Assembly: GCA_042571085.1 (NCBI GenBank)
Contig: JBHPGB010000003.1
Location: forward strand, 6,261 to 70,260
From: Patescibacteria group bacterium
GTDB lineage: Bacteria; Patescibacteriota; Minisyncoccia; Phycocordibacterales; JBHPGB01
Length of the DNA stretch: 64,000 nucleotides
Direction of reading: 5' to 3'
Under the pieces are notes generated by a model. It searched no databases. It saw only the letters and a list, made by a program, of their open reading frames with translations, and had not been told where the DNA came from. Positions 1-64,000 of the stretch are shown here, piece after piece (the stretch's first letter is position 1; the number at the start of each line of letters is the position of its first letter). The position numbers were made by a program, and so were the translations under genes.

Positions 1-1260
1 GAGTTTATTGGAAAAGATGGTGTCGAAAAATATTATAATGACATTCTTTCTGGAGAAAGAGGGCTTAAAATAATAGAAGTTGATGTGATGGGAGATGTTC
101 AATCAGAGAGCTCCATAGTTCCTAAAATAGACGGTGCAGATATAACCCTTTCTATTGATGCTCGTGTGCAGAACAAATTATATGAGGAAATGGAAGCGCT
201 TTCTTCTGATGTTGGCTTCTCTGGTGGTGCAGGAATTATTATAGACGTAGAGAACGGTGAGATATTAGCAATGACCAGTTTCCCAGAATATAATTCATCA
301 ATACTTTCCGATGGTAGTGATACAAAAGTAATTTCTTCATACGTAACAAATAAAAACACACCATTTTTAAATAGGGTTGTTTCAGGGCTTTACACTCCTG
401 GATCAACAGTAAAACCTTTTTTAGCCTTGGGTGCACTTCACGAAGAAATTATCAGCCCTACAAAGAGTATATTTTCATCTGGAGAAATCTCAATACAAAA
501 CCCATATTTCCCTGATAAAAAATCTGTGTTTAAAGACTGGAAAGCGCATGGTTGGGTTGATGTGTATAAGGCTATAGCAATGTCTTCCAATGTCTATTTT
601 TATGCGATTGGAGGTGGATATGAAGATCAGGAGGGTCTTGGTATAAAAAAGATAGAAGTATACACGCGCATGTTTGGGTTGGGAGAATCTACTGGTGTGG
701 ATTTGCCGGGGGAGGTTGATGGTGTTATTCCAAATCCTGATTGGAAAGAAGATAATTTTGAGGATGGAGAGTGGCGTGTCGGTGACACGTATCACACAGC
801 AATAGGGCAATATGGATTTCAAATAACACCGATTCAGCTTGCGCGTGCGATTGCTGTTTTGGCAAATGGAGGAAAAGAAATTAATCCACATGTGCTTATT
901 GGAATAAATGATACACAAACCCGTGGGGAAAATATTATTTCTGGTATAGTAAAAATAGATGAGGATAATTTCGACATAATAAAAAAAGGAATGCGACAGG
1001 CTGTCACAGAAGGATCAGCCAAGGGTCTTAATTTGTCATATGTGAAAGTTGCAGCAAAAACAGGTACAGCAGAGCTTGGTGTTTCTAAATCCCTCGTTAA
1101 CTCATGGATTACAGGATTCTTTCCATATGAGAACCCTAGGTACGCTTTTGCAGTTGTAATGGAAAAGGGTCCACGAGATAATCTTATCGGAGCATTGTAT
1201 GTGATGCGTCAGTTACTTGATTGGATGAGTGTGGAGACGCCAGAATATTTTGAAAAATAA
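1..1260 (+). CDS. mrdA: Penicillin-binding protein 2-like peptidoglycan D,D-transpeptidase, C-terminal part (5' end lies outside window; frame open from nt 1)
   Basis: ORF 85..1260 continues in-frame back to nt 1 (EFIGKDGVEKYYNDILSGERG...); SSN (MSSNVYFY) and KTGT (AAKTGTAE) transpeptidase motifs. Confidence 0.75.
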   Translation, partial: EFIGKDGVEKYYNDILSGERGLKIIEVDVMGDVQSESSIVPKIDGADITLSIDARVQNKLYEEMEALSSDVGFSGGAGIIIDVENGEILAMTSFPEYNSSILSDGSDTKVISSYVTNKNTPFLNRVVSGLYTPGSTVKPFLALGALHEEIISPTKSIFSSGEISIQNPYFPDKKSVFKDWKAHGWVDVYKAIAMSSNVYFYAIGGGYEDQEGLGIKKIEVYTRMFGLGESTGVDLPGEVDGVIPNPDWKEDNFEDGEWRVGDTYHTAIGQYGFQITPIQLARAIAVLANGGKEINPHVLIGINDTQTRGENIISGIVKIDEDNFDIIKKGMRQAVTEGSAKGLNLSYVKVAAKTGTAELGVSKSLVNSWITGFFPYENPRYAFAVVMEKGPRDNLIGALYVMRQLLDWMSVETPEYFEK

Positions 1261-1406
1261 GGAGTGGTTATAGCAGAATTGACTATAATCTTCATTAAAG
1301 TCAAGCATTGTTTTTAAGCATAAGACACGATATAATGCACAGAATATATAGAGTATATCAGTCATATATCAATTCGCGCAGAACGGTATTAACGTAATAA
1401 AAAATC

Positions 1407-1874
1407 ATGGATAATCAAAAAACATATCTAAGTAAAGAAAAATATAAAGAGCTTTCAAACGAGCTCGATTTTTTGACTACTACAAGACGAAAGGAGATTG
1501 CCGAAAAACTTGAGTACGCAAAATCTCTTGGTGACCTTTCAGAAAATGCTGAGTATCAAGAAGCGCGTGACGATCAAGCTGCTACAGAAAAAAGAATTGC
1601 TGAATTAGAGCTTCTTTTGAAAAATGTTGAAGTTGTGAAAAAACACCACAGCGATGAAGTTGAGATTGGTTCTGCGCTTGTTGTGCAAAGAGTAGGGGAA
1701 AAACAAAAGAGAGATTTCCAAATTGTTGGTTCTGAAGAAGCAGATATGGCTACAGGAAAAATTTCAAACGTTTCTCCACTAGGGAAAGCTTTAATGGGTG
1801 GGAAAAAAGGAGATACCGTATCTTTTGAAAGCCCTGCAGGAGAAGTGAAATATAAAATCGTTAGTATTGAATAA
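1407..1874 (+). CDS. greA: Transcription elongation factor GreA
   Basis: 155 aa; N-terminal coiled coil plus C-terminal FKBP-like region; LGDLSENAEYQEARDDQA signature. Confidence 0.9.
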   Translation: MDNQKTYLSKEKYKELSNELDFLTTTRRKEIAEKLEYAKSLGDLSENAEYQEARDDQAATEKRIAELELLLKNVEVVKKHHSDEVEIGSALVVQRVGEKQKRDFQIVGSEEADMATGKISNVSPLGKALMGGKKGDTVSFESPAGEVKYKIVSIE

Positions 1875-1901
1875 AAATTTAAGTAGTGGCGTGGCGAACA
1901 A

Positions 1902-1947
1902 ACCCGCCAAACTTTTTATGAAAAAATTCATAAAAACTTAGGCGGGT
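1902..1947 (+). terminator. Hairpin after greA: ACCCGCCAAAC-[ttttatgaa aaaa ttcataaaa]-AACTTAGGCGGGT; same conserved arms recur at 12294..12339 with a different core
   Basis: Inverted repeat read directly from the sequence; downstream of the greA stop. Confidence 0.6.
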
Positions 1948-1985
1948 GATGGTTTTAATAGTCGCTCCGCTCCTTTAAAATCATT

Positions 1986-3449
1986 ATGGCATCTATAGAA
2001 GAATTACGCTCTGAGCGTGTAAAAAAATTAGAAAAAATAAAAGAAGCCGGAATGAATCCATACCCGGCTCGTTCATCGCGCACAAATACAATCGATGATG
2101 TTTTGTCGCAATTTAAAGACTTAGAAAAAAGTGGCGAAGAAATTACAATTGCCGGACGTGTTATGGTAGCGCGTGGTCAGGGAGCGATTCGCTTTATTGA
2201 TTTACGTGACGGTACTGGCAAACTGCAAGCTGTTTTGAAAGCAGATGTATTGGATGAAAAATTATTTGAATTATTCGGTGCTGTAATTGATGCCGGGGAC
2301 TTTATTGAGGTGTCAGGAACACTTTTTGTGACTCAAAAAGGACAAGAGAGTATTGAAGTACGTGATTGGAAGATGCTTTCAAAATCCTTATTGCCGCTTC
2401 CAGACAAATGGCACGGGCTTGTTGATGAAGATTCACGACTTAGAAAAAGATATTTAGACATTCTTTTAAATAATGAGTTACAAGATGTGCTGAAAAAACG
2501 TGCGAAGTTTTGGGATGCCACACGTTCGTTTATGAATGAAAAAGGATTTCTTGAAGTTGAAACACCAACACTTGAAACGACAACAGGTGGAGCAGAAGCA
2601 CGCCCTTTCATAACACACCATAATGATATGGACATGGATGTGTTTTTACGTATTTCAGTCGGGGAATTATGGCAAAAGCGCTTGATGGCAGCTGGAATGG
2701 AAAAAACCTTTGAGATTGGAAGAGTATATCGAAACGAAGGCACAAGCCCAAATCACGTACAAGAATTTACAAACATGGAATTTTACTGGGCCTATGCTGA
2801 TTACAAAGATGGAATGAAATTGGCTCAAGAATTATATCAACACATAGCACAAGAAGTATTCGGGACAACAAAGTTTAAAAGTGGTGAACATGAATTCGAT
2901 CTGTCTGGAGAGTGGGGAACAGTTGATTATTATGGCGAGGTTGAGAGACAAACTGGTGTTGATTTAAAATCTGCTTCCGACGATGATATCAAGAAAAAGT
3001 TAGATGAGCTAAAAGTGAAATATGAGGGTGATAATCGGGAGCGTCTTATGGATACACTTTGGAAATATTGCAGAAAGAATATTTCTGGTCCAGTATTTTT
3101 GATAAATCATCCAAAATTAGTTTCACCTTTAGCAAAAGAAGTTGAAGACAATGGAGAATTTACTCAGCGCTTCCAGCCAATTATTGCTGGCGTTGAAATC
3201 GGTAATGGTTATTCTGAGCTTAATGATCCGCTTGAACAGCGCGCTCGGTTTGAAACTCAACAAGAGCTTCTAAAAGGCGGAGACGAAGAAGCAATGATGC
3301 CAGACTGGGAATTCGTAGAAATGCTTGAGCACGGAATGCCACCCACATGTGGATTTGGATTCGGAGAACGTCTATTTGCTGTTTTGCTTGATAAGCCAGT
3401 ACGAGAGACTCAAACGTTTCCATTAGTTAGAGTAAAGGAAGACGCTTAA
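1986..3449 (+). CDS. lysS: Lysyl-tRNA synthetase (class II)
   Basis: 487 aa; N-terminal anticodon-binding OB fold plus class II core; typical LysS N-terminus MASIEELRSERVKKLEKIKEAGMNPYP. Confidence 0.9.
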   Translation: MASIEELRSERVKKLEKIKEAGMNPYPARSSRTNTIDDVLSQFKDLEKSGEEITIAGRVMVARGQGAIRFIDLRDGTGKLQAVLKADVLDEKLFELFGAVIDAGDFIEVSGTLFVTQKGQESIEVRDWKMLSKSLLPLPDKWHGLVDEDSRLRKRYLDILLNNELQDVLKKRAKFWDATRSFMNEKGFLEVETPTLETTTGGAEARPFITHHNDMDMDVFLRISVGELWQKRLMAAGMEKTFEIGRVYRNEGTSPNHVQEFTNMEFYWAYADYKDGMKLAQELYQHIAQEVFGTTKFKSGEHEFDLSGEWGTVDYYGEVERQTGVDLKSASDDDIKKKLDELKVKYEGDNRERLMDTLWKYCRKNISGPVFLINHPKLVSPLAKEVEDNGEFTQRFQPIIAGVEIGNGYSELNDPLEQRARFETQQELLKGGDEEAMMPDWEFVEMLEHGMPPTCGFGFGERLFAVLLDKPVRETQTFPLVRVKEDA

Positions 3450-3472
3450 TTAATCAAAATTTAAAAGAATAA

Positions 3473-3510
3473 ACCGGTGCAGCTCACTTAGTGAGCTGCA
3501 CCGGTTTTAT
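3473..3510. terminator. Bidirectional intrinsic terminator (ACCGGTGCAGCTCAC ttag GTGAGCTGCACCGGT + T-run) shared by lysS and the convergent small ORF
   Basis: 15-bp perfect stem followed by TTTTAT. Confidence 0.8.
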
Positions 3511-3512
3511 AC

Positions 3513-3743
3513 TTAATCAATCATATTTGGTGAATACTTATCATTGGCACACACATCTTCAGTATGATGTTGTGTGTTTGGGATTTCTATTCCGCCACCA
3601 TTAAAAAAAATTGGATTCGTTGGAATAGGCGGCGGTGTATTTGTAGGCGCTGAGGTTCGCCCAACCGTTTGTGTTGGGTCAATTAGTTTTCCACTAAAAG
3701 AATCAGCACAATTACCATTAGTATCAATTTGCACAATGGTCAT
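3513..3743 (-). CDS. Hypothetical small Pro-rich protein (76 aa)
   Basis: ORF has a GGGAG 9 nt upstream of the ATG and ends at the shared terminator. No recognisable domain. Sits in an unusually long 470-bp gap. Confidence 0.3.
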   Translation of the reverse strand: MTIVQIDTNGNCADSFSGKLIDPTQTVGRTSAPTNTPPPIPTNPIFFNGGGIEIPNTQHHTEDVCANDKYSPNMID

Positions 3744-3883
3744 AAGTTTTACTCCCAGTTGTTTTAAAATGATGTTCCGATTAGTCTTTCTAAATTTTAG
3801 ATTAACATCCTATCGCTAATTTGTCAATTTTAATCGGCCCAATACCTATTGAGTTGTTTTTTCCGTTAAAAATAAAGATGGAG

Positions 3884-3960
3884 GTGTGTGGATAAGTGTT
3901 TTGGTGAAGTGGGATGAAGTGGTGTATAATATGTAGCAAGTGGGGTAGAGTGGGATAAGG
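3884..3960 (+). promoter_or_regulatory. dcw-cluster promoter (TTGGTG-18-TATAAT) flanked by GTGG(G) direct repeats phased every 10-11 bp. Candidate MraZ operator
   Basis: GTGG repeats at about 3888, 3909, 3919, 3940 and 3950. TATAAT at 3925..3930. Immediately upstream of mraZ. Confidence 0.5.
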
Positions 3961-3982
3961 ATTTTGTTTACCCAAGCCCGGC

Positions 3983-4435
3983 TTGATAAACAAAATTCTT
4001 ATGCTCATAGGTGAATACATACATACACTAGATCCTAAAAAGCGACTTTCAATGCCGTCTAAATTCCGTAAGGAAATAGGTAAGAAGGTTGTGGTTACAC
4101 GTGGTTTGGATAAGTGTTTGTTTGTATACACTATTGCAGAATGGAAGAGGGTTGCAGAAAAAATTGCAGAGATGTCCATCGGGCAGGCCGATAGCAGGGG
4201 ATTCAATAGGTTTCTTTTGTCGGGTGCGGTTGAAACGGATGTAGATGCTGGTGGTAGAATTTTAATTCCCGATTTTTTAAAAGATTTTGCAGGACTGAAA
4301 AGTAAAGTGATCGTTGCTGGTGTGCACAACAGAATTGAAATATGGGACGAAAAAGCATGGACGCAGTATAAGGGGCAGGTTGAAAAGCAGGCTGACGCAC
4401 TGGCAGAAAAGCTTGGGGAAATTGGGGCATTATAA
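3983..4435 (+). CDS. mraZ: Transcriptional regulator MraZ
   Basis: 150 aa; two MraZ/SpoVT-AbrB-like halves (DPKKRLSMPSKFR ... GGRILIPDFLKDFAG); first gene of the dcw cluster. Confidence 0.85.
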   Translation: MINKILMLIGEYIHTLDPKKRLSMPSKFRKEIGKKVVVTRGLDKCLFVYTIAEWKRVAEKIAEMSIGQADSRGFNRFLLSGAVETDVDAGGRILIPDFLKDFAGLKSKVIVAGVHNRIEIWDEKAWTQYKGQVEKQADALAEKLGEIGAL

Positions 4436-4440
4436 AGATT

Positions 4441-5331
4441 ATGCATAAATCAGTATTACTAAACGAAACGATAGAATTTCTTGATATACAGCCTAACGAT
4501 ATTGTGTTGGACGGTACGCTCGGAGGCGGTGGACATAGCAAAGAAATATGTGCTCGATTAAGTGGCGAAGGAATGCTTATAGGACTTGATCAAGACATTA
4601 AAGCGGTTGCACGAGTGGAGCATGTTTTAGAAGGCACTCAATGTAAGAGAAAGTTGGTACAGGGTAATTTCAGAAATTTAAGTGAAGTACTTGATATTTT
4701 GGAGGTTAAGCAGGTAGATAAGGTATTGTTTGATCTTGGGTTTAGTTCATTTCAAATTGAAGCGTCGGGTAGGGGTTTTTCTTTTCAAAAAAATGAGCCG
4801 CTACTGATGACATATTCTGACACAGTGGAAAAAGATCAGTTGACTGCGTATGAATTAGTAAACACGTGGGATGAAGAAAACATAGCTGATGTGATTTATG
4901 GATTTGGAGATGAACGCTACTCACGAAGAATTGCTCGCGGAATTGTTGAAGCCAGAACAGAAAAGCCAATTAAAAGCACATTTGAGTTGGTGGAGATAAT
5001 TAAAGAAGCTGTTCCTGGTCGCTATAGAAATGGAAAAATACATCCTGCGACTAAAACATTCCAAGCTATACGAATTGCAGTGAACGATGAATTCGGAGCT
5101 TTGGAACAGGGTATCGAAAGCGCAATTGAGCGACTTGCTCAAGGAGGAAGACTTGCGATTATTACATTCCACAGCACAGAAGACAGAATCGTAAAAAGAG
5201 CATTTAGGGACAAAAAAGAAGAAGGGCTTGTAACGATACTTACAAAAAAACCAATCGCCGTCTCACGAGAGGAGATAGAAGATAATCCAAGAGCTAGAAG
5301 TGCGAAATTAAGAGTTATACAAAAAAATTAA
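4441..5331 (+). CDS. rsmH: 16S rRNA (cytosine1402-N4)-methyltransferase RsmH
   Basis: 296 aa; SAM motif DGTLGGGGHS; conserved position after mraZ. Confidence 0.9.
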   Translation: MHKSVLLNETIEFLDIQPNDIVLDGTLGGGGHSKEICARLSGEGMLIGLDQDIKAVARVEHVLEGTQCKRKLVQGNFRNLSEVLDILEVKQVDKVLFDLGFSSFQIEASGRGFSFQKNEPLLMTYSDTVEKDQLTAYELVNTWDEENIADVIYGFGDERYSRRIARGIVEARTEKPIKSTFELVEIIKEAVPGRYRNGKIHPATKTFQAIRIAVNDEFGALEQGIESAIERLAQGGRLAIITFHSTEDRIVKRAFRDKKEEGLVTILTKKPIAVSREEIEDNPRARSAKLRVIQKN

Positions 5332-5335
5332 AAAT

Positions 5336-5665
5336 ATGAAAGCAAAATCAAAAGCATTACAATTAAATATTCACTACACAAAAGTAATTTTTGCTGTCTT
5401 GGGTGCGGCATTGTTTTTGCTACTATTTTTGTATTCATATTTTATAAACGCATCTGTATTAAATATTGTTGAAAGAAAAGAAATTGAGAAAAAATTGGTT
5501 GAAACAAATTCCTATGTTTCAGCTCTTGAATCTGAGTATTTTAAGCAAATAGGTGGTGTAAATCTTGACTTAGCTTTCTCTCTTGGATTTGAAGAGGTAT
5601 CAAATTCTAACTTCGCATATCGCAAATCTTCAGATGCTAGAACTGTTACTTTGAATAGAAATTAA
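5336..5665 (+). CDS. ftsL: Cell division protein FtsL-like (small bitopic membrane protein)
   Basis: 109 aa; single TM then coiled coil; lies between rsmH and ftsI. Confidence 0.5.
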   Translation: MKAKSKALQLNIHYTKVIFAVLGAALFLLLFLYSYFINASVLNIVERKEIEKKLVETNSYVSALESEYFKQIGGVNLDLAFSLGFEEVSNSNFAYRKSSDARTVTLNRN

Positions 5666-5711
5666 TTTTTAATTTCTTAGAGAAAAGTAGTACATACTGT
5701 ATAATTACACC

Positions 5712-7424
5712 ATGAAAGTAGAATCTATACCGCGCATTCGTTTTGTATTTATTATCTTGTTATTTTTTGCGCTTGTCCTCATTGGCAGGCTTTTTTTCAT
5801 ACAGGTTGTGAATGGTGAAGAGTATCGTGATAAAGCAGATGGGCAGTATATAACACCAGCATCAAACGTTTTTGACAGGGGAAGCATATTTTTTTCAAGG
5901 CGCGATAAAATGCCTTTTTCTGCAGCAGGACTCGATTTTGGTTACATAATCGCAATAAATCCTCAGAAAATAAAAGATGCTGAAAATATGTATGAGCAAA
6001 TTTCATCAACCATACAAATAGACAAAGAAGATTTTATTGCGAAGGCAAATAAAGCAAATGACCCGTATGAAGAAATAGTACTCAGGGTACCTGAAAAAGA
6101 TGCTCTTGAAATATCTAATTTGGATTTAGAAGGACTCAGTATTCACAAACACAAATGGCGCTTTTATCCTGCTGGTAGAACAGCCGCACATACACTAGGC
6201 TTTGTGGCGTATAAAGACAATGATCTCATTGGTCGTTATGGATTAGAGCATTACTATGAAGATGTGCTGTCGCGAGCTGAGAACGATTTGTACGTTAATT
6301 TTTTTGCAGAAATATTTTCTAATATAACCGATTCAATACTTGTGTCAGACAATTCACGTGAAGGGGATATTGTTCTTTCCATTGAGCTTGATGTGCAAAC
6401 TGAATTGGAAAATGTACTTAGTGGTATAGAAGACAAATGGTATACATCTGCGACAGGTGGAATAATCATGGACCCACGTGATGGTAGTATTTACGCAATG
6501 GCAGCAACTCCGAATTTTGATCCAAATAATTTTTCTGAAGAGAACGATTCAGCAGTATTTTCAAATCCGCTGGTAGAAAGTGTGTTTGAGATGGGTTCAA
6601 TCGTGAAGCCTCTCACAATGGCAGCCGCGCTTGATTCTGGAGCAGTGACCGCAAAAACAACTTATAATGATAAGGGTTATGTCGTGCTAGATACTGCACG
6701 CATTGAGAATTTTGATGGTAAAGCACGAGGAGTTGTTTCTATGCAAGAGGTGTTAAATCAATCTCTTAACACAGGAATGGTGTTTGTGATGCAGGAAATG
6801 GGCAAAGATGTTTTTAGAGATTATATGTTATCATATGGCATTGGCGATGAGACAGGCGTTGATTTACCAGGAGAAATACATGGTCTTGTGGACAACCTAA
6901 ACAGCACCCGTGATATTGAATATGCCACTGCTGCCTTTGGTCAAGGAATAGCCATGACACCAATTAGTATAACTCGCTCTTTGGCCACATTGGCAAATGG
7001 TGGGCATTTGGTCACACCATATCTTGTGAAGCGTATTAATTACGAAACAGGTCTTGATAAAAAAATATATCCAGATGAAGGCGAGCGTATAATTAGCGGG
7101 AGCGCGTCAGAAGAAATCACACGCATGCTTGTGGAAGTTGTGGATGAAGCTTTGTTGAATGGTGATGTAGCTTTACCACGATACAGTATTGCTGCAAAAA
7201 CAGGTACTGCACAAATTGCAGATATGGAAAATGGTGGCTATTATGAAGATAGGTACCTACACTCATTTTTTGGATACTTCCCAGCATATGACCCGCAATT
7301 TATAATCTTTCTGTATGATGTTAATCCCAAAGGAGCTCGCTATGCTTCCCAAACATTGACTCATCCGTTTATGGATTTAACAAAGTTTTTGATCAATCAT
7401 TACGAGATAGAGCCAGATCGGTAA
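5712..7424 (+). CDS. ftsI: Peptidoglycan D,D-transpeptidase FtsI (PBP3-like)
   Basis: 570 aa; N-terminal TM, PBP dimerisation domain and transpeptidase domain with KTGTAQ; dcw context. Confidence 0.8.
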   Translation: MKVESIPRIRFVFIILLFFALVLIGRLFFIQVVNGEEYRDKADGQYITPASNVFDRGSIFFSRRDKMPFSAAGLDFGYIIAINPQKIKDAENMYEQISSTIQIDKEDFIAKANKANDPYEEIVLRVPEKDALEISNLDLEGLSIHKHKWRFYPAGRTAAHTLGFVAYKDNDLIGRYGLEHYYEDVLSRAENDLYVNFFAEIFSNITDSILVSDNSREGDIVLSIELDVQTELENVLSGIEDKWYTSATGGIIMDPRDGSIYAMAATPNFDPNNFSEENDSAVFSNPLVESVFEMGSIVKPLTMAAALDSGAVTAKTTYNDKGYVVLDTARIENFDGKARGVVSMQEVLNQSLNTGMVFVMQEMGKDVFRDYMLSYGIGDETGVDLPGEIHGLVDNLNSTRDIEYATAAFGQGIAMTPISITRSLATLANGGHLVTPYLVKRINYETGLDKKIYPDEGERIISGSASEEITRMLVEVVDEALLNGDVALPRYSIAAKTGTAQIADMENGGYYEDRYLHSFFGYFPAYDPQFIIFLYDVNPKGARYASQTLTHPFMDLTKFLINHYEIEPDR

Positions 7425-7438
7425 TAGTAATTTTTTAT

Positions 7439-8731
7439 ATGAAATCATTTATAAAAAAAATAATATTTTTCATTTTAACTCTTGAAGCAAGACTTGTTTT
7501 GCGTAAGTATAAGCCGCGTATTATTGCAGTGACCGGAAATGTCGGAAAGACAAGTACCAAAGATGCAATCTACAGCATTTTGAAAAATACACATTACGTA
7601 CGTAAAAGCGAAAAAAGTTTCAATAGTGAGATTGGTGTACCTCTAACGATTCTAGGGTGTGATAGTGGATGGAACAATCCTTTTGTATGGATTTCCAATA
7701 TATTTGAGGGATTAGCACTTATACTTTTAAAAAATCATTACCCAAAGATATTGGTTCTTGAAATTGGTGCGGATAGGCCTGGTGATATTGAGTCTGTAAC
7801 AAGATGGTTAAAGCCAGACATTGCTGTGATAACAAAAATTGGAGACACGCCTGTGCATGTTGAATACTTTTCTTCTGCTTCAGAGCTTGTGAAAGAAAAA
7901 GCCTATCTCGCGACGGCTTTAGGTAGCGATGGCATGCTTATTTTAAATGCAGATGATAAAAACACTCTTTCAATAAAACAAAAGAGCAAAGCACGTACAA
8001 TGACATTTGGCCTAGGAAAGATTGGAGACATTCGCGCTTCAAATGAAAAAATTATTTACAATAAAAAAGGCAAACCAAAAGCAATTAATTTCAAAGTTAA
8101 TTACGGTTCTAATAGTTTACCAGTGGAGCTTAATGGAACTGTTGGTTTTCATTACATATATTCAGTATTAGCTGCGATGGCTGTTGGAATTACTGAAGGT
8201 GTTAATTTAATATCTGCAGCACAGTGGATTGCTGGCTTCAGTGCAACACCAGGGCGCCTTAAAATAATTGAAGGAATTTCCGATTCTACTATTTTGGATG
8301 ATACGTATAATGCAGCTCCAGCAGCCGTGAATGCGGCTATAGACGCCCTCTCTGAGGTAAAAACGGAGGGAAGGAAGATTGCTGTGCTTGGAGACATGAT
8401 GGAGCTAGGAAAGCAGTCTGTAGAAGAACACAGAAAAATAGGGGAGAAGGTGGCTGAGACTTGTGATTTTCTTGTAACGGTAGGCACTCGCTCCGCTGAT
8501 ATTTGGAAAGCCGCGAATAAGAAGAAGATGTATAAGAAAGATATGTTACATTTTGCTTCTTCAGAAGAGGCTGGGGAAAAACTAAAAAAGATTCTGAAAG
8601 AAGGTGATATTGTGTTGGTGAAAGGGTCACAGTCAGCGCGTATGGAGCGCGTGGTGGAGCGTATAATGGCTCATCCTGAAGACAAACAAAAACTCTTGGT
8701 ACGACAAGAGAGCGAGTGGCTTAAGCGATAA
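7439..8731 (+). CDS. murF: UDP-N-acetylmuramoyl-tripeptide--D-alanyl-D-alanine ligase MurF
   Basis: 430 aa; Mur ligase P-loop VTGNVGKTSTKD; MurF-type DDTYNAAPAAVNAAIDAL motif. Confidence 0.75.
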   Translation: MKSFIKKIIFFILTLEARLVLRKYKPRIIAVTGNVGKTSTKDAIYSILKNTHYVRKSEKSFNSEIGVPLTILGCDSGWNNPFVWISNIFEGLALILLKNHYPKILVLEIGADRPGDIESVTRWLKPDIAVITKIGDTPVHVEYFSSASELVKEKAYLATALGSDGMLILNADDKNTLSIKQKSKARTMTFGLGKIGDIRASNEKIIYNKKGKPKAINFKVNYGSNSLPVELNGTVGFHYIYSVLAAMAVGITEGVNLISAAQWIAGFSATPGRLKIIEGISDSTILDDTYNAAPAAVNAAIDALSEVKTEGRKIAVLGDMMELGKQSVEEHRKIGEKVAETCDFLVTVGTRSADIWKAANKKKMYKKDMLHFASSEEAGEKLKKILKEGDIVLVKGSQSARMERVVERIMAHPEDKQKLLVRQESEWLKR

Positions 8732-8740
8732 GGTGGAGTT

Positions 8741-9367
8741 TTAACCCCTGTTTTTTAGAGCATTCTCAAGAGTACTTGCATCTGAGTATTCTAATTCGGT
8801 GCCAGTAGATAGACCACGCCCGAGCGCGCTGATCTTCACACCATATTTCTCCGCAAGCGGAGCCAGGATTTTTTTCACATATTGCGCAGTATTTTCTCCT
8901 TCTGGAGTTGCGCTCGTTGCTAAGATAACTTCTTTCAATCCATTTTTTGAATATTCTTGTGCGCGGTCAAAGAGCTCTCTTGCGCGTATTTTTTTTGCCG
9001 GATTTTGCTCAAGTATTGGTAATGAGCCACCAAGTATAAAATAAAGTCCTTTGTATGCACCTGTCTTGTTAACATTTTCAAGATCAACATCTTTTTCAAC
9101 CACCATCAACACACTTTTATCTGTTTGCGGATTTGCACATATTGCACATAAATTATTTTCTTTCGCACTGCTTACGCTCTTTGTAAAAAAGCGATAACAA
9201 TTCGCGCACTGAGAAATATCTTTTTTTACATCTGCAATTAATTTAGATAAGTCATCAATGAATACTGGATTTTGTGACAACAAAAAATAGACAAAGCGTT
9301 TTGCTTGTCGTGAGCCAATACCCGGAAAAGACTTAAAGATTTCAGTTAATTTATCTATTGAGTTCAT
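8741..9367 (-). CDS. recR: Recombination protein RecR
   Basis: 208 aa; HhH N-terminus (FPGIGSRQAKR), C4 zinc finger CANCYRF..C..C, and Toprim. Confidence 0.9.
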   Translation of the reverse strand: MNSIDKLTEIFKSFPGIGSRQAKRFVYFLLSQNPVFIDDLSKLIADVKKDISQCANCYRFFTKSVSSAKENNLCAICANPQTDKSVLMVVEKDVDLENVNKTGAYKGLYFILGGSLPILEQNPAKKIRARELFDRAQEYSKNGLKEVILATSATPEGENTAQYVKKILAPLAEKYGVKISALGRGLSTGTELEYSDASTLENALKNRG

Positions 9368-9372
9368 AAAGA

Positions 9373-10743
9373 TTAAAATGAATCAAACTCCTTCTCTCCT
9401 GCATGCTCGCTTTTATCTACGCTAAGGAATGTTGATTTTTTATCATCAAAGTATAGGTCTATTTTTCCTGTAGGACCATTACGGTGTTTTTCTACCAATA
9501 TTTCTGTAACGTTACCGCGGCCAGTGTCGCCTTCGTCATCTTTTTCACGATGAATAAACATAACAACATCGGCGTCCTGCTCAATAGAACCAGAGTCTCT
9601 AAGGTCTGATAGGCGAGGCTTACCACCACGGCTTTCTACGGCACGAGAGAGCTGTGAGAGCGCCAAAACGGGCACATCTAGCTCACGGGCTAAGCCTTTC
9701 AAAGAGCGGGAAATTTCCGTAACCTGATTCACCATGGAATCATAATTCTTGTGCGGTGTGATAAGTTGCAAATAGTCTATGATTATAAGCCCAAGACCGT
9801 GCTCACTCTTAAGGCGGCGTGCGGTAGAGCGCATACTCATCAATGTGTTACCTGGTTTGTCGTCTATATAAATCGGAGCTTTAGAGAGTTTACTGATGGA
9901 CTCTTGTAGCTTTTCAAATTCCTCATCAGCGTTTAGCTTACCTGTGCGCAGCTTCCACGCGTCCACACGTGACTCAGCTGCGAGCATACGACTCACGAGC
10001 TGGTGTGATGCCATTTCAAGAGAGAATACCCCAACAGGAACATTAGAATTAAGCGCAGCTTGGCGTGCGATATCAAGAGCAAAAGCTGTCTTACCAACAG
10101 AAGGTCGTGCGGCAAGAATAATCAAATCTGATTTTTGGAATCCTGCTAATAAATTATCCAAATCATTAAATCCGGTTGGTACGCCACGTACTTCATCTTT
10201 TTTATTATGCAGTCGATCAATTTGATCCCATACTTCGCTAAGTGTTTGTTTGATGCCGACAAATTTTTGTCCAACGGGTGCATTAGTTACTTCAAACACT
10301 TTTTTCTCAGCTTGATCCAAAAGTTCTTCAAGCTCTTGTTCTTCTGCATAACCAAGTTCACCAATATGTAATGATGCGTTTATGAGTCCGCGCATTACAG
10401 ATTTTTTTTGCACTATTTTTGCGTAGTGTATTAGGTTTGATGCAGAGGGTACAGAATTCACTAATTCAGACAAAAATGATCCTCCGCCCGCAGCGTCAAA
10501 TTTTTTCTTTTCCTTAAGTTTTGCTGAAAGAGAAACTAAATCAATCGGTTCGCTTTTTGAAAACAAATCCAACATCGATTGGAAAATGATTCGGTGTTTT
10601 TCTGAGTAGAAAGAGTCGGATGAGATGTAATCAATTGCGTCGTTCATTCCCTCTGGCTTGAGCATAATAGAACCGAGAAGAGCTCGCTCTGATTCTAAGT
10701 TTTGTGGCGGTACGCGTAAATTTGTAGGATTGTTAGTTGCCAT
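9373..10743 (-). CDS. dnaB: Replicative DNA helicase DnaB
   Basis: 456 aa; DnaB N-terminal domain plus RecA-like core with Walker A ARPSVGKTAFAL. Confidence 0.9.
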   Translation of the reverse strand: MATNNPTNLRVPPQNLESERALLGSIMLKPEGMNDAIDYISSDSFYSEKHRIIFQSMLDLFSKSEPIDLVSLSAKLKEKKKFDAAGGGSFLSELVNSVPSASNLIHYAKIVQKKSVMRGLINASLHIGELGYAEEQELEELLDQAEKKVFEVTNAPVGQKFVGIKQTLSEVWDQIDRLHNKKDEVRGVPTGFNDLDNLLAGFQKSDLIILAARPSVGKTAFALDIARQAALNSNVPVGVFSLEMASHQLVSRMLAAESRVDAWKLRTGKLNADEEFEKLQESISKLSKAPIYIDDKPGNTLMSMRSTARRLKSEHGLGLIIIDYLQLITPHKNYDSMVNQVTEISRSLKGLARELDVPVLALSQLSRAVESRGGKPRLSDLRDSGSIEQDADVVMFIHREKDDEGDTGRGNVTEILVEKHRNGPTGKIDLYFDDKKSTFLSVDKSEHAGEKEFDSF

Positions 10744-10837
10744 AGTCCCATTAGTTTAGCACAAAGTGCAATTACCTAAAATTGACGATAGGGTATAAAG
10801 CTGGGGAAGAAAAGTGGATAAGATTTTTGCCAAAAAT

Positions 10838-10870
10838 TAATCGGCTCAACTGGGTTGAGCCGATTAATAT
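10838..10870. terminator. Perfect palindromic hairpin ATTAATCGGCTCAAC tgg GTTGAGCCGATTAAT (member of the GGCTCAAC family), downstream of cysS
   Basis: 15-bp perfect stem; a DnaA-box-like AAGTGGATAAG lies just upstream at about 10811. Confidence 0.6.
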
Positions 10871-10886
10871 GTTCAAGAATATGAGT

Positions 10887-12326
10887 CTATAGTTTGTTAA
10901 TTTTGAAGCTATCATCTAAATCCTTCACCTCGTATCCCATTTCAGCTATTTTGTCTCGTAATTCATCAGATTTTTTGAAGTCTTTCTCTTCTCGAGCTTT
11001 TTGGCGCTCTTGGGCCAGTGCTCCAACCTCCTTTGGAATATCTTCTTTGGTAGTTTTTTGAGTGGCGAGATTCAATCCAAGCACATGATCAAAATCTATG
11101 AGTGTGGCATATTTATCTGCCGGAGAAATTTCAGGGTTTTTTATAAGTTCCCACATAAGTGCAATTGCTTTTGGTGTATCTAGGTCATCATTTATCGCCT
11201 CGGTGAATTTTTCTTTGTAATCCTCATTTATTTTTCCAGACGTGTCGTCAATACTTGAAACAAATGTGTAAAGTTTTCCAAGTGCATTTTGTGCGGCCAT
11301 TAGAGAATCAAATGTGAAATTTATTTTTGTACGGTAATGAGCAGTTAATACTAAGTAGCGGTAGGCTAGGGGATCAAATTCTTTATCAGTAAGAGTTTTA
11401 AGTGTAATAAAATTGCCAGCAGATTTCGCCATTTTTTCTCCACTCACATCTACAAAATCACTGTGCATCCAATAATTTACGAAAGGTTTCCCTGTTGCTG
11501 TTTCACTTTGTGCAATTTCATTTGTGTGGTGTATAGGAATCAAATCAATACCACCTGTGTGTACATCAAAATTTTCTCCAAGATACTTCATACTCATTGC
11601 AGAACATTCTAAATGCCAACCAGGGAATCCTTTACCCCAAGGCGAATCCCACCCCATATCTTTGTTAAATTTCCCAGAAAACTTCCAGAGAGCAAAGTCT
11701 ATAGGATTTTTCTTTTCTGGATTTGTTTCCACACGAGCACCAGCTTTCAAATTATCTATATCAAGCTTAGCGAGTTCACCGTAATTGAGAGCTTGTGAAG
11801 TGTCAAAATACACACCGTCTGAAATAGTGTATGTTGCACCTTTTTCTTCCATGCGTTTTATAAGCTCAATTTGTTCTTTGATGTGCTCTGTTGCCTTTGG
11901 AAAAGTTTGAGGACGCTTTATATTAACAGAGTCTAAGTCTTTAAAAAATTCGGCTGCATAAAAATCGGCAACTTCTTTCATTGCTTCTAGTGTGATTGGT
12001 TTACCTTCGCGCTCCAGTGCCTTAGTCATTTTATCAATCCCTTCGTCGGCGTCGCTTGCCAAATGCCCAACGTCAGTAAGGTTCATTACTTGGTTCACTT
12101 CATACCCATTGTACTCAAACATTCTACGTAAAATATCAGCAAAAATATATGCACGAAAATTACCGATATGCGCGTAATCATAAACTGTTGGCCCACAATG
12201 ATACATACCAACCTTATTTGGTTGGAGTGATTTGAACCCTTCTTTTTCTCTGGTTAGAGTGTTGAATAATTGTATTTGCATAATTAACATAGTACCCGCC
12301 AAACTTTTGTTTCGCAAGCTCCACAA
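10887..12326 (-). CDS. cysS: Cysteinyl-tRNA synthetase (true start probably near 12281, at MQIQLFNTLT)
   Basis: HIGN (YAHIGNFRAY) and KMSKS (KMAKSAGN) class I motifs. Confidence 0.9.
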   Translation of the reverse strand: MWSLRNKSLAGTMLIMQIQLFNTLTREKEGFKSLQPNKVGMYHCGPTVYDYAHIGNFRAYIFADILRRMFEYNGYEVNQVMNLTDVGHLASDADEGIDKMTKALEREGKPITLEAMKEVADFYAAEFFKDLDSVNIKRPQTFPKATEHIKEQIELIKRMEEKGATYTISDGVYFDTSQALNYGELAKLDIDNLKAGARVETNPEKKNPIDFALWKFSGKFNKDMGWDSPWGKGFPGWHLECSAMSMKYLGENFDVHTGGIDLIPIHHTNEIAQSETATGKPFVNYWMHSDFVDVSGEKMAKSAGNFITLKTLTDKEFDPLAYRYLVLTAHYRTKINFTFDSLMAAQNALGKLYTFVSSIDDTSGKINEDYKEKFTEAINDDLDTPKAIALMWELIKNPEISPADKYATLIDFDHVLGLNLATQKTTKEDIPKEVGALAQERQKAREEKDFKKSDELRDKIAEMGYEVKDLDDSFKINKL

Positions 12327-12339
12327 AACTTAGGCGGGT
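12294..12339. terminator. Hairpin ACCCGCCAAAC-[variable core]-AACTTAGGCGGGT between corA and cysS
   Basis: Same arms as 1902..1947. Confidence 0.55.
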
Positions 12340-12394
12340 TAAGAAAATATATTCACTCACTTCGCCGCTTCACGACTTATTCGCTCATTATTTT

Positions 12395-13402
12395 CTACAG
12401 CCATTTTTTATATCTAAAGAAGGCAAACATTGCAAAAGTTGCAAGGAGCATTATAAACATAACAATCCAAAAGTCACCTTGTGCACCAACAATAGGCAGT
12501 GATTTTGTGTTCATTCCAAATATTCCCGCAATTAACGAAAGAGGGAATGTGATAAATGCAACAATCGTCAAAATCTTCATTATTTCGTTTTGTTTGGTAG
12601 ATAGAAGAGAGTCGTTTGTTTTACGCAGCTCAATAAGTGTTTCTCTGTGACCCTCAAGAGTGCTTGCTATTTTGTAATATTCGCCAGTGATTGAGTGTAA
12701 GTAATATGAAAATTTTGCACCGAAGAATTGCGCTCCTGAAATCTCCAATGAGTCTAATACATTTTTATGCAGACGTATTGATTGTTTAAAGTTGAGTAAG
12801 TCACGACTTGTATGAGAAAGAGATTTAACCATCTCACGCTCATGTCCAATGAAAATATTTGACTCTATTAACTCCAGTTCATCATCTATGTGATCTAATT
12901 CTTGTACCAATGATTTGTAAAGTTCTCTCATTAGATAATAAAACACAAAACCGGCATGCTCACCGATATGACTTTTATCTGTAATTGAGCTTACCTCAAA
13001 CATTTTTGAGAAATCGTGAAGCGAATCAATCATCTCATAGTGTGTGGTGATAATAAAATCTTTACCAATAATAAAATCAACTTCTTGTATTTTACTGTCG
13101 CCCTTGTGGTTATGTTGGAATGCAGGGAAGTGTAGAATCAGGTATATGTAATTATCATGCTTGTCTACCTTAGGGCGTAGAGTAGGGGAAAGAAGTTCGT
13201 TTGCTGCAAGTGGGTGGATATTGAACTCCTTCATTATCTCACGCACCTCGTCAGATGTGGGTGATTCCAAATCAATCCAAGTAACTTTTTTGTGTGTATG
13301 TCTTGTTAGCATTTTTTTAATTATATCGTGAGAAAGAGTATAAAACAAACGAATTTTAGAAAGTTGGACTATAAAAATTCCAGATATTGACAATACAATC
13401 AA
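12395..13402 (-). CDS. corA: Magnesium/cobalt transporter CorA (start may be internal, near 13312)
   Basis: 335 aa; two C-terminal TM helices with GMN motif (GIFGMNTKSLP). Confidence 0.85.
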   Translation of the reverse strand: MIVLSISGIFIVQLSKIRLFYTLSHDIIKKMLTRHTHKKVTWIDLESPTSDEVREIMKEFNIHPLAANELLSPTLRPKVDKHDNYIYLILHFPAFQHNHKGDSKIQEVDFIIGKDFIITTHYEMIDSLHDFSKMFEVSSITDKSHIGEHAGFVFYYLMRELYKSLVQELDHIDDELELIESNIFIGHEREMVKSLSHTSRDLLNFKQSIRLHKNVLDSLEISGAQFFGAKFSYYLHSITGEYYKIASTLEGHRETLIELRKTNDSLLSTKQNEIMKILTIVAFITFPLSLIAGIFGMNTKSLPIVGAQGDFWIVMFIMLLATFAMFAFFRYKKWL

Positions 13403-13415
13403 AACATGTTAATAT
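13387..13415 (+). promoter_or_regulatory. Consensus sigma70-type promoter TTGACA-17-TAATAT driving the ctpA leader
   Basis: Exact TTGACA, 17-nt spacer, TAATAT. Confidence 0.6.
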
Positions 13416-13505
13416 GACATCGTGCCTGATGCACAATGTTCTTCCCGGCAAAAGGGGATCTACCAATTTTACAGGTTTGAATTTGAATTAAGGTTTAGAT
13501 AAACT

Positions 13506-13540
13506 CACCGAGTGGCTTATACAGCGCTCGGTGTTTTTTT
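13506..13540 (+). terminator. Intrinsic terminator/attenuator inside the ctpA 5' leader (CACCGAG..CTCGGTG + T7), about 40 nt before the ctpA ATG
   Basis: Hairpin plus T-run lying between the promoter and the start codon. Confidence 0.55.
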
Positions 13541-13578
13541 GTTTTTATACTAGAGGCTTTTCATGATATAATCCCATC

Positions 13579-14832
13579 ATGTTTTCATACAAACGAACAA
13601 TTCTATCTGTCTTGATTTTGGTTGCAATTGGTGGGAGTTTTTTCGCGGGTGTGTATGCAGGATATGAAGGACGACCAGAAGTTGAGAAGGTGACAGCTCT
13701 CCTTGGAAAGGAAGATATGAAGCCAGCGATGGTTGATTTTGACGCATTTTGGAAAGCGTGGAATGTGATAAACGAGAAGTACGTTTCAAATAATGGTGCT
13801 ACGGATCAAGAAAAAGTATGGGGTGCAATTGAAGGACTTGCTTCATCTCTTGATGATCCGTATACAGTATTTTTCCCACCAGAGGAACATAAAATGTTTG
13901 AGAGTGATATCAAGGGAGAATTCCAAGGGGTTGGAATGGAAATAGGTATTCGCGATAATATACTTACTGTAATAGCACCACTTAAAGATACGCCGGCAGA
14001 GCGTGCTGGAATGCGACCTGGGGATATGGTTATAAAAATTGACGATACAATCAGCTCTGATTTAACAATTGATGAAGCGGTGCGACTTATAAGAGGACCA
14101 AAAGGAGAAGAGGTGGTACTTACGATCGTTCGCGAAGGTAATGGCGAGCCTATTGAAATTAGAATTGTGCGCGATGTAATAAAAATTCCAACAGCTGCCA
14201 CAACTTATCATGCAAAAGATGGGTCTGTTGCTGAGGATCCGCAAGCAATATCTGATAGTCCTGTATTTACAATAAGTCTATATAATTTCTCTGCTCAATC
14301 TGCAAATATTTTTAGAGAATCTTTACAAGAATTTGTAGATTCTGGTAAAACAAAACTTATACTTGATTTGCGTGGAAACCCAGGGGGATATTTGGAATCT
14401 GCTGTAGATATGGCCAGCTGGTTCCTTCCAGAAGGAAAAGTTATTGTTCGTGAAAGTCTTGGGAATGGCGAAGAGGGGCGTATTTACAGAAGCAAAGGAT
14501 ATGATATATTCAATGATAATCTGGAAGTGGTAATCTTGGTAAATAGTGGATCTGCCTCAGCTTCAGAGATTTTGGCTGGAGCGCTTTCTGAGCATGATGT
14601 TGCCACAATTGTTGGAATACAAACATTTGGTAAGGGTTCCGTACAAGAATTAGTATCAATTACCAAAGACACATCTTTAAAGGTTACTGTAGCTAGATGG
14701 CTCACTCCAAACGGTGTATCAATTTCAAAGGAGGGGATTACGCCTGATGTGGAAGTTAAAATTACCGCAGAAGATTTTGAGGCTGGTAAGGATCCACAAA
14801 TGGCTAAAGCTATAGAATTATTAACAAATTAA
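13579..14832 (+). CDS. ctpA: Carboxyl-terminal processing protease (S41, PDZ-containing)
   Basis: 417 aa; N-terminal TM, PDZ (GMRPGDMVIKIDD), S41 catalytic region (GNPGGYLESAV, SGSASASEILAGAL). Confidence 0.85.
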   Translation: MFSYKRTILSVLILVAIGGSFFAGVYAGYEGRPEVEKVTALLGKEDMKPAMVDFDAFWKAWNVINEKYVSNNGATDQEKVWGAIEGLASSLDDPYTVFFPPEEHKMFESDIKGEFQGVGMEIGIRDNILTVIAPLKDTPAERAGMRPGDMVIKIDDTISSDLTIDEAVRLIRGPKGEEVVLTIVREGNGEPIEIRIVRDVIKIPTAATTYHAKDGSVAEDPQAISDSPVFTISLYNFSAQSANIFRESLQEFVDSGKTKLILDLRGNPGGYLESAVDMASWFLPEGKVIVRESLGNGEEGRIYRSKGYDIFNDNLEVVILVNSGSASASEILAGALSEHDVATIVGIQTFGKGSVQELVSITKDTSLKVTVARWLTPNGVSISKEGITPDVEVKITAEDFEAGKDPQMAKAIELLTN

Positions 14833-14845
14833 GTAGTCATAAATT

Positions 14846-15292
14846 ATGAAAGTAGTATTATTACAAACAGTGCCGAAGGTTGGCAAACAATATGAAGTAA
14901 AGGAAGTGTCTCGCGGTTTTGCACAAAATTTTCTTTTTCCACAAAAATTGGCAGAAATTGCAACAGAAAAAGCAATGAAAGCAATTGAGAAGAAAAAGCA
15001 AAATTCAGATGCAGAGGCAAAGATTCACGAAGATTTGCTTATAAAAAATATTGTAGATATGAGTGGTGTAACAATCGTTATGCAAGAAAAAGCTAATGAG
15101 AAAGGACACTTATTTGCAGGAGTACATAAAGATGAGATTGTGCCTGAAATCAAAAAACAAACACAATTGGATATTGATCCTGAATCCATTCAGCTTGAAG
15201 AACCGATCAAGGAATTAGGAGAGCATGAAATAGAAGTGAGCGCACATGGCAAGAGTGCTAAGTTCACATTGAAGGTTGAAGAAAAAGCTTAA
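14846..15292 (+). CDS. rplI: 50S ribosomal protein L9
   Basis: 148 aa; N-terminus MKVVLLQTVPKVGKQYEVKEVSRGFAQNFLFP. Confidence 0.9.
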   Translation: MKVVLLQTVPKVGKQYEVKEVSRGFAQNFLFPQKLAEIATEKAMKAIEKKKQNSDAEAKIHEDLLIKNIVDMSGVTIVMQEKANEKGHLFAGVHKDEIVPEIKKQTQLDIDPESIQLEEPIKELGEHEIEVSAHGKSAKFTLKVEEKA

Positions 15293-15305
15293 AAAATTAA
15301 ATATA

Positions 15306-15338
15306 AAAACACCACCGACTATATCGGTGGTGTTTTTA
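15306..15338. terminator. Bidirectional intrinsic terminator (AAAACACCACCGAC tata TCGGTGGTGTTTT) between rplI and the convergent methyltransferase
   Basis: Perfect 13-bp stem with A/T runs on both sides. Confidence 0.8.
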
Positions 15339-16055
15339 TATTTTCTGTGCGTACACTGAAATGGTACGGCGTTTGTTGGCGCGGCCTTTTCTGTCACGAT
15401 GACGATGAGATTTTTTTACTCTGTGAATTGTGAAATGCTCTGCTAGCAATTCATCAATTTCTTGCTGAGTAAACACATGTTCAAGCACGCCTATTCTTGG
15501 GTGGATGTATGATCCTGGCTCATCAGCAGGAAAGTCGCGCAAGAGCTGTTTTGCGTTCAAATCTTCGTCCAATAGAAAAGTCTTGAAGAAGAGCCATGCT
15601 CCAGGTTTTAGTACTCTGTTAATTTCTTCAACTAATTGTTTTCTTCCTGCCTCATTAAGGAAATGAGATGTCATCATATCAAGTACAAGATCTTGCGATT
15701 CGTCTTCTGCTGGAATAGGCTCGGTGATGGAGTGTACTTGAAAGGTAAGTGGTAAATTTTTACTTTGTTTTTGTGCTTGTGATATCGCTTCAGATGATAT
15801 GTCATAACCTAAGCCTTTTGCACCAAATTCCTGTGCAAGGTAAATAAGATTGCGTCCATTTCCACAACCAATATCTAATACACTGATATTTTTATTTAGT
15901 GGCTCTATATTTTTTTGCCTTGCTATCCAGCGCACAAACTTTTCCAAGTCTTCACTTGGATTATTTGAAAGAGTTAGATGTTTGCCACTTTTGTATTCGG
16001 TTTCCCAAAAAGCTTTATTGCCAGTTTTTTTCTTTTTCCCAAATTGTCTTTTCAT
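15336..16055 (-). CDS. Class I SAM-dependent methyltransferase
   Basis: 239 aa; motif I VLDIGCGNGRNLIYLA; substrate unknown. Confidence 0.7.
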   Translation of the reverse strand: MKRQFGKKKKTGNKAFWETEYKSGKHLTLSNNPSEDLEKFVRWIARQKNIEPLNKNISVLDIGCGNGRNLIYLAQEFGAKGLGYDISSEAISQAQKQSKNLPLTFQVHSITEPIPAEDESQDLVLDMMTSHFLNEAGRKQLVEEINRVLKPGAWLFFKTFLLDEDLNAKQLLRDFPADEPGSYIHPRIGVLEHVFTQQEIDELLAEHFTIHRVKKSHRHRDRKGRANKRRTISVYAQKI

Positions 16056-16074
16056 GATTTATTTATACCATAAA

Positions 16075-16107
16075 ACAAAAAACTCAGTGACGAGCACTGA
16101 GTTTTTT
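16075..16107 (-). terminator. Intrinsic terminator after rpmA (CTCAGTG acgag CACTGAG with flanking A/T runs)
   Basis: Hairpin plus T-run on the minus strand. Confidence 0.7.
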
Positions 16108-16109
16108 GC

Positions 16110-16382
16110 TTATTTTACGTTTGCTGTTTTCTTCACAACCGTCTTTCCGTTGAAACTAGTTTTTCTTTTTGTGCCGAACTCAACGATACCATCCTTGAGT
16201 GCGTAAAGTGTGTGATCTCTTCCAACGGCAACGTTCTTTCCTGCCATTATTTTAGTGCCACGTTGACGCACAATAATAGAACCGACTCTAGCTTGCTCGC
16301 CAGCGTATAGTTTTGTTCCTAAATATTTAGGATTTGAATCTCGTAGGTTTTTTGCCGAACCGCCGGCTTTCTTATGTGCCAT
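16110..16382 (-). CDS. rpmA: 50S ribosomal protein L27
   Basis: 90 aa; [22 protein letters not shown] signature. Confidence 0.9.
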
Positions 16383-16830
16383 GGTTTCTTATCTGTTATA
16401 TAATAATATAATAAAAATTATGAATGACAGTATAAAAGAAATCCGTCAAAAAATCAAGCGATTTGGACACTTAGTGGAAAGTAAAGACATTTTCATGGTT
16501 ATGGTGATAATACTAGTCGCTTTTGCATCATTTGGGCTTGGGAGGATGTCTAAGATGGGGGACGGTAGAATACCAGTAAAAATAGAGCATCAAGCGTCTC
16601 TGATGCAGGCAAAAAACACCTCAAATTCGGCCCAAAATGGCGAAAATCAGGGACTCTTGCCTGCAAACGATAAAATGTATGTCGCCTCAAAAAATGGCTC
16701 AAAATACCATTTTCCGTGGTGCTCTGGGGCAAAAAGAATGAAGGAATCTAATAAGATTTGGTTTGCCACAGCTGGGGAGGCTAGGGCCGCAGGATATGGG
16801 CCGGCGGGGAATTGTAAGGGCTTGGATTAG
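16381..16830 (+). CDS. Membrane-anchored hypothetical protein with C-terminal KYHxPxC...EAxAAGYxPxxxC motif (true start probably MNDSIKEI near 16420)
   Basis: 149 aa; one TM; C-terminal Cys/His motif recurrent in small secreted proteins of reduced-genome bacteria. Confidence 0.5.
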
Positions 16831-16862
16831 TTAGTTTGTAATCTAAGATTTAAATAAAAAAA

Positions 16863-16884
16863 GGCGCGGATTGGAGTCCGCGCC
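16863..16884. terminator. Bidirectional terminator GGCGCGGA ttggag TCCGCGCC between convergent genes
   Basis: 8-bp GC stem, preceded by an A-run. Confidence 0.65.
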
Positions 16885-16907
16885 ATGGTACTTATTACTA
16901 TCGTAGG

Positions 16908-17141
16908 TTACGTCTCCAGTCCGTAGTAACTTCCCAAAACAGGTTCTTCAGGTATGTGAATACATTTATGGCTTTCTGTCGACCCCGCGGGCTTTTCTGG
17001 AGAAAAGAATCCACGAAGCTCATCATCAGAAAGATGTGCTGCTGATGACGGCATTTTCTTCATTTTCATAATCATGTCACATAACCATGCGCGGTCTTCC
17101 AGTGTCATTAGCCTATCCTCTGTTGCAAAGTATGGGTTCAT
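16908..17141 (-). CDS. Hypothetical protein (77 aa)
   Basis: ORF only. Confidence 0.35.
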   Translation of the reverse strand: MNPYFATEDRLMTLEDRAWLCDMIMKMKKMPSSAAHLSDDELRGFFSPEKPAGSTESHKCIHIPEEPVLGSYYGLET

Positions 17142-17197
17142 TATATAGAAGGGGTGTGTTTTGTAAAGTTGTGAAATAAGTACGGGATTAGAAATTG

Positions 17198-18370
17198 TTA
17201 TTTTTTTGTCTGCTTCAGCATTATAGTAATTTTTGTTTCTTTCGTTTCAAGAATTTTTTCTTGATCTTCTTTTGATAGGGTAGGAATGAGTTTTTCCAGC
17301 TCTTTTTCATCTGGAGTTAAAATTTCATTGTATTTATCCATTGGTTCTAAAATTTCTCTTGCTTTGTCCAAATCAAATTTTGAGCGAGGGATTTCTGTTT
17401 TTGTAATATAACCATTGTCACCAAAAACACGTCCAAGATTTTGATCTTCCATAAATGAAAGTATTGTCTTGCGTAATTCTGCTAATCGCTTTTTATTTTT
17501 TTCTTCCGTTTCTTTAATTTCAAAAAATTCTTGCGTTGCACTCGCTGCTTCTTTTTCTGTTGGCGTTTCTTCTTTACCAACTTTGTATTCGTGTGCAAAC
17601 ATAGGGCAAATCTGCTTGTGTCCGCACCATCCACATAAGGGTCCTGGAGTAGGAGGGAAGTCACCTTTTTCTATATTTTTTTCAATTGCATGGATTATCG
17701 TCAAAATGCGCTCTTTTGCCCGCTCTAGTTTATCATCCGAATATGTAGCTGAAATTTTATCGTTGTGTTTGAGGAAATAAAGTGATGTTTTGATTTTCTC
17801 AGCTGCAACATGTGGCCATCGTGTTCGAAGAGCTAAGCCGTATAAACCAAGCTGAAGATTGTCTTCAAGTGATTCCTCACTCGGCATTTTTTTGCCTGTT
17901 TTATAATCTATGATTTCGTACTCACCAGTTTCTGGGTTGTTGTCCATGCGGTCTATAAAACCAACTAATGTGTGTTTACCATCCTTACTTTCTTTGTCCT
18001 CAAGTTCAAGAATAAAACGTCCTTCAAGCTCTACCGGATTAAAATTCCACGGTGCGTTTTTTTTGTAAAAATTCTTGAGTATTGTAAGACCTTCATCAAA
18101 ATACATTTTTTGCTCTGCGTCTTTCTTGCTCTCGTCGCGCCACATAATTTTTTCAGACGCGGACGCCCATTTGCTCGTATAAAAATCAATTACTTCATCG
18201 AGAGTAGGGTAGAGAGGGTCGCGTTCAAACATATATTTTAGAGCGCTGTGTACTACCGTGCCAAAAACCTGCTCCACACGTTTTGGAGATTTTAGTTTAT
18301 CAATTTGCTCAAACTTATATCTGAGCGGACACGATTCAAATGAATTCAGAGCTGAATAGGATGTATGCAT
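17198..18370 (-). CDS. PD-(D/E)XK nuclease superfamily protein, Cas4/AddB-nuclease-like with Fe-S cysteines, plus about 140 aa C-terminal acidic/lysine-rich extension
   Basis: N-terminal CPLRYKF; DRMD, EIIDYKTGK and QLGLY motifs; C-terminal CGWCGHKQIC cluster. Confidence 0.7.
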   Translation of the reverse strand: MHTSYSALNSFESCPLRYKFEQIDKLKSPKRVEQVFGTVVHSALKYMFERDPLYPTLDEVIDFYTSKWASASEKIMWRDESKKDAEQKMYFDEGLTILKNFYKKNAPWNFNPVELEGRFILELEDKESKDGKHTLVGFIDRMDNNPETGEYEIIDYKTGKKMPSEESLEDNLQLGLYGLALRTRWPHVAAEKIKTSLYFLKHNDKISATYSDDKLERAKERILTIIHAIEKNIEKGDFPPTPGPLCGWCGHKQICPMFAHEYKVGKEETPTEKEAASATQEFFEIKETEEKNKKRLAELRKTILSFMEDQNLGRVFGDNGYITKTEIPRSKFDLDKAREILEPMDKYNEILTPDEKELEKLIPTLSKEDQEKILETKETKITIMLKQTKK

Positions 18371-18467
18371 GGTCTTAAGTATAAGATATTGAGCATAAAG
18401 TACAAAGCCTATTCAAAAAAAAGGCCAACGCATGTGCGTTGGCCTATGTTTGTAATTTATGGACACC

Positions 18468-18740
18468 TTATTCTGCCGGCCATAAAATTCTATCTTTTAT
18501 ACCTATTCTGTCGACTGCGCTTCTGGGTAGATAATATTCTGAACCAGATATTGAAAAAATAAATATCTCAGTTCCGCATTCGTATTCAAAAAGGCTAATA
18601 TCTCCTTTTTTGACATTTACAACCCCGTAAACTGGTTTAGGGAAAGGAATTTTCCATTTCTTTATACCTTCTTCTGTAAGATATAGAGAAAACCTCGCTT
18701 CTTTTAGTTTAAACAATCGTTCACGTACTGGAGCATTCAT
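18468..18740 (-). CDS. Hypothetical protein (90 aa) with canonical Shine-Dalgarno
   Basis: AGGAGGAGG 9 nt upstream of the ATG. Confidence 0.5.
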   Translation of the reverse strand: MNAPVRERLFKLKEARFSLYLTEEGIKKWKIPFPKPVYGVVNVKKGDISLFEYECGTEIFIFSISGSEYYLPRSAVDRIGIKDRILWPAE

Positions 18741-18793
18741 CGGAGACCTCCTCCTTGGATTTTAATTTTAGCTGTATTACACATTAAATCATT

Positions 18794-19462
18794 TTGCTTG
18801 ATTTGTCAAGTTCTATATATTGGCATATAATTGGTGATATGAATGAACGGAAGACATATGCAAAGAGGGTATTGAGCGCACTCAAGAAAGCAGTACCTGA
18901 TGCAGAAATGGCGCTTAACTACTCAAATAATTGGGAGCTTTTGGTTGCTGTGGTTTTATCTGCGCAGTGTACTGATAAGCAGGTGAATGTGGTAACGGAA
19001 AAACTTTTTAAAAAATATAAGACACTCAACGATTATTTGAATGCGACACAAGAAGAATTTGAGCAAGATATTTATTCCACTGGTTTTTATAGAAATAAAG
19101 CAAAAAATATTTTAGCGAGCGCAAAAATTATAAAAGAGCAGTTCGGTGGAGAGATTCCAAAAACTATGCAAGAGATGCTCATATTGCACGGTGTGTCACG
19201 AAAGACTGCTAATGTTGTGCTCGGTAATGCGTATGGAGTCGTGGAAGGTATTGCGGTAGATACACATGTGATACGTCTTGCACAAAGGCTTGGTCTCACA
19301 AAAGAAAAAACTCCTGAAAAAATTGAACGCGATTTAATGGAAATTCTTCCAAAGAAAGAATGGTTTAAATTTACCTACTATATGATTGAATACGGGCGCA
19401 GATACTGCTCTGCAAAGAAGCATGATCATGACAAATGTCCTCTAAAAAGCTTTGATATTTAA
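18794..19462 (+). CDS. nth: Endonuclease III (HhH-GPD DNA glycosylase)
   Basis: 222 aa; HhH-GPD fold, catalytic Lys/Asp region, C-terminal Cys/His cluster. Confidence 0.85.
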   Translation: MLDLSSSIYWHIIGDMNERKTYAKRVLSALKKAVPDAEMALNYSNNWELLVAVVLSAQCTDKQVNVVTEKLFKKYKTLNDYLNATQEEFEQDIYSTGFYRNKAKNILASAKIIKEQFGGEIPKTMQEMLILHGVSRKTANVVLGNAYGVVEGIAVDTHVIRLAQRLGLTKEKTPEKIERDLMEILPKKEWFKFTYYMIEYGRRYCSAKKHDHDKCPLKSFDI

Positions 19463-19487
19463 TTTATTTTCACAAATCTCAAAATGC

Positions 19488-19515
19488 TTGAATAATAATT
19501 TAGAAATGCTATAGT
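19488..19515 (+). promoter_or_regulatory. Promoter TTGAAT-16-TATAGT in the nth-downstream intergenic region
   Basis: Good match to the sigma70 consensus. Confidence 0.4.
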
Positions 19516-19521
19516 GTGCGT

Positions 19522-19672
19522 GTTGAGATTTGTGAGTTTTATTTCATGAATTTTGATGCTTTATGGATGGTAAAAAGACCCTTATATAAAGCCATATATT
19601 GATATTAGCTATTGACAAACACTTGCCAATATGCTAGTATATAAACACTTCCGGTTCGGCCGGATTTTTTTA
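19522..19672 (+). ncRNA. Candidate about 150-nt sRNA/leader, running from the promoter at 19488 to the terminator CCGGTTCGGCCGG + T7
   Basis: Promoter plus intrinsic terminator with no ORF longer than 17 codons between them. A second TTGACA-17-TAGTAT promoter at 19612..19640 lies only about 10 nt before the terminator. Confidence 0.3.
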
Positions 19673-19761
19673 ATGTAGTAATTTGCTGAGTATATTTATT
19701 CGAAAATTAGATTATAAACCGCTCACAGATTACTACACCACCTGCGTAAGCAGGCAAAATC

Positions 19762-20217
19762 ATGTTTACATTTACAATTGGAATTTTATTTTTTCTAACT
19801 AACATAGAGCAGGGAAGCGCAGATTCCTTTATTCTTATACCAAAAGAATCAAAAGGTGTTATCGTAGACAAAAAGGCTCTTGATCCAAATTGGATACACG
19901 TATCCACTGAGGATAAGGTACGTAATTATTTTGAAGACACACCAGTTTTAGCAGAAATTGCATGGTGTGAATCAAAGTTTAAACATTACGATAAAAATGG
20001 AAAGGCTATTAGGGGAGAGGTAACATCTGAAGATATCGGTGTTATGCAGATCAATGAATATTTCCACGGTAAGACAGTTGGTATCCTTGATATCAATATT
20101 CATACTTTAGAAGGAAATCTGGAATATGCACAATGGTTGTATGATCGAGAAGGTACAACTCCTTGGAACTCATCTAAACATTGTTGGGGTGATTACAAAG
20201 CAATTGCCATGAAATAA
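19762..20217 (+). CDS. Secreted lysozyme-like/SLT-domain lytic transglycosylase (small)
   Basis: 151 aa; signal peptide; catalytic-Glu motif AWCESKF followed by GVMQIN (SLT ES...GLMQ pattern). Confidence 0.6.
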   Translation: MFTFTIGILFFLTNIEQGSADSFILIPKESKGVIVDKKALDPNWIHVSTEDKVRNYFEDTPVLAEIAWCESKFKHYDKNGKAIRGEVTSEDIGVMQINEYFHGKTVGILDINIHTLEGNLEYAQWLYDREGTTPWNSSKHCWGDYKAIAMK

Positions 20218-20223
20218 AATAAA

Positions 20224-20252
20224 ACAAAACAGCGCATAATGCGCTGTTTTGT
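20224..20252 (+). terminator. Intrinsic terminator AACAGCGCA taa TGCGCTGTT + T-run
   Basis: Hairpin plus T-run after the stop. Confidence 0.8.
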
Positions 20253-20412
20253 TTTATTTAAGATAAAAAGGTAGTAACCTACGTCTTTATGAGGGAAGAG
20301 GCCTTATGTGGCTTATGTATTAATTATATAAGTGTCGCACAATATAGTTTTTGCGTCCCATACCTTTATTTAAACATGGCAGGAATTCTCCCCTGCTATA
20401 TTATTTTAATTT

Positions 20413-20721
20413 TTACGCAACAGGTTCTGGGGCGTTTAATTCTAGATCGGTTGGTTCACCCTCCTTTATGCGGTCCATGTTATCTATAAACGATTCCCAA
20501 ATTAAATCTATAAAAATATCGTTCCATAAATAAAGAGCCGGTCGCTGTAAATAATTATCCCAAATATTTACAATAAAGTTCCATACATATGATAGATTTT
20601 TTTGTACTGGCTCAGACTCCATAATTGAACGCAAATCAAAGCCAAAGTAACCTAGTATGATAACTGCGATTATTATTATGATGATTGTTTTTATAAGACC
20701 TCCTTGTGTGTTTGTGATCAT
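20413..20721 (-). CDS. Hypothetical small membrane protein (102 aa)
   Basis: ORF with one TM (IIIIIIAVIILGYFGF). Confidence 0.4.
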   Translation of the reverse strand: MITNTQGGLIKTIIIIIIAVIILGYFGFDLRSIMESEPVQKNLSYVWNFIVNIWDNYLQRPALYLWNDIFIDLIWESFIDNMDRIKEGEPTDLELNAPEPVA

Positions 20722-20769
20722 ATATTAATCATAACAGAAGAAATTAGACCGAACAAGAAATTGTTCGGT

Positions 20770-21042
20770 CTAAGGTGTTTTTTTGGGAGCTTCGAAATTG
20801 ATCAGAGATAGATGGTGAAATGCATCACCGCCACATAAACATTCTTCATGACCTCTGATACGTCCCCATATTCTTCCTAATTTATCAAAACCAACACACT
20901 CTATAATTTCCATGTGCCAATAGCCACCACTTGTCGATGTGAACAGGTCACCCTTCTCTATATCAGTCCCGTCTACTTCAGCTGATGCTATTATGACGTG
21001 GTGGCCAGTTCGCGTTTTTACAATATTGATTTTTTTGGACAT
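20770..21042 (-). CDS. Hypothetical Cys/His-containing protein (90 aa)
   Basis: ORF only; HEECLCGGDAFHH. Confidence 0.4.
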   Translation of the reverse strand: MSKKINIVKTRTGHHVIIASAEVDGTDIEKGDLFTSTSGGYWHMEIIECVGFDKLGRIWGRIRGHEECLCGGDAFHHLSLINFEAPKKTP

Positions 21043-21095
21043 TTGCCTGTACCTCCATTGCTATGTCGTATCCTAACTAAATACTATCAATGCCT

Positions 21096-22370
21096 CTAAA
21101 GATAATCAAGCGGATTCATATAAGCATTATATGATGCAACAGGAATACGCGCATTTGCACAGTTGGTTATTTTTTTGATGTCACCTAGGCGAACAATTTG
21201 AACTCCTTGGCTAGCATATACGGTAAAGTGTAAATGTGGACCCGTTGAGTAGCCAGTATTGCCGCTATAGCCAATTACATCGCCTGTAACCACTGTTTGC
21301 CCGGCAGATGCTTTTGTAAGAGATAGATGGGCGTACATAGTACTAAGACCATTATTATGCTTTACGAGCACCCATTTACCATATGAATAGCAGCCAGGAT
21401 ATTGATCTGTGTCCCCTGTTTCGACCACAGTCCCAGACAAGGCTGCTTTTATTGGCGTACCAACAGAAGCACGGAAATCAATCCCGTTGTGTCCGCTGCC
21501 GCTATATGCGCCTGATTTTGCAAATTTAGTGTTACCAAAATATTGTGTGACATATATGGAATCAAGTGGCCATCGCAGTATCCCCTTTCCTACCGGTGGC
21601 AATAAGTTTGGATCAATCGCGATGCGAAGCTCAGACTCCAATGCATTCAACTCTTGTTCAAATTGTTCACGCAGTCTCTTTTTTTCCGCTAAGATTTTTT
21701 CGTATTCCGCTTCCTGGTTTTTTGTTTCTTTGAGCAAAGTATTTTTTTTGTAGCGTTCATTATCTGCAATAGATTTTTGATCAGATAGTTTTGATTTGTA
21801 TGACACTAAATTACTGCGCTCGTCTTCAATTTCTGTTTTTTTGTTTTCAAGTGTTTCTTTCAAACTTTCAAGCTCTTTCACGCTGTCACTCATGCCTTTT
21901 TGGAAACGCTGATATCCTTCTACATCATCCCAGAAGTTGGAAATATTTCTGCTCGATAGCGCTAACTCAGCAAGTGACAATTCTTCTATTTCATTTATGT
22001 TTCTGATTGTATCTTTTATAACATCCACATTCTCTCCTATGTCACGTTTTTTATTACCAATTTCCAATTCTAGTTTTTCAATACTTAAGGACGATGCATA
22101 TATTTCATTTTGAGTTACTTTGATATTTGTTGACAGTTTTCTACGAGTTATGTCTATAGTCTTTACTTCTTTGTTCAAACTTTCTTTCTCTTTTGATGTT
22201 TCGTTTAGTTGTGTTTGATACTCATTTATTTCTTGTTCCAATTTTTCAATTTCTACTTCCCTGCCTGAAATTTTATTTTTCAAATCATCAATAAGGCCCG
22301 CATGCGTAGGAGCAACGGACATTGTAAGTAATACAAATGTTGAAATTAAAATCAGATAAATTTTTTGCAT
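21096..22370 (-). CDS. M23 family metallopeptidase with N-terminal coiled coil (EnvC/NlpD-like murein hydrolase)
   Basis: 424 aa; signal/TM, long coiled coil, M23 motifs HNGIDFRA ... GPHLHF. Confidence 0.8.
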   Translation of the reverse strand: MQKIYLILISTFVLLTMSVAPTHAGLIDDLKNKISGREVEIEKLEQEINEYQTQLNETSKEKESLNKEVKTIDITRRKLSTNIKVTQNEIYASSLSIEKLELEIGNKKRDIGENVDVIKDTIRNINEIEELSLAELALSSRNISNFWDDVEGYQRFQKGMSDSVKELESLKETLENKKTEIEDERSNLVSYKSKLSDQKSIADNERYKKNTLLKETKNQEAEYEKILAEKKRLREQFEQELNALESELRIAIDPNLLPPVGKGILRWPLDSIYVTQYFGNTKFAKSGAYSGSGHNGIDFRASVGTPIKAALSGTVVETGDTDQYPGCYSYGKWVLVKHNNGLSTMYAHLSLTKASAGQTVVTGDVIGYSGNTGYSTGPHLHFTVYASQGVQIVRLGDIKKITNCANARIPVASYNAYMNPLDYL

Positions 22371-22420
22371 GAAAATGTTGTTTTACAATAGTATTTTATC
22401 AATATTTAGCTTTAATTACA

Positions 22421-22460
22421 AAAAAATAAAAAACCCGCTACTGTTTTTATGTGGCGGGAT
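22421..22460 (-). terminator. Intrinsic terminator for gltX (stem CCCGCUAC/GUGGCGGG with G-U pairs, then T-runs on the minus strand)
   Basis: Read on the minus strand: hairpin followed by TTTTTTATTTTTTT. Confidence 0.65.
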
Positions 22461-22479
22461 TTTTATTGTTAAATAAATT

Positions 22480-23790
22480 TTAAGAAACTGATTCAAGACG
22501 TTTGACAGCTTCTTCTTTTCCTAAAATGTAAGCGAGTGTGAATGGGTCTGGAGATTTGTCGCGTCCTGAAAGTGCCATACGCATAGGCCAGAGAACGTTA
22601 CCTCTCCCCTCTTTTTCAGCATAATCCCAAATTGTTTCCTTGATTGTATCTGGGCTTGTGAAGTCTGCATCTTCCAGCAGCTCCGCAACTTTCTTTAGAT
22701 GTGTTTTTGCTTGTTCAAGCGAATCAGTTTTCCAAACAAGTTTTTCAGGATTTATTTCCTGTGCATTAGTGTAATAATCAAACTCACCCTCCCTTTTCAT
22801 TTCTTCTATGTCACTCCATTTTGAAATTCGCTCCATTATAATTGGAGTTATTTTTTTGAGTATATCACTCGGAATTTCTGGCAAATATTTTTTTATGGTT
22901 TGTTCTGTGATGTCTTCGGGGGTATTTGCGAGGTATTGTTTGTTTGTCCAATTAAGCTTATCTTGATTGAATACAGCACCTCCTTTTTGTACTTTTTCTA
23001 GAGTAAATTCTTCAATTAATTCTTCCATAGAAAAGAATTCCCTATCATCTCCAGGGTTCCATCCAATCATTGCGAGAAAGTTTACCAGCGCCTCTGGCAG
23101 GTATCCTTGATTGATATATTCGCTCACCGAAACAGCGCCGTGGCGTTTTGAGAGCTTGCTCTTATCAGTAGCTAGAATGAGTGGAATATGGGCATATTTA
23201 GGCTCTGGAGCGCCTATTGCGCGTTGTATAAGGATTTGTCTAGGGGTATTAGAAATACCATCCTCTCCGCGGATTACATGTGTGACCCCCATTTCAAAAT
23301 CGTCCACAACTACAGCAAGGTGGTATAGTGGTGAGTCCATATCTTTTGCAATTACAAAATCTTTAAGCTCGGTCGTATCAAACTCAATGTCACCACGGAT
23401 TAGATCATTGAACTTTACTTTTTCATTTGGATTTTTGAAACGAATTACTTTTCCAGTACCATCAGCATTTTCTTCTGCTTCGTATGCTGATCCGTCACCA
23501 ATCATTTTTTCTAAATATTTTTTATATACATCTCCCCTCTCAGACTGACGCACAATTTTGTTTTCATTATCCCAGTCTATACCAAGTGATTTTAATCCAT
23601 TCAAAATGTCTTCCTCAAACTCTTTTGTGCTGCGCTCTTTGTCTGTGTCTTCAATTCGCAAAAGAAATTCACCGCCATGTTTGCGTGCGTAAAGAAAATT
23701 GAACAGTGCTGTTCGCGCAGATCCAATATGCAAAAACCCCGTCGGAGACGGTGCAAAACGAGTTATTATTTTTTCTTGACTTTGTGACAT
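22480..23790 (-). CDS. gltX: Glutamyl-tRNA synthetase (short form)
   Basis: 436 aa; HIGS (PSPTGFLHIGSARTALFN) and KLSKRHG (KMSKS-like) motifs. Confidence 0.85.
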   Translation of the reverse strand: MSQSQEKIITRFAPSPTGFLHIGSARTALFNFLYARKHGGEFLLRIEDTDKERSTKEFEEDILNGLKSLGIDWDNENKIVRQSERGDVYKKYLEKMIGDGSAYEAEENADGTGKVIRFKNPNEKVKFNDLIRGDIEFDTTELKDFVIAKDMDSPLYHLAVVVDDFEMGVTHVIRGEDGISNTPRQILIQRAIGAPEPKYAHIPLILATDKSKLSKRHGAVSVSEYINQGYLPEALVNFLAMIGWNPGDDREFFSMEELIEEFTLEKVQKGGAVFNQDKLNWTNKQYLANTPEDITEQTIKKYLPEIPSDILKKITPIIMERISKWSDIEEMKREGEFDYYTNAQEINPEKLVWKTDSLEQAKTHLKKVAELLEDADFTSPDTIKETIWDYAEKEGRGNVLWPMRMALSGRDKSPDPFTLAYILGKEEAVKRLESVS

Positions 23791-23873
23791 ATATGTTTTA
23801 ATCTGAACGTCAGATGTTTCTTTGGCTATAAGCCAATAATCGTAATTGTATCAGAGAACGAAGGAGAAATAAA

Positions 23874-24416
23874 ATGGTAGAAGAACAGAAAGACAGCGGT
23901 GTGTTTTTGGTTGATGAGTTTAATCACTTTACACCTCACAGTGTCTGTATTGACCCAAACCCAACTAGGTTGACGACAGAAATGCTTGGGCGGTTTGCTG
24001 TTACTGGTGGAGACTGGTCCGAAAAAAGGATGCACAGAAATGTTTTAAGCGCATTGTTGTGTCTTGATAAATTTCGTATAGAAATTTCTCTTTCTGTGGA
24101 TTTGGAGCATAAAAAATTAACCCCAAGTGTTGTTTGGGGGACAATTAGTTTTGGCGGGGTCGAAATTCTGCGATTCTGTAAAGATGGTTTATATATGTTA
24201 TCCCAGTGGCCACAGATGATTGGTGTGTACGATCTTGATCCCACACAAATGAGTGTTGATGATTGGCGAGATTTCTTTGCTCAGGGACTACAAAAGGAAA
24301 TTGATAAACGTGCAGCGGTAGCAAGTAAAACAAAAAAGCAGTCAATTGATTTGCTAGACACATTGTTTGGTGCACAGACAGCATTAAAACCAGGCCTTGA
24401 GGAAGAGGAGACCTAG
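23874..24416 (+). CDS. Hypothetical protein (180 aa)
   Basis: ORF only. Confidence 0.4.
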   Translation: MVEEQKDSGVFLVDEFNHFTPHSVCIDPNPTRLTTEMLGRFAVTGGDWSEKRMHRNVLSALLCLDKFRIEISLSVDLEHKKLTPSVVWGTISFGGVEILRFCKDGLYMLSQWPQMIGVYDLDPTQMSVDDWRDFFAQGLQKEIDKRAAVASKTKKQSIDLLDTLFGAQTALKPGLEEEET

Positions 24417-24430
24417 GCACACAGAGTAAT

Positions 24431-24468
24431 ACCAGCAAGACACAGGATTGTGTCTTGCTGGTATTTTG
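24431..24468. terminator. Bidirectional terminator: 15-bp perfect hairpin TACCAGCAAGACACA ggat TGTGTCTTGCTGGTA
   Basis: Between convergent genes; flanked by T-rich tracts. Confidence 0.8.
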
Positions 24469-24483
24469 TTTAATCTCAATTTT

Positions 24484-25611
24484 CTACTTCTCGTGTTTTA
24501 GTGCGAGGTTAAGGATTTCGCGGGCTATTTTTTCTCCGGCATCTGGGCGGGCAAATTCTTTTGCAGCTTGCTTCATTTCTTCTCTTGTATTTTCGTCGTC
24601 CATAAGTCTATCAATTGATGACATGAGCACATGTGGACTAAGATTTTTTTCTTCCACAACTAAACACGCTCCGCTTCTGGCATAAGTAAATGCGTTGCTG
24701 CGTTGATCGTGACTTATCTCCTCTGGGATTGGAATAATAATACTTGGTAAGCCCCAAGTAGCGATTTCAAATATAGAGGATCCGGCACGCGATATTACAA
24801 CATCAGAAATACCAGCAGACATCTTCATTGCAAGGTCGTTTAGATATTCAAAAGGTTTGTATCTATTTTTGTTTGGTGAGTCTTGCAGTATCACTGAAGC
24901 TGTACCAGAAATTTCTTTAAAGTGTTCTTTTCCTGTTTGGTGTATAACTTGATATTTTTTTACTAGCTCAGGCAATACGCCAAGTATTGCCTCATTTATT
25001 CTTTGTGCACCTTGTGATCCGCCGAGTATTAAGATAACAGGAGTTTGTTTTTCTAATTTCAAAAACTCATGAGCACCACTTGTTTGTGGGATTGAAATAT
25101 TTTTACGTATTGGATTTCCTGTGAGCGCGACACGATCTTCTGGGAAATATTGTGCTGCATCCGGATATGAAACCGCAATTCGTTTTGCAAACTTCCCTGC
25201 CCACTTATTTACTTTTCCGGGCTTTGAATCAGATTCATGTATGATTACTGGAATTCCTAAAAAGCGAGCAGCGAAAAGTGTCGGAAAGCTACCGTAACCC
25301 CCTTTGCCGAATACTACGTCAGGGAAGATTCTATACAATTGCCACGTTGCTTTAATGATTCCTGTTGCTGTTTTAAAAATATCAAAGAAGTTTTTGATTG
25401 AGAAATGTTTACGAACTTTACCAGCTGGAGCTTGTTTGAATTCTATACCGTGCTCAAAAAGCTCTTTTTTATCATATGGATTAGGTGCAACAAAATACAT
25501 TTGTGTTTCCAACAAATGTTCTTTTGATGCCAGTTCATTTATTTCTTCAGCTATTGCGATAATTGGATAAAAGTGTCCACCTGTACCGCCACCTGTAAAT
25601 AGAATTTTCAT
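24484..25611 (-). CDS. murG: UDP-GlcNAc:undecaprenyl-PP-MurNAc-pentapeptide GlcNAc transferase MurG
   Basis: 375 aa; GGTGGH N-terminal motif; GT-B fold; follows ftsW. Confidence 0.9.
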   Translation of the reverse strand: MKILFTGGGTGGHFYPIIAIAEEINELASKEHLLETQMYFVAPNPYDKKELFEHGIEFKQAPAGKVRKHFSIKNFFDIFKTATGIIKATWQLYRIFPDVVFGKGGYGSFPTLFAARFLGIPVIIHESDSKPGKVNKWAGKFAKRIAVSYPDAAQYFPEDRVALTGNPIRKNISIPQTSGAHEFLKLEKQTPVILILGGSQGAQRINEAILGVLPELVKKYQVIHQTGKEHFKEISGTASVILQDSPNKNRYKPFEYLNDLAMKMSAGISDVVISRAGSSIFEIATWGLPSIIIPIPEEISHDQRSNAFTYARSGACLVVEEKNLSPHVLMSSIDRLMDDENTREEMKQAAKEFARPDAGEKIAREILNLALKHEK

Positions 25612-25726
25612 CCCGTTAGAGATAGGAAAGATAATTTCCGTATCTGATTATGTGTTGTTAAAAAATTGACCAAAATCTCGCCATGTTCCATTTTGCCACA
25701 AAAGACAGCTTGGATCTCTAACGGGA
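25611..25726 (-). mobile_element. TIR element copy A (116 bp): 13-bp terminal inverted repeats TCCCGTTAGAGAT; TGAA/TTCA 4-bp direct repeats at 25607..25610 and 25727..25730; abuts the murG start codon
   Basis: Both ends read directly from the sequence. The terminal A of the element plus the duplicated TGAA rebuilds the murG ATG. Confidence 0.55.
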
Positions 25727-25734
25727 TTCATAAA

Positions 25735-26838
25735 TTAAAAGTTTGTTTTATGTCTTGAAATATTTAGTACAATTCCTATCATTGCGAGTGTGATCAGCAT
25801 TGCCGTACCGCCGTGACTAATAAATATTAGCGGTAATCCCGTGAGTGGAAATACCCCCAAAATTGAAGCTATGTTGGTAAATGATTGTACTACGATCATT
25901 ATAACAATCCCGGAAGCAAGAAGTCCACTAAAGCTGTCTGGAGCAGATTTGGCGATATGCAGACCGCGTAAGAGGAATAATAAGAAAAGGACGATTATCA
26001 CACTACTTCCCATGAAGCCGAATTCTTCGCTAGCTACTGCAAATACGGAATCCCCTATTGGCTCAGGTAAGAAATTGAATTTTTGTACTGATTGCCCAAA
26101 CCCTTTTCCAAACATTTCTCCAGATCCTATCGCAATTAGCGACTGCTGTATTTGCCACCCTGCTCCTTGCGGGTCACGGCCAGGGTCAACAAATGTTAAC
26201 ATTCTGTCCATTACATATGGCCTGCTAAATGCGAGTGCCGTAAGCATTAAAATACCAACTAAAATTAAAGAAAAAAGATGCTTCCATTTACCGCCAGCTA
26301 TTAGAAAAATAGCACAAGAGGTTGCAGCAATTACAAGAAATGTCCCGGTGTCTGGTTGTGACAAAAGAAGAAATCCATTAATCATTAACACAACACACAG
26401 TGGCATAAATCCCCACTTAATTGTGTGCACCCTGTTTCGTATTGATGCATACCACGCAGACAAATATAGTATCGTACCAAACTTTAAAAATTCTGCTGGC
26501 TGAAAAGAGAATGGTCCAATAGATATCCAACGCTTTGCTCCACCATGTTCAAATCCAAAAAGAGGAATTAGTGTAAGAACAGTAAGTACGATTGATAATA
26601 CAAAAATATGTAAAGCATATTTTTTCCAGTTCCTATAATATATTTTTGAAAAAAAAGTCATCGCACCGAGCCCCAGCACGATGCCAAAAAAAACTTGATT
26701 AAAAACAATTGCAGAGAAGCCAGCGCCTTCACGTGCGTGTAAGCCAAGAGAGGCTGATATAAATATAAAAAAACCGCTACACAGTAGAACCAGAACGATT
26801 ATGAGAAATGTTTTGTCTATGGGATTATATGTATTCAT
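25735..26838 (-). CDS. ftsW: Peptidoglycan glycosyltransferase FtsW (SEDS family)
   Basis: 367 aa; about 10 TM helices; SEDS signature region; context mraY-ftsW-murG. Confidence 0.85.
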   Translation of the reverse strand: MNTYNPIDKTFLIIVLVLLCSGFFIFISASLGLHAREGAGFSAIVFNQVFFGIVLGLGAMTFFSKIYYRNWKKYALHIFVLSIVLTVLTLIPLFGFEHGGAKRWISIGPFSFQPAEFLKFGTILYLSAWYASIRNRVHTIKWGFMPLCVVLMINGFLLLSQPDTGTFLVIAATSCAIFLIAGGKWKHLFSLILVGILMLTALAFSRPYVMDRMLTFVDPGRDPQGAGWQIQQSLIAIGSGEMFGKGFGQSVQKFNFLPEPIGDSVFAVASEEFGFMGSSVIIVLFLLFLLRGLHIAKSAPDSFSGLLASGIVIMIVVQSFTNIASILGVFPLTGLPLIFISHGGTAMLITLAMIGIVLNISRHKTNF

Positions 26839-26859
26839 TTTTAAGATTAGAAGCCCAAC

Positions 26860-27918
26860 TTATCCAACAAGGGCTATTATTACTCCCATGGTTGCGAATA
26901 TTGCTGTGATAATCCAGTACCGCATCGTCACCTTATATCCTGGCCAACCAATGGCTTCAAAGTGATGATGTATTGGAGCAACTTGAAATACTTTCTTACC
27001 GCTACGGAATTTCTTTGAACCTACTTGGATTATGTTTGAGACTACTGTTGCGAAGAGAGGAAATGCAATTATCGGCAAAAGCAAAACATGTCCGGTAAGA
27101 AATGCCACCACTGCGAGCGTCACCGTGAGCGCCATACTTCCAGTTTCTGCCATATAGAATCGCGCAGGCGGTATGTTGAACCACAAGAAAGCAAGTAATC
27201 CTCCAGCTATTGCGAATGAAAATGCAGCAAGGTCAATTTGATTTTGAAAGAATGCAATTATTCCATATGCAGAATATATAAGAGAAAATACTCCACCAGC
27301 GAGGCCGTCTATGCCATCAATTACTCCGCTAGAGTAAAGAGCCAGCATTACAGCAATAAAGAATGGTATAAACCAAATGCCTATAAAAATTTCTCCAACA
27401 AAAGGTACGAGCACTGATGCAACACCAAGTTTTACAAAGAACCACCATGCGCCAATCCCTCCCATCACAAAGACTATTCCCAGACGTTTTTTAAGTGATA
27501 ATCCACCAGCAATATAATCTGCTTTTCCAGACACTTCTAGCCAATCATCTATGAGTCCAACCAATGCCCCGATTGTAAATGTGAAGAGCGGTAGCCATGT
27601 TTGGTTACGGCTTAGAAAATCTAGCTTTGTGCTCAATTCTGTTGGCGCTACTTCTGAAATTATCCATATAACAAACATTGCTATAAAAACACTTGCCCAG
27701 ATAATCACGCCACCCATTTTGGGTGTACCGATTTCTTTTCCTGCGTGGAGCTTGCTAAATATAGGCGTGCCACCACCAGCCATACCAACAGATTTCACAG
27801 TCTTCTTCCACATTTTGTATTTGTATAAATAATGGGTAAGAATTGGCGTGATCGCAATACCTATAAAGAAAGTAAGTGCGAATGGTGCGAGTATTTTTAT
27901 GAGGTTTATTATTTCCAT
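26860..27918 (-). CDS. mraY: Phospho-N-acetylmuramoyl-pentapeptide transferase MraY
   Basis: 352 aa; polytopic; MraY motifs around MAETGSMAL and the DD/HHH region. Confidence 0.9.
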   Translation of the reverse strand: MEIINLIKILAPFALTFFIGIAITPILTHYLYKYKMWKKTVKSVGMAGGGTPIFSKLHAGKEIGTPKMGGVIIWASVFIAMFVIWIISEVAPTELSTKLDFLSRNQTWLPLFTFTIGALVGLIDDWLEVSGKADYIAGGLSLKKRLGIVFVMGGIGAWWFFVKLGVASVLVPFVGEIFIGIWFIPFFIAVMLALYSSGVIDGIDGLAGGVFSLIYSAYGIIAFFQNQIDLAAFSFAIAGGLLAFLWFNIPPARFYMAETGSMALTVTLAVVAFLTGHVLLLPIIAFPLFATVVSNIIQVGSKKFRSGKKVFQVAPIHHHFEAIGWPGYKVTMRYWIITAIFATMGVIIALVG

Positions 27919-27991
27919 TGAGTATAAGTATATAATATTTAGACTTTTCTATCAAAAAAGCGGGCCAATTGGCCCGCTTTGTTTTATGATA

Positions 27992-28918
27992 CTATCTAGC
28001 CACTGTATGCAAACTTGCCCAGAGGAGCTTTTTAGAATCTTCAAATCTTCCATCTACACTTGATCCTAATACTGAAATTGCAATTGGCTTCATGGGACCA
28101 GCCTCGTATACGATTACCAGATTACCTCCGGCAAGATCCGTGAAGCCTGTTTTCGATGCTACGATTCCAGGAAATGTTTCAACATTTTTGTTTGTATTTC
28201 TTGCGTCGTATGTTGCGTGTGAGGAGTACGTATGAACATCCGGGCGCGTGGTGGCTTCAAGCAAGTGTGGGTAATTCGCAACCACATGCCCAAGCAGTAC
28301 CGCCATATCTTTCGCTGATCCGTATGCACCAGCTATTCCCGTGCTTTCGTCTAAGCCGCTTTCATTCAAGAAAAATGTTTGTGTCATGCCGAGCGCACGG
28401 GCTTTATCATTCATTTTCTGTATAAAATATTCTTGTGGATTTTCTGCATCATTATCATCGGCAGATCTTGAAGCGAAGTTTGCTACAGACGCGGCCGCTC
28501 GCGCACCATCGTTTGATGATGAGACGAGTGTAAAATCAAGCATATCTTTTAGTCGCCACAACTCCCCTACCAAAAAACCACTATCACCCTCTGGCTCAAG
28601 TGTGTCATGCGCGATTCTTATTTTTAGCCCACTGTTTGGTGCGAGTTCTGTAGCAATCAGAGCAGTCATTACTTTTGTAACAGACGCGAGTGGAAATTGT
28701 TGGTTTTCATTTTTTGTATATAATACTTCTCCAGAATTTAAATCAAGCACATATGCAGCCTTTGCCTCAATAGAAATATTTTCAAATGGATTTTGTGTTT
28801 CAGTAGCCGCCTGTCTTTTTGGAAGTTCGTCATGTGTCAAAACACGCCAAAAGTGTGGCGTGGTAAAGGCGATTGTTGCCACCAATACAAGCGATAGGAT
28901 TGTTCTCTGATTAGACAT
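27992..28918 (-). CDS. D-alanyl-D-alanine carboxypeptidase (S11, PBP5/6-like)
   Basis: 308 aa; signal/TM; SxxK (ASVTKVMT), SxN (SSSNDGA), KTG (SKTGFT). Confidence 0.75.
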   Translation of the reverse strand: MSNQRTILSLVLVATIAFTTPHFWRVLTHDELPKRQAATETQNPFENISIEAKAAYVLDLNSGEVLYTKNENQQFPLASVTKVMTALIATELAPNSGLKIRIAHDTLEPEGDSGFLVGELWRLKDMLDFTLVSSSNDGARAAASVANFASRSADDNDAENPQEYFIQKMNDKARALGMTQTFFLNESGLDESTGIAGAYGSAKDMAVLLGHVVANYPHLLEATTRPDVHTYSSHATYDARNTNKNVETFPGIVASKTGFTDLAGGNLVIVYEAGPMKPIAISVLGSSVDGRFEDSKKLLWASLHTVAR

Positions 28919-28938
28919 AAATTGATTATTTACAGGCC

Positions 28939-29490
28939 TTAAGCCACTTCCTCTTCTTCCTCTTTTTGTTCTTCAAAACTCTCTATTTCCACTTTCACAT
29001 TTTCATAATCTGGCAGCTCTGTAATATCTGTTATACCAAGATGAGCGAAAAGTTCAAATGTTGGTTTGTATAGAAAGCTTCTTTGGTCTTCAGGGTTGCT
29101 CGTGCGTTCAACAAGTCCGCGCACCATCAAGTTGCGTAGAATGAAGCCTGAGTTTACACCACGAATGTAGTCTACCCTACTTTTTGCAATTGGTCCGAGA
29201 TATAAAACTATAGCAAGTGTTTCCAGACCTGCTTTACCCAAGTCTTTGTTCAGCTCTTCTTTTACGAGCGCTTCAATAATGTCTCCAAATTCAGGAGCAG
29301 TACCAATCATAACCACATCGTCTTTTTTAATTAATCTTATTCCCCTGTCGCTTAGGCTTTCTTTCAATTCAGAAACAGCATTAAGAGCATCTTCTTCTTG
29401 CACGCTCAACATAGCAGCCAAATTTTTTATTTTTGTTGGCCCGTTTTGGTAAAAAAGTATTGCTTCTATTTTTTTTGATAATTCATTCAT
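28939..29490 (-). CDS. scpB: Segregation and condensation protein B
   Basis: 183 aa; two winged-helix repeats; adjacent to scpA. Confidence 0.85.
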   Translation of the reverse strand: MNELSKKIEAILFYQNGPTKIKNLAAMLSVQEEDALNAVSELKESLSDRGIRLIKKDDVVMIGTAPEFGDIIEALVKEELNKDLGKAGLETLAIVLYLGPIAKSRVDYIRGVNSGFILRNLMVRGLVERTSNPEDQRSFLYKPTFELFAHLGITDITELPDYENVKVEIESFEEQKEEEEEVA

Positions 29491-29659
29491 CCCGTTAGAG
29501 ATAGGAAATAAAATTTCCGTATCTGATTATGTATTGTTAAACATTGATCAAAATCTCATTATATTCCATTTTGCCATAAAAGACAGTTTGGACCTGCCCG
29601 CCACTGCCTAATTCGTCCCAAATGTCAGTCAGGCGATGGCAGGCGGGTATCTAACGGGA
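29490..29659 (-). mobile_element. TIR element copy B (170 bp) carrying a nested 57-nt GC-clamped hairpin module; TTCA direct repeats; abuts the scpB start codon
   Basis: Same ends as copy A; insertion CCTGCCCGCCACTGCC...GGCAGGCGGGTA at about 29596..29652. Confidence 0.55.
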
Positions 29660-29672
29660 TTCATGTTGTTTT

Positions 29673-30449
29673 TTATTCGTATTTTGGTGTGCCCACCTCT
29701 TTAGATTCTATATCTATGTCTCCAAATTTCATATCTTGCTTCACATCAATAACATTCTGCTTCACAAGCTCAAGCATTGCAAGGAAACTCACGACCACAT
29801 CTACACGTTCTTTTTTTCCCATTCCGGAAAATTCAGTAAAGCTCATTTTAAAACTATTTTTAATTCGCTCGGCGAGATTGTCCATTCTCTCTTCCAGACT
29901 AATAACTTTCTGCACAACAGCTTGAGGAATAATATCTTTTTTTGGCAACTTCTTTAAAACATCTTTTATTGATGCGAATATGTTTTCTGTATTTGTGTAT
30001 TTATCAGGTGAAAACACCATCTCTGTATTTTTGCGAATTGTTTTTTCAAACATCATATTCTTACCGAAACTTTTTTCAATACCCTCCCCGAGTTCGCGCA
30101 TGCGTTTATATATTTTCAATCTTGTTTCCAAATCCTCCACACTCTCCTTTTCTTCTTCAGTGAGCGATAAAGTCGGTAAAAGAGATTTTGATTTTATAAG
30201 AACAAGGGTTGATGCTACGAGCACAAAATCAGCTGTATTTTTCACAGAAAAATCCTCAAGCCTTTTCGTGTATTCAATATACTCATCTGCAACAGCGGCC
30301 AAAGATATGTCGTTTATAAAAAATTTCCTCTTCTCTATCAAAGAAAGAAGTAGGTCTAAAGGCCCCTCAAACACGTCTGTTTTTATTTCAAATGCACTGC
30401 TCATTTGCATACAATATACCTTAAATTGGCAATAAAATAAACGGCTCAA
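29673..30449 (-). CDS. scpA: Segregation and condensation protein A (kleisin); true start probably an internal M (MQMSSAFEI)
   Basis: 258 aa; ScpA N- and C-terminal winged-helix regions. Confidence 0.8.
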   Translation of the reverse strand: MSRLFYCQFKVYCMQMSSAFEIKTDVFEGPLDLLLSLIEKRKFFINDISLAAVADEYIEYTKRLEDFSVKNTADFVLVASTLVLIKSKSLLPTLSLTEEEKESVEDLETRLKIYKRMRELGEGIEKSFGKNMMFEKTIRKNTEMVFSPDKYTNTENIFASIKDVLKKLPKKDIIPQAVVQKVISLEERMDNLAERIKNSFKMSFTEFSGMGKKERVDVVVSFLAMLELVKQNVIDVKQDMKFGDIDIESKEVGTPKYE

Positions 30450-30463
30450 CGTAAGTTGAGCCG
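30442..30463. repeat. GGCTCAAC-family hairpin: CGGCTCAAC gtaa GTTGAGCCG
   Basis: 9-bp perfect stem; upstream of scpA, downstream of the small ORF. Confidence 0.5.
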
Positions 30464-30485
30464 GTCAATGTGTGTTCACTTGGAT

Positions 30486-30695
30486 TCAAATTTCTCTTGA
30501 TCCGCAAAATAGACAAAAATGCTGTGCGTCATGTGTAATCACACTTGTTTCGTGCTGACAGCCTTTCTGTAGATACTCCAGCATTTTATGTATTTGAGGA
30601 GGGATTTCTGGCTTTTTGTGCTTTTCATCTACAAGCATCACTAGTAGTATTCTTCCGCGTAATTCAACTAATTCGTGTGGCTCCAATCGGCACAT
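30486..30695 (-). CDS. Hypothetical small Cys-containing protein (69 aa) with canonical SD
   Basis: CAGGAGG 6 nt upstream of the ATG; C-terminal CQHE...CLFCG. Confidence 0.45.
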   Translation of the reverse strand: MCRLEPHELVELRGRILLVMLVDEKHKKPEIPPQIHKMLEYLQKGCQHETSVITHDAQHFCLFCGSREI

Positions 30696-30780
30696 AGATA
30701 CCTCCTGTGCATGTACAAAATCTATATATTAAAACTACCAGTAAATGGTAAAAGTTACAAATAAAAATTGATGCTGTCAA

Positions 30781-31455
30781 TTAGATTTTCTCAGCGTTTT
30801 TTACGTCAAAGTCCCCTACTTTTGTGCGACGCAGCTCTTTGATTGTAGCCGGTACGCCGAGCCGACGGCCGATTTCTTCAGCAATAGAACGGATGTATGT
30901 TCCAGATGAAACATCTAATCTTATTTGCAAAACCACCTTATTGTCCACTTGTTTGGTGTCCAGTAGGTCAATACTTTTTATTTCCATTTTTTTAATTGGT
31001 GCTTCCACATCTTCTCCACGGCGAGCTTTTTTATACAGTGCCTCCCCTCCTCTTTTGATTGCTGAATAAATTGGTACAGGTAATTCGAGCACACCAACCA
31101 AACCATTTAGAGTTTCACCAAGCTTGGTAGAGATTGAATTTATATCAACCGACTCCTCTTCAAGAATTTCACCTTCCATATCTCCCATATTAGTTTTTAT
31201 GCCAAGCAACACCTCTGCCTCGTATTCTTTATCTAATCCAATTAAATCTTTTAGTTGTTTTGTCCCTTTTTCTATACCAATGATTAAAAGCCCGCTTGCG
31301 AGCGGATCTAAAGTGCCTGCGTGGCCCATCTTGCGTACGTTAAGTTTTTTACGAAGCCTGCGGATTACATCAAAAGAAGTAATACCTTTAGGCTTGTCTA
31401 TTAGAATTAAGTTTTCTGAATCCATATTTCTAGTGTGCCATGTCGTGTTGTTCAT
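30781..31455 (-). CDS. truB: tRNA pseudouridine(55) synthase TruB
   Basis: 224 aa; catalytic-Asp motif GHAGTLDPLASGLL. Confidence 0.9.
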   Translation of the reverse strand: MNNTTWHTRNMDSENLILIDKPKGITSFDVIRRLRKKLNVRKMGHAGTLDPLASGLLIIGIEKGTKQLKDLIGLDKEYEAEVLLGIKTNMGDMEGEILEEESVDINSISTKLGETLNGLVGVLELPVPIYSAIKRGGEALYKKARRGEDVEAPIKKMEIKSIDLLDTKQVDNKVVLQIRLDVSSGTYIRSIAEEIGRRLGVPATIKELRRTKVGDFDVKNAEKI

Positions 31456-32608
31456 TTATCAGTGTAACAAATAATGTTGCCACTGCAGCAAATATGAAAA
31501 TAAATTTTATGCTAAAGAAAAATGAAATTATAAATGCAATACCAATCATTAATATCCTCCCAATATTTAGTGACATTTCTCGTAATACAGTATATTCGTC
31601 CACATAATGTCCATTATCTGCAGCTTGGTCATATTGTGTTGTATCAACAGATGTGCGATGTATTACTCTACCTACATTGTGGTATGTGTCTGCGATAAAA
31701 ACCTGGAATGCTGTTTCTATGAAAAGTTTAACAATCCATCCTGTGGTGTTAAATATTGATCCAATAACTACCATACGTTTTTGATTCCAGGTATCAAGTA
31801 AATTTCCAATGAAAGTTCGTATTATTATAATTGCAAAAATTGTTAATGAGGATACGATACCTACTGTGAGATATTTTTCATCAAATAGCATGAATATAAA
31901 AATAGGCCATATTATTGCTGATACAATACTTTGAAACCCATCAGCAGTGAATGCTATAAACATACCCCTGTTTTCTTTGTGAAAAAGTTTTTTGAAAGTT
32001 TCCAAGTACCCCCAACTATAATGTTCTCGTGTACTTTCTATAAAAAAAGCTGGAATTATACTGAATAAAAACAAAAAGGCTGAAACAAGGAAAGCTCCAC
32101 TGAAAGTGAAATATGCAATCAGTGCGCCACCGACAAATGGCATTATTGTACCTATTATTTGAGCAATATTACGAAGAAGAGAGATTTGTCGACCACGAAT
32201 GTCTTCGTCGGTAAATTTTGCAAAGTCTACATGATATGGAAGCCAGTATAATAATTTATATATAATAATTGCTAATGTGAATATGACAAGAATAAGATAA
32301 GGGTTATAATCCCAAAAATATAGAGAAAAAATTGATATTAGAGCGAAAGGTACCGCAATTATCATCATTTTTTTTAGGCTAAAGCTGTTTAATATTCTTG
32401 ATGCAATTGGATATAAAAAAAGGACCAAACCAAAATTTATTGCATAGATGATGAGAACTGCTGTGAAAGAATTATCAAATTTTGTAAAAAAGAATATTGG
32501 TAGGAACAATCCAATTACTCCAAACGCAGCCTGTAGTAAAACGCGCCCAGTGTATAGCCAGGCAAGATTTTTTGATATTTTTAAATTTTTGTAATCAAAC
32601 AATTTCAT
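31430..32608 (-). CDS. Polytopic membrane transporter (MFS-like), hypothetical
   Basis: 392 aa; about 12 TM helices. Confidence 0.45.
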   Translation of the reverse strand: MKLFDYKNLKISKNLAWLYTGRVLLQAAFGVIGLFLPIFFFTKFDNSFTAVLIIYAINFGLVLFLYPIASRILNSFSLKKMMIIAVPFALISIFSLYFWDYNPYLILVIFTLAIIIYKLLYWLPYHVDFAKFTDEDIRGRQISLLRNIAQIIGTIMPFVGGALIAYFTFSGAFLVSAFLFLFSIIPAFFIESTREHYSWGYLETFKKLFHKENRGMFIAFTADGFQSIVSAIIWPIFIFMLFDEKYLTVGIVSSLTIFAIIIIRTFIGNLLDTWNQKRMVVIGSIFNTTGWIVKLFIETAFQVFIADTYHNVGRVIHRTSVDTTQYDQAADNGHYVDEYTVLREMSLNIGRILMIGIAFIISFFFSIKFIFIFAAVATLFVTLINEQHDMAH

Positions 32609-32778
32609 CCCGTTAGAGATAGGAAATGTAATTTCCGTATCTTATTAATGGTAAATTGATTATGTATAAATATTTTATCAGTTTCCCGCTTGCCACAAAA
32701 GACAGTTTGGACCTGCCCGCCACTGCCTAATTCGTCCCAAATGTCAGTCAGGCGATGGCAGGCGGGTATCTAACGGGA
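32608..32778 (-). mobile_element. TIR element copy C (171 bp) with the same nested hairpin module as copy B; TTCA direct repeats; abuts the start codon of the transporter gene
   Basis: Nested module 32716..32772 is 100% identical to that in copy B. Confidence 0.55.
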
Positions 32779-32785
32779 TTCATTT

Positions 32786-33058
32786 TTATGCGCAAATAGT
32801 ATTTTTATATCCTGGAAAATAATTTTGTATTTCTTTTAAATTAAACTCACTTAAGATTTGCTCCGCCGCTTCCCTCTCAAGCAGAAACTCAAATGATTTT
32901 TCTATTAATTCTTCCGGTGTTATTTTACCATTTGATAGTTTAGCATAATAATCTTTATCTAGTACGACGGTATGCTTTGTTTTGTCGGAAATCTTTACTT
33001 CAAAAGTGAAATGTTCTTCATTCTCATCAATTTTTTGTATTTGCAGATTGTGAGTCAT
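32786..33058 (-). CDS. Hypothetical protein (90 aa)
   Basis: ORF only. Confidence 0.4.
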   Translation of the reverse strand: MTHNLQIQKIDENEEHFTFEVKISDKTKHTVVLDKDYYAKLSNGKITPEELIEKSFEFLLEREAAEQILSEFNLKEIQNYFPGYKNTICA

Positions 33059-33063
33059 GGCTT

Positions 33064-34059
33064 TTAAATGATACTAAATATCTTTAGTATGAAAAATACA
33101 TACAATACCAAAAACATCATTCCTTCCCAGTGATATATTCGACGTGATATTCCAACTATAATAAACAGGAATGTTGCAAGGGCCATAATCGGTACACCAA
33201 TTGAAAGCGTACTATGGTCTACTGAGAGTGATCCAAATAATCCAGGGAGCCCAACCACAAAGAGGGCGTTGAAGGAGTTTGAACCTAAGATATTACCAAC
33301 CGCCACTTCAGATTTGCCTTGTAAGACAGCACGGCCGGATACAGCCAGCTCTGGTAATGATGTACCAATAGCAATTGCTGAAATTGAAATTAGTCCTGGA
33401 GCGATGTCTAAAAGTGTTGAAAGTTCTATTACAGATTCAATAAGATATTTTGCGCCCAATAATACCGCACAGAGACCGGCCACAAAAAGTATCTGGTCTT
33501 TAAAATGAGCAACTCTGCGTAATACATATATAAGGCCCCAGTATTCCCTCTCTGCAAATTTCTGTAGCTCTTTACTTTTTTCTGCAACAACAGTACTGGC
33601 CTTCTTTTCACCACCCGCAAGAGAATATACAAAATAGATTAGATATGTGATAAACAAGAGAATAGATTCAATTTGTAGCACTTGCCCGTCGTATACAATT
33701 CCCAAAAATAGTACTGTTGAAATTGCAAACAGCGGTAACTCCAAATCAATAAGACTGCGAGTAACTTCCAAGCGCCTTCCCATGATTGCGATAATACCCA
33801 AGATGAGTAGTATGTTTGCAATGTTGGAACCGGTAGCGTTTGCGACAACGACTTCCGGTACTCCTTGAATTATCGCGGCGAATGCGGATACTAATTCTGG
33901 TAGTGATGTACCAATACCAACAATAAGCGCACCAATCACGAATGGCGAGAAACCGAGTCGAATTCCCAGGCGCTCGGCGCCGTGCAAAAACCAGTGAGAA
34001 CCTTTCACTAAAGCAGCGAGAGATACCACGAAAATGAGTATCCATGTAAATATTTCCAT
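33064..34059 (-). CDS. Ca2+/cation antiporter (CaCA family, YrbG-like)
   Basis: 331 aa; two alpha-repeats GTSLPELVSAF and GTSLPELAVSG with GNILGSN. Confidence 0.75.
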   Translation of the reverse strand: MEIFTWILIFVVSLAALVKGSHWFLHGAERLGIRLGFSPFVIGALIVGIGTSLPELVSAFAAIIQGVPEVVVANATGSNIANILLILGIIAIMGRRLEVTRSLIDLELPLFAISTVLFLGIVYDGQVLQIESILLFITYLIYFVYSLAGGEKKASTVVAEKSKELQKFAEREYWGLIYVLRRVAHFKDQILFVAGLCAVLLGAKYLIESVIELSTLLDIAPGLISISAIAIGTSLPELAVSGRAVLQGKSEVAVGNILGSNSFNALFVVGLPGLFGSLSVDHSTLSIGVPIMALATFLFIIVGISRRIYHWEGMMFLVLYVFFILKIFSII

Positions 34060-34163
34060 ACCTGTATTGTAGCAATTTATTATGAGATTTTGTAGGTTTT
34101 GTGCAAAAATTGGTTAATTAAATAATCTACAAGATTAACTCATTATGGTAATATAATGATGTC

Positions 34164-34739
34164 ATGAGAAAAATTATTCTAGATATTGAAACACAAAACT
34201 CTTTTCAGGAGGTGGGCTCAAGCAGCGCTGTTGATTTGGATATTTCCCTGCTCGTTATTTATGATTATGAAGATGGAAAATATAAAACATTTATGGAAAA
34301 AGATTTTCCTGAGCTTTGGAAAATTCTTGAGCAGACCGACCTGATTATTGGTTACAACTCAGATCACTTTGATATTCCACTCTTAAATAAATATTACTCG
34401 GGAGACCTTTCTCAAATTAAGAGCCTGGATTTGCTCGTACCAATCCGTGAATCGCTTGGGCGGCGTGTGAGGCTTGATTCAGTGGCTGCTGGGACCCTCG
34501 GGAAAAACAAAAGTGGTAATGGGCTTGAGGCGATTGAGTGGTGGAAGAATGGCGAAATAGATAAAATTAAAAAATATTGTGAGCAAGATGTGCGTGTGAC
34601 AAAAGAGGTGTATGAATATGCAACGGAGCATAAAAAATTAAAATATAAAGAGATAGGACAAATTATTGAGTTTGATATAGATACTAATGGATGGGATGAA
34701 GGTAGTGGTGGTGGGATGAATTATACATTGCCATTTTAA
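34164..34739 (+). CDS. DEDD-family 3'-5' exonuclease-like protein
   Basis: 191 aa; Exo I LDIET, Exo II YNSDHFDIPLL, Exo III-like YCEQDVRVT. Confidence 0.5.
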   Translation: MRKIILDIETQNSFQEVGSSSAVDLDISLLVIYDYEDGKYKTFMEKDFPELWKILEQTDLIIGYNSDHFDIPLLNKYYSGDLSQIKSLDLLVPIRESLGRRVRLDSVAAGTLGKNKSGNGLEAIEWWKNGEIDKIKKYCEQDVRVTKEVYEYATEHKKLKYKEIGQIIEFDIDTNGWDEGSGGGMNYTLPF

Positions 34740-34741
34740 AT

Positions 34742-35040
34742 ATATAGACGTGAAAAATGCCAGAGCAAGCTCCGACATTCTTCAGTGTAGTCACCTCCCG
34801 GAGGAGATAACTACCCTTTTATTATATTCAATATTGAAATCTGGTCAATACTTTTTGTAGATAATTGTGGATAACTCCCAGTGCCTATTCTTTGTAATCT
34901 GACTATTCCACCAGACGTGAAAAATGCCAGAGCAAGCTCCGACATTCTTCAGTGTAATTATTTTCCCGGAGGAAAACAATTACTCTCCTAATATATCAAT
35001 TTCTGAGATTCGCGCAAGTCCTATTTTCAATAGAGTATAA
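34742..35040 (+). repeat. Family-2 composite repeat, locus 1 (unit1 plus unit2; each unit begins with the invariant 42 nt AGACGTGAAAAATGCCAGAGCAAGCTCCGACATTCTTCAGTG)
   Basis: About 90% identical to 37322..37652; unit2 is also present alone at 39198..39372. Confidence 0.7.
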
Positions 35041-35046
35041 ATATTG

Positions 35047-36717
35047 TTATTTGTCAAATTCAGGTAAAAATAGCCTTGCGATGCGTAACTCTTCAAATGA
35101 GTATTTTTCTTTGAGTGCTTTGTATACTGGTGAGAGTTTTGTGTCTCCAGATTTTAGAAAAGCCTTGTGCATTTCCATGAGCGCTTTTTGTTTTGGTTTA
35201 AATGTACTTAAATCAAGCTTTGGATCTTTCTCTTTTAGTTTTTCAAGATGCCCAAGGATGGTGTTTTCAACCACCCCTCTCTTCTTTGCTAGTTGTTTTA
35301 AATTTAATCCCTTTTCTATCAGAAGTCTTGTCTTTTCATATGTAGAGATTTTCTCTTCAACCTTGTCTACTTTTTTATTCTTATTTTTCTCGATTTCTTT
35401 TTTATTTATAGTACCCCCACATTTAAGCACAAAATCGTTGTGCATTTTTTCCATATCTCCATCAGAAAAACGACCTATTACCTTACTCCACTTTTCAGAT
35501 TCTTTTAGAAGGTGTTCATTGATTTGAGCCACTCTTGGGTGCACTGCGAAAGCCATTTCGTTTATACCAGAAAGAAGAAGACCTCCGAGCGTGCGTAGAC
35601 GCGAGAGAGCCACGTATCCTTGTCCTGGCACGAAAGATTTAGACAAATCAATTTCTGCTGCATCCATACTCAAGCCCTGGCTTTTGTGTATCGTAATTGC
35701 CCACGCAAGCCGCAGTGGCAATTGCTCCACCATGCCTAGCACTTTCCCATCCTCCTCAACAGACCATTCCGAAGGTGAAACATGAATTAGTTCACCGGAA
35801 AAAGTTTTGACTACTGGCATGCCATCTTCAAAACCTTTTACAACACCAAGCGTGCCGTTAACGTATCCTTCCTCAAAATTGTTTTTTATAAACATCACCA
35901 CCGCGTCCTTCTTTAGTTTGAGTGTTTCGGATGTCAAAATACTCTTTTTGAGTGAGCTTATGATAGTGGCCCGCCCTTTTGAAGACATCTCAAATTTATA
36001 CTCTGTGCCTGGTAGCTTATCCAATTCTTTTTGATTTAGCTCGTCTACATCGGCATTGTGAGTATACAGGCGCGTCGGTGTGATGTTTCCTTTTATGCTC
36101 GTCTGCTCAGAAAGAATATTACGCGTTTTGTCGCTCACAGAGCCGCCTCGTATTTCATTCAGGATACTTTCTAAAGTACTGTCACCTTGGCGAAATTGTT
36201 CCTCTAAATAACAGACACGAACATCCATTTCTCTCCACGCCTCTGATGCGATAGCGAATTCTGGCTCAGTGTATCCGCGTACAATTGGCGGCAATTGAAA
36301 GAAGTCACCCGAAAGCACCACCTGCATCCCTCCAAACGGCTCAGGGTTACGTTTCATCGCTTTACACACCCTGTTTACATTATCTAGCAGCTGCGGTGAA
36401 AGCATGGAAACCTCGTCTATTAAAAGTATCTGTGTTTTTTCAAACCTGGTCCACAGGTGCTTCTTTCCCTCCATTGAATCCAAATCCATTTCAGATATGT
36501 GTTCTTTAATACCAATGCCACTCCATGAGTGAATGGTGGTGCCTCCTATATGAGTCGCCGCGATACCCGTTGAGGCTGTCACACCGATACTGACTCCCCT
36601 ATCTTTTAAATATGAAATATACTCATTTAAAACATGAGTTTTACCACTACCGGCGGCCCCTGTCAGATATACGTTTCTACCAGCCTTTAAAATTTTTAAC
36701 GCTTCGGCTTGTTTCAT
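35047..36717 (-). CDS. SF1B DNA helicase (PIF1/RecD-like) with C-terminal HTH-like tail
   Basis: 556 aa; Walker A GAAGSGKTH, Walker B LLIDEVSM, GDFFQLPPI, ITIHKSQGLS. Confidence 0.7.
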   Translation of the reverse strand: MKQAEALKILKAGRNVYLTGAAGSGKTHVLNEYISYLKDRGVSIGVTASTGIAATHIGGTTIHSWSGIGIKEHISEMDLDSMEGKKHLWTRFEKTQILLIDEVSMLSPQLLDNVNRVCKAMKRNPEPFGGMQVVLSGDFFQLPPIVRGYTEPEFAIASEAWREMDVRVCYLEEQFRQGDSTLESILNEIRGGSVSDKTRNILSEQTSIKGNITPTRLYTHNADVDELNQKELDKLPGTEYKFEMSSKGRATIISSLKKSILTSETLKLKKDAVVMFIKNNFEEGYVNGTLGVVKGFEDGMPVVKTFSGELIHVSPSEWSVEEDGKVLGMVEQLPLRLAWAITIHKSQGLSMDAAEIDLSKSFVPGQGYVALSRLRTLGGLLLSGINEMAFAVHPRVAQINEHLLKESEKWSKVIGRFSDGDMEKMHNDFVLKCGGTINKKEIEKNKNKKVDKVEEKISTYEKTRLLIEKGLNLKQLAKKRGVVENTILGHLEKLKEKDPKLDLSTFKPKQKALMEMHKAFLKSGDTKLSPVYKALKEKYSFEELRIARLFLPEFDK

Positions 36718-36725
36718 AGATGAAA

Positions 36726-37295
36726 TTATTCCATTAGGAAATCCAAGATATTATCTGCCCACTTCTTGTTTTTTGCTGAGTATAGGAAATATTTATCCCC
36801 GAATTCTTCCTTCAGTTTTTTTGTAATTACACTTTTTTCTTTCTGATTCAGTTTGTCCGATTTATTTGCAATTACTACATAGTTTATACCGACATCCTCT
36901 AGGATATCTATCATCTCATAATCAAATTCTGTACATCCAATTCTTGAATCAACAATCAGCGCTACTGTACGAATCGGAGCATTAGATTCTGTTAGATACC
37001 AAATAATTAATTTTCTCAGTTTTTCTCTGGCACTTTGTGATATTTTGGCAAAACCATAACCAGGCAGATCAACGAAATATATAGAATCATTCACAAGGAA
37101 GAAATTTATCTCTCGTGTTTTACCAGGAATAGAACTTGTTTTTACTAAATCTTTTTTTCCAAGCAAAGAATTGATAACGCTTGATTTGCCGACATTAGAA
37201 CGGCCAACAAATGCAATGTTTGCTTTGTTGTCATTTAGGATTTCATCAGTTCCCCGTATTCCTTTTATAAATTGTACGGATTTGATAGTTTTCAT
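36726..37295 (-). CDS. engB: Ribosome biogenesis GTP-binding protein EngB/YihA
   Basis: 189 aa; G1 GRSNVGKSS; TREINFF. Confidence 0.9.
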   Translation of the reverse strand: MKTIKSVQFIKGIRGTDEILNDNKANIAFVGRSNVGKSSVINSLLGKKDLVKTSSIPGKTREINFFLVNDSIYFVDLPGYGFAKISQSAREKLRKLIIWYLTESNAPIRTVALIVDSRIGCTEFDYEMIDILEDVGINYVVIANKSDKLNQKEKSVITKKLKEEFGDKYFLYSAKNKKWADNILDFLME

Positions 37296-37321
37296 ATGAC
37301 TCTTATTCTAACATACCTTAC

Positions 37322-37652
37322 CTATAGACGTGAAAAATGCCAGAGCAAGCTCCGACATTCTTCAGTGCAGCTACCTCCCGGAGGAGATAACTACCTTTCT
37401 ATTATATTTAATATTGAAATCTGGTCAATACTTTTCTGTGCATAACTGTGGATAACTACCAATGCCTATTCTTTGTACCCTGACTATTTCACCAGACGTG
37501 AAAAATGCCAGAGCAAGCTCCGACATTCTTCAGTGTAATTATTTTCCCGGAGGAAAACAATTACTCTCCTAATATATCAATTTCTGAGATTCACGCAAGT
37601 CCTATTTTCAATAGAATATAAATATAAAAATATGTCAAATTTAGACAAAATG
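37322..37652 (+). repeat. Family-2 composite repeat, locus 2 (unit1 plus unit2) between engB and pyk
   Basis: Direct copy of locus 1. Confidence 0.7.
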
Positions 37653-37664
37653 GCAAGTTTTAAT

Positions 37665-39092
37665 TTATACCTCAAGAACGAATACCATATTTGTACTACC
37701 TGGTTCTCCGAATGGAATTCCTGCAGATATAATAATCTTGTCCCCTTTTTTAACGGAACGGTTTCCCAAAGCGATTTTCTTTATATCATCAATAACATCA
37801 AGTACATGTGTAAAATCACCAATTAATTCAGAATAACATCCAAACAAAAGCGCTAATTGGTTTCTTACGTGTGGTTTGGGTGTAAGAGCTATGATTGGTT
37901 GTTTTGGCTTAAATCTCGATATCATTTTTGCAGTAGATCCAGATTCAGTAAGTGCAACAATTGCTTTTGCATCAACGTCTCGTGCGGTCAAAACAACAGC
38001 TCGAGTAACAGCATCAACAGTAGTATAAGGTTTTTCAGTAATACAGTTGATTTCTCTCAAGTTTGATACACTGTCTACTTTTTGTGCTATAGAGGTCATC
38101 ATCCGAATTGCTTCAACAGGATACTTACCAAGAGTTGTTTCTTCTGATAGCATCACAGCGTCTGTGCCATCTAAGATAGCATTAGCAACATCACTTACCT
38201 CAGCTCTTGTTGGTGTCGGTATATCAATCATTGATTCAAGCATTTGTGTTGCAACAATAACAGGCTTACCTATCAAATGACACTTTTTAATGATTCTTTT
38301 TTGAAGCATTGGTACATTTTGCGCTGGAACCTCAATCGCCAAATCCCCTCTTGCTACCATTATCCCATCAGCATGCTCAATGATAGAATCTAGATTATCT
38401 ATCGCTTCCATAGTTTCAATTTTTGCGATGATGTTTACATGCTCACTCTTGTGTTTTTTCAGTAATGATCGTAGTGTTTTGATATCTTTTAGATTACGAA
38501 CAAAAGAAAGGGCTACGAAGTCGACACCTTTACTTAATCCAAATGCGAGATCTTTTTTGTCCTTTGCTGTGACGGCGCTGATTTTTAAGTTTGCACCTGG
38601 TATATTAACTCCTCGACGACCTTTTGTTTCGCCACCAACGACCACCTTACACACGATTTCTTCCTTTGTTGTTTTTTCTATTTTTAGTTTCTTTTTACCA
38701 TCATCAAGAAGAATGAACACTCCTTTCTGTACTTGTGATGGAAGTTCTTTGTAATTGATATGTGCATTGTTTTCATCACCAATGATTTTGCGTGTAGTGA
38801 GTGTAAAAGTAGAACCTTTTTTAAGCACCACTTTTTCTTTGTAGAAATCACCTATGCGAATTTTAGGACCGGCAAGATCTTGCAGTACTGCAATCGGTTT
38901 GTTTAATTCCTTAGATATTTTTCTTGCAGTATTAATGCGCCCATTGTGTTCATTATGATTTCCATGAGAGAAATTAAGACGCACAACGTTCATACCTGCT
39001 TCAGCCATTTTTTTCATCGTATTTTCATTTTCGGAGACTGGTCCAATTGTTGCCACTATTTTTACATTCTTTGATAAAAACTTATTTTTCAT
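37665..39092 (-). CDS. pyk: Pyruvate kinase
   Basis: 475 aa; PK barrel and C-terminal domain; MVARGDLAIE motif. Confidence 0.9.
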   Translation of the reverse strand: MKNKFLSKNVKIVATIGPVSENENTMKKMAEAGMNVVRLNFSHGNHNEHNGRINTARKISKELNKPIAVLQDLAGPKIRIGDFYKEKVVLKKGSTFTLTTRKIIGDENNAHINYKELPSQVQKGVFILLDDGKKKLKIEKTTKEEIVCKVVVGGETKGRRGVNIPGANLKISAVTAKDKKDLAFGLSKGVDFVALSFVRNLKDIKTLRSLLKKHKSEHVNIIAKIETMEAIDNLDSIIEHADGIMVARGDLAIEVPAQNVPMLQKRIIKKCHLIGKPVIVATQMLESMIDIPTPTRAEVSDVANAILDGTDAVMLSEETTLGKYPVEAIRMMTSIAQKVDSVSNLREINCITEKPYTTVDAVTRAVVLTARDVDAKAIVALTESGSTAKMISRFKPKQPIIALTPKPHVRNQLALLFGCYSELIGDFTHVLDVIDDIKKIALGNRSVKKGDKIIISAGIPFGEPGSTNMVFVLEV

Positions 39093-39197
39093 AAACTATT
39101 ATTTGTTTGATTAATATAAAAAAATAAAAAGGCGCCATTGGCGTCATTTTTACTCCCCACTTGTTATTTGACTAACCTGGTGTTCATGTGCAAATCC

Positions 39198-39372
39198 GGG
39201 CGTGAAAAATGCCAGAGCAAGCTCCGACATTCTTCAGTGTAATCATTTAATTATTTCCCGGAGGAAACAGTTAAACAATTACTCCCCTAATATATCAATT
39301 TCTGAGATTTGCGCAAGCCCTATTTTCAATTGAGTATAAATATCAAAATATGTCAAATTGAGGTAAGTTTAG
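39198..39372 (+). repeat. Family-2 repeat, locus 3 (unit2 type only)
   Basis: Invariant 42-nt head plus a conserved tail TATATCAATTTCTGAGATT..GCGCAAG.CCTATTTTCAAT.GAGTATAAATAT. Confidence 0.65.
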
Positions 39373-39437
39373 TATAAAAAAATCGCACCAGTGACCCTTA
39401 CGGGTTTGGTGCGAGTATTCTGCTGAGTGTTTATACC

Positions 39438-40103
39438 TCAGCTTGTGACTTCTTGCATAATCATGTTTACAGCTTTTCTGATTACATCTTGAAGCTGATC
39501 AGATGTGATGTATGGTTCGTAATTATGCGGATAGACATCATTGATCGCTATTTGGCCACTAAACCCATCCAGGGTTATTGAGCTGATAACCCTATCACTA
39601 CTAGTATCCTTTATGTCAACACGAAAACAATCTGTGTCATCTTCTAACTTACTAATATACCCTTCCGCGCAGAACCCTTTATGAGACAATTCCTTCATAA
39701 ATTTTGGATTAAGTACTCGGGAAAGTATTTTAGTTGCAGCTTCGTCTCTGTGTTCATCTCTACGTGAAATCAAGCCCGTGGCACCATGCTCAGGCGCCCT
39801 AACCTTTTCCACACCTAGGAGTATTTCCTTGATGTGTTCAGGGTTCGCTGTGCTAAGGCCTCTCACATGATAAGTACGTCTCTGCGCGTCACCCAGATCA
39901 TTTGTATCTATGGCCATTTCCATGGCATCCTTTTCTTCACAGGGGATACAAATATCCGACACGTAATCCATCAAGGTTTTCAAACGCCGGAGGCTCAGTA
40001 CCCCGTTTTCACTCTTTAGCACAAGTGTCACACTTTGTAGTGGATGCAAACGGCCTATGCGAGATACAGTCCTATCAGTTATATTTTTCATACGTTCTCC
40101 CAA
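39438..40103 (-). CDS. Hypothetical protein (221 aa), GC-atypical (about 50% GC versus about 37% in neighbours)
   Basis: ORF; compositional anomaly counted directly (51 of 99 in a sampled stretch); no recognisable domain. Confidence 0.5.
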   Translation of the reverse strand: MGERMKNITDRTVSRIGRLHPLQSVTLVLKSENGVLSLRRLKTLMDYVSDICIPCEEKDAMEMAIDTNDLGDAQRRTYHVRGLSTANPEHIKEILLGVEKVRAPEHGATGLISRRDEHRDEAATKILSRVLNPKFMKELSHKGFCAEGYISKLEDDTDCFRVDIKDTSSDRVISSITLDGFSGQIAINDVYPHNYEPYITSDQLQDVIRKAVNMIMQEVTS

Positions 40104-40335
40104 TATCCAATGTTGTTTAAATTGTACTTTCCGGTGTCAATAATACTTCATAATGAGCCATTCGTCAAGTGTGTTTATCCATAAAACAGACTGTATTTTT
40201 TCAGCTCATTTTTTGATTCTGTGCAATCAGGCAAAATACATTCTACTAAGGCCCAAAAATTGCGTGAATGATTCATTTCTATCAAATGATACAATTCATG
40301 TACGATTATATAGTCTTGTAATTTTTATAAAAAAA

Positions 40336-40362
40336 CCGGCCATGTGGCCGGCTTTACTAGTT
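40336..40362 (-). terminator. Intrinsic terminator CCGGCC atgt GGCCGG with a T-run on the minus strand, after the 92-aa gene
   Basis: Hairpin plus TTTTTTT on the minus strand. Confidence 0.7.
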
Positions 40363-40381
40363 TATAGGTTGTGAGTGAAAT

Positions 40382-40660
40382 TCAGCTGAGTTCAGGTCTT
40401 GTGACATCCCAAGAGTCGATGTAAAGCTTGTCCTCATGTTGGTCAACCTCAAACGGAACACACTCCACAAGGTCCATGTTGATATCCTGCGAACATTTAA
40501 TAAGGTACTTTGATATCTCATCAGCCTCTTCAGGGGACGCTGCTTTAATACAAACCTGGATTTGGTCTATGTTAGTTGCCCGGGTTATTAGGGCGACCAG
40601 TGAATTTTGGGCTGTGTATAAAATGCTATGATATTGCGCTTTAAGCTCTCTTGCATTCAT
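40382..40660 (-). CDS. Hypothetical protein (92 aa), GC-elevated
   Basis: ORF with its own terminator. Confidence 0.45.
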   Translation of the reverse strand: MNARELKAQYHSILYTAQNSLVALITRATNIDQIQVCIKAASPEEADEISKYLIKCSQDINMDLVECVPFEVDQHEDKLYIDSWDVTRPELS

Positions 40661-40738
40661 CGCATACTCCTGATAGTTAGTTTAATTTAATCAAATTTCC
40701 ACTGTGATTCTACAAAACTAACTAGATATTGTCAATGT

Positions 40739-41725
40739 CTAGTCAAATATATAAAGTAGATATTCATCTAGCTCACGTTGAGAGAGGTCGTGGAAATGCT
40801 TCTCTTGATCATGAAGATCAGTGGCGAGTTTTATACCTACAAAACGCCAGTGCCACGGCTCAAATATGTAGTGTCCGTTTTTTTCTGGATAAGAAAGTGT
40901 AAAGCCAAATTTATGAGCATGCTCTTGCATCCATGTGTACGCTGCTGTATTTTCAAATCCGTCTAATCGCCCACCGAGACCTGTTGTAATAAAGTCGAGA
41001 GTTGTGCCTAATTGGTGTTCGGAATATCCTTGGTCTGCAGAGAATTGGTTTGCTGTGCCGGCACCATATGTAATCGTATAGTTTGATTTTAAGGTCTGCT
41101 GCTCTTCAAACGATCGGTATCCTGAAAGTATGTAGAGAACTACACCATCTCGCCCTGATGCAAGAAGGAGTCCTTGTAGGTATGGCCATACATGGGCATG
41201 CACAGAAACATCTCTCTCTTCGTAATATTTATACAGATTAGGGATAGGAAATACTTGTGGTGGTTCATAATTCTCATTTAAGAAAAATACTTTTGAGTAT
41301 TTTTGCAGAAGCTCTGGATCAAGGGTGGTTAATTTTTCAAGTGTGTCAACGGTGATATTTAACTCACCTATCTCCCTTTCTTTTAGTGCGACATTTTCTT
41401 TTTCTTGCACAAGGTGTGCGGTTGTTATTTTTAAGTTTGTTTGATATTTTGCGAGCTCTTTCTCGGTTTTTTTGAGGGTGATGTTTGTTCTGGTGTATCC
41501 TGCGCTTAAGATATTTTTTTCTTCTACCGTCGCCTGGTGTTCCTCTGAAAGTACGCTGTATTGATATGTCAGATTTCCAACACCAACACCAGTGCCGAGT
41601 AGCGCAACAAGTGTAAACAAATGTAACCAGTTTTTATTTATGAATACTCGCATATTAAACTCCCTCACTTCTTCCATAAGCTGAGCATATGATTTCCAAA
41701 TCTTTTCAAATATAGATTTTCTCAC
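40739..41725 (-). CDS. D-Ala-D-Ala carboxypeptidase VanY-like (peptidase M15B) with N-terminal TM and coiled coil
   Basis: 328 aa; SEHQLGTTLDF (SxHxxGxAxD) and the EPWHWR-type C-terminal motif. Confidence 0.7.
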   Translation of the reverse strand: MRKSIFEKIWKSYAQLMEEVREFNMRVFINKNWLHLFTLVALLGTGVGVGNLTYQYSVLSEEHQATVEEKNILSAGYTRTNITLKKTEKELAKYQTNLKITTAHLVQEKENVALKEREIGELNITVDTLEKLTTLDPELLQKYSKVFFLNENYEPPQVFPIPNLYKYYEERDVSVHAHVWPYLQGLLLASGRDGVVLYILSGYRSFEEQQTLKSNYTITYGAGTANQFSADQGYSEHQLGTTLDFITTGLGGRLDGFENTAAYTWMQEHAHKFGFTLSYPEKNGHYIFEPWHWRFVGIKLATDLHDQEKHFHDLSQRELDEYLLYIFD

Positions 41726-41813
41726 TCGTTTATTATAACAGATAATAAAAAACGGTTAACTTAAATCTCTTGCTCATTGCCAATAAATACCCTATACTAC
41801 ATACAAATTTCAT

Positions 41814-41885
41814 GGCCCTATCGTCTAACGGCTAGGACACAGGATTCTCATTCCTGCAATCGGGGTTCGATTCCCCGTAGGGTCA
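41814..41885 (+). tRNA. tRNA-Glu (anticodon CUC); CCA not encoded
   Basis: Acceptor GGCCCUA/UAGGGUC; D-arm GUCUAACGGCUAGGAC; anticodon loop UUCUCAU; T-arm CGGGG-UUCGAUU-CCCCG. Confidence 0.85.
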
Positions 41886-41892
41886 CCGACAA

Positions 41893-41921
41893 ATCTAAAA
41901 ACCGCCTCCTCGGCGGTTTTT
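41893..41921. terminator. Perfect palindromic terminator AAAAACCGCC tcct CGGCGGTTTTT after the tRNA
   Basis: 8-bp GC stem with A/T runs on both sides. Confidence 0.8.
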
Positions 41922-42019
41922 AGATTTTCAAGTGGTCATGTCAAGTAATTATTTGATATATCAAATCATGTGTTGTACAATCGAAACAGCTTAACAGAAC
42001 CTTGCTAAGGAGGTATATT

Positions 42020-42469
42020 GTGAGCAAATTGCACTTGTGGTTTTGTGGTCTGTTATTAATTATGTTTTTGCCAGCTACAGGAATGGCGGCGAACATGTTT
42101 TGTCTCAAAAATAATCCTGAAGGAGCACCTCCTGTTTTTATTCTAAGAAATTTGCCCTATATTATGTATCCCCCCGCTTTTGAAAATGATTATTATGCGT
42201 GTTCATGGAGTATATATGACTTAAAAGAAAGGATACACTCTGAAATTAAAAGAAAGCAGGAATCAAGGAGTGGTAGGTTTGAAGCGGCTCTTGCATTTGC
42301 TCTTGGAGAAGAGTTTGTTACAAATGGTGCGTTTACATCAGATTCAGACAGGATATTGGCACGGCAATATTTAACACACGCCAAAGTCCTGGCTTTGGAA
42401 TATGAGCCATTGCTGGTTAAAAAAATCGAGAGTGCAATCAGTAGATTGTCTACGTATACAGATAGATGA
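42020..42469 (+). CDS. Hypothetical secreted protein; GTG start with strong SD (AAGGAGG 6 nt upstream)
   Basis: Signal peptide VSKLHLWFCGLLLIMFLPATGMAA; the track ORF starts earlier at 42002, but the SD-GTG spacing favours 42020. Confidence 0.5.
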   Translation: MSKLHLWFCGLLLIMFLPATGMAANMFCLKNNPEGAPPVFILRNLPYIMYPPAFENDYYACSWSIYDLKERIHSEIKRKQESRSGRFEAALAFALGEEFVTNGAFTSDSDRILARQYLTHAKVLALEYEPLLVKKIESAISRLSTYTDR

Positions 42470-42491
42470 TTAAAGAAATTTGCCTCACTAA

Positions 42492-42522
42492 AAAACGGAC
42501 ACTGTTGTGTCCGTTTTTTTTA
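42492..42522. terminator. Bidirectional terminator AACGGACAC tgtt GTGTCCGTT with A/T runs
   Basis: Between convergent genes. Confidence 0.8.
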
Positions 42523-42840
42523 TTTTATTGCCGTGATCTTTACTTTTGCGAATGGTTGTCGGTGACCCAGCTTCTTTGAGTAGTTACTTTTTGATTTGAA
42601 TTTTATGATAGTAACTTTCTTATCTCGCCCTTCTTCTTCAAGGACCGCTTCTACTTTTGCTCCTGAAACGTGCGGTGTGCCGATCTTAGTATCTTTTCCA
42701 TCATCAACAAGAAGTACTTCATTAAAAGTAATTTTGGCTCCTACTTTATGTTCCTCTTTCAATTTCTCGATTTTAAGAGTATCACCTTCGGAAACCTTAT
42801 ATTGTTTTCCGCCTGTTTGTATTACTGCTATCTTTGTCAT
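42520..42840 (-). CDS. rplU: 50S ribosomal protein L21
   Basis: 106 aa; MTKIAVIQTGGKQYKVSEGDTLKIEKL. Confidence 0.9.
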   Translation of the reverse strand: MTKIAVIQTGGKQYKVSEGDTLKIEKLKEEHKVGAKITFNEVLLVDDGKDTKIGTPHVSGAKVEAVLEEEGRDKKVTIIKFKSKSNYSKKLGHRQPFAKVKITAIK

Positions 42841-42850
42841 AATGCGTCAT

Positions 42851-42878
42851 ATATTACACGAATTTTGTGAATAATCAA
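42851..42878 (-). promoter_or_regulatory. rplU promoter TTGATT-16-TAATAT (minus strand)
   Basis: Read on the minus strand, about 14 nt upstream of the ATG. Confidence 0.45.
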
Positions 42879-42904
42879 CCCCTCCACAGTCATTTTAAGT
42901 CACA

Positions 42905-42938
42905 TTAATTGGCTCAACTGTGCTGAGCCAATTAATAT
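42905..42938. repeat. GGCTCA-family palindromic hairpin ATTAATTGGCTCA actgtgc TGAGCCAATTAAT
   Basis: 13-bp perfect stem; shares the ATTAAT flanks with 10838..10870. Confidence 0.55.
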
Positions 42939-42965
42939 GGCTTAAAATATAGATATTTTTGAATT

Positions 42966-43155
42966 AAAAAGCCCCTCTCACATCCTGTGGAGGGGCCGCG
43001 CCGCTTTTATATGAGAGAACACCTTGTCGGGGAGTGAACCTCCCATTTAAGTGGCGATGAGGGTTTGGGTGTGATGGCTGGCACTCAAGATCCCTCGTGT
43101 GTCAGCACGATCTATCGCGATGGGCGGCCGCGGAGAGATCGTGGATTAACAATCC
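42966..43155 (-). ncRNA. Candidate about 190-nt GC-rich structured RNA, running from a TTGAAT-17-TATTAT promoter at 43162..43190 to the terminator hairpin GCCCCTC..GAGGGGC + T5 at 42966..42996
   Basis: About 60% GC island in an AT-rich genome; promoter and terminator both on the minus strand; no credible ORF. Confidence 0.4.
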
Positions 43156-43251
43156 ATTGTATAATATCCATATCCAAGACTGATTCAAGCCTTATCTTAC
43201 CATCCTTGTTTCGGGCGCAGGTGAATCCGTGTACTTTATCTGCATTGAATT

Positions 43252-44406
43252 TTAATCTTTCTCACTTGGTTTGTCAATTGCGATTGGTTCAAATTCTGTA
43301 CTTTCGCCTGTGATTTTAAGCATGTCTTTGTCTATCTTACCCAATTCTTTCTGCGCTTTGTCATAATGATTCACTGTTGTAGAAAGAGATTTGCCCACTT
43401 TCTCGAAATATTCATCATATGCCTTAAGGTGCTTTGTGAGTTGTCCGACTTGCTTCCCTATTTGCTTTGCAGACTCCTCAATTTTAAAGGCTTTGAAACC
43501 ATAAAGTACTGATTGGAGATATGCGGAAAATGTCGTCGGGGAAACAATGATTACATTTTTTTCATTGTATGCGTAATCAATGAGAGAGCGCGTGTTAACT
43601 TTAATCGCCCCAACCTCATTTACAATCAAATCATAATAAATACCTTCTGCAGGAATAAACATGAATGCGAACGGAAGTGTGTTTTCTTTCGGACGAATAT
43701 ATTTTGCGGTTTCATCTATGCGCTTTTTTAGATCATTTCTGAATTCTTTTTCAAGTATTGTTTTTTTGTCTTCGTCTGTTTCATTAATAATTCTATTGTA
43801 ATTATCAAGTGAGAATTTTGCGTCCACTGGGATAATTCCTTCTTTTGTTATTATTACAGCATCGACTTGATCACCCCCTTCAAAAAGATATTGCATTTTG
43901 TATGCATCTGGTGGAAGTATATTTTCAAGTGATAATTTTAAACTAGCTTCACCTAAATTACCGCGTTGTTTTTGGTGTTTTAAAACTTTTTCAAGATTAC
44001 TCAGCTGGTCTGCAATTGTAAAAACCTGCTTGCTACTCTCCCCAACCTCAGCAACTTCCTTTTTGACATTTATTAATTGCTCGGTCACCTGTTTATTAAT
44101 ATCTTGTACTAGCTTTTGTGACTCTGAGAATTGTGATTTTACAGCAGATTGCATTTCTTTTTGCGATTCACCAAGTTTTGAGTCCATACTGCGTGCCAAA
44201 TTTTCCAATTGGTTTTGGAGCAACATGAAGCTTTGGTCGTTCTCGTTTCCTTTAGGTTCTTCTTTTTTATTTAACACTCTCCAAAAAGCGATTCCGCCGA
44301 TAATAACGACTGCGAATAGTACCAATATTAATATCAAAAGTAATTGTTCCATGCGTGAATTATAGCGTGCTTGCGCCTTTTGACCAAATAAATTACCCTG
44401 CTGCAA
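43252..44406 (-). CDS. rmuC: DNA recombination protein RmuC
   Basis: 384 aa; N-terminal TM, coiled coil, C-terminal RmuC domain (FAFMFIPAEGIYYDL). Confidence 0.8.
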   Translation of the reverse strand: MQQGNLFGQKAQARYNSRMEQLLLILILVLFAVVIIGGIAFWRVLNKKEEPKGNENDQSFMLLQNQLENLARSMDSKLGESQKEMQSAVKSQFSESQKLVQDINKQVTEQLINVKKEVAEVGESSKQVFTIADQLSNLEKVLKHQKQRGNLGEASLKLSLENILPPDAYKMQYLFEGGDQVDAVIITKEGIIPVDAKFSLDNYNRIINETDEDKKTILEKEFRNDLKKRIDETAKYIRPKENTLPFAFMFIPAEGIYYDLIVNEVGAIKVNTRSLIDYAYNEKNVIIVSPTTFSAYLQSVLYGFKAFKIEESAKQIGKQVGQLTKHLKAYDEYFEKVGKSLSTTVNHYDKAQKELGKIDKDMLKITGESTEFEPIAIDKPSEKD

Positions 44407-44444
44407 GCAGACGGGGTTTTTCCAAGCACGACAATAAAAATATA

Positions 44445-47120
44445 CTAATTTTTCACTGATTTTCTTTCAAAATAGAAGTATTTCACAATTTCAATAATAA
44501 ACACATTTAGTAGTCCGACCAGTAGAACAAATAGCAGGTCTAAAGCTGAGACCGGTGTTAGTGATAGAAGCTTACGCAATATAGGCACAAACACAGCGAG
44601 TAATAGTGCTGCGAAGCTTGTGATAAGGGCAAATATTAAATATTTATTACTAAATATATTTATCCTCCAAAGGGGTTTGTGTAAATCTTTTAATGATAGT
44701 GAGAAGAATATTGAGTCGACTGAAAGGACCATAAACATAAGCGTGCGAATTTTTTCAATAGGTAGATTTGTATTAAGAAGTATGAAATAGATAGCAGTTA
44801 GAAGTATGCCAGTCACTAGGCTCAAAATTAATATAAGGGAACGGAGTTTTGGGGTGAGGATATTTCTCATTTTTGATGAGGATGGATCGCGCTTCATAAC
44901 ATCAGATTCTGCTGGCTCAAATGCAAATGAAAAATTCATAAACCCTTCCTCAACAATATTTGTCCACAAAATTTGTGCTGGTAGGATCGGTAGTGGAGCA
45001 CCAGCAATTAGCGCACCACCCACTACAAATATCTCACTAAAACTCGTTGATAATAAATATGCAACAATTTTTTTCAGGTTATCAAGTATGCGCCTCCCCT
45101 CTTCAATAGCTTTTACAATTACAGTAAAACTATTATCTAGAAGAATCATATCTGAAGCTTCTTTCGCCACTTCTGTACCAGAACCGAGCGCTACACCAAT
45201 ATCTGCTCTACGAAGCGCTGGCGCATCATTAACACCGTCTCCAGTCATTGCTACTACCTCGTCTGCATCTTTGAGTACTTTTACAATGCGCATTTTTTGA
45301 TCTGGTAATACGCGAGCAAAAATACGTACCTTATTGAGTGCATTGAGTAATTCTGCATTAGTATATTCAGCTATATCCGTTCCCGTGAGTACTTGTCCGC
45401 TTACTGGTGCAATACCGGCTTCCACAGCGATGCGATGTGCTGTATTTTCATTATCTCCCGTAACCATAATAACGCGTGCCCCAGCCTTGCGTGCTTTGCT
45501 AATTGATTTCGCAACATCTGGACGCAATGGATCATGGATTACAATAAATCCACCAAACACAATGTCGGTAAAGAGCGTGGACACATCATCACGCATTTCT
45601 TGAGTAAATTTTTCTAAATCAGTTTCTCTGTATGCAATTGCAATAAGGCGCATTCCTTGGCTTGCTTTTTCACTTAGCGTGTCCCCTAGCTCCTTCTTTG
45701 CTTTTTCTGAAAGTTTTACTTTTTTACCATCTTTATAAACATACGTGGAATGTTCAAGCAATAATTCTGGTGAGCCAGAAAAATACATCCTTTGTTTTTT
45801 ACGACTTTCTATATAATTTAGTGATACAGTGAGACGCTTTGCTGATTCAAAAGGTATTGAATCAAATTCAGGATATTCAGCAACCAAAGTATCTCGATTT
45901 AATCCTGACCCAATTCCAGCAAGTAAAATCGCTCGTTCCACTGGCCTACCACGAACAACCCACTCTGATAGCGCATCATCATACCCTTCCACAAATGCAT
46001 CTGATGTAAGCATGGCCATAGCTAATACATCGCGCTCATCAGAGCCGTGTATGAGCGACTCAGTATCAGTACCCTCTTTTTCTTTTTGGATTGAAGAAAG
46101 TGTTAAGATTGCGGCCACGCGCATTTTTGCTTTTGTGAGTGTGCCTGTTTTATCGGTAAGAATTACAGTAGTGGAGCCGAGTGTTTCCGCAGCCAACAAG
46201 TTGCGCACCAATCCTTTTTTCTTGAGTATTGATTCCATTCCAAGCGCCAGGACTACTGTTACTGCCGCAGGCAAACCTTCTGGCATTGCGGCAACAGCAA
46301 TCGCGATTGCAACAAGTAACATATCGTGCGCGGACTGTCCCTGTATCAAACCAATCACAAGGATAAACACAAGAGCAAAAAGAATTACAATGGTAAGATA
46401 TGCCGCTAATTTACGGATACTTTTTTGTAGAGGCGTAATATCTTCTTTGCTACTCAATTCTTTTGCAATTAGTCCAACTTTAGTATCGTCGCCTGTCGCG
46501 ACTACAACAGCTCGCACAAAACCACCAGTTGCGATTGTACCCATCCAGATCATATTTGACTGGTCTGTCATTGGTGCTTTTTTATCGATCTCTCCTGGTT
46601 CTTTGGAAATCTCAGCCCATTCACCTGTTAGGGCAGATTCATTCACAGCAAAGCTGGAAGAGGTAATTACTCGTGCATCAGCTGGTACGAATGAACCAGC
46701 TTCTACAATAACGATATCTCCAACAACTAGGTTCTCAGATAAAATTAGTGTTTTTTTACCGTCTCTCAATACCGTTGTATATTTTTGTTGAGATTTCTTG
46801 AGTTTTTCAAATGCGCTGTCTGCCCTTTTTTCTTGCACGACACCAATTACCATATTAATTAAAAGTGCTATAGCAATAACGATCGCATCAAGATATTCAT
46901 GTAAAAATAGCGTAGCCAAACCTGTCAGAACAAGCACAAAAACCAGAGGGCTTTTGATTTGTGTGAAAAAAATATCGAGGAAAACTTTTCTATCTTCCTC
47001 GGTAAAAATATTTGGCCCTTGTATAGCAAGCCTGCTCCTAGCTTCTTCTTGTGATAAGCCACTTTGCAGATCTGTTTTGAGCTTTTGTTTTATTTCTGTA
47101 AGAGGTGTTGAGTGCCACAT
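44445..47120 (-). CDS. Cation-transporting P-type ATPase (P2-type, Ca2+/Mg2+-ATPase-like)
   Basis: 891 aa; TGES-region, DKTGTLT, MVTGDN, GDGVNDAPAL; 10 TM. Confidence 0.9.
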   Translation of the reverse strand: MWHSTPLTEIKQKLKTDLQSGLSQEEARSRLAIQGPNIFTEEDRKVFLDIFFTQIKSPLVFVLVLTGLATLFLHEYLDAIVIAIALLINMVIGVVQEKRADSAFEKLKKSQQKYTTVLRDGKKTLILSENLVVGDIVIVEAGSFVPADARVITSSSFAVNESALTGEWAEISKEPGEIDKKAPMTDQSNMIWMGTIATGGFVRAVVVATGDDTKVGLIAKELSSKEDITPLQKSIRKLAAYLTIVILFALVFILVIGLIQGQSAHDMLLVAIAIAVAAMPEGLPAAVTVVLALGMESILKKKGLVRNLLAAETLGSTTVILTDKTGTLTKAKMRVAAILTLSSIQKEKEGTDTESLIHGSDERDVLAMAMLTSDAFVEGYDDALSEWVVRGRPVERAILLAGIGSGLNRDTLVAEYPEFDSIPFESAKRLTVSLNYIESRKKQRMYFSGSPELLLEHSTYVYKDGKKVKLSEKAKKELGDTLSEKASQGMRLIAIAYRETDLEKFTQEMRDDVSTLFTDIVFGGFIVIHDPLRPDVAKSISKARKAGARVIMVTGDNENTAHRIAVEAGIAPVSGQVLTGTDIAEYTNAELLNALNKVRIFARVLPDQKMRIVKVLKDADEVVAMTGDGVNDAPALRRADIGVALGSGTEVAKEASDMILLDNSFTVIVKAIEEGRRILDNLKKIVAYLLSTSFSEIFVVGGALIAGAPLPILPAQILWTNIVEEGFMNFSFAFEPAESDVMKRDPSSSKMRNILTPKLRSLILILSLVTGILLTAIYFILLNTNLPIEKIRTLMFMVLSVDSIFFSLSLKDLHKPLWRINIFSNKYLIFALITSFAALLLAVFVPILRKLLSLTPVSALDLLFVLLVGLLNVFIIEIVKYFYFERKSVKN

Positions 47121-47145
47121 TTCAATATCTTATATTAGAAAATTA

Positions 47146-47940
47146 CTATAAAAGTTTTGGCTGTTTTTCGTTTTTCGTTTTAGTGTGTGCTTCTAGGAGT
47201 TTTTTACCAGCAGCTTCTCGGTATCGACAGTAATCACAATCCTCAGTCGCTTCTGGAATCGCCCCATCGTCTAAATACCTCTTTATATCTAAAAGCGTTT
47301 CGTCAATCCAGTCAGCTTTTCCAACATATGGAATGAGGGTAACTTCAAACTCAAGACGCCCGTCAAAAGCTTTTACATCCTTGTCTGCATTTGCATACAC
47401 AAAATAGCCAGTGTCAGAAACTTTAAATCCATTTTGTCGCAAAAGCCACTGGTATATTTCCATTTGCCTTTTGTACCCGATATGCCAATCTTCATCTAGT
47501 GCATCTATCTTACCTTCTTTGCTGGTAGATTTATAATCAACAACAATCAATTCTCCTTGTGGATTCACCCACACATCATCAACTGCGCCAGAAATAGTAA
47601 AACCAGTTGGCTCATGATTACATGTAATGCCTTTGAAATTCTCTCGCCATTCGTCCATTTTGGGATGCTCAAATGGCACAGCATCAATTCCGTACTGCTC
47701 CATGATTGGGTGTTTGTCTCCATTAGCTCGGTGAACATCAAATTCTTTTTTAAATAGGTGGTCTACAGCGCTGTTTAGATTAAAGGGAAATCCTGGAGGA
47801 CGAGCTACGCCGAGCTTATTGTCAACGTAAAAACACCTCTTACAATTCATAAAGAGATCTATTTTTGAACGAGAAAGCCTCCAACGTTCCCCACCATAAT
47901 TCCAGTTTGGATTTCTGTTTGGTTTGTAGTAGTTAGACAT
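47146..47940 (-). CDS. PD-(D/E)XK nuclease superfamily protein, Cas4-like with four Cys (CKRC...CDYC)
   Basis: 264 aa; VVDYKS and QMEIYQW motifs. Confidence 0.6.
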   Translation of the reverse strand: MSNYYKPNRNPNWNYGGERWRLSRSKIDLFMNCKRCFYVDNKLGVARPPGFPFNLNSAVDHLFKKEFDVHRANGDKHPIMEQYGIDAVPFEHPKMDEWRENFKGITCNHEPTGFTISGAVDDVWVNPQGELIVVDYKSTSKEGKIDALDEDWHIGYKRQMEIYQWLLRQNGFKVSDTGYFVYANADKDVKAFDGRLEFEVTLIPYVGKADWIDETLLDIKRYLDDGAIPEATEDCDYCRYREAAGKKLLEAHTKTKNEKQPKLL

Positions 47941-47983
47941 GTGCTAATTGTAACACAGGGCTTATATATTGAGATATGTGTAT

Positions 47984-48020
47984 AAAAAAAGAGGGTATCG
48001 TAATCCATTACGATACCCTC
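47984..48020 (-). terminator. Terminator for the GGDEF gene: 13-bp hairpin GAGGGTATCGTAA tcca TTACGATACCCTC with a T-run on the minus strand
   Basis: Perfect stem; A-run on the plus strand upstream. Confidence 0.75.
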
Positions 48021-48037
48021 GTGGGTTTGTGCGGCTT

Positions 48038-48682
48038 TTAGGTTGCGGAAGAAATTACACGATTTCTACCAGACGTTTTTGCTTCGTACAGATTCTTGTC
48101 TGCTTTTTTGAAAAGCTCGTCTAGTGACAAGTTTCCACTTTTATCAACAAAAACTCCAGCGCTGATACCAACAGAATCATCATTCGGCAACAAGCAACAC
48201 TCATTTACCAGCCTGATAATCCTGTCCACCGCCCTGTTGGCAGTTTTAGCATCATGTATATCTGAGAGAATCATAGCAAACTCCTCTCCGCCCCAACGAA
48301 CCAATTCATCATTGGGGCGTTTCGAGTGCTTAAGCACGTTTGCAACGTCACAAAGGATTTCATCTCCGACATCATGTCCGTAGTCGTCATTCACCTGCTT
48401 GAAGTGATCTATGTCAAACACGACCATGGTTATTTCTTTTGGAAATGATTTGTTTCGTTTATTCATGCGGAGCAGAACATCGTGACAATGATCTATCCGA
48501 TGCCTATTCGCAAGTCCAGTTAATTTGTCATGATGAGCCCTTTTTTCCAGCCTTTTTACATGCGGGAAACAATCGAGAACCCAGTTGAGAAGTCTGTTAT
48601 CAAACAGAATGTTCAATAGTCTAATAAGCATTTTCACGTATCTCCAAAAGAAATGTTCAAATTCACTGGTATATTTATACAC
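48038..48682 (-). CDS. Stand-alone GGDEF-domain diguanylate cyclase (start probably an internal M)
   Basis: 214 aa; GGEEF (RWGGEEFAMIL); the rest of the GGDEF fold (DIDHFKQVND). Confidence 0.75.
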   Translation of the reverse strand: MYKYTSEFEHFFWRYVKMLIRLLNILFDNRLLNWVLDCFPHVKRLEKRAHHDKLTGLANRHRIDHCHDVLLRMNKRNKSFPKEITMVVFDIDHFKQVNDDYGHDVGDEILCDVANVLKHSKRPNDELVRWGGEEFAMILSDIHDAKTANRAVDRIIRLVNECCLLPNDDSVGISAGVFVDKSGNLSLDELFKKADKNLYEAKTSGRNRVISSAT

Positions 48683-48723
48683 TATTTTGGTGTAAATGTC
48701 AATATTTTGTATATGTAAGTAGA

Positions 48724-48759
48724 TGAAATGCCGTTTTTGCTTAGCAAAAACGGCATTTC
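48724..48759. repeat. 16-bp perfect hairpin GAAATGCCGTTTTTGC ttag GCAAAAACGGCATTTC (terminator-like)
   Basis: Between two minus-strand genes. Confidence 0.5.
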
Positions 48760-48786
48760 ATGTTGTATTTATTGGGTTTTTTAGGA

Positions 48787-49317
48787 CTATTTGATTCGAA
48801 TTGCAGAAAAGGTATATTTTACAACACCATTTGACCCTTCAACCAAAACATCTTTCTTGTGATCAAATTCTTTATCTCCGTCATCTTTATACATTACTAC
48901 GTGATATTTAGATCCTTCCGACGTGTTTCTAAGTAGGTCGATTTCTGCGTTTGTGTAATCCCCTACATCAAATCGACTTGCACCTAGTATGTTTCCTAGT
49001 TCACCACCGAGGTCTTCACGTACGGCAACCCATGTTGATGCACTGAATGAAGCTGAATCAAGAACAACTCGTAATCCTGCTGGTTGGCCACCGATTGTTA
49101 TTGTATTTATCCCGCTTGTGATAGTTGATGATGGATCTTGAAGATTGTCTCCAACCATATCATTTTTGTCACCAACTACTTCTTCAGTTTTTTTCTCGTC
49201 ATCAGATGATTGAAATGGTGCCGTGTCCCATACATAGTATGAACCAAATCCGACAATAAGACCTATGATAAATGCGATTATAAGATTTTTCTTTGTGTAA
49301 TATGCTGTTTCTGACAT
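48787..49317 (-). CDS. Hypothetical membrane-anchored protein (176 aa)
   Basis: One N-terminal TM. Confidence 0.4.
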   Translation of the reverse strand: MSETAYYTKKNLIIAFIIGLIVGFGSYYVWDTAPFQSSDDEKKTEEVVGDKNDMVGDNLQDPSSTITSGINTITIGGQPAGLRVVLDSASFSASTWVAVREDLGGELGNILGASRFDVGDYTNAEIDLLRNTSEGSKYHVVMYKDDGDKEFDHKKDVLVEGSNGVVKYTFSAIRIK

Positions 49318-49393
49318 GTTTTTTTAAGGGTTGTGCGCAAATACATTCCTCATTAATTTTTTTAATGGCTATATATTAGCACGATACATTTTA

Positions 49394-50476
49394 CTAAGCA
49401 ATAATTCCGCCTCCAATACAAACATCAGCCTCATAAAGAACCAAAGATTGCCCAGACGGAACATTTTGTGGATGTTCAAAAATAATGCTTGTTTTTTCAT
49501 CGTTTCTTGTAAGTATGCACTTTTCTGGTTGTTGCCTATAGCGTATTTGAGCATCATATTCTTTGCCTACTTTTGGTTTTCCAGATATCCAATTCATATT
49601 TTCTAGAAAGATTTCTTTTTTTGCGTATTCTCTTTCTGCGTATTCATGTGCAACTGTGATTGTGTTTTTTTTGATATTTTTTGCTACGACATAATATGGG
49701 AGGCTCTTATCCCCCTCTTTTCTAGTGTTAAATCCATGTCGTTGCCCAATGGTGAAAAATACCGCTCCGTCATGTGTGCCGATGATTTCACCTCTTTCAT
49801 TCAGCACATCCCCAGGCTTCTCCTCTATGTAGTGCTTTAGAAAGTCTTTCATTTCTACTTCACCGAGAAAACAAATTCCTTGGCTATCTTTTTTCTGCGC
49901 AGTCGGGAGTTTGAATTTTTCGGCAAATTTTCTAATTTCTGGCTTTTCATATTCACCAACAGGAAATAAGCAATTTTTTAGTTGCTTTTGATTTAGTGTC
50001 CACAAAAAATATGATTGATCTTTATTATCATCAATTCCGCGCAAAAGTTTGTATTTATTTTCTATTTTTTCCAAGCGTGTGTAATGTCCTGTTGCAACAT
50101 AATCAGCCCCCATTTCCAAAGCTTTTTTAAGAAATGCACCGAATTTGATTTCTTTGTTGCACATTACATCTGGATTTGGCACACGACCTTTTTTGTACTC
50201 AGTAATGAAGTAATCAGCAACATTCTTTTTGTATTCCTTACTTAAGTCAAAAGTTAAAAACGGGATATTCAAATGAGCCGCCACACGCATTGCGTCACGT
50301 CTCTCTTCGGGCCAGGTACAAGGTAGCCAGTCGGGCTGCCATGTTTTGATGAACACACCAGTTACATCATACCCATCTTTTTTAAGTAGTGTTGCAGCGA
50401 CAGAAGAATCAACTCCCCCGCTCATACCAACAAACACCTTCTTGTCTTTTTTAGTAAATACTTTCATTAGATGCAA
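49394..50476 (-). CDS. mnmA: tRNA-specific 2-thiouridylase MnmA
   Basis: 360 aa; PP-loop VFVGMSGGVDSSVAA; catalytic Cys region. Confidence 0.9.
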   Translation of the reverse strand: MHLMKVFTKKDKKVFVGMSGGVDSSVAATLLKKDGYDVTGVFIKTWQPDWLPCTWPEERRDAMRVAAHLNIPFLTFDLSKEYKKNVADYFITEYKKGRVPNPDVMCNKEIKFGAFLKKALEMGADYVATGHYTRLEKIENKYKLLRGIDDNKDQSYFLWTLNQKQLKNCLFPVGEYEKPEIRKFAEKFKLPTAQKKDSQGICFLGEVEMKDFLKHYIEEKPGDVLNERGEIIGTHDGAVFFTIGQRHGFNTRKEGDKSLPYYVVAKNIKKNTITVAHEYAEREYAKKEIFLENMNWISGKPKVGKEYDAQIRYRQQPEKCILTRNDEKTSIIFEHPQNVPSGQSLVLYEADVCIGGGIIA

Positions 50477-50582
50477 GTATACTGTAATTTGACAAACAAG
50501 TAAAATGCGGTAGAATATGACTGGCTTTGCATTTGCAAAATCGTTCTTAAATTTAATTCTAACTTTATCGGGAGATTAAAGA

Positions 50583-51068
50583 ATGGCTAATAAAAAAGGT
50601 TTGGAGTTTCCAAAAGTGAACCTGTTCACAATCATGATTATGGTGGCCTGTCTGTATGTTGGCAGTAATCTGGTGTTCATATTCACCTTTACGGAAATAC
50701 ATCCTATGTTTGTCGCCAATTTCGTATTTGGTGGCAATGTATTGTCTTACTGTATTTTTGGTTTGTTGTTTGCATGGGCATACAAAAGCTCATGGAGCAC
50801 TTCCGCCTTTATGGTCCTGGTTGCTTTTGGGGGAATTTTACTCAATAGCTATTGGGGATATAATCTCGTTGACATGGTAGGCAGTATTAGCATCGGCAGC
50901 TGGGATAATGCTGCCAGAGTTGTTGACCAGTCTAAAGCTGTTTTGTCAGTCAATGCTCTCATTGGTCTGTTTGGGATTGTTGTATTGAAGAATCTCCCAC
51001 AAAACAATGAGCTTGTTACATTACAAAATGACACACTCTGCCCTGAAAAAGTAGAAGGTTCTGTGTAA
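50583..51068 (+). CDS. Hypothetical membrane protein (161 aa, 4 TM)
   Basis: ORF only. Confidence 0.4.
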   Translation: MANKKGLEFPKVNLFTIMIMVACLYVGSNLVFIFTFTEIHPMFVANFVFGGNVLSYCIFGLLFAWAYKSSWSTSAFMVLVAFGGILLNSYWGYNLVDMVGSISIGSWDNAARVVDQSKAVLSVNALIGLFGIVVLKNLPQNNELVTLQNDTLCPEKVEGSV

Positions 51069-51090
51069 GTAAATAGAGCTGGTAATTATA

Positions 51091-51118
51091 AAAGGCGCTT
51101 GCTTGCGAGCGCCTTTTT
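51091..51118. terminator. Bidirectional terminator GGCGCT tgcttgcg AGCGCC with A/T runs
   Basis: Between convergent genes. Confidence 0.7.
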
Positions 51119-51667
51119 CTATAACTTCACCAACTTTTTGTAAAGCTCATACGTGGTTCTCGCATCTGAGAGCGCTGTGTGAGCTTTTTTATTTTCTATG
51201 CCAAAATATGGTGCAAGTTCAGAGAGTGAGAATCTTGTCACCTTTGGTTCGTTTTGTAATTTCGCCCATGCAATAGATATTGTATCTATGCGGTGATAAT
51301 CCATCGTATCCTTCACGCCAGTTTCTTCAAATGCTTTTTCTAGAAAAGCCCAGTCAAATGGCACATTGTGTCCAACCATTACGCAACCTTTTGTTTTTTC
51401 TGCAACGATTTCCAGTGCGTCTTTGAGTGGTATTGCATCTTTCCAAAGTTCTTCCGAATAACCTATAATTTCAAGTGCTTCAGGATCTGCTGTTTCAAGA
51501 TGAGTCGGCTTTACGTTTATTTCTATTTCTTCAACCGTTTCCAAATCTGGTTGATTTGCAATCACAATGCCGATTTGCATAATTTCTTTGTCCATAAATT
51601 CAAAACCAGTTGTCTCCAGATCTATAAAAGCTAGTGGGGCCTCTTTTAAGTTTACGTATTTTTTCAT
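51119..51667 (-). CDS. DnaQ-like 3'-5' exonuclease (DEDDh; Pol III epsilon/RNase T family)
   Basis: 182 aa; FIDLETTG, HNVPFDWAFL, HTALSDARTTYELY. Confidence 0.75.
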   Translation of the reverse strand: MKKYVNLKEAPLAFIDLETTGFEFMDKEIMQIGIVIANQPDLETVEEIEINVKPTHLETADPEALEIIGYSEELWKDAIPLKDALEIVAEKTKGCVMVGHNVPFDWAFLEKAFEETGVKDTMDYHRIDTISIAWAKLQNEPKVTRFSLSELAPYFGIENKKAHTALSDARTTYELYKKLVKL

Positions 51668-51685
51668 ATTATTTAATTTCTTTTA

Positions 51686-52768
51686 TCAATAAATGTATTT
51701 CGCTTTATTTCTCTTGTGTCCTTCAAATGTTTCTGCGTAGTGTATGTTTCCGTGTTTGTCTGAAAGATAAAATAAATATGCAGATTCTATAGGCTCAAAT
51801 GCCGCAATTATTGATTCAATACCAGGGTTTGCTATTGGGGTTGGGGTTAATCCCCTGTTTGTGTATGTGTTGTATGGTGAATCTTCACGCAATTCTTCGA
51901 TCGTTAACTCAAACGTATTTCTGTTTCTTTCATATATAAATGGTGCATCTACTTGTAGGGGCATTCCTATTTCTATCCGTTTCCACAGCACTCCAGATAC
52001 AAGTTTTTTGTCTTCTGGTGTAATCGCTTCTTTTTCAATAATTGATGCCATTATGATTATTTCTTCAAGTGATTTTTTTTCCGCTCCTTCTATTTGAACT
52101 AATAATTCTTCAATTTTGTTTTTAAATACATTTTCCATTTCTTGCACAACCTGCCCTGGCTCTATATTTGGTAGGAAAAAATATGTATCTGGAAATAGAA
52201 AACCTTCTTTAGCTTCTGCGATGCGTAAAAATTCTTCAACATCAAAATCTGGAATTTTTTCAGATAAAGTGTGAGACATGTCACTTATTGTAGATCCTTC
52301 TACAAACCTGACACGTAGCGGAGTGAGCCCATACACACCTTGGCTAATTCTCCTTGCCACTTTAAGCACGTTTTGAGGGCTTTCAAAAAAGTAATCTCCT
52401 GATAGAGCACCGCCTTGTCCGGCCAACATAACCATGAAACCTTTAAATAATGTTTCTGAGCGTATTACAGATTCTTGTTTCAGTGTGTACGCTATTTCAC
52501 TTAAGTGCGCACCTTTTTCTATTTTAATTAGTGTACCTGATGGGAAATTAAGTGGCGGCAGGATTGCAATGATGAGCATCACAAATACAATACCAGCAGC
52601 GATGGCTCGTTGTCGATTTTGTTTATTTTTAGGGCCGTAGAAATGAGAATTTAATATTTTCTGGACAGAAAGTATTTCTTTTTGTGTGAATTCTTCAATT
52701 TTATTGCTATTCATATTATGACGGCAAGTTAACAGGAGCTTCAGACTTCTTAGATTCCACACGTTCAA
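51686..52768 (-). CDS. mltG: Endolytic murein transglycosylase MltG (YceG-like); true start probably 52714 (MNSNKIEEF)
   Basis: 360 aa; N-terminal TM plus YceG domain. Confidence 0.8.
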   Translation of the reverse strand: MNVWNLRSLKLLLTCRHNMNSNKIEEFTQKEILSVQKILNSHFYGPKNKQNRQRAIAAGIVFVMLIIAILPPLNFPSGTLIKIEKGAHLSEIAYTLKQESVIRSETLFKGFMVMLAGQGGALSGDYFFESPQNVLKVARRISQGVYGLTPLRVRFVEGSTISDMSHTLSEKIPDFDVEEFLRIAEAKEGFLFPDTYFFLPNIEPGQVVQEMENVFKNKIEELLVQIEGAEKKSLEEIIIMASIIEKEAITPEDKKLVSGVLWKRIEIGMPLQVDAPFIYERNRNTFELTIEELREDSPYNTYTNRGLTPTPIANPGIESIIAAFEPIESAYLFYLSDKHGNIHYAETFEGHKRNKAKYIY

Positions 52769-53939
52769 ATGCTGGTGTTTCTGCTACACGTCCTGGGAAG
52801 TGGAATATTGTTGCAAGCTCTTCAGTGTTTAAAATAAATGGCTTACGTGCGTGCGGTGGAGAAAACCACGAGCGACGGATGTATGCGTTGAATAAGTCTG
52901 CTTTTACTTTACTCATACGGAAATTATTATAATCCTGCCACCAGTAGTCAAAACCAGTAACATTCTTAGGTCTAAATCCGTTCAAATCATTTGAACTAAA
53001 TTGTTTCAATGCTCCAATAAGTCCTGGAATATTCATTGGATCAAACTTATCTTTTGCTAAATACATTACTCGTATACCACAATCAAATCCTGGTTTTGAG
53101 ATATTGCGCTCAATTGCTGTGATTTCATTTTCTTGTGCTTTGGTGGCTCTTGCTAAGGCATACTTTTCAGCACCACTTGATTTGATAATTTTCTCTTTCA
53201 AATCTTCCACTTCTTTTTGAGCCTCTTTTTTCCAATCATATGTTTTCCCAAAAATCCCACCGGGAATTCTGTTTGTTTTTGTTGTTGCTCGTACACCAAT
53301 TTGCATCCAAATTTGTTCATCTTTACCAATACTACTTAAAAATTCCATGACGGATGTAATCGGATCTATTTTGAATTCCTCTTTTGGATCTTTATCTAAT
53401 CCATAATCAATATAAGTTTTTATTGGATACGGATCTTTCTTGGTTAGGGTGAACTCACTACCAAACATATTCCATCCGGAGTCTTTTTGTCCGAAAGGTA
53501 CATGCTGAGTATAGTCTGAGGCTTCATATATTTCTATTGTTGGGTATTGTGCATATATTTGTGCTTCTATTGTTGTGCGATAAAAAGGCTCTGTCCATAT
53601 GAAAAATCTTACCTTACCTTCAATTGATACTATTTCTAGAGAGAACCACGTTCTAGTTTTGCCAAGGATATATTTATCATACCATGTGCCTTCACCTGTT
53701 TGATGTAGTGTGCCAAGCATTGTTTCCATTGCAAGTGGGGATTTGTATATATCTCTAGGTAATTTTATTTCAAGTAATACTCGCTGTCTCTTTGAATTAA
53801 AATTTGCTCGCACATAATATACCCACGTGCGCACAAATATTATAAGAAGTATTGGCGGTATCCAATACGGAGCGGTGTCATATGCAAAGAAAAGTACATA
53901 GACGAGCGCTTGTAAGAAAAAGAATGTTATAGATTCCAT
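52716..53939 (-). CDS. Hypothetical membrane protein (407 aa)
   Basis: Two N-terminal TM helices; no recognisable domain. Confidence 0.45.
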   Translation of the reverse strand: MESITFFFLQALVYVLFFAYDTAPYWIPPILLIIFVRTWVYYVRANFNSKRQRVLLEIKLPRDIYKSPLAMETMLGTLHQTGEGTWYDKYILGKTRTWFSLEIVSIEGKVRFFIWTEPFYRTTIEAQIYAQYPTIEIYEASDYTQHVPFGQKDSGWNMFGSEFTLTKKDPYPIKTYIDYGLDKDPKEEFKIDPITSVMEFLSSIGKDEQIWMQIGVRATTKTNRIPGGIFGKTYDWKKEAQKEVEDLKEKIIKSSGAEKYALARATKAQENEITAIERNISKPGFDCGIRVMYLAKDKFDPMNIPGLIGALKQFSSNDLNGFRPKNVTGFDYWWQDYNNFRMSKVKADLFNAYIRRSWFSPPHARKPFILNTEELATIFHFPGRVAETPAFERVESKKSEAPVNLPS

Positions 53940-53940
53940 T

Positions 53941-53985
53941 GAGTTAAGTATAAGGTATCAGGTATAAGGTATCAAGTATAAATAA
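53941..53985 (-). promoter_or_regulatory. Promoter-like region with tandem direct repeat GATACCTTATAC x2 (TTGATACCTTATACctGATACCTTATAC) upstream of the 407-aa gene
   Basis: Read on the minus strand: TTGATA -35-like, TTATAC -10-like; very short leader. Confidence 0.4.
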
Positions 53986-54022
53986 CAAAAAACAGCGACT
54001 TATTACAGTCGCTGTTTTTTAT
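53985..54022. terminator. Terminator AACAGCGACT tattac AGTCGCTGTT + T-run
   Basis: 10-bp perfect stem. Confidence 0.75.
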
Positions 54023-54034
54023 TAATTATTTAGC

Positions 54035-55063
54035 TTACACCATCATGTACCTACCTTTGCTATCTTTCTGGAAATGTTTTGGATTTTGTAAGTTTACCAT
54101 TATTGTGTTTGGTTTTACGTATCGCTCGTTCAACACCTTTTCAATGATCTCATCTTTGTTGAGCGGACCATTTTTATCCAGTATTGCCGCGATTACGTCA
54201 CGTACTACACCACTAGCATATCCCCAGTCTGTAAGTGCGTATAATCCTCTTCCAACTAATACAAAACGAGAATCTTTTATAAGTTCATTGTGACAAGTCG
54301 CAGTGTGTGCTTTTTTGCCAAATGTGTCTTCGATAGATTTTGCAACTTCTGTGAAGTGCATTGGGCTTCCATGACGACGGATTACTAAAAAGGCATAATC
54401 TCGCATACCGCGTGCTTTTATGTTTGGAGATTCAGAAATTCCCCATTCACCAAGAGGGTTTTGTCCGATTTTCTTTGAAACATTCAACCAACGTTTTGCA
54501 ATTTCTTCATTCTTGTATTGTTCAGAAATATTTTTTAGATTTTCAAAAAACTTTGTAATCATGTCTCCTTCAGGAACAATATCTTCATCTGAAAGATTTT
54601 CGTACAATTTCTTAAGAGATGTTTGTACAGATTCAGCAACTTCATTATCTACGATCCAACGATGCTTAAAGTCAGCATCTTCTTTTTTCTTTGTGAATGG
54701 CGCACCAAGAACCAAAAATAGAGCAGCATGATTTTGTGTACTTTTGTCTTTAGAGATTTGCTCCAAAAGATCTTCTTCAGAAACGATACCTCCAAGAGAA
54801 GCGACTAATTCTTTCAACTCATCAAAAGTTCCAGTTTCTTTTTCATAGATATCCGACTTTCTTATGGTGTTGAGTGCGAAATTTTCAATTTGACGCACGC
54901 GCTCACGGGTAATACCGTAAATAGACCCGATTGCTTCGAGGGTCATTTTGTCCTCATTACTGAGGCCAAAACGCTTCGTGATGACGTCACGAGCACGTTC
55001 AGGAAGCACAGCGAGTAATCGCTTTGAGACCTGTTTTGGTTTAAATGAAATTGCTGTTGCCAT
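54035..55063 (-). CDS. Two-HTH protein: N-terminal sigma-70 region-4-like HTH plus C-terminal HARE-HTH-like domain
   Basis: ITRERVRQIENFAL (region 4.2-like) at the N-terminus; C-terminus MHFTEVAKSIE...DSRFVLVGRGLYALTDWGY resembles the RNAP delta N-terminal HARE-HTH. Confidence 0.5.
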   Translation of the reverse strand: MATAISFKPKQVSKRLLAVLPERARDVITKRFGLSNEDKMTLEAIGSIYGITRERVRQIENFALNTIRKSDIYEKETGTFDELKELVASLGGIVSEEDLLEQISKDKSTQNHAALFLVLGAPFTKKKEDADFKHRWIVDNEVAESVQTSLKKLYENLSDEDIVPEGDMITKFFENLKNISEQYKNEEIAKRWLNVSKKIGQNPLGEWGISESPNIKARGMRDYAFLVIRRHGSPMHFTEVAKSIEDTFGKKAHTATCHNELIKDSRFVLVGRGLYALTDWGYASGVVRDVIAAILDKNGPLNKDEIIEKVLNERYVKPNTIMVNLQNPKHFQKDSKGRYMMV

Positions 55064-55182
55064 AATTTTTGGTAATTAGAAGCCAGTATAGGCTTCGGTG
55101 AATAATGCTGAATGTCTTTTTTAATGTATAGTTTGTACAGAATATACTATATAGGTAATTATGTCAAGCCTTTCCAAAACGT

Positions 55183-57564
55183 CTAATTTGTGACGATACT
55201 CACTAGTTTGTTCGGTACACATATCACCTTTTTCACATCCTTTTCTTCGGTCCATTTTTTGACAGATTCAAGCTCTTGTGCCTCTTTTTTAACCATTTCC
55301 TCATTGCTATCTGCCTCGATTTCAAAGGTTCCTCGTATTTTTCCGTTCACTTGTACAGCGATCGTGACTGTCTTATCCATAGTCTTACTTTCATCGTATT
55401 CAGGCCATTCTTCAAGATGGATTGATGTGCTGTTTCCTAATTCCGCCCATAATTCTTCTGTTATGTGTGGTGCGAATGGAGCAAGTAATTTTAGAAAGTT
55501 TTTATATTGTGTTTGATTAATTTCTTGACGCTCAGCTTGATTCACAAAAATCATCATTTGTGCAATTGCTGTATTGAATTTCATTTGCTCAAGATCCTCA
55601 CCAACTTTTTTAATAGTTTGATTTAAAACAGTTTCAGCATTTGCCTCATCGGCATGTTCTGATGTCTTATCCTTCAGCTTCCACACACGTTCCAAAAATC
55701 GATATGTCCCAACAATGTTATCTTCTTTCCACATAACGTCTTCTTCAAGCGGGCCTGCAAACATCATATACATACGCACTGCGTCAGCACCAAATTTTTC
55801 TACCATTGTCTCTGGATTCACAACATTACCTTTAGACTTACTCATTTTCTTTCCTTTCTCATCTAGGACCATTCCTTGGTGTCTTAGTTTCAAAAACGGT
55901 TCGTCAAAATTAAGTACCCCGATTTTATTAAGTGCTTTAGTAATAAATCGTGCATACAAAAGATGCATATATGTATGCTCCGCCCCACCGATATATGTAT
56001 CCACAGGTAGCCAGTGTTTGAGCCTCTCTTTTCCACAAAATTCTTTTTCATTGTGCGGATCAGGATATCTCAAATAATACCAAGATGAACATACAAATGT
56101 ATCTAGAGTATCAACCTCTGGTGTCCACCCTTCACCAAATATTTTTTCAGTGCGATCAAAAAGCTCTTTTGATTTTGCCAGTGGTGCTGTACCTGTTGGC
56201 ACAAAATCAACATCCTCTGGCAAAAGCCACGGCAGATTTTCTTCACCGACAAATTTTGCCTCACCTTCTGGAGAATACACAATCGGAATCGGCGCTCCCC
56301 AATATCTTTGACGTGAAATAGACCAGTCACGAAGGCGGTATGTATTTGTTAATTCCCCGCCTACAAATTCGGTGATTTCTTTTTTGGCTTCAACAACACT
56401 CTTTCCGTCAAATTTGCCAGAATTAATTAGTTCCCCGTCACCAACGTACGCTTCTTTTGATATATCCCCGCCAGAAATAACCTCCGTAATTGGTAAATCA
56501 AACTTCTTTGCAAACTCAAAATCACGTTCATCGTGTGCTGGCACGGCCATAATTGCCCCTGTTCCGTATCCAGCAAGCACGTAATCAGCAATAAAAATTG
56601 GTATTTCTTCTTGATTAGCAGGATTTATTGCTTTCACACCTTTTAATTCAACTCCAGTTTTTTCTTTTCCTTCCATTCTTTCTAGTTCAGTCTTTTTCTG
56701 TACACCTTCAAGATATTTTTCAACCTCACCCCAGTTTTCAATAGTTTCTTTGAGCCCTTGTACTAATTCATGTTCAGGCGCAAGCACACAGTAAGTACAG
56801 CCAAACAAAGTATCTGGTCTTGTAGTAAACACTTCCATTTCTTTGTCAGTATTTGAAACTTTGAATTTTAATTTTGCTCCCTCCGATTTTCCTATCCAGT
56901 TTTTTTGATTTACCTTTGTATGTTCTGGCCAGTCCACCTTACCCAGTCCATCGATTAAGTCATCAGCGAAATCAGTGATTTTGAAAAACCATCCGGGCAC
57001 TTCTTTCATTACCACTTCACTTTTACAGCGCTCGCACGCACCATCTTCCACCTGCTCATTAGCAAGAATTGTTTTACAGGATTCACACCAGTTTGTAAGA
57101 CTAGTTTTTTTGTATGCCAGATTGTTTTCAAAGAGTTGAGCAAATATCCACTGTGTCCATTCATAATACTCAGGGTTTGATGTCACTACCTTCTCATCGA
57201 AATCATAATTAAAGCCAAGAGACCTCATTTGTTTAATATAGTTTTCAATATTTTTTACAGTGGTTTCTTTTGGGTGTACTTTTGTTTTTATCGCATAATT
57301 TTCTGCAGGTAAACCAAAAGAGTCAAAACCTTGCGGATGGAGCACATTAAAGCCATTCATTTTTTTATAGCGGTAATAAATATCACTCGCAGCATAACTT
57401 TCTGTGTGGCCCATATGTAGTCCGTCTCCAGATGGATATGGGAACATATCAAGTAAATAATACTTTTCTTTTGAAGTGTCATCTTTATCGATTTTTGCAA
57501 CAGTATCCTTCTCCCATTCCTTCTGCCACCTTTCCTCTATTTTTTTATGATTATATTCTTTCAT
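55183..57564 (-). CDS. leuS: Leucyl-tRNA synthetase
   Basis: 793 aa; HMGH and KMSKS motifs; CP1 editing domain. Confidence 0.9.
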   Translation of the reverse strand: MKEYNHKKIEERWQKEWEKDTVAKIDKDDTSKEKYYLLDMFPYPSGDGLHMGHTESYAASDIYYRYKKMNGFNVLHPQGFDSFGLPAENYAIKTKVHPKETTVKNIENYIKQMRSLGFNYDFDEKVVTSNPEYYEWTQWIFAQLFENNLAYKKTSLTNWCESCKTILANEQVEDGACERCKSEVVMKEVPGWFFKITDFADDLIDGLGKVDWPEHTKVNQKNWIGKSEGAKLKFKVSNTDKEMEVFTTRPDTLFGCTYCVLAPEHELVQGLKETIENWGEVEKYLEGVQKKTELERMEGKEKTGVELKGVKAINPANQEEIPIFIADYVLAGYGTGAIMAVPAHDERDFEFAKKFDLPITEVISGGDISKEAYVGDGELINSGKFDGKSVVEAKKEITEFVGGELTNTYRLRDWSISRQRYWGAPIPIVYSPEGEAKFVGEENLPWLLPEDVDFVPTGTAPLAKSKELFDRTEKIFGEGWTPEVDTLDTFVCSSWYYLRYPDPHNEKEFCGKERLKHWLPVDTYIGGAEHTYMHLLYARFITKALNKIGVLNFDEPFLKLRHQGMVLDEKGKKMSKSKGNVVNPETMVEKFGADAVRMYMMFAGPLEEDVMWKEDNIVGTYRFLERVWKLKDKTSEHADEANAETVLNQTIKKVGEDLEQMKFNTAIAQMMIFVNQAERQEINQTQYKNFLKLLAPFAPHITEELWAELGNSTSIHLEEWPEYDESKTMDKTVTIAVQVNGKIRGTFEIEADSNEEMVKKEAQELESVKKWTEEKDVKKVICVPNKLVSIVTN

Positions 57565-57680
57565 CCCGTTAGAGATAGGAAATAAAATTTCCGTATCTGA
57601 CTAATTATTAATTCTTTATGTATGGATATTTTACTTAATTCCCGTAGTGTCATAAAAAACAGTCTGGATCTTTAACGGGA
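57564..57680 (-). mobile_element. TIR element copy D (117 bp); TIRs TCCCGTTAGAGAT / ATCTTTAACGGGA; TTCA direct repeats; abuts the leuS start codon
   Basis: Read directly from the sequence. Confidence 0.55.
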
Positions 57681-57705
57681 TTCATTTGTTTAAATAATAC
57701 CACGC

Positions 57706-57733
57706 AAAAGCGCCGTGTTCAAACGGCGCTTTT
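57706..57733. terminator. Bidirectional terminator AAAAGCGCCG tgttcaaa CGGCGCTTTT
   Basis: 10-bp stem including A/T. Confidence 0.8.
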
Positions 57734-57764
57734 GTCTCCTCATATTTATTAATTTAAAAGTTTT

Positions 57765-58355
57765 TTATTTGAACTTTTTAATTCCAATGTATATCAGTGC
57801 TGCCAATGCAATTCCTAGAATAATCACTCTTAAGTAATCGTCCATCGCAGACCAGTAACGCATTGTACCTATGATTAATGATAAGATACCAGCAAATGAC
57901 AATCCTAATGATACTGCTTCATATGCTGCCACAAAGAATGATCCAATTATGAGTATTACACCAAGTATTACCAATATTACAAACACATTTCTTTCATATA
58001 ATTCTCTTGCATCTTGATATTCTTGCCTACAAGTGTAATCAGGGTCACAATACCCTTCACGCTCTGTTTCAATTACAGGAATGTCAACAACACCCTCTCC
58101 ACGAGGAATTCCTCTTTGTATGTATTTATCGTCTGTCCACTGTCCTCCAACTTCCAAACAACTTTCTTTTGTTTCAGGAATTACACGAACTTGCTTTTCT
58201 TCACAAAAACCAGTGTATTCAGGCTCCGGATAAAATACTTGTATTACATAGGCAAAGAAAAGATTTGTCACAATTACAATTCCCAAAATTAGCCCCCATT
58301 TAAGAATTGCGGACGTTCTTTTTTTCTTTTGCACTTCTTCATTTTGATAGTCCAT
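57765..58355 (-). CDS. Hypothetical membrane protein (196 aa)
   Basis: TM helices at both ends. Confidence 0.4.
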   Translation of the reverse strand: MDYQNEEVQKKKRTSAILKWGLILGIVIVTNLFFAYVIQVFYPEPEYTGFCEEKQVRVIPETKESCLEVGGQWTDDKYIQRGIPRGEGVVDIPVIETEREGYCDPDYTCRQEYQDARELYERNVFVILVILGVILIIGSFFVAAYEAVSLGLSFAGILSLIIGTMRYWSAMDDYLRVIILGIALAALIYIGIKKFK

Positions 58356-58399
58356 AATAAATAAAATATTTAACTTATATTGCTTATATTATATAACAT

Positions 58400-58711
58400 T
58401 TGACTAAAATAATAAAAGGGTTAGTATTTGATTGGGTAAAAATTAGGAGATATGTCGTGGACATGATCACAATTAATCTATGGTTAGACTTGGTTCTTGG
58501 GGGTATTCTTTCTATTTATTTAGCCGGAGCCACTTATTGTGGCTTCTGTATACACAAAAGCAAGATGCTTCACCAGGACCAAGGATTCTATCAATGGGTC
58601 CAGTATGCTTTACTGATTGCTACTTGGTGTTTTGCAGTTGTGTCGGTTTTCTTTGCGTACAAAAGCATGAATGCTCTCTTATTACTATTTATACAATCGT
58701 TGTATAACTAA
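58400..58711 (+). CDS. Hypothetical small membrane protein (103 aa)
   Basis: ORF; 2-3 TM. Confidence 0.35.
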   Translation: MTKIIKGLVFDWVKIRRYVVDMITINLWLDLVLGGILSIYLAGATYCGFCIHKSKMLHQDQGFYQWVQYALLIATWCFAVVSVFFAYKSMNALLLLFIQSLYN

Positions 58712-58729
58712 TAAATTTTTCCAGTTTGG

Positions 58730-58760
58730 AAAAAATCGGCCGATTTATCGGCCGATTTTC
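58730..58760. terminator. Bidirectional terminator AATCGGCCGAT ttat CGGCCGATT with A/T runs
   Basis: Perfect palindrome. Confidence 0.8.
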
Positions 58761-58762
58761 TT

Positions 58763-59887
58763 TTAAATTTTAAATTCCACAACATCACCGTCTTTCACTA
58801 TATATTCTTTCCCCTCCGTTCGTATCAGACCCTTATCACGAGCGGCGGAATGTGATCCTGAATCAAGTAGGTCTTGCCAATTGATTATTTCTGCACGTAT
58901 AAACTTATCTTTAAAATCTGTGTGAATTGCCATACCAGCCACTGGAGCAGTTGAATCTTTTTTGATTGTCCACGCACGCGATTCTTCTTGGCCTGTTGTG
59001 AAGTACGTCATGAGTCCAAGAAGGTCGTAACTTGTGCGAATCAAATCATCCACACCGTCAGACCCCTCTTCTGCGCCAAGCTCTTTTCTGAATTCTACTC
59101 GATCGTCTTTTTCTAATCCTGAAAGTTCACCTTCAACTCCAGCATCAACGATAACAAATTTTGAATCTGTTTCTTTGAAAAATTCCATCAGTTTTTGCCA
59201 TTGCTCACCTTGCGTCTCATCTAGGTTTTTTGCTCCAGCTTTTTTATTAAATACATACAAAATGGGTTTCATTGTAAGCAAGTGTAACCCTTTCATAATT
59301 TCAAGCTCTTGTTCAGTATATTCTAGTGAGTTTGCAAGTTTACCAGCATCGAGTGCGATCTCGACTTTTTTCAATACTTCTTTTTCTGCAATCGCTTCTT
59401 TGTCTCCCCTTTTCACATCTTTCTCAATATTTGCTGAGCGTTTTGAAACAGTTTGAAAGTCTGCGAGTATAAGCTCAAGATTAATTACCTCAATATCTCG
59501 CATTGGATCTATACTCCCGTCTACATGTGTAATTTCTCCATCGTCAAAAATACGCACCATTTCAGCAATAGCATCAACTTCTCGCACATTAGATAGAAAT
59601 TTATTCCCAAGACCTTCTCCAGCCGAAGCGCCTTTTACAAGCCCTGCAATATCCACAAATTCAATTGCGGCTGGAATGGTTTTTTCTGAATTAGAAAAGC
59701 TGCTTAGCTTAGTTAGTCGTTCATCAGGCACGGCAACAACGCCCACGGATGGATCAATGGTACAAAATGGGTAATTTTCAGCTGGCACAGACTTTTCTGT
59801 GAGAGCATTGAATAATGTTGATTTGCCTACATTTGGCAGGCCGACAATTCCTATAGATAACATGGCAGTAGTATACCCAGCACTCAA
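58763..59887 (-). CDS. ychF: Ribosome-binding ATPase YchF (true start likely the ATG at about 59863, [11 protein letters not shown]; the track's upstream extension is the translated hairpin)
   Basis: G1 [12 protein letters not shown]; C-terminal TGS domain. Confidence 0.9.
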
Positions 59888-59918
59888 CTATTTTGCAAAG
59901 CAAAATAGTTGAGTGCTG
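59872..59918 (-). promoter_or_regulatory. 22-bp perfect palindrome ACCCAGCACTCAACTATTTTGC aaa GCAAAATAGTTGAGTGCTGGGT immediately upstream of ychF, overlapping a TTGATA-17-TATACC promoter at 59919..59947
   Basis: Perfect inverted repeat read directly from the sequence. Confidence 0.5.
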
Positions 59919-60044
59919 GGTATATGGTATTAAGTATTAGGTATCAAGTGTCACATTGACACATTATCAGAGTTATTATAGTGTAATCATGGAAGTTCAG
60001 AGATGTCAATTTGTTTATAATTATTACACAGAGGGGAATTTGGT

Positions 60045-60164
60045 ATGAGAACAGCATTTGGTTTTGGATGGTTTAAAGGTCATGAAGTCAAATCAGGAAG
60101 AGGGTGGCTTTGGGCAGTTGGTGTTATTGTCGCTGTGATAATTGGCATATGTTTGCCATGGTAA
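60045..60164 (+). CDS. Candidate 39-aa hydrophobic peptide (MRTAFGFGWFKGHEVKSGRGWLWAVGVIVAVIIGICLPW)
   Basis: GAGGGG 8 nt upstream; one TM; below the track's ORF cutoff. Confidence 0.25.
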   Translation: MRTAFGFGWFKGHEVKSGRGWLWAVGVIVAVIIGICLPW

Positions 60165-60179
60165 GTATTTTTTAAACGC

Positions 60180-60521
60180 ATGATTCTTCATGCCTCAAAT
60201 AAAGGGTGTCTGAAAATGGACAAAAAAGCCAGAAGAACCATCCTTGATAATGTTTTGGGTGAACTAGAGGACGCATTTAAAGAACTTTCAATATACAGAG
60301 ATGACTATAAAACGTGTCCAAAAAACGCATTGGTTGGCAAGCAAAATGCTGTCAGGGCGTTTCTACGTATTTTGAAGGGTGTGGACTTTGTAGATACTGA
60401 CAAAAGATACATATCCAAGCGACTCAATGAAATGAAAAAGTTTAACATTGAGTGGACTGGTGTATATACTTTGTTGGTATGTTTAATAGAAGAAATGGAG
60501 GCTTGGCCAGCAGAAGACTAG
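60180..60521 (+). CDS. Hypothetical protein (113 aa; may start at MDKKARR, 60216)
   Basis: ORF followed by a terminator. Confidence 0.4.
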   Translation: MILHASNKGCLKMDKKARRTILDNVLGELEDAFKELSIYRDDYKTCPKNALVGKQNAVRAFLRILKGVDFVDTDKRYISKRLNEMKKFNIEWTGVYTLLVCLIEEMEAWPAED

Positions 60522-60542
60522 TACTCAACTATGTTGATCAAA

Positions 60543-60585
60543 AACCCCTCTCACGAAATGTGGGTGGGGCTTTTTCTTTTTTGGA
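60543..60585 (+). terminator. Terminator AACCCCTCTCAC gaaat GTGGGTGGGG + CTTTTT (stem with G-U pairs)
   Basis: Hairpin plus T-run. Shares a CCCCTCTCAC core with the hairpin at 42966..42996. Confidence 0.6.
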
Positions 60586-60613
60586 TAAGCAACATGTTAT
60601 AATACACTCATGC

Positions 60614-60715
60614 ATCCCGTTAGAAATTTTTGTTTCTTTCTACTCCATCAAGATTTACCATTGGGTTTAACGGGTTCACTTATTAAAAAATTATAAATAT
60701 AAAATTTCTAACGGG
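60614..60715 (+). mobile_element. TIR element copy E (divergent, inverted orientation): 15-bp TIRs TCCCGTTAGAAATTT / AAATTTCTAACGGGA, with an internal TIR-like GGTTTAACGGG; abuts the start codon of the plus-strand BASS-like gene
   Basis: Flanks tgca / tgaa; the terminal A plus TG again rebuilds the ATG. Confidence 0.45.
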
Positions 60716-61648
60716 ATGAAAATTTTAAAAACAATTAGAAAATTTACTGAAAATCATTTCATTATTGTTGGCTTGGCTTTAGTACTCGGTGTTTTATATG
60801 GAAACTATTTAGCTCAATATGCATATTTGAGTACCACATTACTTGCGGCTATTTTCTTTTTGAGTTCACTTAAGATTGATTTGAAGAAAGTGAGACAGTA
60901 TTTAGGAGATAAATTAGTGCTTGCTATAGTAAACATATTCATGCTTTTTATTTTGCCTGTTGCTGTTTATTACGTAACAAATGCAATATATCCGACACTT
61001 GCAATCGCATTTCTTTTGCTTGCAGCAATGCCAGCGGGAATGACAGCACCACTTCTTGCAGAGATTAGTGGAGGTAAACAAAGCTTAGCTCTTGTGCTGA
61101 CAGTTACAACTTCACTCTTAGCACCAATTACTGCACCATTCATAATTAAAACAGTTGCCGGTGCGCAAGTTGATGTAAGTTTTTGGGCAATGTTTACCAC
61201 TTTGGCTATTGTGATTTACATTCCATTTATTTTTGCTCAGATTATCAAACGATTTTGGCAGCGTGCAATTGATAAAGTCGCGATTTCATTCAAACCAATT
61301 TCTGTAATTTTGCTCGGACTTTTAATTATGGTTGTAATTGCAAAACAATCCGACGCAATTATAGATGGATTCAAAAACGGCGATGAATCAATAATATATC
61401 TTGTCGCCCTATTTATTTTCTTTTTGATACTACATGTTCTCGGCCACATAACTTCCTTTTGGAAAAAAAGAGACGAACGCATCACGATCACCGTGTGCCT
61501 CACATATATGAACTTCACACTTGCTATAGAATTGGCCAATAAATTCTTCACAGAGCCTAATATTGTAATACCGGTCGTGTTCTCAGTGATACCGTGGGCG
61601 ATTATGCTTATTCCATATAAACGCATCATGCAAAAAAAGACCAGTTAA
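60716..61648 (+). CDS. BASS-family (bile acid:Na+ symporter-like) membrane transporter
   Basis: 310 aa; about 9-10 TM; size and topology typical of this family. Confidence 0.5.
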   Translation: MKILKTIRKFTENHFIIVGLALVLGVLYGNYLAQYAYLSTTLLAAIFFLSSLKIDLKKVRQYLGDKLVLAIVNIFMLFILPVAVYYVTNAIYPTLAIAFLLLAAMPAGMTAPLLAEISGGKQSLALVLTVTTSLLAPITAPFIIKTVAGAQVDVSFWAMFTTLAIVIYIPFIFAQIIKRFWQRAIDKVAISFKPISVILLGLLIMVVIAKQSDAIIDGFKNGDESIIYLVALFIFFLILHVLGHITSFWKKRDERITITVCLTYMNFTLAIELANKFFTEPNIVIPVVFSVIPWAIMLIPYKRIMQKKTS

Positions 61649-61741
61649 CATTTGTTGGTATTATAATCAAACGTACTTTTCCCTGTATCTGACAATATAT
61701 TTTTTGAAAAATTCTCTTACAAAGATTTGGGTTATCCACAG

Positions 61742-61813
61742 TCCCAAGACCGTCTTGGGAAACCCTTGTTTTTCAACGTAAAATACGGCTCAACTGGGTT
61801 GAGCCGTATTTTA
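61742..61813. terminator. Two tandem hairpins between convergent genes: CCCAAGA ccg TCTTGGG, and GGCTCAAC-family AAATACGGCTCAAC tgg GTTGAGCCGTATTT
   Basis: Read directly from the sequence. Confidence 0.6.
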
Positions 61814-61820
61814 TTTGTTT

Positions 61821-62405
61821 TTATTTCCCCTTTTTACCTAATCCGTACACCTTTTTCTTCCAATAATCTAGTCGTTCTTTTGGCAATTTCTCTACAGGGC
61901 CGAATTTGTATACATATATTGGTGATATTCCAGCAAAGCCCAAAATACTTTTTCGTAGTGCCCTACTACTATCTCCAAATAGTAATCTTGCTTGCCACGG
62001 AGTAGTATTTAAAGTAACAAAGATTGAAGCAGACCGGTCTTTCAAAAGTTTTCTCCAACCAGAACCATCTTTTTTGAATTTAAAAGCAAAGCCAGGTAAA
62101 AACATTCTTTCCCACATACCTTTAAATATTGCCGGCATACCTCCCCACCAATTTGGGTAAAAAATTGCAATGTGATTAGCCCATTTAATTAAATTTTGCA
62201 AACGCAATAGATCTGGCTCTAGTTCCTGAATAATTTTATAGCCATGATGCAAAATTGGATCAAATTGCATTTCAGAAACATTTATCCTTTTTACATTGTG
62301 TCCAGCATCCCTAGCTCCCTTTTCATATTTATCAGCAAGAGCCCCATAGTATGTGGAGCTATCGCCTTGACCGAGAATTATTAATACGTTTTTACTTTTA
62401 TTCAT
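61821..62405 (-). CDS. Flavodoxin-like fold NAD(P)H-dependent quinone/FMN reductase (KefF/KefG/MdaB-like)
   Basis: 194 aa; N-terminal VLIILGQGDSSTYYGALA flavodoxin-like motif. Confidence 0.6.
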   Translation of the reverse strand: MNKSKNVLIILGQGDSSTYYGALADKYEKGARDAGHNVKRINVSEMQFDPILHHGYKIIQELEPDLLRLQNLIKWANHIAIFYPNWWGGMPAIFKGMWERMFLPGFAFKFKKDGSGWRKLLKDRSASIFVTLNTTPWQARLLFGDSSRALRKSILGFAGISPIYVYKFGPVEKLPKERLDYWKKKVYGLGKKGK

Positions 62406-62668
62406 AATATTTTTTTATCCTTATAGTACAAGGACAGACCAAGTACGAGCCACGAACCTATAATACCGACGATAAAACTTAATATGATCGGCAAATCATT
62501 TATGTATACGCCATACAATGTCCATACGAATGTCCCGACACTAAATATTCCATAAGTGAATAGTGATACATCTCTAGCAGACTTTGTTTTCCATATTTTA
62601 TATGCCTGTGGAAAATAACCAACAGACATCAAAACTCCCATAAATGTAACAAATATTTCCAAATGCAT
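62402..62668 (-). CDS. SemiSWEET (PQ-loop) sugar transporter
   Basis: 88 aa, 3 TM; FPQAYKIWKTKSARDVS PQ motif and DLPIIL, closely matching bacterial SemiSWEETs. Confidence 0.75.
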   Translation of the reverse strand: MHLEIFVTFMGVLMSVGYFPQAYKIWKTKSARDVSLFTYGIFSVGTFVWTLYGVYINDLPIILSFIVGIIGSWLVLGLSLYYKDKKIL

Positions 62669-62681
62669 GATATTGATTTGT

Positions 62682-62903
62682 CTAAACTATCCCCTTGAGT
62701 TCATTTTGATATCTTCCCATCACCTCCATTGTAGCAGCCATTTGATCTTTCCCTTTCTTCATTTCTGCTTGAATTTCAACAGCTATTTTTTGAAAGAGTT
62801 CTGGATGCTCTGTCACGATTTTTAAAATTTTTTCTTGCTGGTCTTCCGGCACATCCTTTAGCTGGCTTTTAATCATCTTTTTAAGTAGTAGATTTTTTAA
62901 CAT
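62682..62903 (-). CDS. Hypothetical protein (73 aa)
   Basis: ORF only. Confidence 0.35.
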   Translation of the reverse strand: MLKNLLLKKMIKSQLKDVPEDQQEKILKIVTEHPELFQKIAVEIQAEMKKGKDQMAATMEVMGRYQNELKGIV

Positions 62904-62951
62904 GATATTTTAACTTACATAAACTTATTAAGTTTAAATATTGTACCATAA

Positions 62952-63995
62952 TTATGCTTGTTGGTCTGCATTCACTTTATTCAAATAAAACCCCTGTGAA
63001 ATTTTGTTTACTGCTATTGGTGTGATTATTGTTGTTACGATACTTAAAATAATTACTGCTGTGAGTAAAGAATCATCCACAATACCTATCTCAAAACCTG
63101 CAAAAATAGCAGCCAGAGTTGTTGAAAGCTGCGGTGTTAGTGCCATTCCAATTAGAAAACTGCTTCTTCTTTTAAATTTACAAATTCTTCCAGATATATA
63201 TCCTGTGAGAAGTTTCGTTATAAGTAGACCTGCGATTATTAAAGCAGTGATTGCGAGTGCCCCATGTGCTGTACCAAGTATTTCCATATTCATGCTTGCG
63301 CCTGCAATAATGAAAAAGGTTGGTATAAAAATTCCATAAGAAATTGCGTGCAACTTCTCTTTTATAATATCGCTTTTAATTGAGTCGGATAATACGAATC
63401 CTGCAAAGAACCCAGCAATAATTGCGTGTAGACCAAGTAATTCAAAAAGAATTACTGTACCCAGCATTACTGTAAAAATCAGCCGTGATTCTCTTTCAAA
63501 TACATCTCCTCTGTTTGATAAGTGCCGCAGAAATGTGTGCACCCATGGAATCATTTTTCGTAAAATTATAAGCGAAGCAAGTAGTAGTGCATAAAAAATC
63601 GGTAGTGGCAGCTCCGTGATTGGATTTATTGTTTGCAAGACGATTGACAAAAGAAGCAAGCTCAAAACATCTGTCACAAGAGCTGTTCCAATAATTGTTT
63701 TGCCAACATGGGTTGATAATAGATTATTTGCTGTTAGAGAAGGTATTACAACAGCCACCGAAGAAGAGATAAATATGATTCCCAGCAAAATGGCTGTCAT
63801 CATTTCATATTGGAAATAGTATGCGATACCAAATCCAATTGCAAAAGAAGCGACGGAGATTGTTGTGGCAATGATAGCAACTTTGAATCGTATCCCCTCC
63901 CATTTTGAGAGTTTTGTCTCAAGACCAGCCATAAACATCAAGAAAACAAGGCCTATTTCTCCTATAAAACGAATTGGCTCTGTGGTTGTGATCAA
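62952..63995 (-). CDS. Cation:proton antiporter (CPA family, Kef/NhaP-like); N-terminus probably continues beyond the window end
   Basis: 347 aa seen; multiple TM; Na+/H+ exchanger-like helices. Confidence 0.65.
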   Translation of the reverse strand: MITTTEPIRFIGEIGLVFLMFMAGLETKLSKWEGIRFKVAIIATTISVASFAIGFGIAYYFQYEMMTAILLGIIFISSSVAVVIPSLTANNLLSTHVGKTIIGTALVTDVLSLLLLSIVLQTINPITELPLPIFYALLLASLIILRKMIPWVHTFLRHLSNRGDVFERESRLIFTVMLGTVILFELLGLHAIIAGFFAGFVLSDSIKSDIIKEKLHAISYGIFIPTFFIIAGASMNMEILGTAHGALAITALIIAGLLITKLLTGYISGRICKFKRRSSFLIGMALTPQLSTTLAAIFAGFEIGIVDDSLLTAVIILSIVTTIITPIAVNKISQGFYLNKVNADQQA

Positions 63996-64000
63996 ATCTG

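Follow-up and report, generated by a model that had tools for sequence, protein, structure and literature searches.

Candidate sibling small-RNA genes repeated on the minus strand of a Patescibacteria genome

Multicopy sibling small RNAs (sRNAs) have been described as LhrC1-5 in Listeria, Qrr1-5 in Vibrio, and NgncR_162/163 in Neisseria (PMC4211561; LhrC, PMC4132741). Regulatory RNAs of the Patescibacteria (CPR) are essentially uncharted, and a literature search on this group yielded no relevant work on small or noncoding RNAs.

The window, the whole 64-kb stretch that was analysed of the metagenome-assembled genome (MAG) of an uncultured, ultra-small bacterium of the Patescibacteria, contained a repeat family at three loci. 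Its five copies, of two types, are probably independently transcribed small-RNA genes on the minus strand. As in the LhrC1-5-type siblings, several homologous small genes, some of them in tandem, would each have a promoter and an intrinsic terminator. A first-pass annotation had offered a repeated sRNA, a protein-binding site, or a recombination repeat as candidates; the repeated sRNA was supported, on the minus strand instead of the strand that had been read. The prospect raised there that the 42-nt core of the repeat is confined to these sites and missing from relatives did not hold, as three related genomes (L017, L021, and L022) also carried units. The coordinates of the features are given in Table 1.

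Table 1. Features of the three repeat loci and of the neighbouring genes (positions in the window; RNAs and promoters are predictions)
Feature	Position	Strand	Details
Repeated blocks (repeat finder)	locus 1, 34743-35069; locus 2, 37323-37650; locus 3, 39196-39366
42-mer copies, loci 1 and 2	34746-34787, 34913-34954, 37326-37367, 37494-37535	+	0 mismatches
42-mer copy, locus 3	39198-39239	+	2 mismatches, both among the first 3 bases
Unit-1 RNA, locus 1	34751..34814	-	~64 nt; covariance model (CM) 96.4 bits; -39 kcal/mol, z -7.5; + strand -16.9
Unit-1 promoter, locus 1	34821..34848	-	TTGACC-16-TATAAT, 11/12
Tandem DnaA-box-like 9-mers, locus 1	34856..34874	-	TTATCCACA 34866-34874 and TTATCTACA 34856-34864; 7 nt ahead of the unit-1 -35
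Unit-2 RNA, locus 1	34918..34983	-	~66 nt; CM 92.4 bits; -35.8 kcal/mol, z -6.95
Unit-2 proximal promoter, locus 1	34990..35017	-	-35 TTGCGC, 16-nt spacer, extended -10 TGaTATATT; predicted +1 at the first G of H1
Unit-2 distal conserved block, locus 1	35034..35066	-	TTACCTGAATTTGACA-N12-TATACT; overlaps the last five codons and stop of the helicase
Unit-1 RNA, locus 2	37331..37394	-	CM 94.4 bits; -38.9 kcal/mol, z -7.8
Unit-1 promoter, locus 2	37401..37428	-	TTGACC-16-TATAAT
Tandem DnaA boxes, locus 2	37437..37455	-	TTATCCACA 37447-37455 and TTATGCACA 37437-37445
Unit-2 RNA, locus 2	37499..37564	-	same sequence as the locus-1 unit-2 RNA
Unit-2 promoter region, locus 2	37571..37647	-	distal TTGACA 37633-37638; -35 TTGCGT 37593-37598; -10 TATATT 37571-37576
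Unit-2 RNA, locus 3	39203..39282	-	~80 nt; CM 70.5 bits; -40.7 kcal/mol, z -6.8
Unit-2 promoter region, locus 3	39289..39366	-	distal TTGACA 39351-39356; TATACT 39333-39338; -35 TTGCGC 39311-39316; -10 TATATT 39289-39294
RNase_H_2/DEDD-type exonuclease	34164-34739	+	Pfam
PIF1 helicase with C-terminal HTH_40	35047-36717	-	Pfam
EngB-like GTPase (engB)	36726-37295	-	Pfam
Pyruvate kinase (pyk)	37665-39092	-	Pfam
Bidirectional terminator-like hairpin	39119..39146	either	GGCGCC-AAT-GGCGCC plus A/T runs; separates unit 2 from the pyk start codon
Terminator of the upstream 221-aa ORF	39376..39414	-	TCGCACCA...TGGTGCGA, then T7

Anatomy and folding of the repeat units

The 42-mer AGACGTGAAAAATGCCAGAGCAAGCTCCGACATTCTTCAGTG occurred five times on the plus strand, as four exact copies and one with two mismatches, and its chance expectation was 0 (no matches in 100 shuffles). 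The repeat family was confirmed at the three loci of the first-pass annotation, at closely similar coordinates. Unit types 1 and 2 stood in tandem at loci 1 and 2, which were 91-95% identical to each other, and unit 2 stood alone at locus 3. All five unit copies shared one orientation, as had been claimed, but they were not all intergenic, since at locus 1 the left end of the repeat supplied the final five codons of the helicase gene together with its stop codon. The copies were clustered within 4.7 kb. No further unit copies were detected by the covariance model in the 64-kb window, and none was present in the 3.8 kb beyond its right end that were covered by a related contig (L027). The spacings of the 42-mer were 167, 2413, 168, and 1704 nt, without the regularity of CRISPR repeats, in agreement with the earlier observation. 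A CRISPR or TIGR array was rejected on these irregular spacings, the units' own promoters, and the housekeeping neighbours.

In the 5′-to-3′ direction of the minus strand, every unit is predicted to be composed of a sigma-70-type promoter, a first hairpin (H1), a linker, and a second hairpin (H2) followed by a U-run. H1 was a perfect hairpin with a UCCG loop; its stem measured 12 bp in unit 1 and 13 bp in unit 2, except at locus 3, where it measured 20 bp, in place of the short hairpin of 4-6 bp that had been drawn beside the 42-mer at first pass. The first G of H1 fell 6-7 nt past the -10 in every copy. The linker, ACACUGAA, was invariant across all nine distinct copies. H2 was formed by AAUGUCGGAG-CUUG-CUCUGGCAUU and was followed by UUUUU, and its base was extendable by pairing of GAAGAA with the U-run. 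The 42-mer was the reverse complement of the linker, H2, the U-run, and CACGUCU. It had been described as the identical head of each unit; the repeated sequence is real, and it is the 3′ tail (linker and terminator), because the units are read on the minus strand. The bases CAyGUCU, 3′ of the U-run, were conserved, and a simple terminator does not account for them.

In unit 1 of locus 1, H1 was composed of GUAGUUAUCUCC-UCCG-GGAGGUGACUAC, followed by the linker, H2 with the CUUG loop, and U5. In unit 2 of the same locus, H1 was composed of GUAAUUGUUUUCC-UCCG-GGAAAAUAAUUAC, followed by the linker and the H2 terminator. When H1 of unit 1 was compared between loci 2 and 1, all three differences were U-A/U·G exchanges, in which pairing was kept only in the minus-strand RNA. 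H1 of locus 3 reached 20 bp through 7-nt insertions in both arms, and the ortholog in L017 kept the short H1. The predicted ends of the RNAs were placed from the promoter spacing and the U-run.

The minus-strand RNAs folded with -35.8 to -40.7 kcal/mol (z -6.8 to -7.8), whereas the plus-strand RNAs of the same segments gave -16.9 to -20.6 kcal/mol (z -1.9 to -2.7). The strands differed because several pairs were G·U pairs, which become A·C mismatches on the opposite strand. A covariance model was made from six copies and applied to the window and the relatives. The 12 copies in four genomes scored 70-96 bits, and everything else, matches on the plus strand included, scored at most 22.5 bits.

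These results bear on the alternative that an sRNA of the plus strand, or a short peptide (MPEQAPTFFSV...), begins in the 42-mer. An ATG lies inside the 42-mer and plus-strand ORFs of 36-43 aa are present, but the plus-strand fold and model scores were weak, no promoter lay upstream, and no terminator lay downstream. In L021 and L022 the ORF was frameshifted or absent, destroyed by the replaced stem of both genomes and, in L021, also by single-base insertions in the two arms, so that this reading is scarcely credible. The earlier statement that no conserved ORF spans the units was thereby borne out. A type I toxin-antitoxin system was also rejected, since no ORF was conserved between copies or genomes.

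Covariance analysis, which had been proposed at first pass for the unit-2 body, gave a positive result for both helices. In the alignment of 12 copies (nine distinct), which came from four genomes and was fitted to the model and hence biased towards the structure, 99.2% of the cells were standard pairs and eight pairs were changed on both sides. The covariation values were matched by none of 500 shuffles. When the 3′ partners were slid by 1-3 columns as a control, pairing went down to 47-65%. RNAalifold recovered H1 and H2 independently.

The stem of the unit-1 H2 was AAUGUCGGAG/CUCUGGCAUU in the window. It was AAAACGGG/CCCGUUUU (AAAAAAAACGGG/CCCGUUUUUUU) in L021 and AAUCGGG/CCCGAUU (AAAAAAUCGGG/CCCGAUUUUUU) in L022, and both replacements were fully compensated. 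Despite the replaced stem, the loop, linker, and U-run were common to L021 and L022, and the trailing UUUCAyGUCU was retained. The unit-2 H2 of L021 contained one added base pair, inserted on both arms. The H1 loop was a UNCG tetraloop throughout, with UUCG in L022 and UCCG in the other three genomes.

H2 had the composition of an intrinsic terminator, a stem followed by U5 in the window copies and by U6-7 in unit 1 of L021 and L022, where the short G+C stem gave the textbook form. The consensus terminator scan omitted H2 because the maximal stem absorbs the U-run and only five U are left past the G+C-rich part. The 24-nt H2 hairpin, perfectly paired, was also found in the unrelated Rheinheimera and Massilia, after genes and before T-runs. 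These hairpins are regarded as convergence and support the terminator reading. A scan of the genome collection with the hairpin, with wobble changes allowed, returned only unrelated proteobacterial terminators and no relatives.

Predicted promoters and upstream control regions

The two unit-1 promoters were the joint best sigma-70 matches between positions 34000 and 40500. Eight sites with at least 11/12 matches, both unit-1 promoters included, were found in the 64 kb, against 2.9 in shuffles. The unit-1 promoter was conserved in L021 and L022. The -35 element of unit 2 was weak (3/6 match), and the scan therefore left this promoter unlisted. An alignment of six copies, drawn from four genomes, showed invariant -35 and -10 blocks in units 1 and 2 alike, and variable spacers and discriminators. 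Because of this variation, AGGAGA is not a conserved ribosome-binding site. The invariant blocks of unit 2 were TTTGACA, TATAyT 12 nt on, GCTTGC (-35), and AATTGnTATATT (extended -10). The distal pair TTGACA-N12-TATACT was rejected as a sigma-70 promoter, since its 12-nt spacing does not fit.

The last DnaA box upstream of unit 1 ended 7-8 nt ahead of the -35. A box at this site was kept in the four genomes, in a spacer that had otherwise diverged or been partly deleted. The boxes were mostly paired, 1 nt apart, with two perfect boxes in L022 and one in L021. The window contained nine TTATNCACA sites, where 3.8 were expected. The perfect 9-mer was found three times in about 70 kb of DNA from the relatives, as the unit-1 pair of L022 and as one box in L027, which is the counterpart of the window box at 61732.

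Conserved and often closely paired boxes would also be expected of a DNA-level element, used for DnaA titration or regulation or as recombination sites, with the hairpins formed as cruciforms or in single-stranded DNA. The GC skew changed sign at about 8-26 kb of the window, from positive to negative, which would place the region near a replication landmark. Such an element is nevertheless very improbable. Each module contained only one or two boxes, in unit 1 only, the G·U-type pairs and the strand asymmetry indicate one transcribed strand, and an element acting purely as DNA would have no use for the conserved -35/-10 blocks and U-runs. The skew change was terminus-like, not origin-like; on this and on the small number of boxes, an oriC was rejected.

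Neighbouring genes, relatives, and evolution

The neighbours named at first pass, a PIF1/RecD-like helicase, EngB, pyruvate kinase, and a DEDD exonuclease, agreed with Pfam. The flanking genes were on the minus strand, with the exception of the exonuclease, and the closest homologues carried the names Patescibacteria, Paceibacteria, or Parcubacteria. H2 was the first terminator 3′ of both the helicase and pyk. The promoter region of unit 2 at locus 2 began 18 nt past the pyk stop codon, so that pyk lacks its own terminator ahead of H2. At locus 3, the terminator of the upstream 221-aa ORF, in which L017 showed compensatory changes (TGCGCCA...TGGCGCA), is predicted to insulate unit 2 from upstream transcription. 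The second hairpin of this locus, on the pyk side, was listed by the scan on the plus strand, and its stem was kept in L017. For engB, the scan gave the candidate promoter TTCACG-18-TAGAAT, which overlapped the end of the 42-mer. The TTGCTC earlier proposed as the -35 of engB fell within the terminator hairpin, in its loop and 3′ arm, and the only good -10 ahead of engB was 32 nt away, so that this assignment was unsupported.

This arrangement raises the alternative of cis-acting punctuation, in which promoter-terminator cassettes end the upstream mRNAs and restart or insulate the downstream genes, and the RNA is a functionless by-product. It would account for the lack of any terminator other than H2 for the helicase and pyk, for the position of loci 2 and 3 directly upstream of engB and pyk, and for the overlap of the engB candidate promoter with the 42-mer; the identical hairpin is, moreover, an ordinary terminator in unrelated bacteria. 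However, each promoter was followed about 65 nt on by its own terminator, and downstream genes would be reachable by read-through only. A downstream gene on the same strand was absent at locus 1 and in L022, and separate terminators bracketed the units at locus 3 and in L022, so that locus 3 already has one on either side. H1 would be unnecessary for termination, yet it was conserved, its changes being compensatory and one insertion extending both arms, and punctuation would hardly account for the duplication, in tandem, of two units with different promoters. A competing (antiterminator) pairing between H1 and H2 was absent from the MFE and centroid structures of all copies. Punctuation as the whole function is therefore judged unlikely. 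An attenuator or riboswitch leader was rejected, since H1 and H2 fold independently and the downstream gene is absent at locus 1 and in L022.

The related copies were reached by two routes. L017 was a contig found by a metagenome scan with the hairpin and was about 80-89% identical to the window in its informative part. L021 and L022 were reached via helicase homologues (87% and 77% amino-acid identity, respectively), and each contained a unit-2/unit-1 tandem. No copy was found within 10 kb of the anchor genes in two relatives with pyk at 75% and 64% identity (L018 and L020), or in two with the helicase at 66% and 68% (L025 and L026). Exact-protein look-ups for the window's pyk, a 155-aa ORF at 1407-1874, and P0121 gave no matching record. 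Since no copies lie near the helicase in relatives at 68% identity, the family is considered narrow and young.

When locus 2 was compared with L017, the two were 100% identical, as was the whole tract 36645-37944, whereas identity outside it was 66-89%. Purifying selection was rejected as the cause, since the shared or recombined 1.3-kb tract also takes in engB and the 3′ end of pyk; because of this tract, L017 adds nothing at locus 2. At locus 3, the RNA and the promoter hexamers were unchanged in L017, and the spacer and flanks were about 66-74% identical.

The unit-2 H2 was identical in the window, L017, and L022. The unit-1 H2 differed in L021 and L022 and was equal to the unit-2 H2 in the window and L017. 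The simplest account would be conversion of the unit-1 3′ end to that of unit 2 in this lineage. The invariance of the 42-mer appears best explained by homogenisation (gene conversion) between copies, with no special 42-nt signal, because two relatives carry a different, fully compensated unit-1 H2. The repeat thus provides a worked example of how gene conversion can make an "invariant" repeat that resembles a special signal. The helicase C-terminus was ...ARLFLPEFDK in the window, compared with ...ARLFLA in L021 and L022, each followed by the stop codon. The extra codons and the stop codon were the left end of a unit-2 copy (TTACCTGAATTTGACAAATAA; compare locus 3, CTTACCTCAATTTGACA), which marks the locus-1 module as a derived duplicate fused to the helicase 3′ end.

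The recombination or duplication origin considered at first pass was retained to the extent of this derived duplicate and the homogenised copies. Taken further, the repeat could be a locally duplicating DNA module of selfish or neutral character, such as the scar of a segmental duplication or a MITE/REP-like element, whose copies remain similar through gene conversion and whose RNA is unselected. The overwritten helicase stop codon, the unit-1 H2 homogenised to that of unit 2, and the clustering of the copies would all be consistent with such a module, and the synteny comparison suggested at first pass showed that the repeat copies coincide with synteny breaks among the relatives. As a full explanation it is improbable. 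Terminal inverted repeats, target-site duplications, and an adjacent transposase were absent, and the copies were only five, with none elsewhere in the 64 kb or the 3.8 kb beyond. No unit match was found in a scan of the viral collection or by distant blastn against phages, and distant blastn against plasmids gave only a 47-nt chance match. In addition, the units persisted where the proteins were only 77% identical, and the RNA part was nearly unchanged, with compensatory stem changes, whereas the spacers had diverged. MITE/REP repeats as such were rejected on the missing inverted repeats at the unit ends and the five clustered copies, and integron attC sites, where repeats likewise bracket gene blocks, on the housekeeping gene content and the internal promoters.

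Proposed function and comparison with known systems

In the preferred reading, small-RNA genes on the minus strand, each unit would be transcribed from its own promoter, TTGACC-16-TATAAT in unit 1 and the extended -10 TGnTATATT in unit 2. Transcription would begin at the first G of H1 and stop at H2 and the U-run, which would act as an intrinsic terminator. The product would be a compact two-hairpin RNA of 64-80 nt with both ends protected, and H2 would double as the terminator of the helicase and pyk mRNAs. The products are most likely sibling trans-acting regulatory RNAs. We infer transcription, the RNA ends, action in trans through the linker, and DnaA control from the sequence.

The linker UACACUGAA, with opening of the A/U-rich H2 base, would pair with targets elsewhere in the genome. 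Base-pairing through the linker is favoured because it is the sole invariant, potentially single-stranded stretch, and it is at best a tentative proposal. When the lower part of H2 is formed, almost no unpaired RNA is left, which is atypical for a base-pairing sRNA. A target search over the window, which covers under a tenth of a genome and was represented by 64 crude gene starts, gave a best value of -16.5 kcal/mol against a shuffled-seed median of -14.3, which was not significant. A protein-binding or decoy role for the RNA is conceivable.

Unit 1 may be under DnaA through the box or boxes upstream of its -35, and unit 2 would be controlled through its different conserved upstream block. The control of unit 1 by DnaA is likewise doubtful at this stage. 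In a more speculative and quite unlikely version, unit 1 would be a DnaA-controlled riboregulator whose level tracks replication initiation in a minimal-genome, episymbiotic cell, with unit 2 as a differently regulated sibling with a shared seed, or the RNAs would serve as a double-stranded protein decoy. If true, either would be the first functional regulatory RNA circuit described in CPR. The loci provide a cleanly delimited candidate family with concrete coordinates for metatranscriptomic or co-culture studies.

When the units were compared with Rfam 15, no family reached its gathering threshold, and the only gathering-level match in the window was a tRNA-Glu. The best sub-threshold matches were RAGATH-23 (21.9/92.6 bits), rli61 (21/50), and CRISPR-DR53 (17.5/45). 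RAGATH-23 (RF03099) is also a two-hairpin small RNA, and the match aligned H1 (GGUAGU...ACUACA) and a second hairpin. Membership was rejected, since 21.9 bits against a gathering threshold of 92.6 is a chance-level similarity.

Like intrinsic terminators, bidirectional ones included, H2 is a G+C-rich stem-loop with an A-rich run before it and a U-run after it. Unlike plain terminators, it belongs to a larger conserved unit that also includes another conserved hairpin and a predicted promoter for the unit itself, and in unit 2 both the H2 sequence and 7-15 nt past the U-run are conserved far beyond what termination needs.

DnaA of E. coli has been reported to prefer closely spaced pairs of sites (PMC11317965). 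The unit-1 promoter resembles DnaA-regulated promoters in that a strong promoter is immediately preceded by one or two TTATNCACA 9-mers (1 nt apart), which the relatives also keep; the boxes at the promoter, TTATCCACA and TTATGCACA, are of the consensus type that defines this class. It differs from the known examples in that the candidate regulated gene is a small RNA in a CPR bacterium.

As in the sibling sRNAs, a common conserved core is combined with differing upstream control regions in RNAs well under 100 nt. The siblings carry C/U-rich accessible loops, whereas the units are almost fully double-stranded, with UNCG and CUUG tetraloops, and the two groups share no sequence or Rfam relationship. 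By sequence inference, the units share one defining feature of sibling sRNAs, at least two homologous noncoding genes, each with a promoter and a terminator. The conserved DnaA boxes and the CPR host are modestly unusual. The best reading is a putative new, lineage-specific, and narrowly distributed family of sibling small RNAs, and not a new kind of system.

Regional organisation and gene order

The GC skew of the window turned from positive to negative within positions 8000–26000, and the cumulative skew reached its maximum at ~19–25 kb. Together with the convergent gene orientation, this gives the interval the look of a replication terminus region, as judged from base composition and gene layout. 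Mobile or addiction genes, namely a zeta-toxin-like kinase and rve-type integrases, adjoined the helicase block in relatives, and gene order near the predicted small-RNA units is accordingly fluid. L017, a related metagenomic genome carrying the units, was identical (100%) to the window across 1.3 kb containing engB, locus 2 (the unit pair between pyk and engB), and the 3′ end of pyk, and beyond this tract the identity dropped abruptly to 66–89%. Populations that recently recombined could account for this mosaic, as could a chimeric assembly.

Coordinates of features in the window and in related genomes
Feature	Window	Strand	Relatives
Terminus-like interval	8000–26000		
Mobile or addiction genes			L021 2–106, 2691–3260; L022 8015–8353; L024 41–1042
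Identical tract	36645–37944		L017 1–1300
-10-like hexamer near ATG	37305–37295 (engB)		L021 408–426; L022 833–859
Helicase 3′ end	35047–35066		
~130-nt inverted-repeat element	25589–25740; 29486–29667; 32586–32786; 57542–57694		
Perfect DnaA box, intergenic	61732–61740	+	L027 6104 (-)
Long palindrome	1902–1947; 12294–12339		L018 9906–9946

Starts and ends of the helicase and engB genes

In three genomes (the window and the unit-carrying relatives L021 and L022), -10-like hexamers (TAGAAT or TACAAT) were located only 7–9 nt 5′ of the start codon (ATG) of engB or of the helicase gene, and no Shine-Dalgarno sequence was present at these starts. This arrangement suggests that the mRNAs are leaderless. 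The window helicase ended in LFLPEFDK, whereas its relatives ended in LFLA; the final codons of the former come from the inserted repeat unit.

Other repeats and terminator-like hairpins

A further repeat family, distinct from the units and presumably the "first" family of the first-pass annotation, occupied four sites. Inverted repeats of 14 bp (ATCCCGTTAGAGAT ... ATCTCTAACGGGAT) formed the termini of each element, which contained an internal hairpin (AGGAAA...TTTCC) and had a fold z of about -3 on both strands alike. These elements could be MITE-like or structured RNA. Two hairpins came straight after the perfect DnaA box, which has a counterpart in the relative's contig L027: TCCCAAGACCGTCTTGGGA, and CGGCTCAACTGGGTTGAGCCG with a T-run behind it. 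This element had no sequence kinship to the units.

One long palindrome (ACCCGCCAAACTTTT...AAAACTTAGGCGGGT) stands twice in the window, and its copies resemble strong bidirectional terminators; a similar one (ACCCGCCTCAATTTT...AAAATTGAGGCGGGT) was found in the more distant relative L018. A perfectly paired version of H2, the second hairpin of each unit, AATGCCRGAGCTTGCTCYGGCATT, flanked by A- and T-runs, recurred in the genome-collection matches L001–L016. In Rheinheimera and Chromatiaceae, and also in Massilia, it sits where orthologous genes end, and it is a convergent terminator without relationship.

Follow-up and report, generated by a model that had tools for sequence, protein, structure and literature searches.

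Small, non-coding, multi-copy elements such as Correia/NEMIS of Neisseria, ERIC, RUP and MITEAba12 carry terminal inverted repeats (TIRs) and a short duplication, have hairpin potential, are co-transcribed with their neighbours and show presence/absence polymorphism. They are restricted to a genus or family, derive from an identifiable IS and insert at TA or at loosely defined intergenic sites; none of them is known to rebuild an ATG with its own end, and a 2024 review of prokaryotic MITEs leaves start codons unmentioned (PMC10969869). The Rickettsia palindromic elements (RPEs) are tolerated inside the transcription units of essential genes in reduced genomes, where they sit in frame within ORFs and become part of the translated protein (PMC10969869). 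REP/REPIN-RAYT systems consist of hairpin doublets of ~100 nt with compensatory arm changes, present in many copies per genome and mobilised in trans; REPINs lie outside genes, show no constant position relative to start codons and lack a 2-bp duplication. The MIRUs of mycobacteria, which are tandem minisatellite units without inverted termini, occur at operon junctions in a leaderless-rich host, and their small ORFs reportedly overlap the flanking stop and start codons, thereby preserving translational coupling.

The element analysed here, which lies on the start codon of an SBF/BASS-family transporter gene, shares the listed properties of the Correia/NEMIS group and resembles MITEs in its small size, lack of transposase coding, TIRs, duplication, dispersed copies and insertion polymorphism, but no related autonomous IS with the same termini was found in a 0.96 Mb scan or in IMG/VR. 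In contrast to the Correia/NEMIS group, it sits flush on start codons, no parent IS was found and its termini recur across phyla. Like RPEs it is tolerated within essential-gene transcription units of reduced genomes, but it precedes the ORF and is only rarely fused to it in frame (2/103 copies). It shares with REPINs the doublet-like hairpin size, the compensatory arm changes, the copy number and presumed mobilisation in trans; however, it has no GTAG-type REP core, its arms are not self-folding REP units, no RAYT-like gene recurs beside the copies, and it has both a fixed start-codon relation and a 2-bp duplication. The setting at operon junctions of a leaderless-rich host recalls MIRUs, yet only ~30% of the leader ORFs of the element reach the rebuilt ATG. 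Bypass elements (T4 gene 60; mitochondrial 'byp') are likewise inserted hairpins with matching take-off and landing codons (here AUG...AUG), but the element has no stop codon after the take-off codon, and translational bypassing is not known to occur at initiation. An identity as an IS200/IS605-derived PATE, with subterminal hairpins but no TIRs, no duplication and a fixed 4-5-nt target at the left end only, was rejected, since the element has true TIRs and a 2-bp duplication. We found no published description of an element that lands on a start codon and rebuilds the ATG.

Copy E and the occupied and empty sites

Element E comprises 104 bp (60614..60717, plus strand; ends ATCCCGTTAGA...TCTAACGGGAT) of the window, the whole 64-kb stretch of DNA analysed. 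A first-pass annotation had described perfect TIRs of 15 bp; both sequences are present (TCCCGTTAGAAATTT at 60615-60629 and AAATTTCTAACGGGA at 60702-60716), but the perfect inverted repeat is really 18 nt long, with a 5' arm at 60613..60630 and a 3' arm at 60701..60718 on the plus strand that are 100% complementary and spaced 70 nt apart. Since the repeat extends to 60718, the whole ATG lies within the stem. The final three bases of the 3' arm are the start codon of the plus-strand SBF/BASS-family gene (60716..61648, 310 aa, Pfam SBF/SBF_like), which is rebuilt by the end of E from its terminal A plus TG, just as had been annotated. The annotated flanks TGCA (60611-14) and TGAA (60717-20) were read directly in the sequence as well, and the duplication is imperfect, with one mismatch between the flanking dinucleotides GC (60612-13) and GA (60718-19).

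Upstream of E, a relic start codon (60610-12) opens a plus-strand leader ORF of 28 codons (60610..60696; MHPVRNFCFFLLHQDLPLGLTGSLIKKL, then a stop) that ends at a TAA (60694-96) located 19 nt upstream of the real ATG. The extended -10 promoter TGtTATAAT (60595..60603, plus strand), 6 nt upstream of the relic ATG, is by its sequence the putative leaderless promoter of the SBF gene before insertion. The third TIR-like segment that had been noted inside E is real and constitutes a partial copy of the 3' end (GGTTTAACGGGTT, 60664..60676, plus strand), with GGTTTAACGGG at 60664-60674 and TTTAACGGGTT at 60666-60676, a 9/11 match to the 3' terminus; it could serve as an alternative partner for the 5' arm or as a second binding site. 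The AT-rich plus-strand spacer at 60692..60705 holds two predicted -10-like boxes, of which TATAAAT (60692-60698) lies 17 nt before the ATG and not about 10 nt as annotated, while TAAAAT (60700-60705) is the one found at 10 nt; a simple promoter scan returned nothing within E. The RNA fold of 60610-60730 reached -27.1 kcal/mol (z = -3.85), and the best alignment score of the E interior against the interiors of other copies equalled the shuffle null.

Orthologues of the SBF gene provided the empty site: L123 reads TGCTATAAT, 7 nt, ATG, and L124 reads TGTATAAT, 6 nt, ATG, both without the element. The leaderless promoter (TGnTATAAT, then 6-7 nt) thus directly abuts the ATG in the orthologues, and E is therefore an insertion. 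The same promoter-to-ATG geometry, with a -10 box at a distance of 5-9 nt from the ATG, was found in 25/53 other window genes and an SD-like motif in 5/53, indicating a largely leaderless host. The nearest relative, L121 (GCA_042577165.1), with an SBF protein 98% identical, carries an identical element E.

Four further copies lie on the minus strand of the window. Copy A (118 bp, 25610..25727) occupies the FtsW-to-MurG junction, where 25609-11 gives the MurG ATG in reverse complement and 25729-31 likewise gives the relic ATG. Copy B (172 bp, 29489..29660) lies at the ScpA-to-ScpB junction and contains a nested GC-rich palindrome of ~57 nt (29592-29649), which recurs in copy C (173 bp, 32607..32779; palindrome at 32711-32768) at the start codon of an MFS transporter gene. 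Copy D (119 bp, 57563..57681) is at the start codon of a gene for a 793-aa class-I aminoacyl-tRNA synthetase, its relic ATG (reverse complement of 57683-85) following TGgTATTAT after 8 nt. The element thus stands on the start codon of 5/58 window genes, including murG, scpB and the tRNA synthetase gene. The 11-mer TCTAACGGGAT occurs nine times perfectly and once with one mismatch in the window, corresponding exactly to the ten arms of the five elements, and CTAACGGG occurs 9 times where 0.52 were expected, a number reached by no shuffle. In the syntenic relatives L126 and L128, which lack copies A, B and C, no arms were found within 21 kb each; the site of copy A is empty in both (TAAAGTTATGAAAATA), the ScpA-to-ScpB junction of both is without the element, and the site of copy C is empty in L126 (TAGAGAAAATGAAT). 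Five copies in 64 kb and empty sites for E, A, B and C in relatives hence document multi-copy dispersal with insertion polymorphism, and the distribution of the element among related genomes is patchy.

Overall, the interpretation of the first-pass annotation was partly supported. E and the four minus-strand copies do form one family, agreeing in termini, ATG junction and polarity of the internal end-copy. E is however not the divergent member it had been taken for, as its termini match the family consensus exactly and a length of 104 bp places it in the main size class.

The family and its start-codon junctions

A genome scan yielded at least 120 loci, and the 11-nt termini ATCCCGTTAGA...TCTAACGGGAT are present in more than 240 loci, so that the family extends beyond this genome across Patescibacteria, where most loci are found, to Sedimentisphaerales and other Planctomycetes (Planctomycetota) and to Omnitrophota. 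Strictly conserved are only the 11-14-bp termini, 5'-ATCCCGTTAGA(RRY)...(RYY)TCTAACGGGAT-3'. The terminal stem is 14 bp family-wide, and arm positions 12-14 covary, with Watson-Crick pairs in 116/125, a symmetry at the level of the DNA. Most elements measure ~100-125 bp within a range of 31 to ~130 bp; minimal copies are bare 14-bp hairpins down to 31 nt, and short composites of the form ATCCCGTTAGAAATTTTTCCTAACGGGAT-AAATTGGG-ATTTCTAACGGGAT are present. Variable leader peptides are the sole ORFs within the elements.

Integration occurs at start codons of the form ATG-R-A, and in 125/143 elements (~87%) exactly one end supplies the start codon of an ORF with 50 aa or more. The usual junction is ATG-N, element, G-N-A, with a 2-bp duplication of GN: an intact ATG flush with the gene results from the duplicated G and the AT that terminates the element, and the old ATG is left behind in its original initiation context, which may be a leaderless promoter, a stop codon upstream or an SD. 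Among 125 copies the 5' flank was A in 110, T in 111 and G in 104, and the A of the 3' flank G-N-A was found in 117; GN was the same on both sides in 91/97 copies, with a duplication of 1 to 3 bp in a minority. Position +5 is A in 94% of occupied sites vs 29/53 unoccupied window starts, and tandem copies share one GA (...CGGGAT-GA-ATCCCG...).

The 120 downstream genes, topA, frr, ssb, adk, pheT and murG among them, represent 155 Pfam families among the matches listed; no functional bias was found and no transposase was seen among the downstream genes. A linked transposase or integrase did not emerge either: no protein family occurred in more than 6/120 loci among the matches listed, no pair of arms more than 330 bp apart enclosed a gene in 0.96 Mb of related DNA, and IMG/VR gave no match indicating phage carriage. 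At the gathering threshold, Rfam 15 identified only a tRNA in the window and only tRNAs in 18 element-bearing loci, and a scan of E at a permissive E-value gave hairpin noise only. Hammerhead, twister, attC and dif identities were considered and rejected on sequence.

Several features are polar with respect to the gene. An internal copy of the 3' end (at least 8/11 positions) was present in 27/125 elements vs 7/125 in the mirror control, so the architecture first described for E as a mini-element plus a second right end does recur. Family-wide, interior GGGAT was found 22 times in sense vs once in antisense, and GGGA 47 vs 6 times. Counts of SD-like motifs were 30 vs 11 and 16 vs 4. The annotation had stated that the polarity relative to the gene is always the same; with a subterminal hairpin in gene-proximal position in a ratio of 51:5, this is a strong bias and not a rule. 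Read in the frame of the 5' ATG, the interior contains no stop in 31/103 copies, compared to 12 and 12 in the other two frames and 11.6 +/- 3.2 in shuffles, and no conserved leader peptide emerged from the family: lengths vary from 5 to 48 aa, and only the arm-dictated M-(N/D/H/Y)-P-V-R is common. The suggestion that the element carries an outward promoter was rejected for the family as a whole, where -10-like hexamers are no commoner in sense than in antisense and show no positional peak; for E itself, the TAAAAT box may yet act in this way. Together, the polar features of the surviving copies are consistent with a rebuilt start codon that would stay usable.

Mobile DNA, RNA processing and other explanations

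The annotation had itself raised the case that CTAACGGG-ATG might be found at many genes without a TIR partner, as a generic transcription or translation signal serving as an initiation motif and not as an element end. The motif does always adjoin an ATG, and a rare solo 3' arm (L086:2041) is flush on one, but 0.96 Mb contained 158 paired arms vs 5 and 14 solo arms, the motif marks only 5/58 window genes, and nothing about it resembles a -10 box or an SD at a distance that could be used. Moreover, in an unbiased metagenome sample searched with one end only, 95/114 junctions had an exact partner (70/95 of these with ATGA as 5' flank) and 100/114 opened an ORF, while at least 10 of the 19 without an exact partner had a visibly diverged one, a reading that leaves ~7/114 apparent true solos; an inserted element is thus supported, and the generic signal, refuted by the partner statistics, has practically no chance of being correct. 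A resident cis-regulatory RNA evolved in place, with the 5' arm pairing by turns with the internal copy (ON) or with the 3' arm (OFF) as a translational hairpin switch, a thermometer or a riboswitch-like leader, would suit the alternative pairing possible in E (9 bp with 60664-74), the sense-strand polarity of the internal copy and the sequestration of the AUG in the minimum-free-energy fold. Yet the orthologous sites are empty, the downstream genes are functionally unrelated, the interiors are unrelated between copies, E scoring no better than its shuffles, 2-bp duplications and tandem copies occur, and no ligand-pocket-like conserved core or Rfam match was found; this origin is largely refuted, and we consider it very improbable. 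Integron attC sites have cores of the consensus GTTRRRY/RYYYAAC, to which the arm sequences GTTAGA/TCTAAC come close (6/7). A site-specific recombination site of attC, Xer or serine-recombinase type would also agree with the abutted ends TCTAACGGGAT-GN-ATCCCGTTAGA, which resemble two half-sites around a 2-bp crossover, with the shared 2-bp GN core and the single GA between tandem copies, and an asymmetric core would mechanistically preserve polarity. However, the order of the cores is reversed compared to attC (GTTAGA...TCTAAC), the neighbours on either side are housekeeping genes that keep their synteny and are not cassettes, and no integrase was linked among the matches listed for the neighbours in 120 loci. 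As an identity of its own such a site is even harder to credit; it is really a sub-hypothesis on the enzyme of the mobile-element explanation.

A more substantial alternative, though one we regard as rather unlikely, is an RNA-level processing element, in which a conserved RNase would recognise the transcript hairpin and cut at CGGG^AUG, DNA mobility accounting for the spread only. The enzyme could be of the RNase III type, cutting two base pairs up from the base of the stem, or the hairpin could be excised as in splicing; the product would be a leaderless mRNA beginning with the rebuilt AUG, or a transcript with its original junction restored. The largely leaderless host, the whole AUG within the stem of E, the minimal copies that are bare 14-bp hairpins down to 31 nt and the tolerance of the insert by essential genes are all in line with this, and the cross-phylum identity of the termini fits a universal host factor; of the RNases, CPR have kept RNase III, RNase J and PNPase (PMC12641178). 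On contig L186, a tRNA-Gly(UCC) gene is interrupted at 37/38 by a complete tRNA-Ala flanked by the arms, and several tRNA 5' halves each end in 5'-arm-type sequence; in-silico removal gave well-formed tRNAs. With 5' halves that end in arm sequence, 3' halves that start with its complement and an interruption at 37/38, they resemble archaeal split tRNAs and introns (Nanoarchaeum, Caldivirga), but L186 comes from a bacterial host, as shown by the bacterial-type NusA of 444 aa that it encodes, and no bulge-helix-bulge motif could be drawn by hand at mRNA or tRNA junctions. The tRNA case is further confined to one contig among ~366 arm pairs, the stems show no G.U over A.C bias that would point to selection on the sense RNA (G.T 16 vs A.C 14; 41 vs 38), no Rfam family matched, and efficient excision should permit internal ATG-R-A sites, yet 87% of copies are at start codons. 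Equally doubtful is a mobile intron-like RNA leader, from which a universal host activity would cut the stem base (CGGG^AUG) or excise the hairpin, such that any target gene, whether operon-internal, essential or the L186 tRNA at 37/38, would be expressed from a regenerated leaderless or intact RNA.

E is probably a copy of a non-autonomous palindromic foldback, a MITE-like mobile DNA element targeting ATG-R-A start codons. A recombinase or transposase acting in trans would presumably recognise the termini and bring about strand exchange over a stagger or core of 2 bp. The element would then be transcribed as a hairpin leader with the rebuilt AUG sequestered, and ribosomes that start from the old AUG might run into the 5' arm during translation, melt the stem, terminate and re-initiate at the rebuilt AUG; owing to these steps, expression of the gene, often an essential one, would be preserved. 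For termination, the conserved end may supply a UAA at -8 and, when N = A, a UGA overlapping in AUGA. Selection would presumably enrich the survivors for sense-strand helpers, namely a decoy 3'-end copy for the 5' arm, purine or SD-like motifs and an open leader ORF. Some observations speak against a mobile element: 11-nt termini identical in very distant phyla are unusual for transposase-bound ends, the target (ATG-R-A) is asymmetric despite symmetric ends, the 87% start-codon association is above the ~30% that we roughly estimate for sequence preference and purifying selection, and the L186 arms bracketing tRNA halves fit RNA-level excision better. Since 70% of leader ORFs terminate well short of the rebuilt AUG, simple termination-reinitiation cannot account for everything.

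Implications for start codons in CPR

The extra upstream ATG and the leader ORF mislead gene callers, as for P0002, called at 353 aa, and its presence or absence at a site can serve as a marker in the population genetics of strains. The copies that split tRNA genes hint at a connection to fragmented tRNA genes, which have so far been a peculiarity of archaea, and an intron-like leader, if true, would be a new kind of intervening sequence in bacteria and an inbuilt source of leaderless mRNAs. If the foldback explanation is correct, a considerable fraction of genes, 5/58 in the window, would have their start codon occupied by one tiny element family, which is found in many CPR lineages and some Planctomycetota and Omnitrophota. 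Mostly leaderless, SD-poor organisms would then express essential genes behind a 14-18-bp hairpin that swallows the AUG, and translation initiation in CPR would become directly testable with one reporter construct.

Copy E and the other start-codon elements of the window

Copy E (60614-60717) lies on the plus strand at the start of an SBF/BASS-family transporter gene (310 aa, 60716-61648), whose ATG is formed from the terminal A of the element plus TG, as the first-pass annotation had recognised. The arms TCCCGTTAGAAATTT (60615-29) and AAATTTCTAACGGGA (60702-16) and the flanks TGCA and TGAA were also as it described, and the inverted repeat is indeed perfect; its length, however, is 18 nt (60613-30 and 60701-18) rather than 15, so that the predicted hairpin (-27.1 kcal/mol, z = -3.85) takes up the whole start codon in its paired stem. 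The third end-like segment noted inside the element is present as TTTAACGGGTT at 60666-76, identical to the 3' terminus at 9/11 positions. TATAAAT, which had been placed about 10 nt before the ATG, occurs at 60692-98 and thus 17 nt before it, while TAAAAT at 60700-05 stands 10 nt upstream. An extended -10 box, TGtTATAAT (60595-603), precedes an ATG at 60610 by 6 nt, and the element begins directly after that ATG.

The remaining copies lie on the minus strand, at the FtsW-MurG junction (A, 25610-25727), the ScpA-ScpB junction (B, 29489-29660), the start of an MFS gene (C, 32607-32779) and the start of a class-I aminoacyl-tRNA synthetase gene (D, 57563-57681). In gene orientation all five copies have the form 5'-ATG(A/C)-ATCCCGTTA(G/A)A...TCTAACGGGAT-GAA, in which hyphens set off the element, and D is arranged like E (TGgTATTAT, 8 nt, ATG, element). 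The 11-mer TCTAACGGGAT occurs in the window as exactly the ten arms of the five elements and CTAACGGG nine times against 0.52 expected, a recurrence far beyond chance. The best alignment of the interior of E with those of the other copies scored the same as the shuffle null. The source genome is largely leaderless; a TANNNT box (often TGnTATAAT) ends 5-9 nt before the ATG in 25 of the 53 other ORFs of the window, and an SD-like motif was found in only 5 of them. Operon junctions in the window are 2-8 nt long.

Several further repeats were observed. Copies B and C only carry a nested GC-rich palindrome of about 57 nt, CCTGCCCGCCACTGCC...GGCGATGGCAGGCGGG (29592-29649 and 32711-32768), which reduces their terminal stem to 11 bp and could represent a further type of small palindromic insert. 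Direct repeats of 53-218 nt (GACGTGAAAAATGCCAGAGCAAGCTCCGACATTCTTCAGTG...), in three to five copies between genes (34743-35069, 37323-37650 and 39196-39366), bear no relation to the start-codon element. A perfect 25-nt palindrome with a 3-nt loop (GGGTATACT..., 59872-59896/59900-59924) overlaps the start and promoter region of the YchF GTPase gene, and the hairpin (ATTAAT)CGGCTCAAC-NNN-GTTGAGCCG(ATTAAT), found between convergent genes at 10836-10882, 42904-42950 and 61780-61826, probably acts as a bidirectional terminator for both genes or represents one more small repeat.

Empty sites, target and distribution of the family

Among fetched loci encoding an SBF orthologue, L121 (98% protein identity) carries the identical element, whereas in L123 and L124 (83% identity) it is missing and the promoter directly adjoins the gene start (TGCTATAATattcccaATGATT and TGTATAATactcacATGGCA, respectively). 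The genome GCA_054015055.1, syntenic with the window across the cell-wall and Scp region, has empty sites at FtsW-MurG (TAAAGTT-ATGAAAATA) and before the MFS gene (TAGAGAAA-ATGAAT) and no arms at ScpA-ScpB; a second relative (L128) has both the FtsW-MurG and ScpA-ScpB junctions without the element, and neither relative contained an arm pair in its 21 kb. Thus, relatives demonstrably lack the element at four of the five sites occupied in the window, the boundaries falling precisely at the ATG, and this comparison of orthologous sequences shows E to be an insertion. The SBF orthologue of L124 (P0002) is annotated with 353 aa, the gene caller having moved its start upstream.

Scanning one genome per species with a two-ended pattern yielded at least 120 loci. 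Among the matches listed, most were from many classes of Patescibacteria (Saccharibacteria, Paceibacteria/Parcubacteria, Kaiser-, Nomura-, Wolfe-, Levyi-, Kerfeld- and Moranbacteria), and others from three Sedimentisphaerales MAGs, another Planctomycete, and Omnitrophota and WOR-3 MAGs. The non-CPR MAGs, except WOR-3 and the Omnitrophota copy L016, share an AGACCT/AGGTCT arm extension (L067, L082, L083 and L095 from Sedimentisphaerales/Planctomycetes, L087 from Omnitrophota); L083 opens an ORF of just 6 codons, the other four are flush with ATGA-...-GAA starts of long ORFs, and L067 has an SD-like GGAAG upstream of the relic ATG.

Also among the matches listed, 125/143 elements had exactly one end that supplied the ATG for an ORF of 50 aa or more; the 5' flank of these 125 was A-T-G-N (A in 110, T in 111, G in 104) and the 3' flank G-N-A (A in 117), with the same N on both sides in 91/97 copies. 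Position +5 was A in 94% of occupied starts compared to 55% of unoccupied window starts, and a purine was favoured at +4, indicating ATG-R-A as the target. Tandem copies have one GA common to both neighbours. These junctions show that the element inserts at start codons and duplicates 2 bp, thereby rebuilding the ATG, and that the native initiation context stays with the old ATG.

Since it was one-ended, a metagenome scan for the 3' junction was unbiased; among 120 more loci with 114 evaluable junctions, 95 had an exact partner arm (70 of these with ATGA as 5' flank), at least 10 more had a diverged one, and 100 of the 114 opened an ORF. Metagenome copies ranged in a continuum of sizes from a bare 31-nt hairpin (14-bp stem, 3-nt loop) up to about 130 nt. 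In a variant subfamily (L006:3941, L012:7230, L100:654, L017:1225, L190, L133, L166 and L143) the gene-distal end reads (A)C(T/C)TG-(T/C)CCCGTTAGA in place of ATGN-ATCCCG, leaving no relic ATG, and the gene-side arm of the first three is degenerate (TCTAATGGGATG). A 3' arm stands alone at L086:2041 (ACATTTCTAACGGGATG), abutting a gene start; it lacks a 5' partner within 190 nt and apparently derives from a copy that was truncated.

Anatomy and competing identities

Among the matches listed, positions 12-14 of the 14-bp terminal stem are variable yet covary (Watson-Crick in 116/125), and G.T mismatches are as common as A.C mismatches (16 and 14), which favours DNA-level symmetry over sense-RNA selection. 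On this stem stacks a second helix, G(G/A)NNNN/NNNN(C/T)C, in which compensatory variation is abundant; it pairs either over a long range or as a local hairpin and leaves a single base of the 3' strand unpaired. The interiors are AT-rich and show no kinship between copies, yet they are polar: the subterminal hairpin is gene-proximal in 51 cases (control 5), interior GGGAT is in sense in 22 (control 1), and SD-like purine motifs are in sense in 30 (control 11) of the genome set and 16 (control 4) of the metagenome set. Interiors were stop-free in the relic-ATG frame in 31/103 cases, against 12 and 12 in the controls and 11.6 +/- 3.2 in shuffled interiors; 20 of the open leader ORFs stop at the UAA of the 3' arm and 9 at a UGA overlapping AUGA. 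Internal copies of the 3' end (at least 8/11 positions) numbered 27 against 7 in the control, and what appeared as a third repeat in E is this internal decoy copy of the family. The suggested mini-element fused to a second right end is accordingly a recurrent architecture, plain in the short composites L213, L241 and L152. In short metagenome composites (L241, L240, L152, L238 and L228), the spacer between internal end-copy and terminal arm contains GGAGG/GAGG about 12 nt upstream of the ATG; E, from a leaderless genome, shows AT-rich -10-like boxes in the corresponding place instead.

The nearly constant pairing of the arms ruled out a generic initiation signal. A gene-specific regulator was ruled out as well, the downstream genes representing 155 Pfam families over 120 genes and including topA, frr, ssb, adk, pheT and murG. 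An integron attC site was rejected on its reversed core order and the housekeeping genes flanking the elements. In the fetched loci no transposase was carried by, or travelled with, the element, and no outward promoter was present family-wide. An RNA-level excision or processing function is unlikely, and is retained mainly for the metagenome contig L186 (Ga0210049_1017225), where tRNA pieces lie between the same arms in a CCCCG/CGGGG variant: an arm, a complete tRNA-Ala, an arm and CAAG interrupt a tRNA-Gly(UCC) gene at 37/38, four more tRNA 5' halves each end in 5'-arm-type sequence, and at a second locus a complete tRNA-Pro lies between arms, apparently inside another tRNA (Phe(GAA) by ARAGORN; cloverleaf not confirmed by hand). 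Removing the intervening stretch in silico gave well-formed tRNAs, and the conserved CTTG extension of the variant subfamily matches the intron tail of L186. On the other hand, about 366 arm pairs included this arrangement on a single contig. The similarity is to the split or intron-containing tRNAs of archaea, but L186 encodes a 444-aa NusA and is therefore bacterial. In its arrays of tRNA 5' halves (L186:3480-4020 and L186:4940-5160), each half is followed by CA(C/T)CCCGTTAGA, and the 3' halves are preceded by TCTAACGGGGC-AAGT.

Proposed mechanism and implications

For a mobile element targeting start codons, the termini would be recognised by a recombinase or transposase acting in trans, and a 2-bp crossover core would also account for the inherited polarity. 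The leader transcript would include the element; ribosomes from the relic AUG could melt the stem and then reinitiate after termination at the rebuilt AUG, and the decoy copy and purine motifs may help this AUG stay accessible. The model leaves unexplained that 70% of leader ORFs stop early and that the termini are invariant across phyla.

The first-pass observation of E was thus confirmed and its interpretation supported in part. No copy was found in IMG/VR, no family matched in Rfam, and a literature search that included the literal arm sequences returned no description, so the family is apparently undescribed so far. In conclusion, E is a typical copy of an extraordinary family, a palindromic mobile element that targets start codons, and element-bearing as well as leaderless starts are likely mis-called in public annotations.
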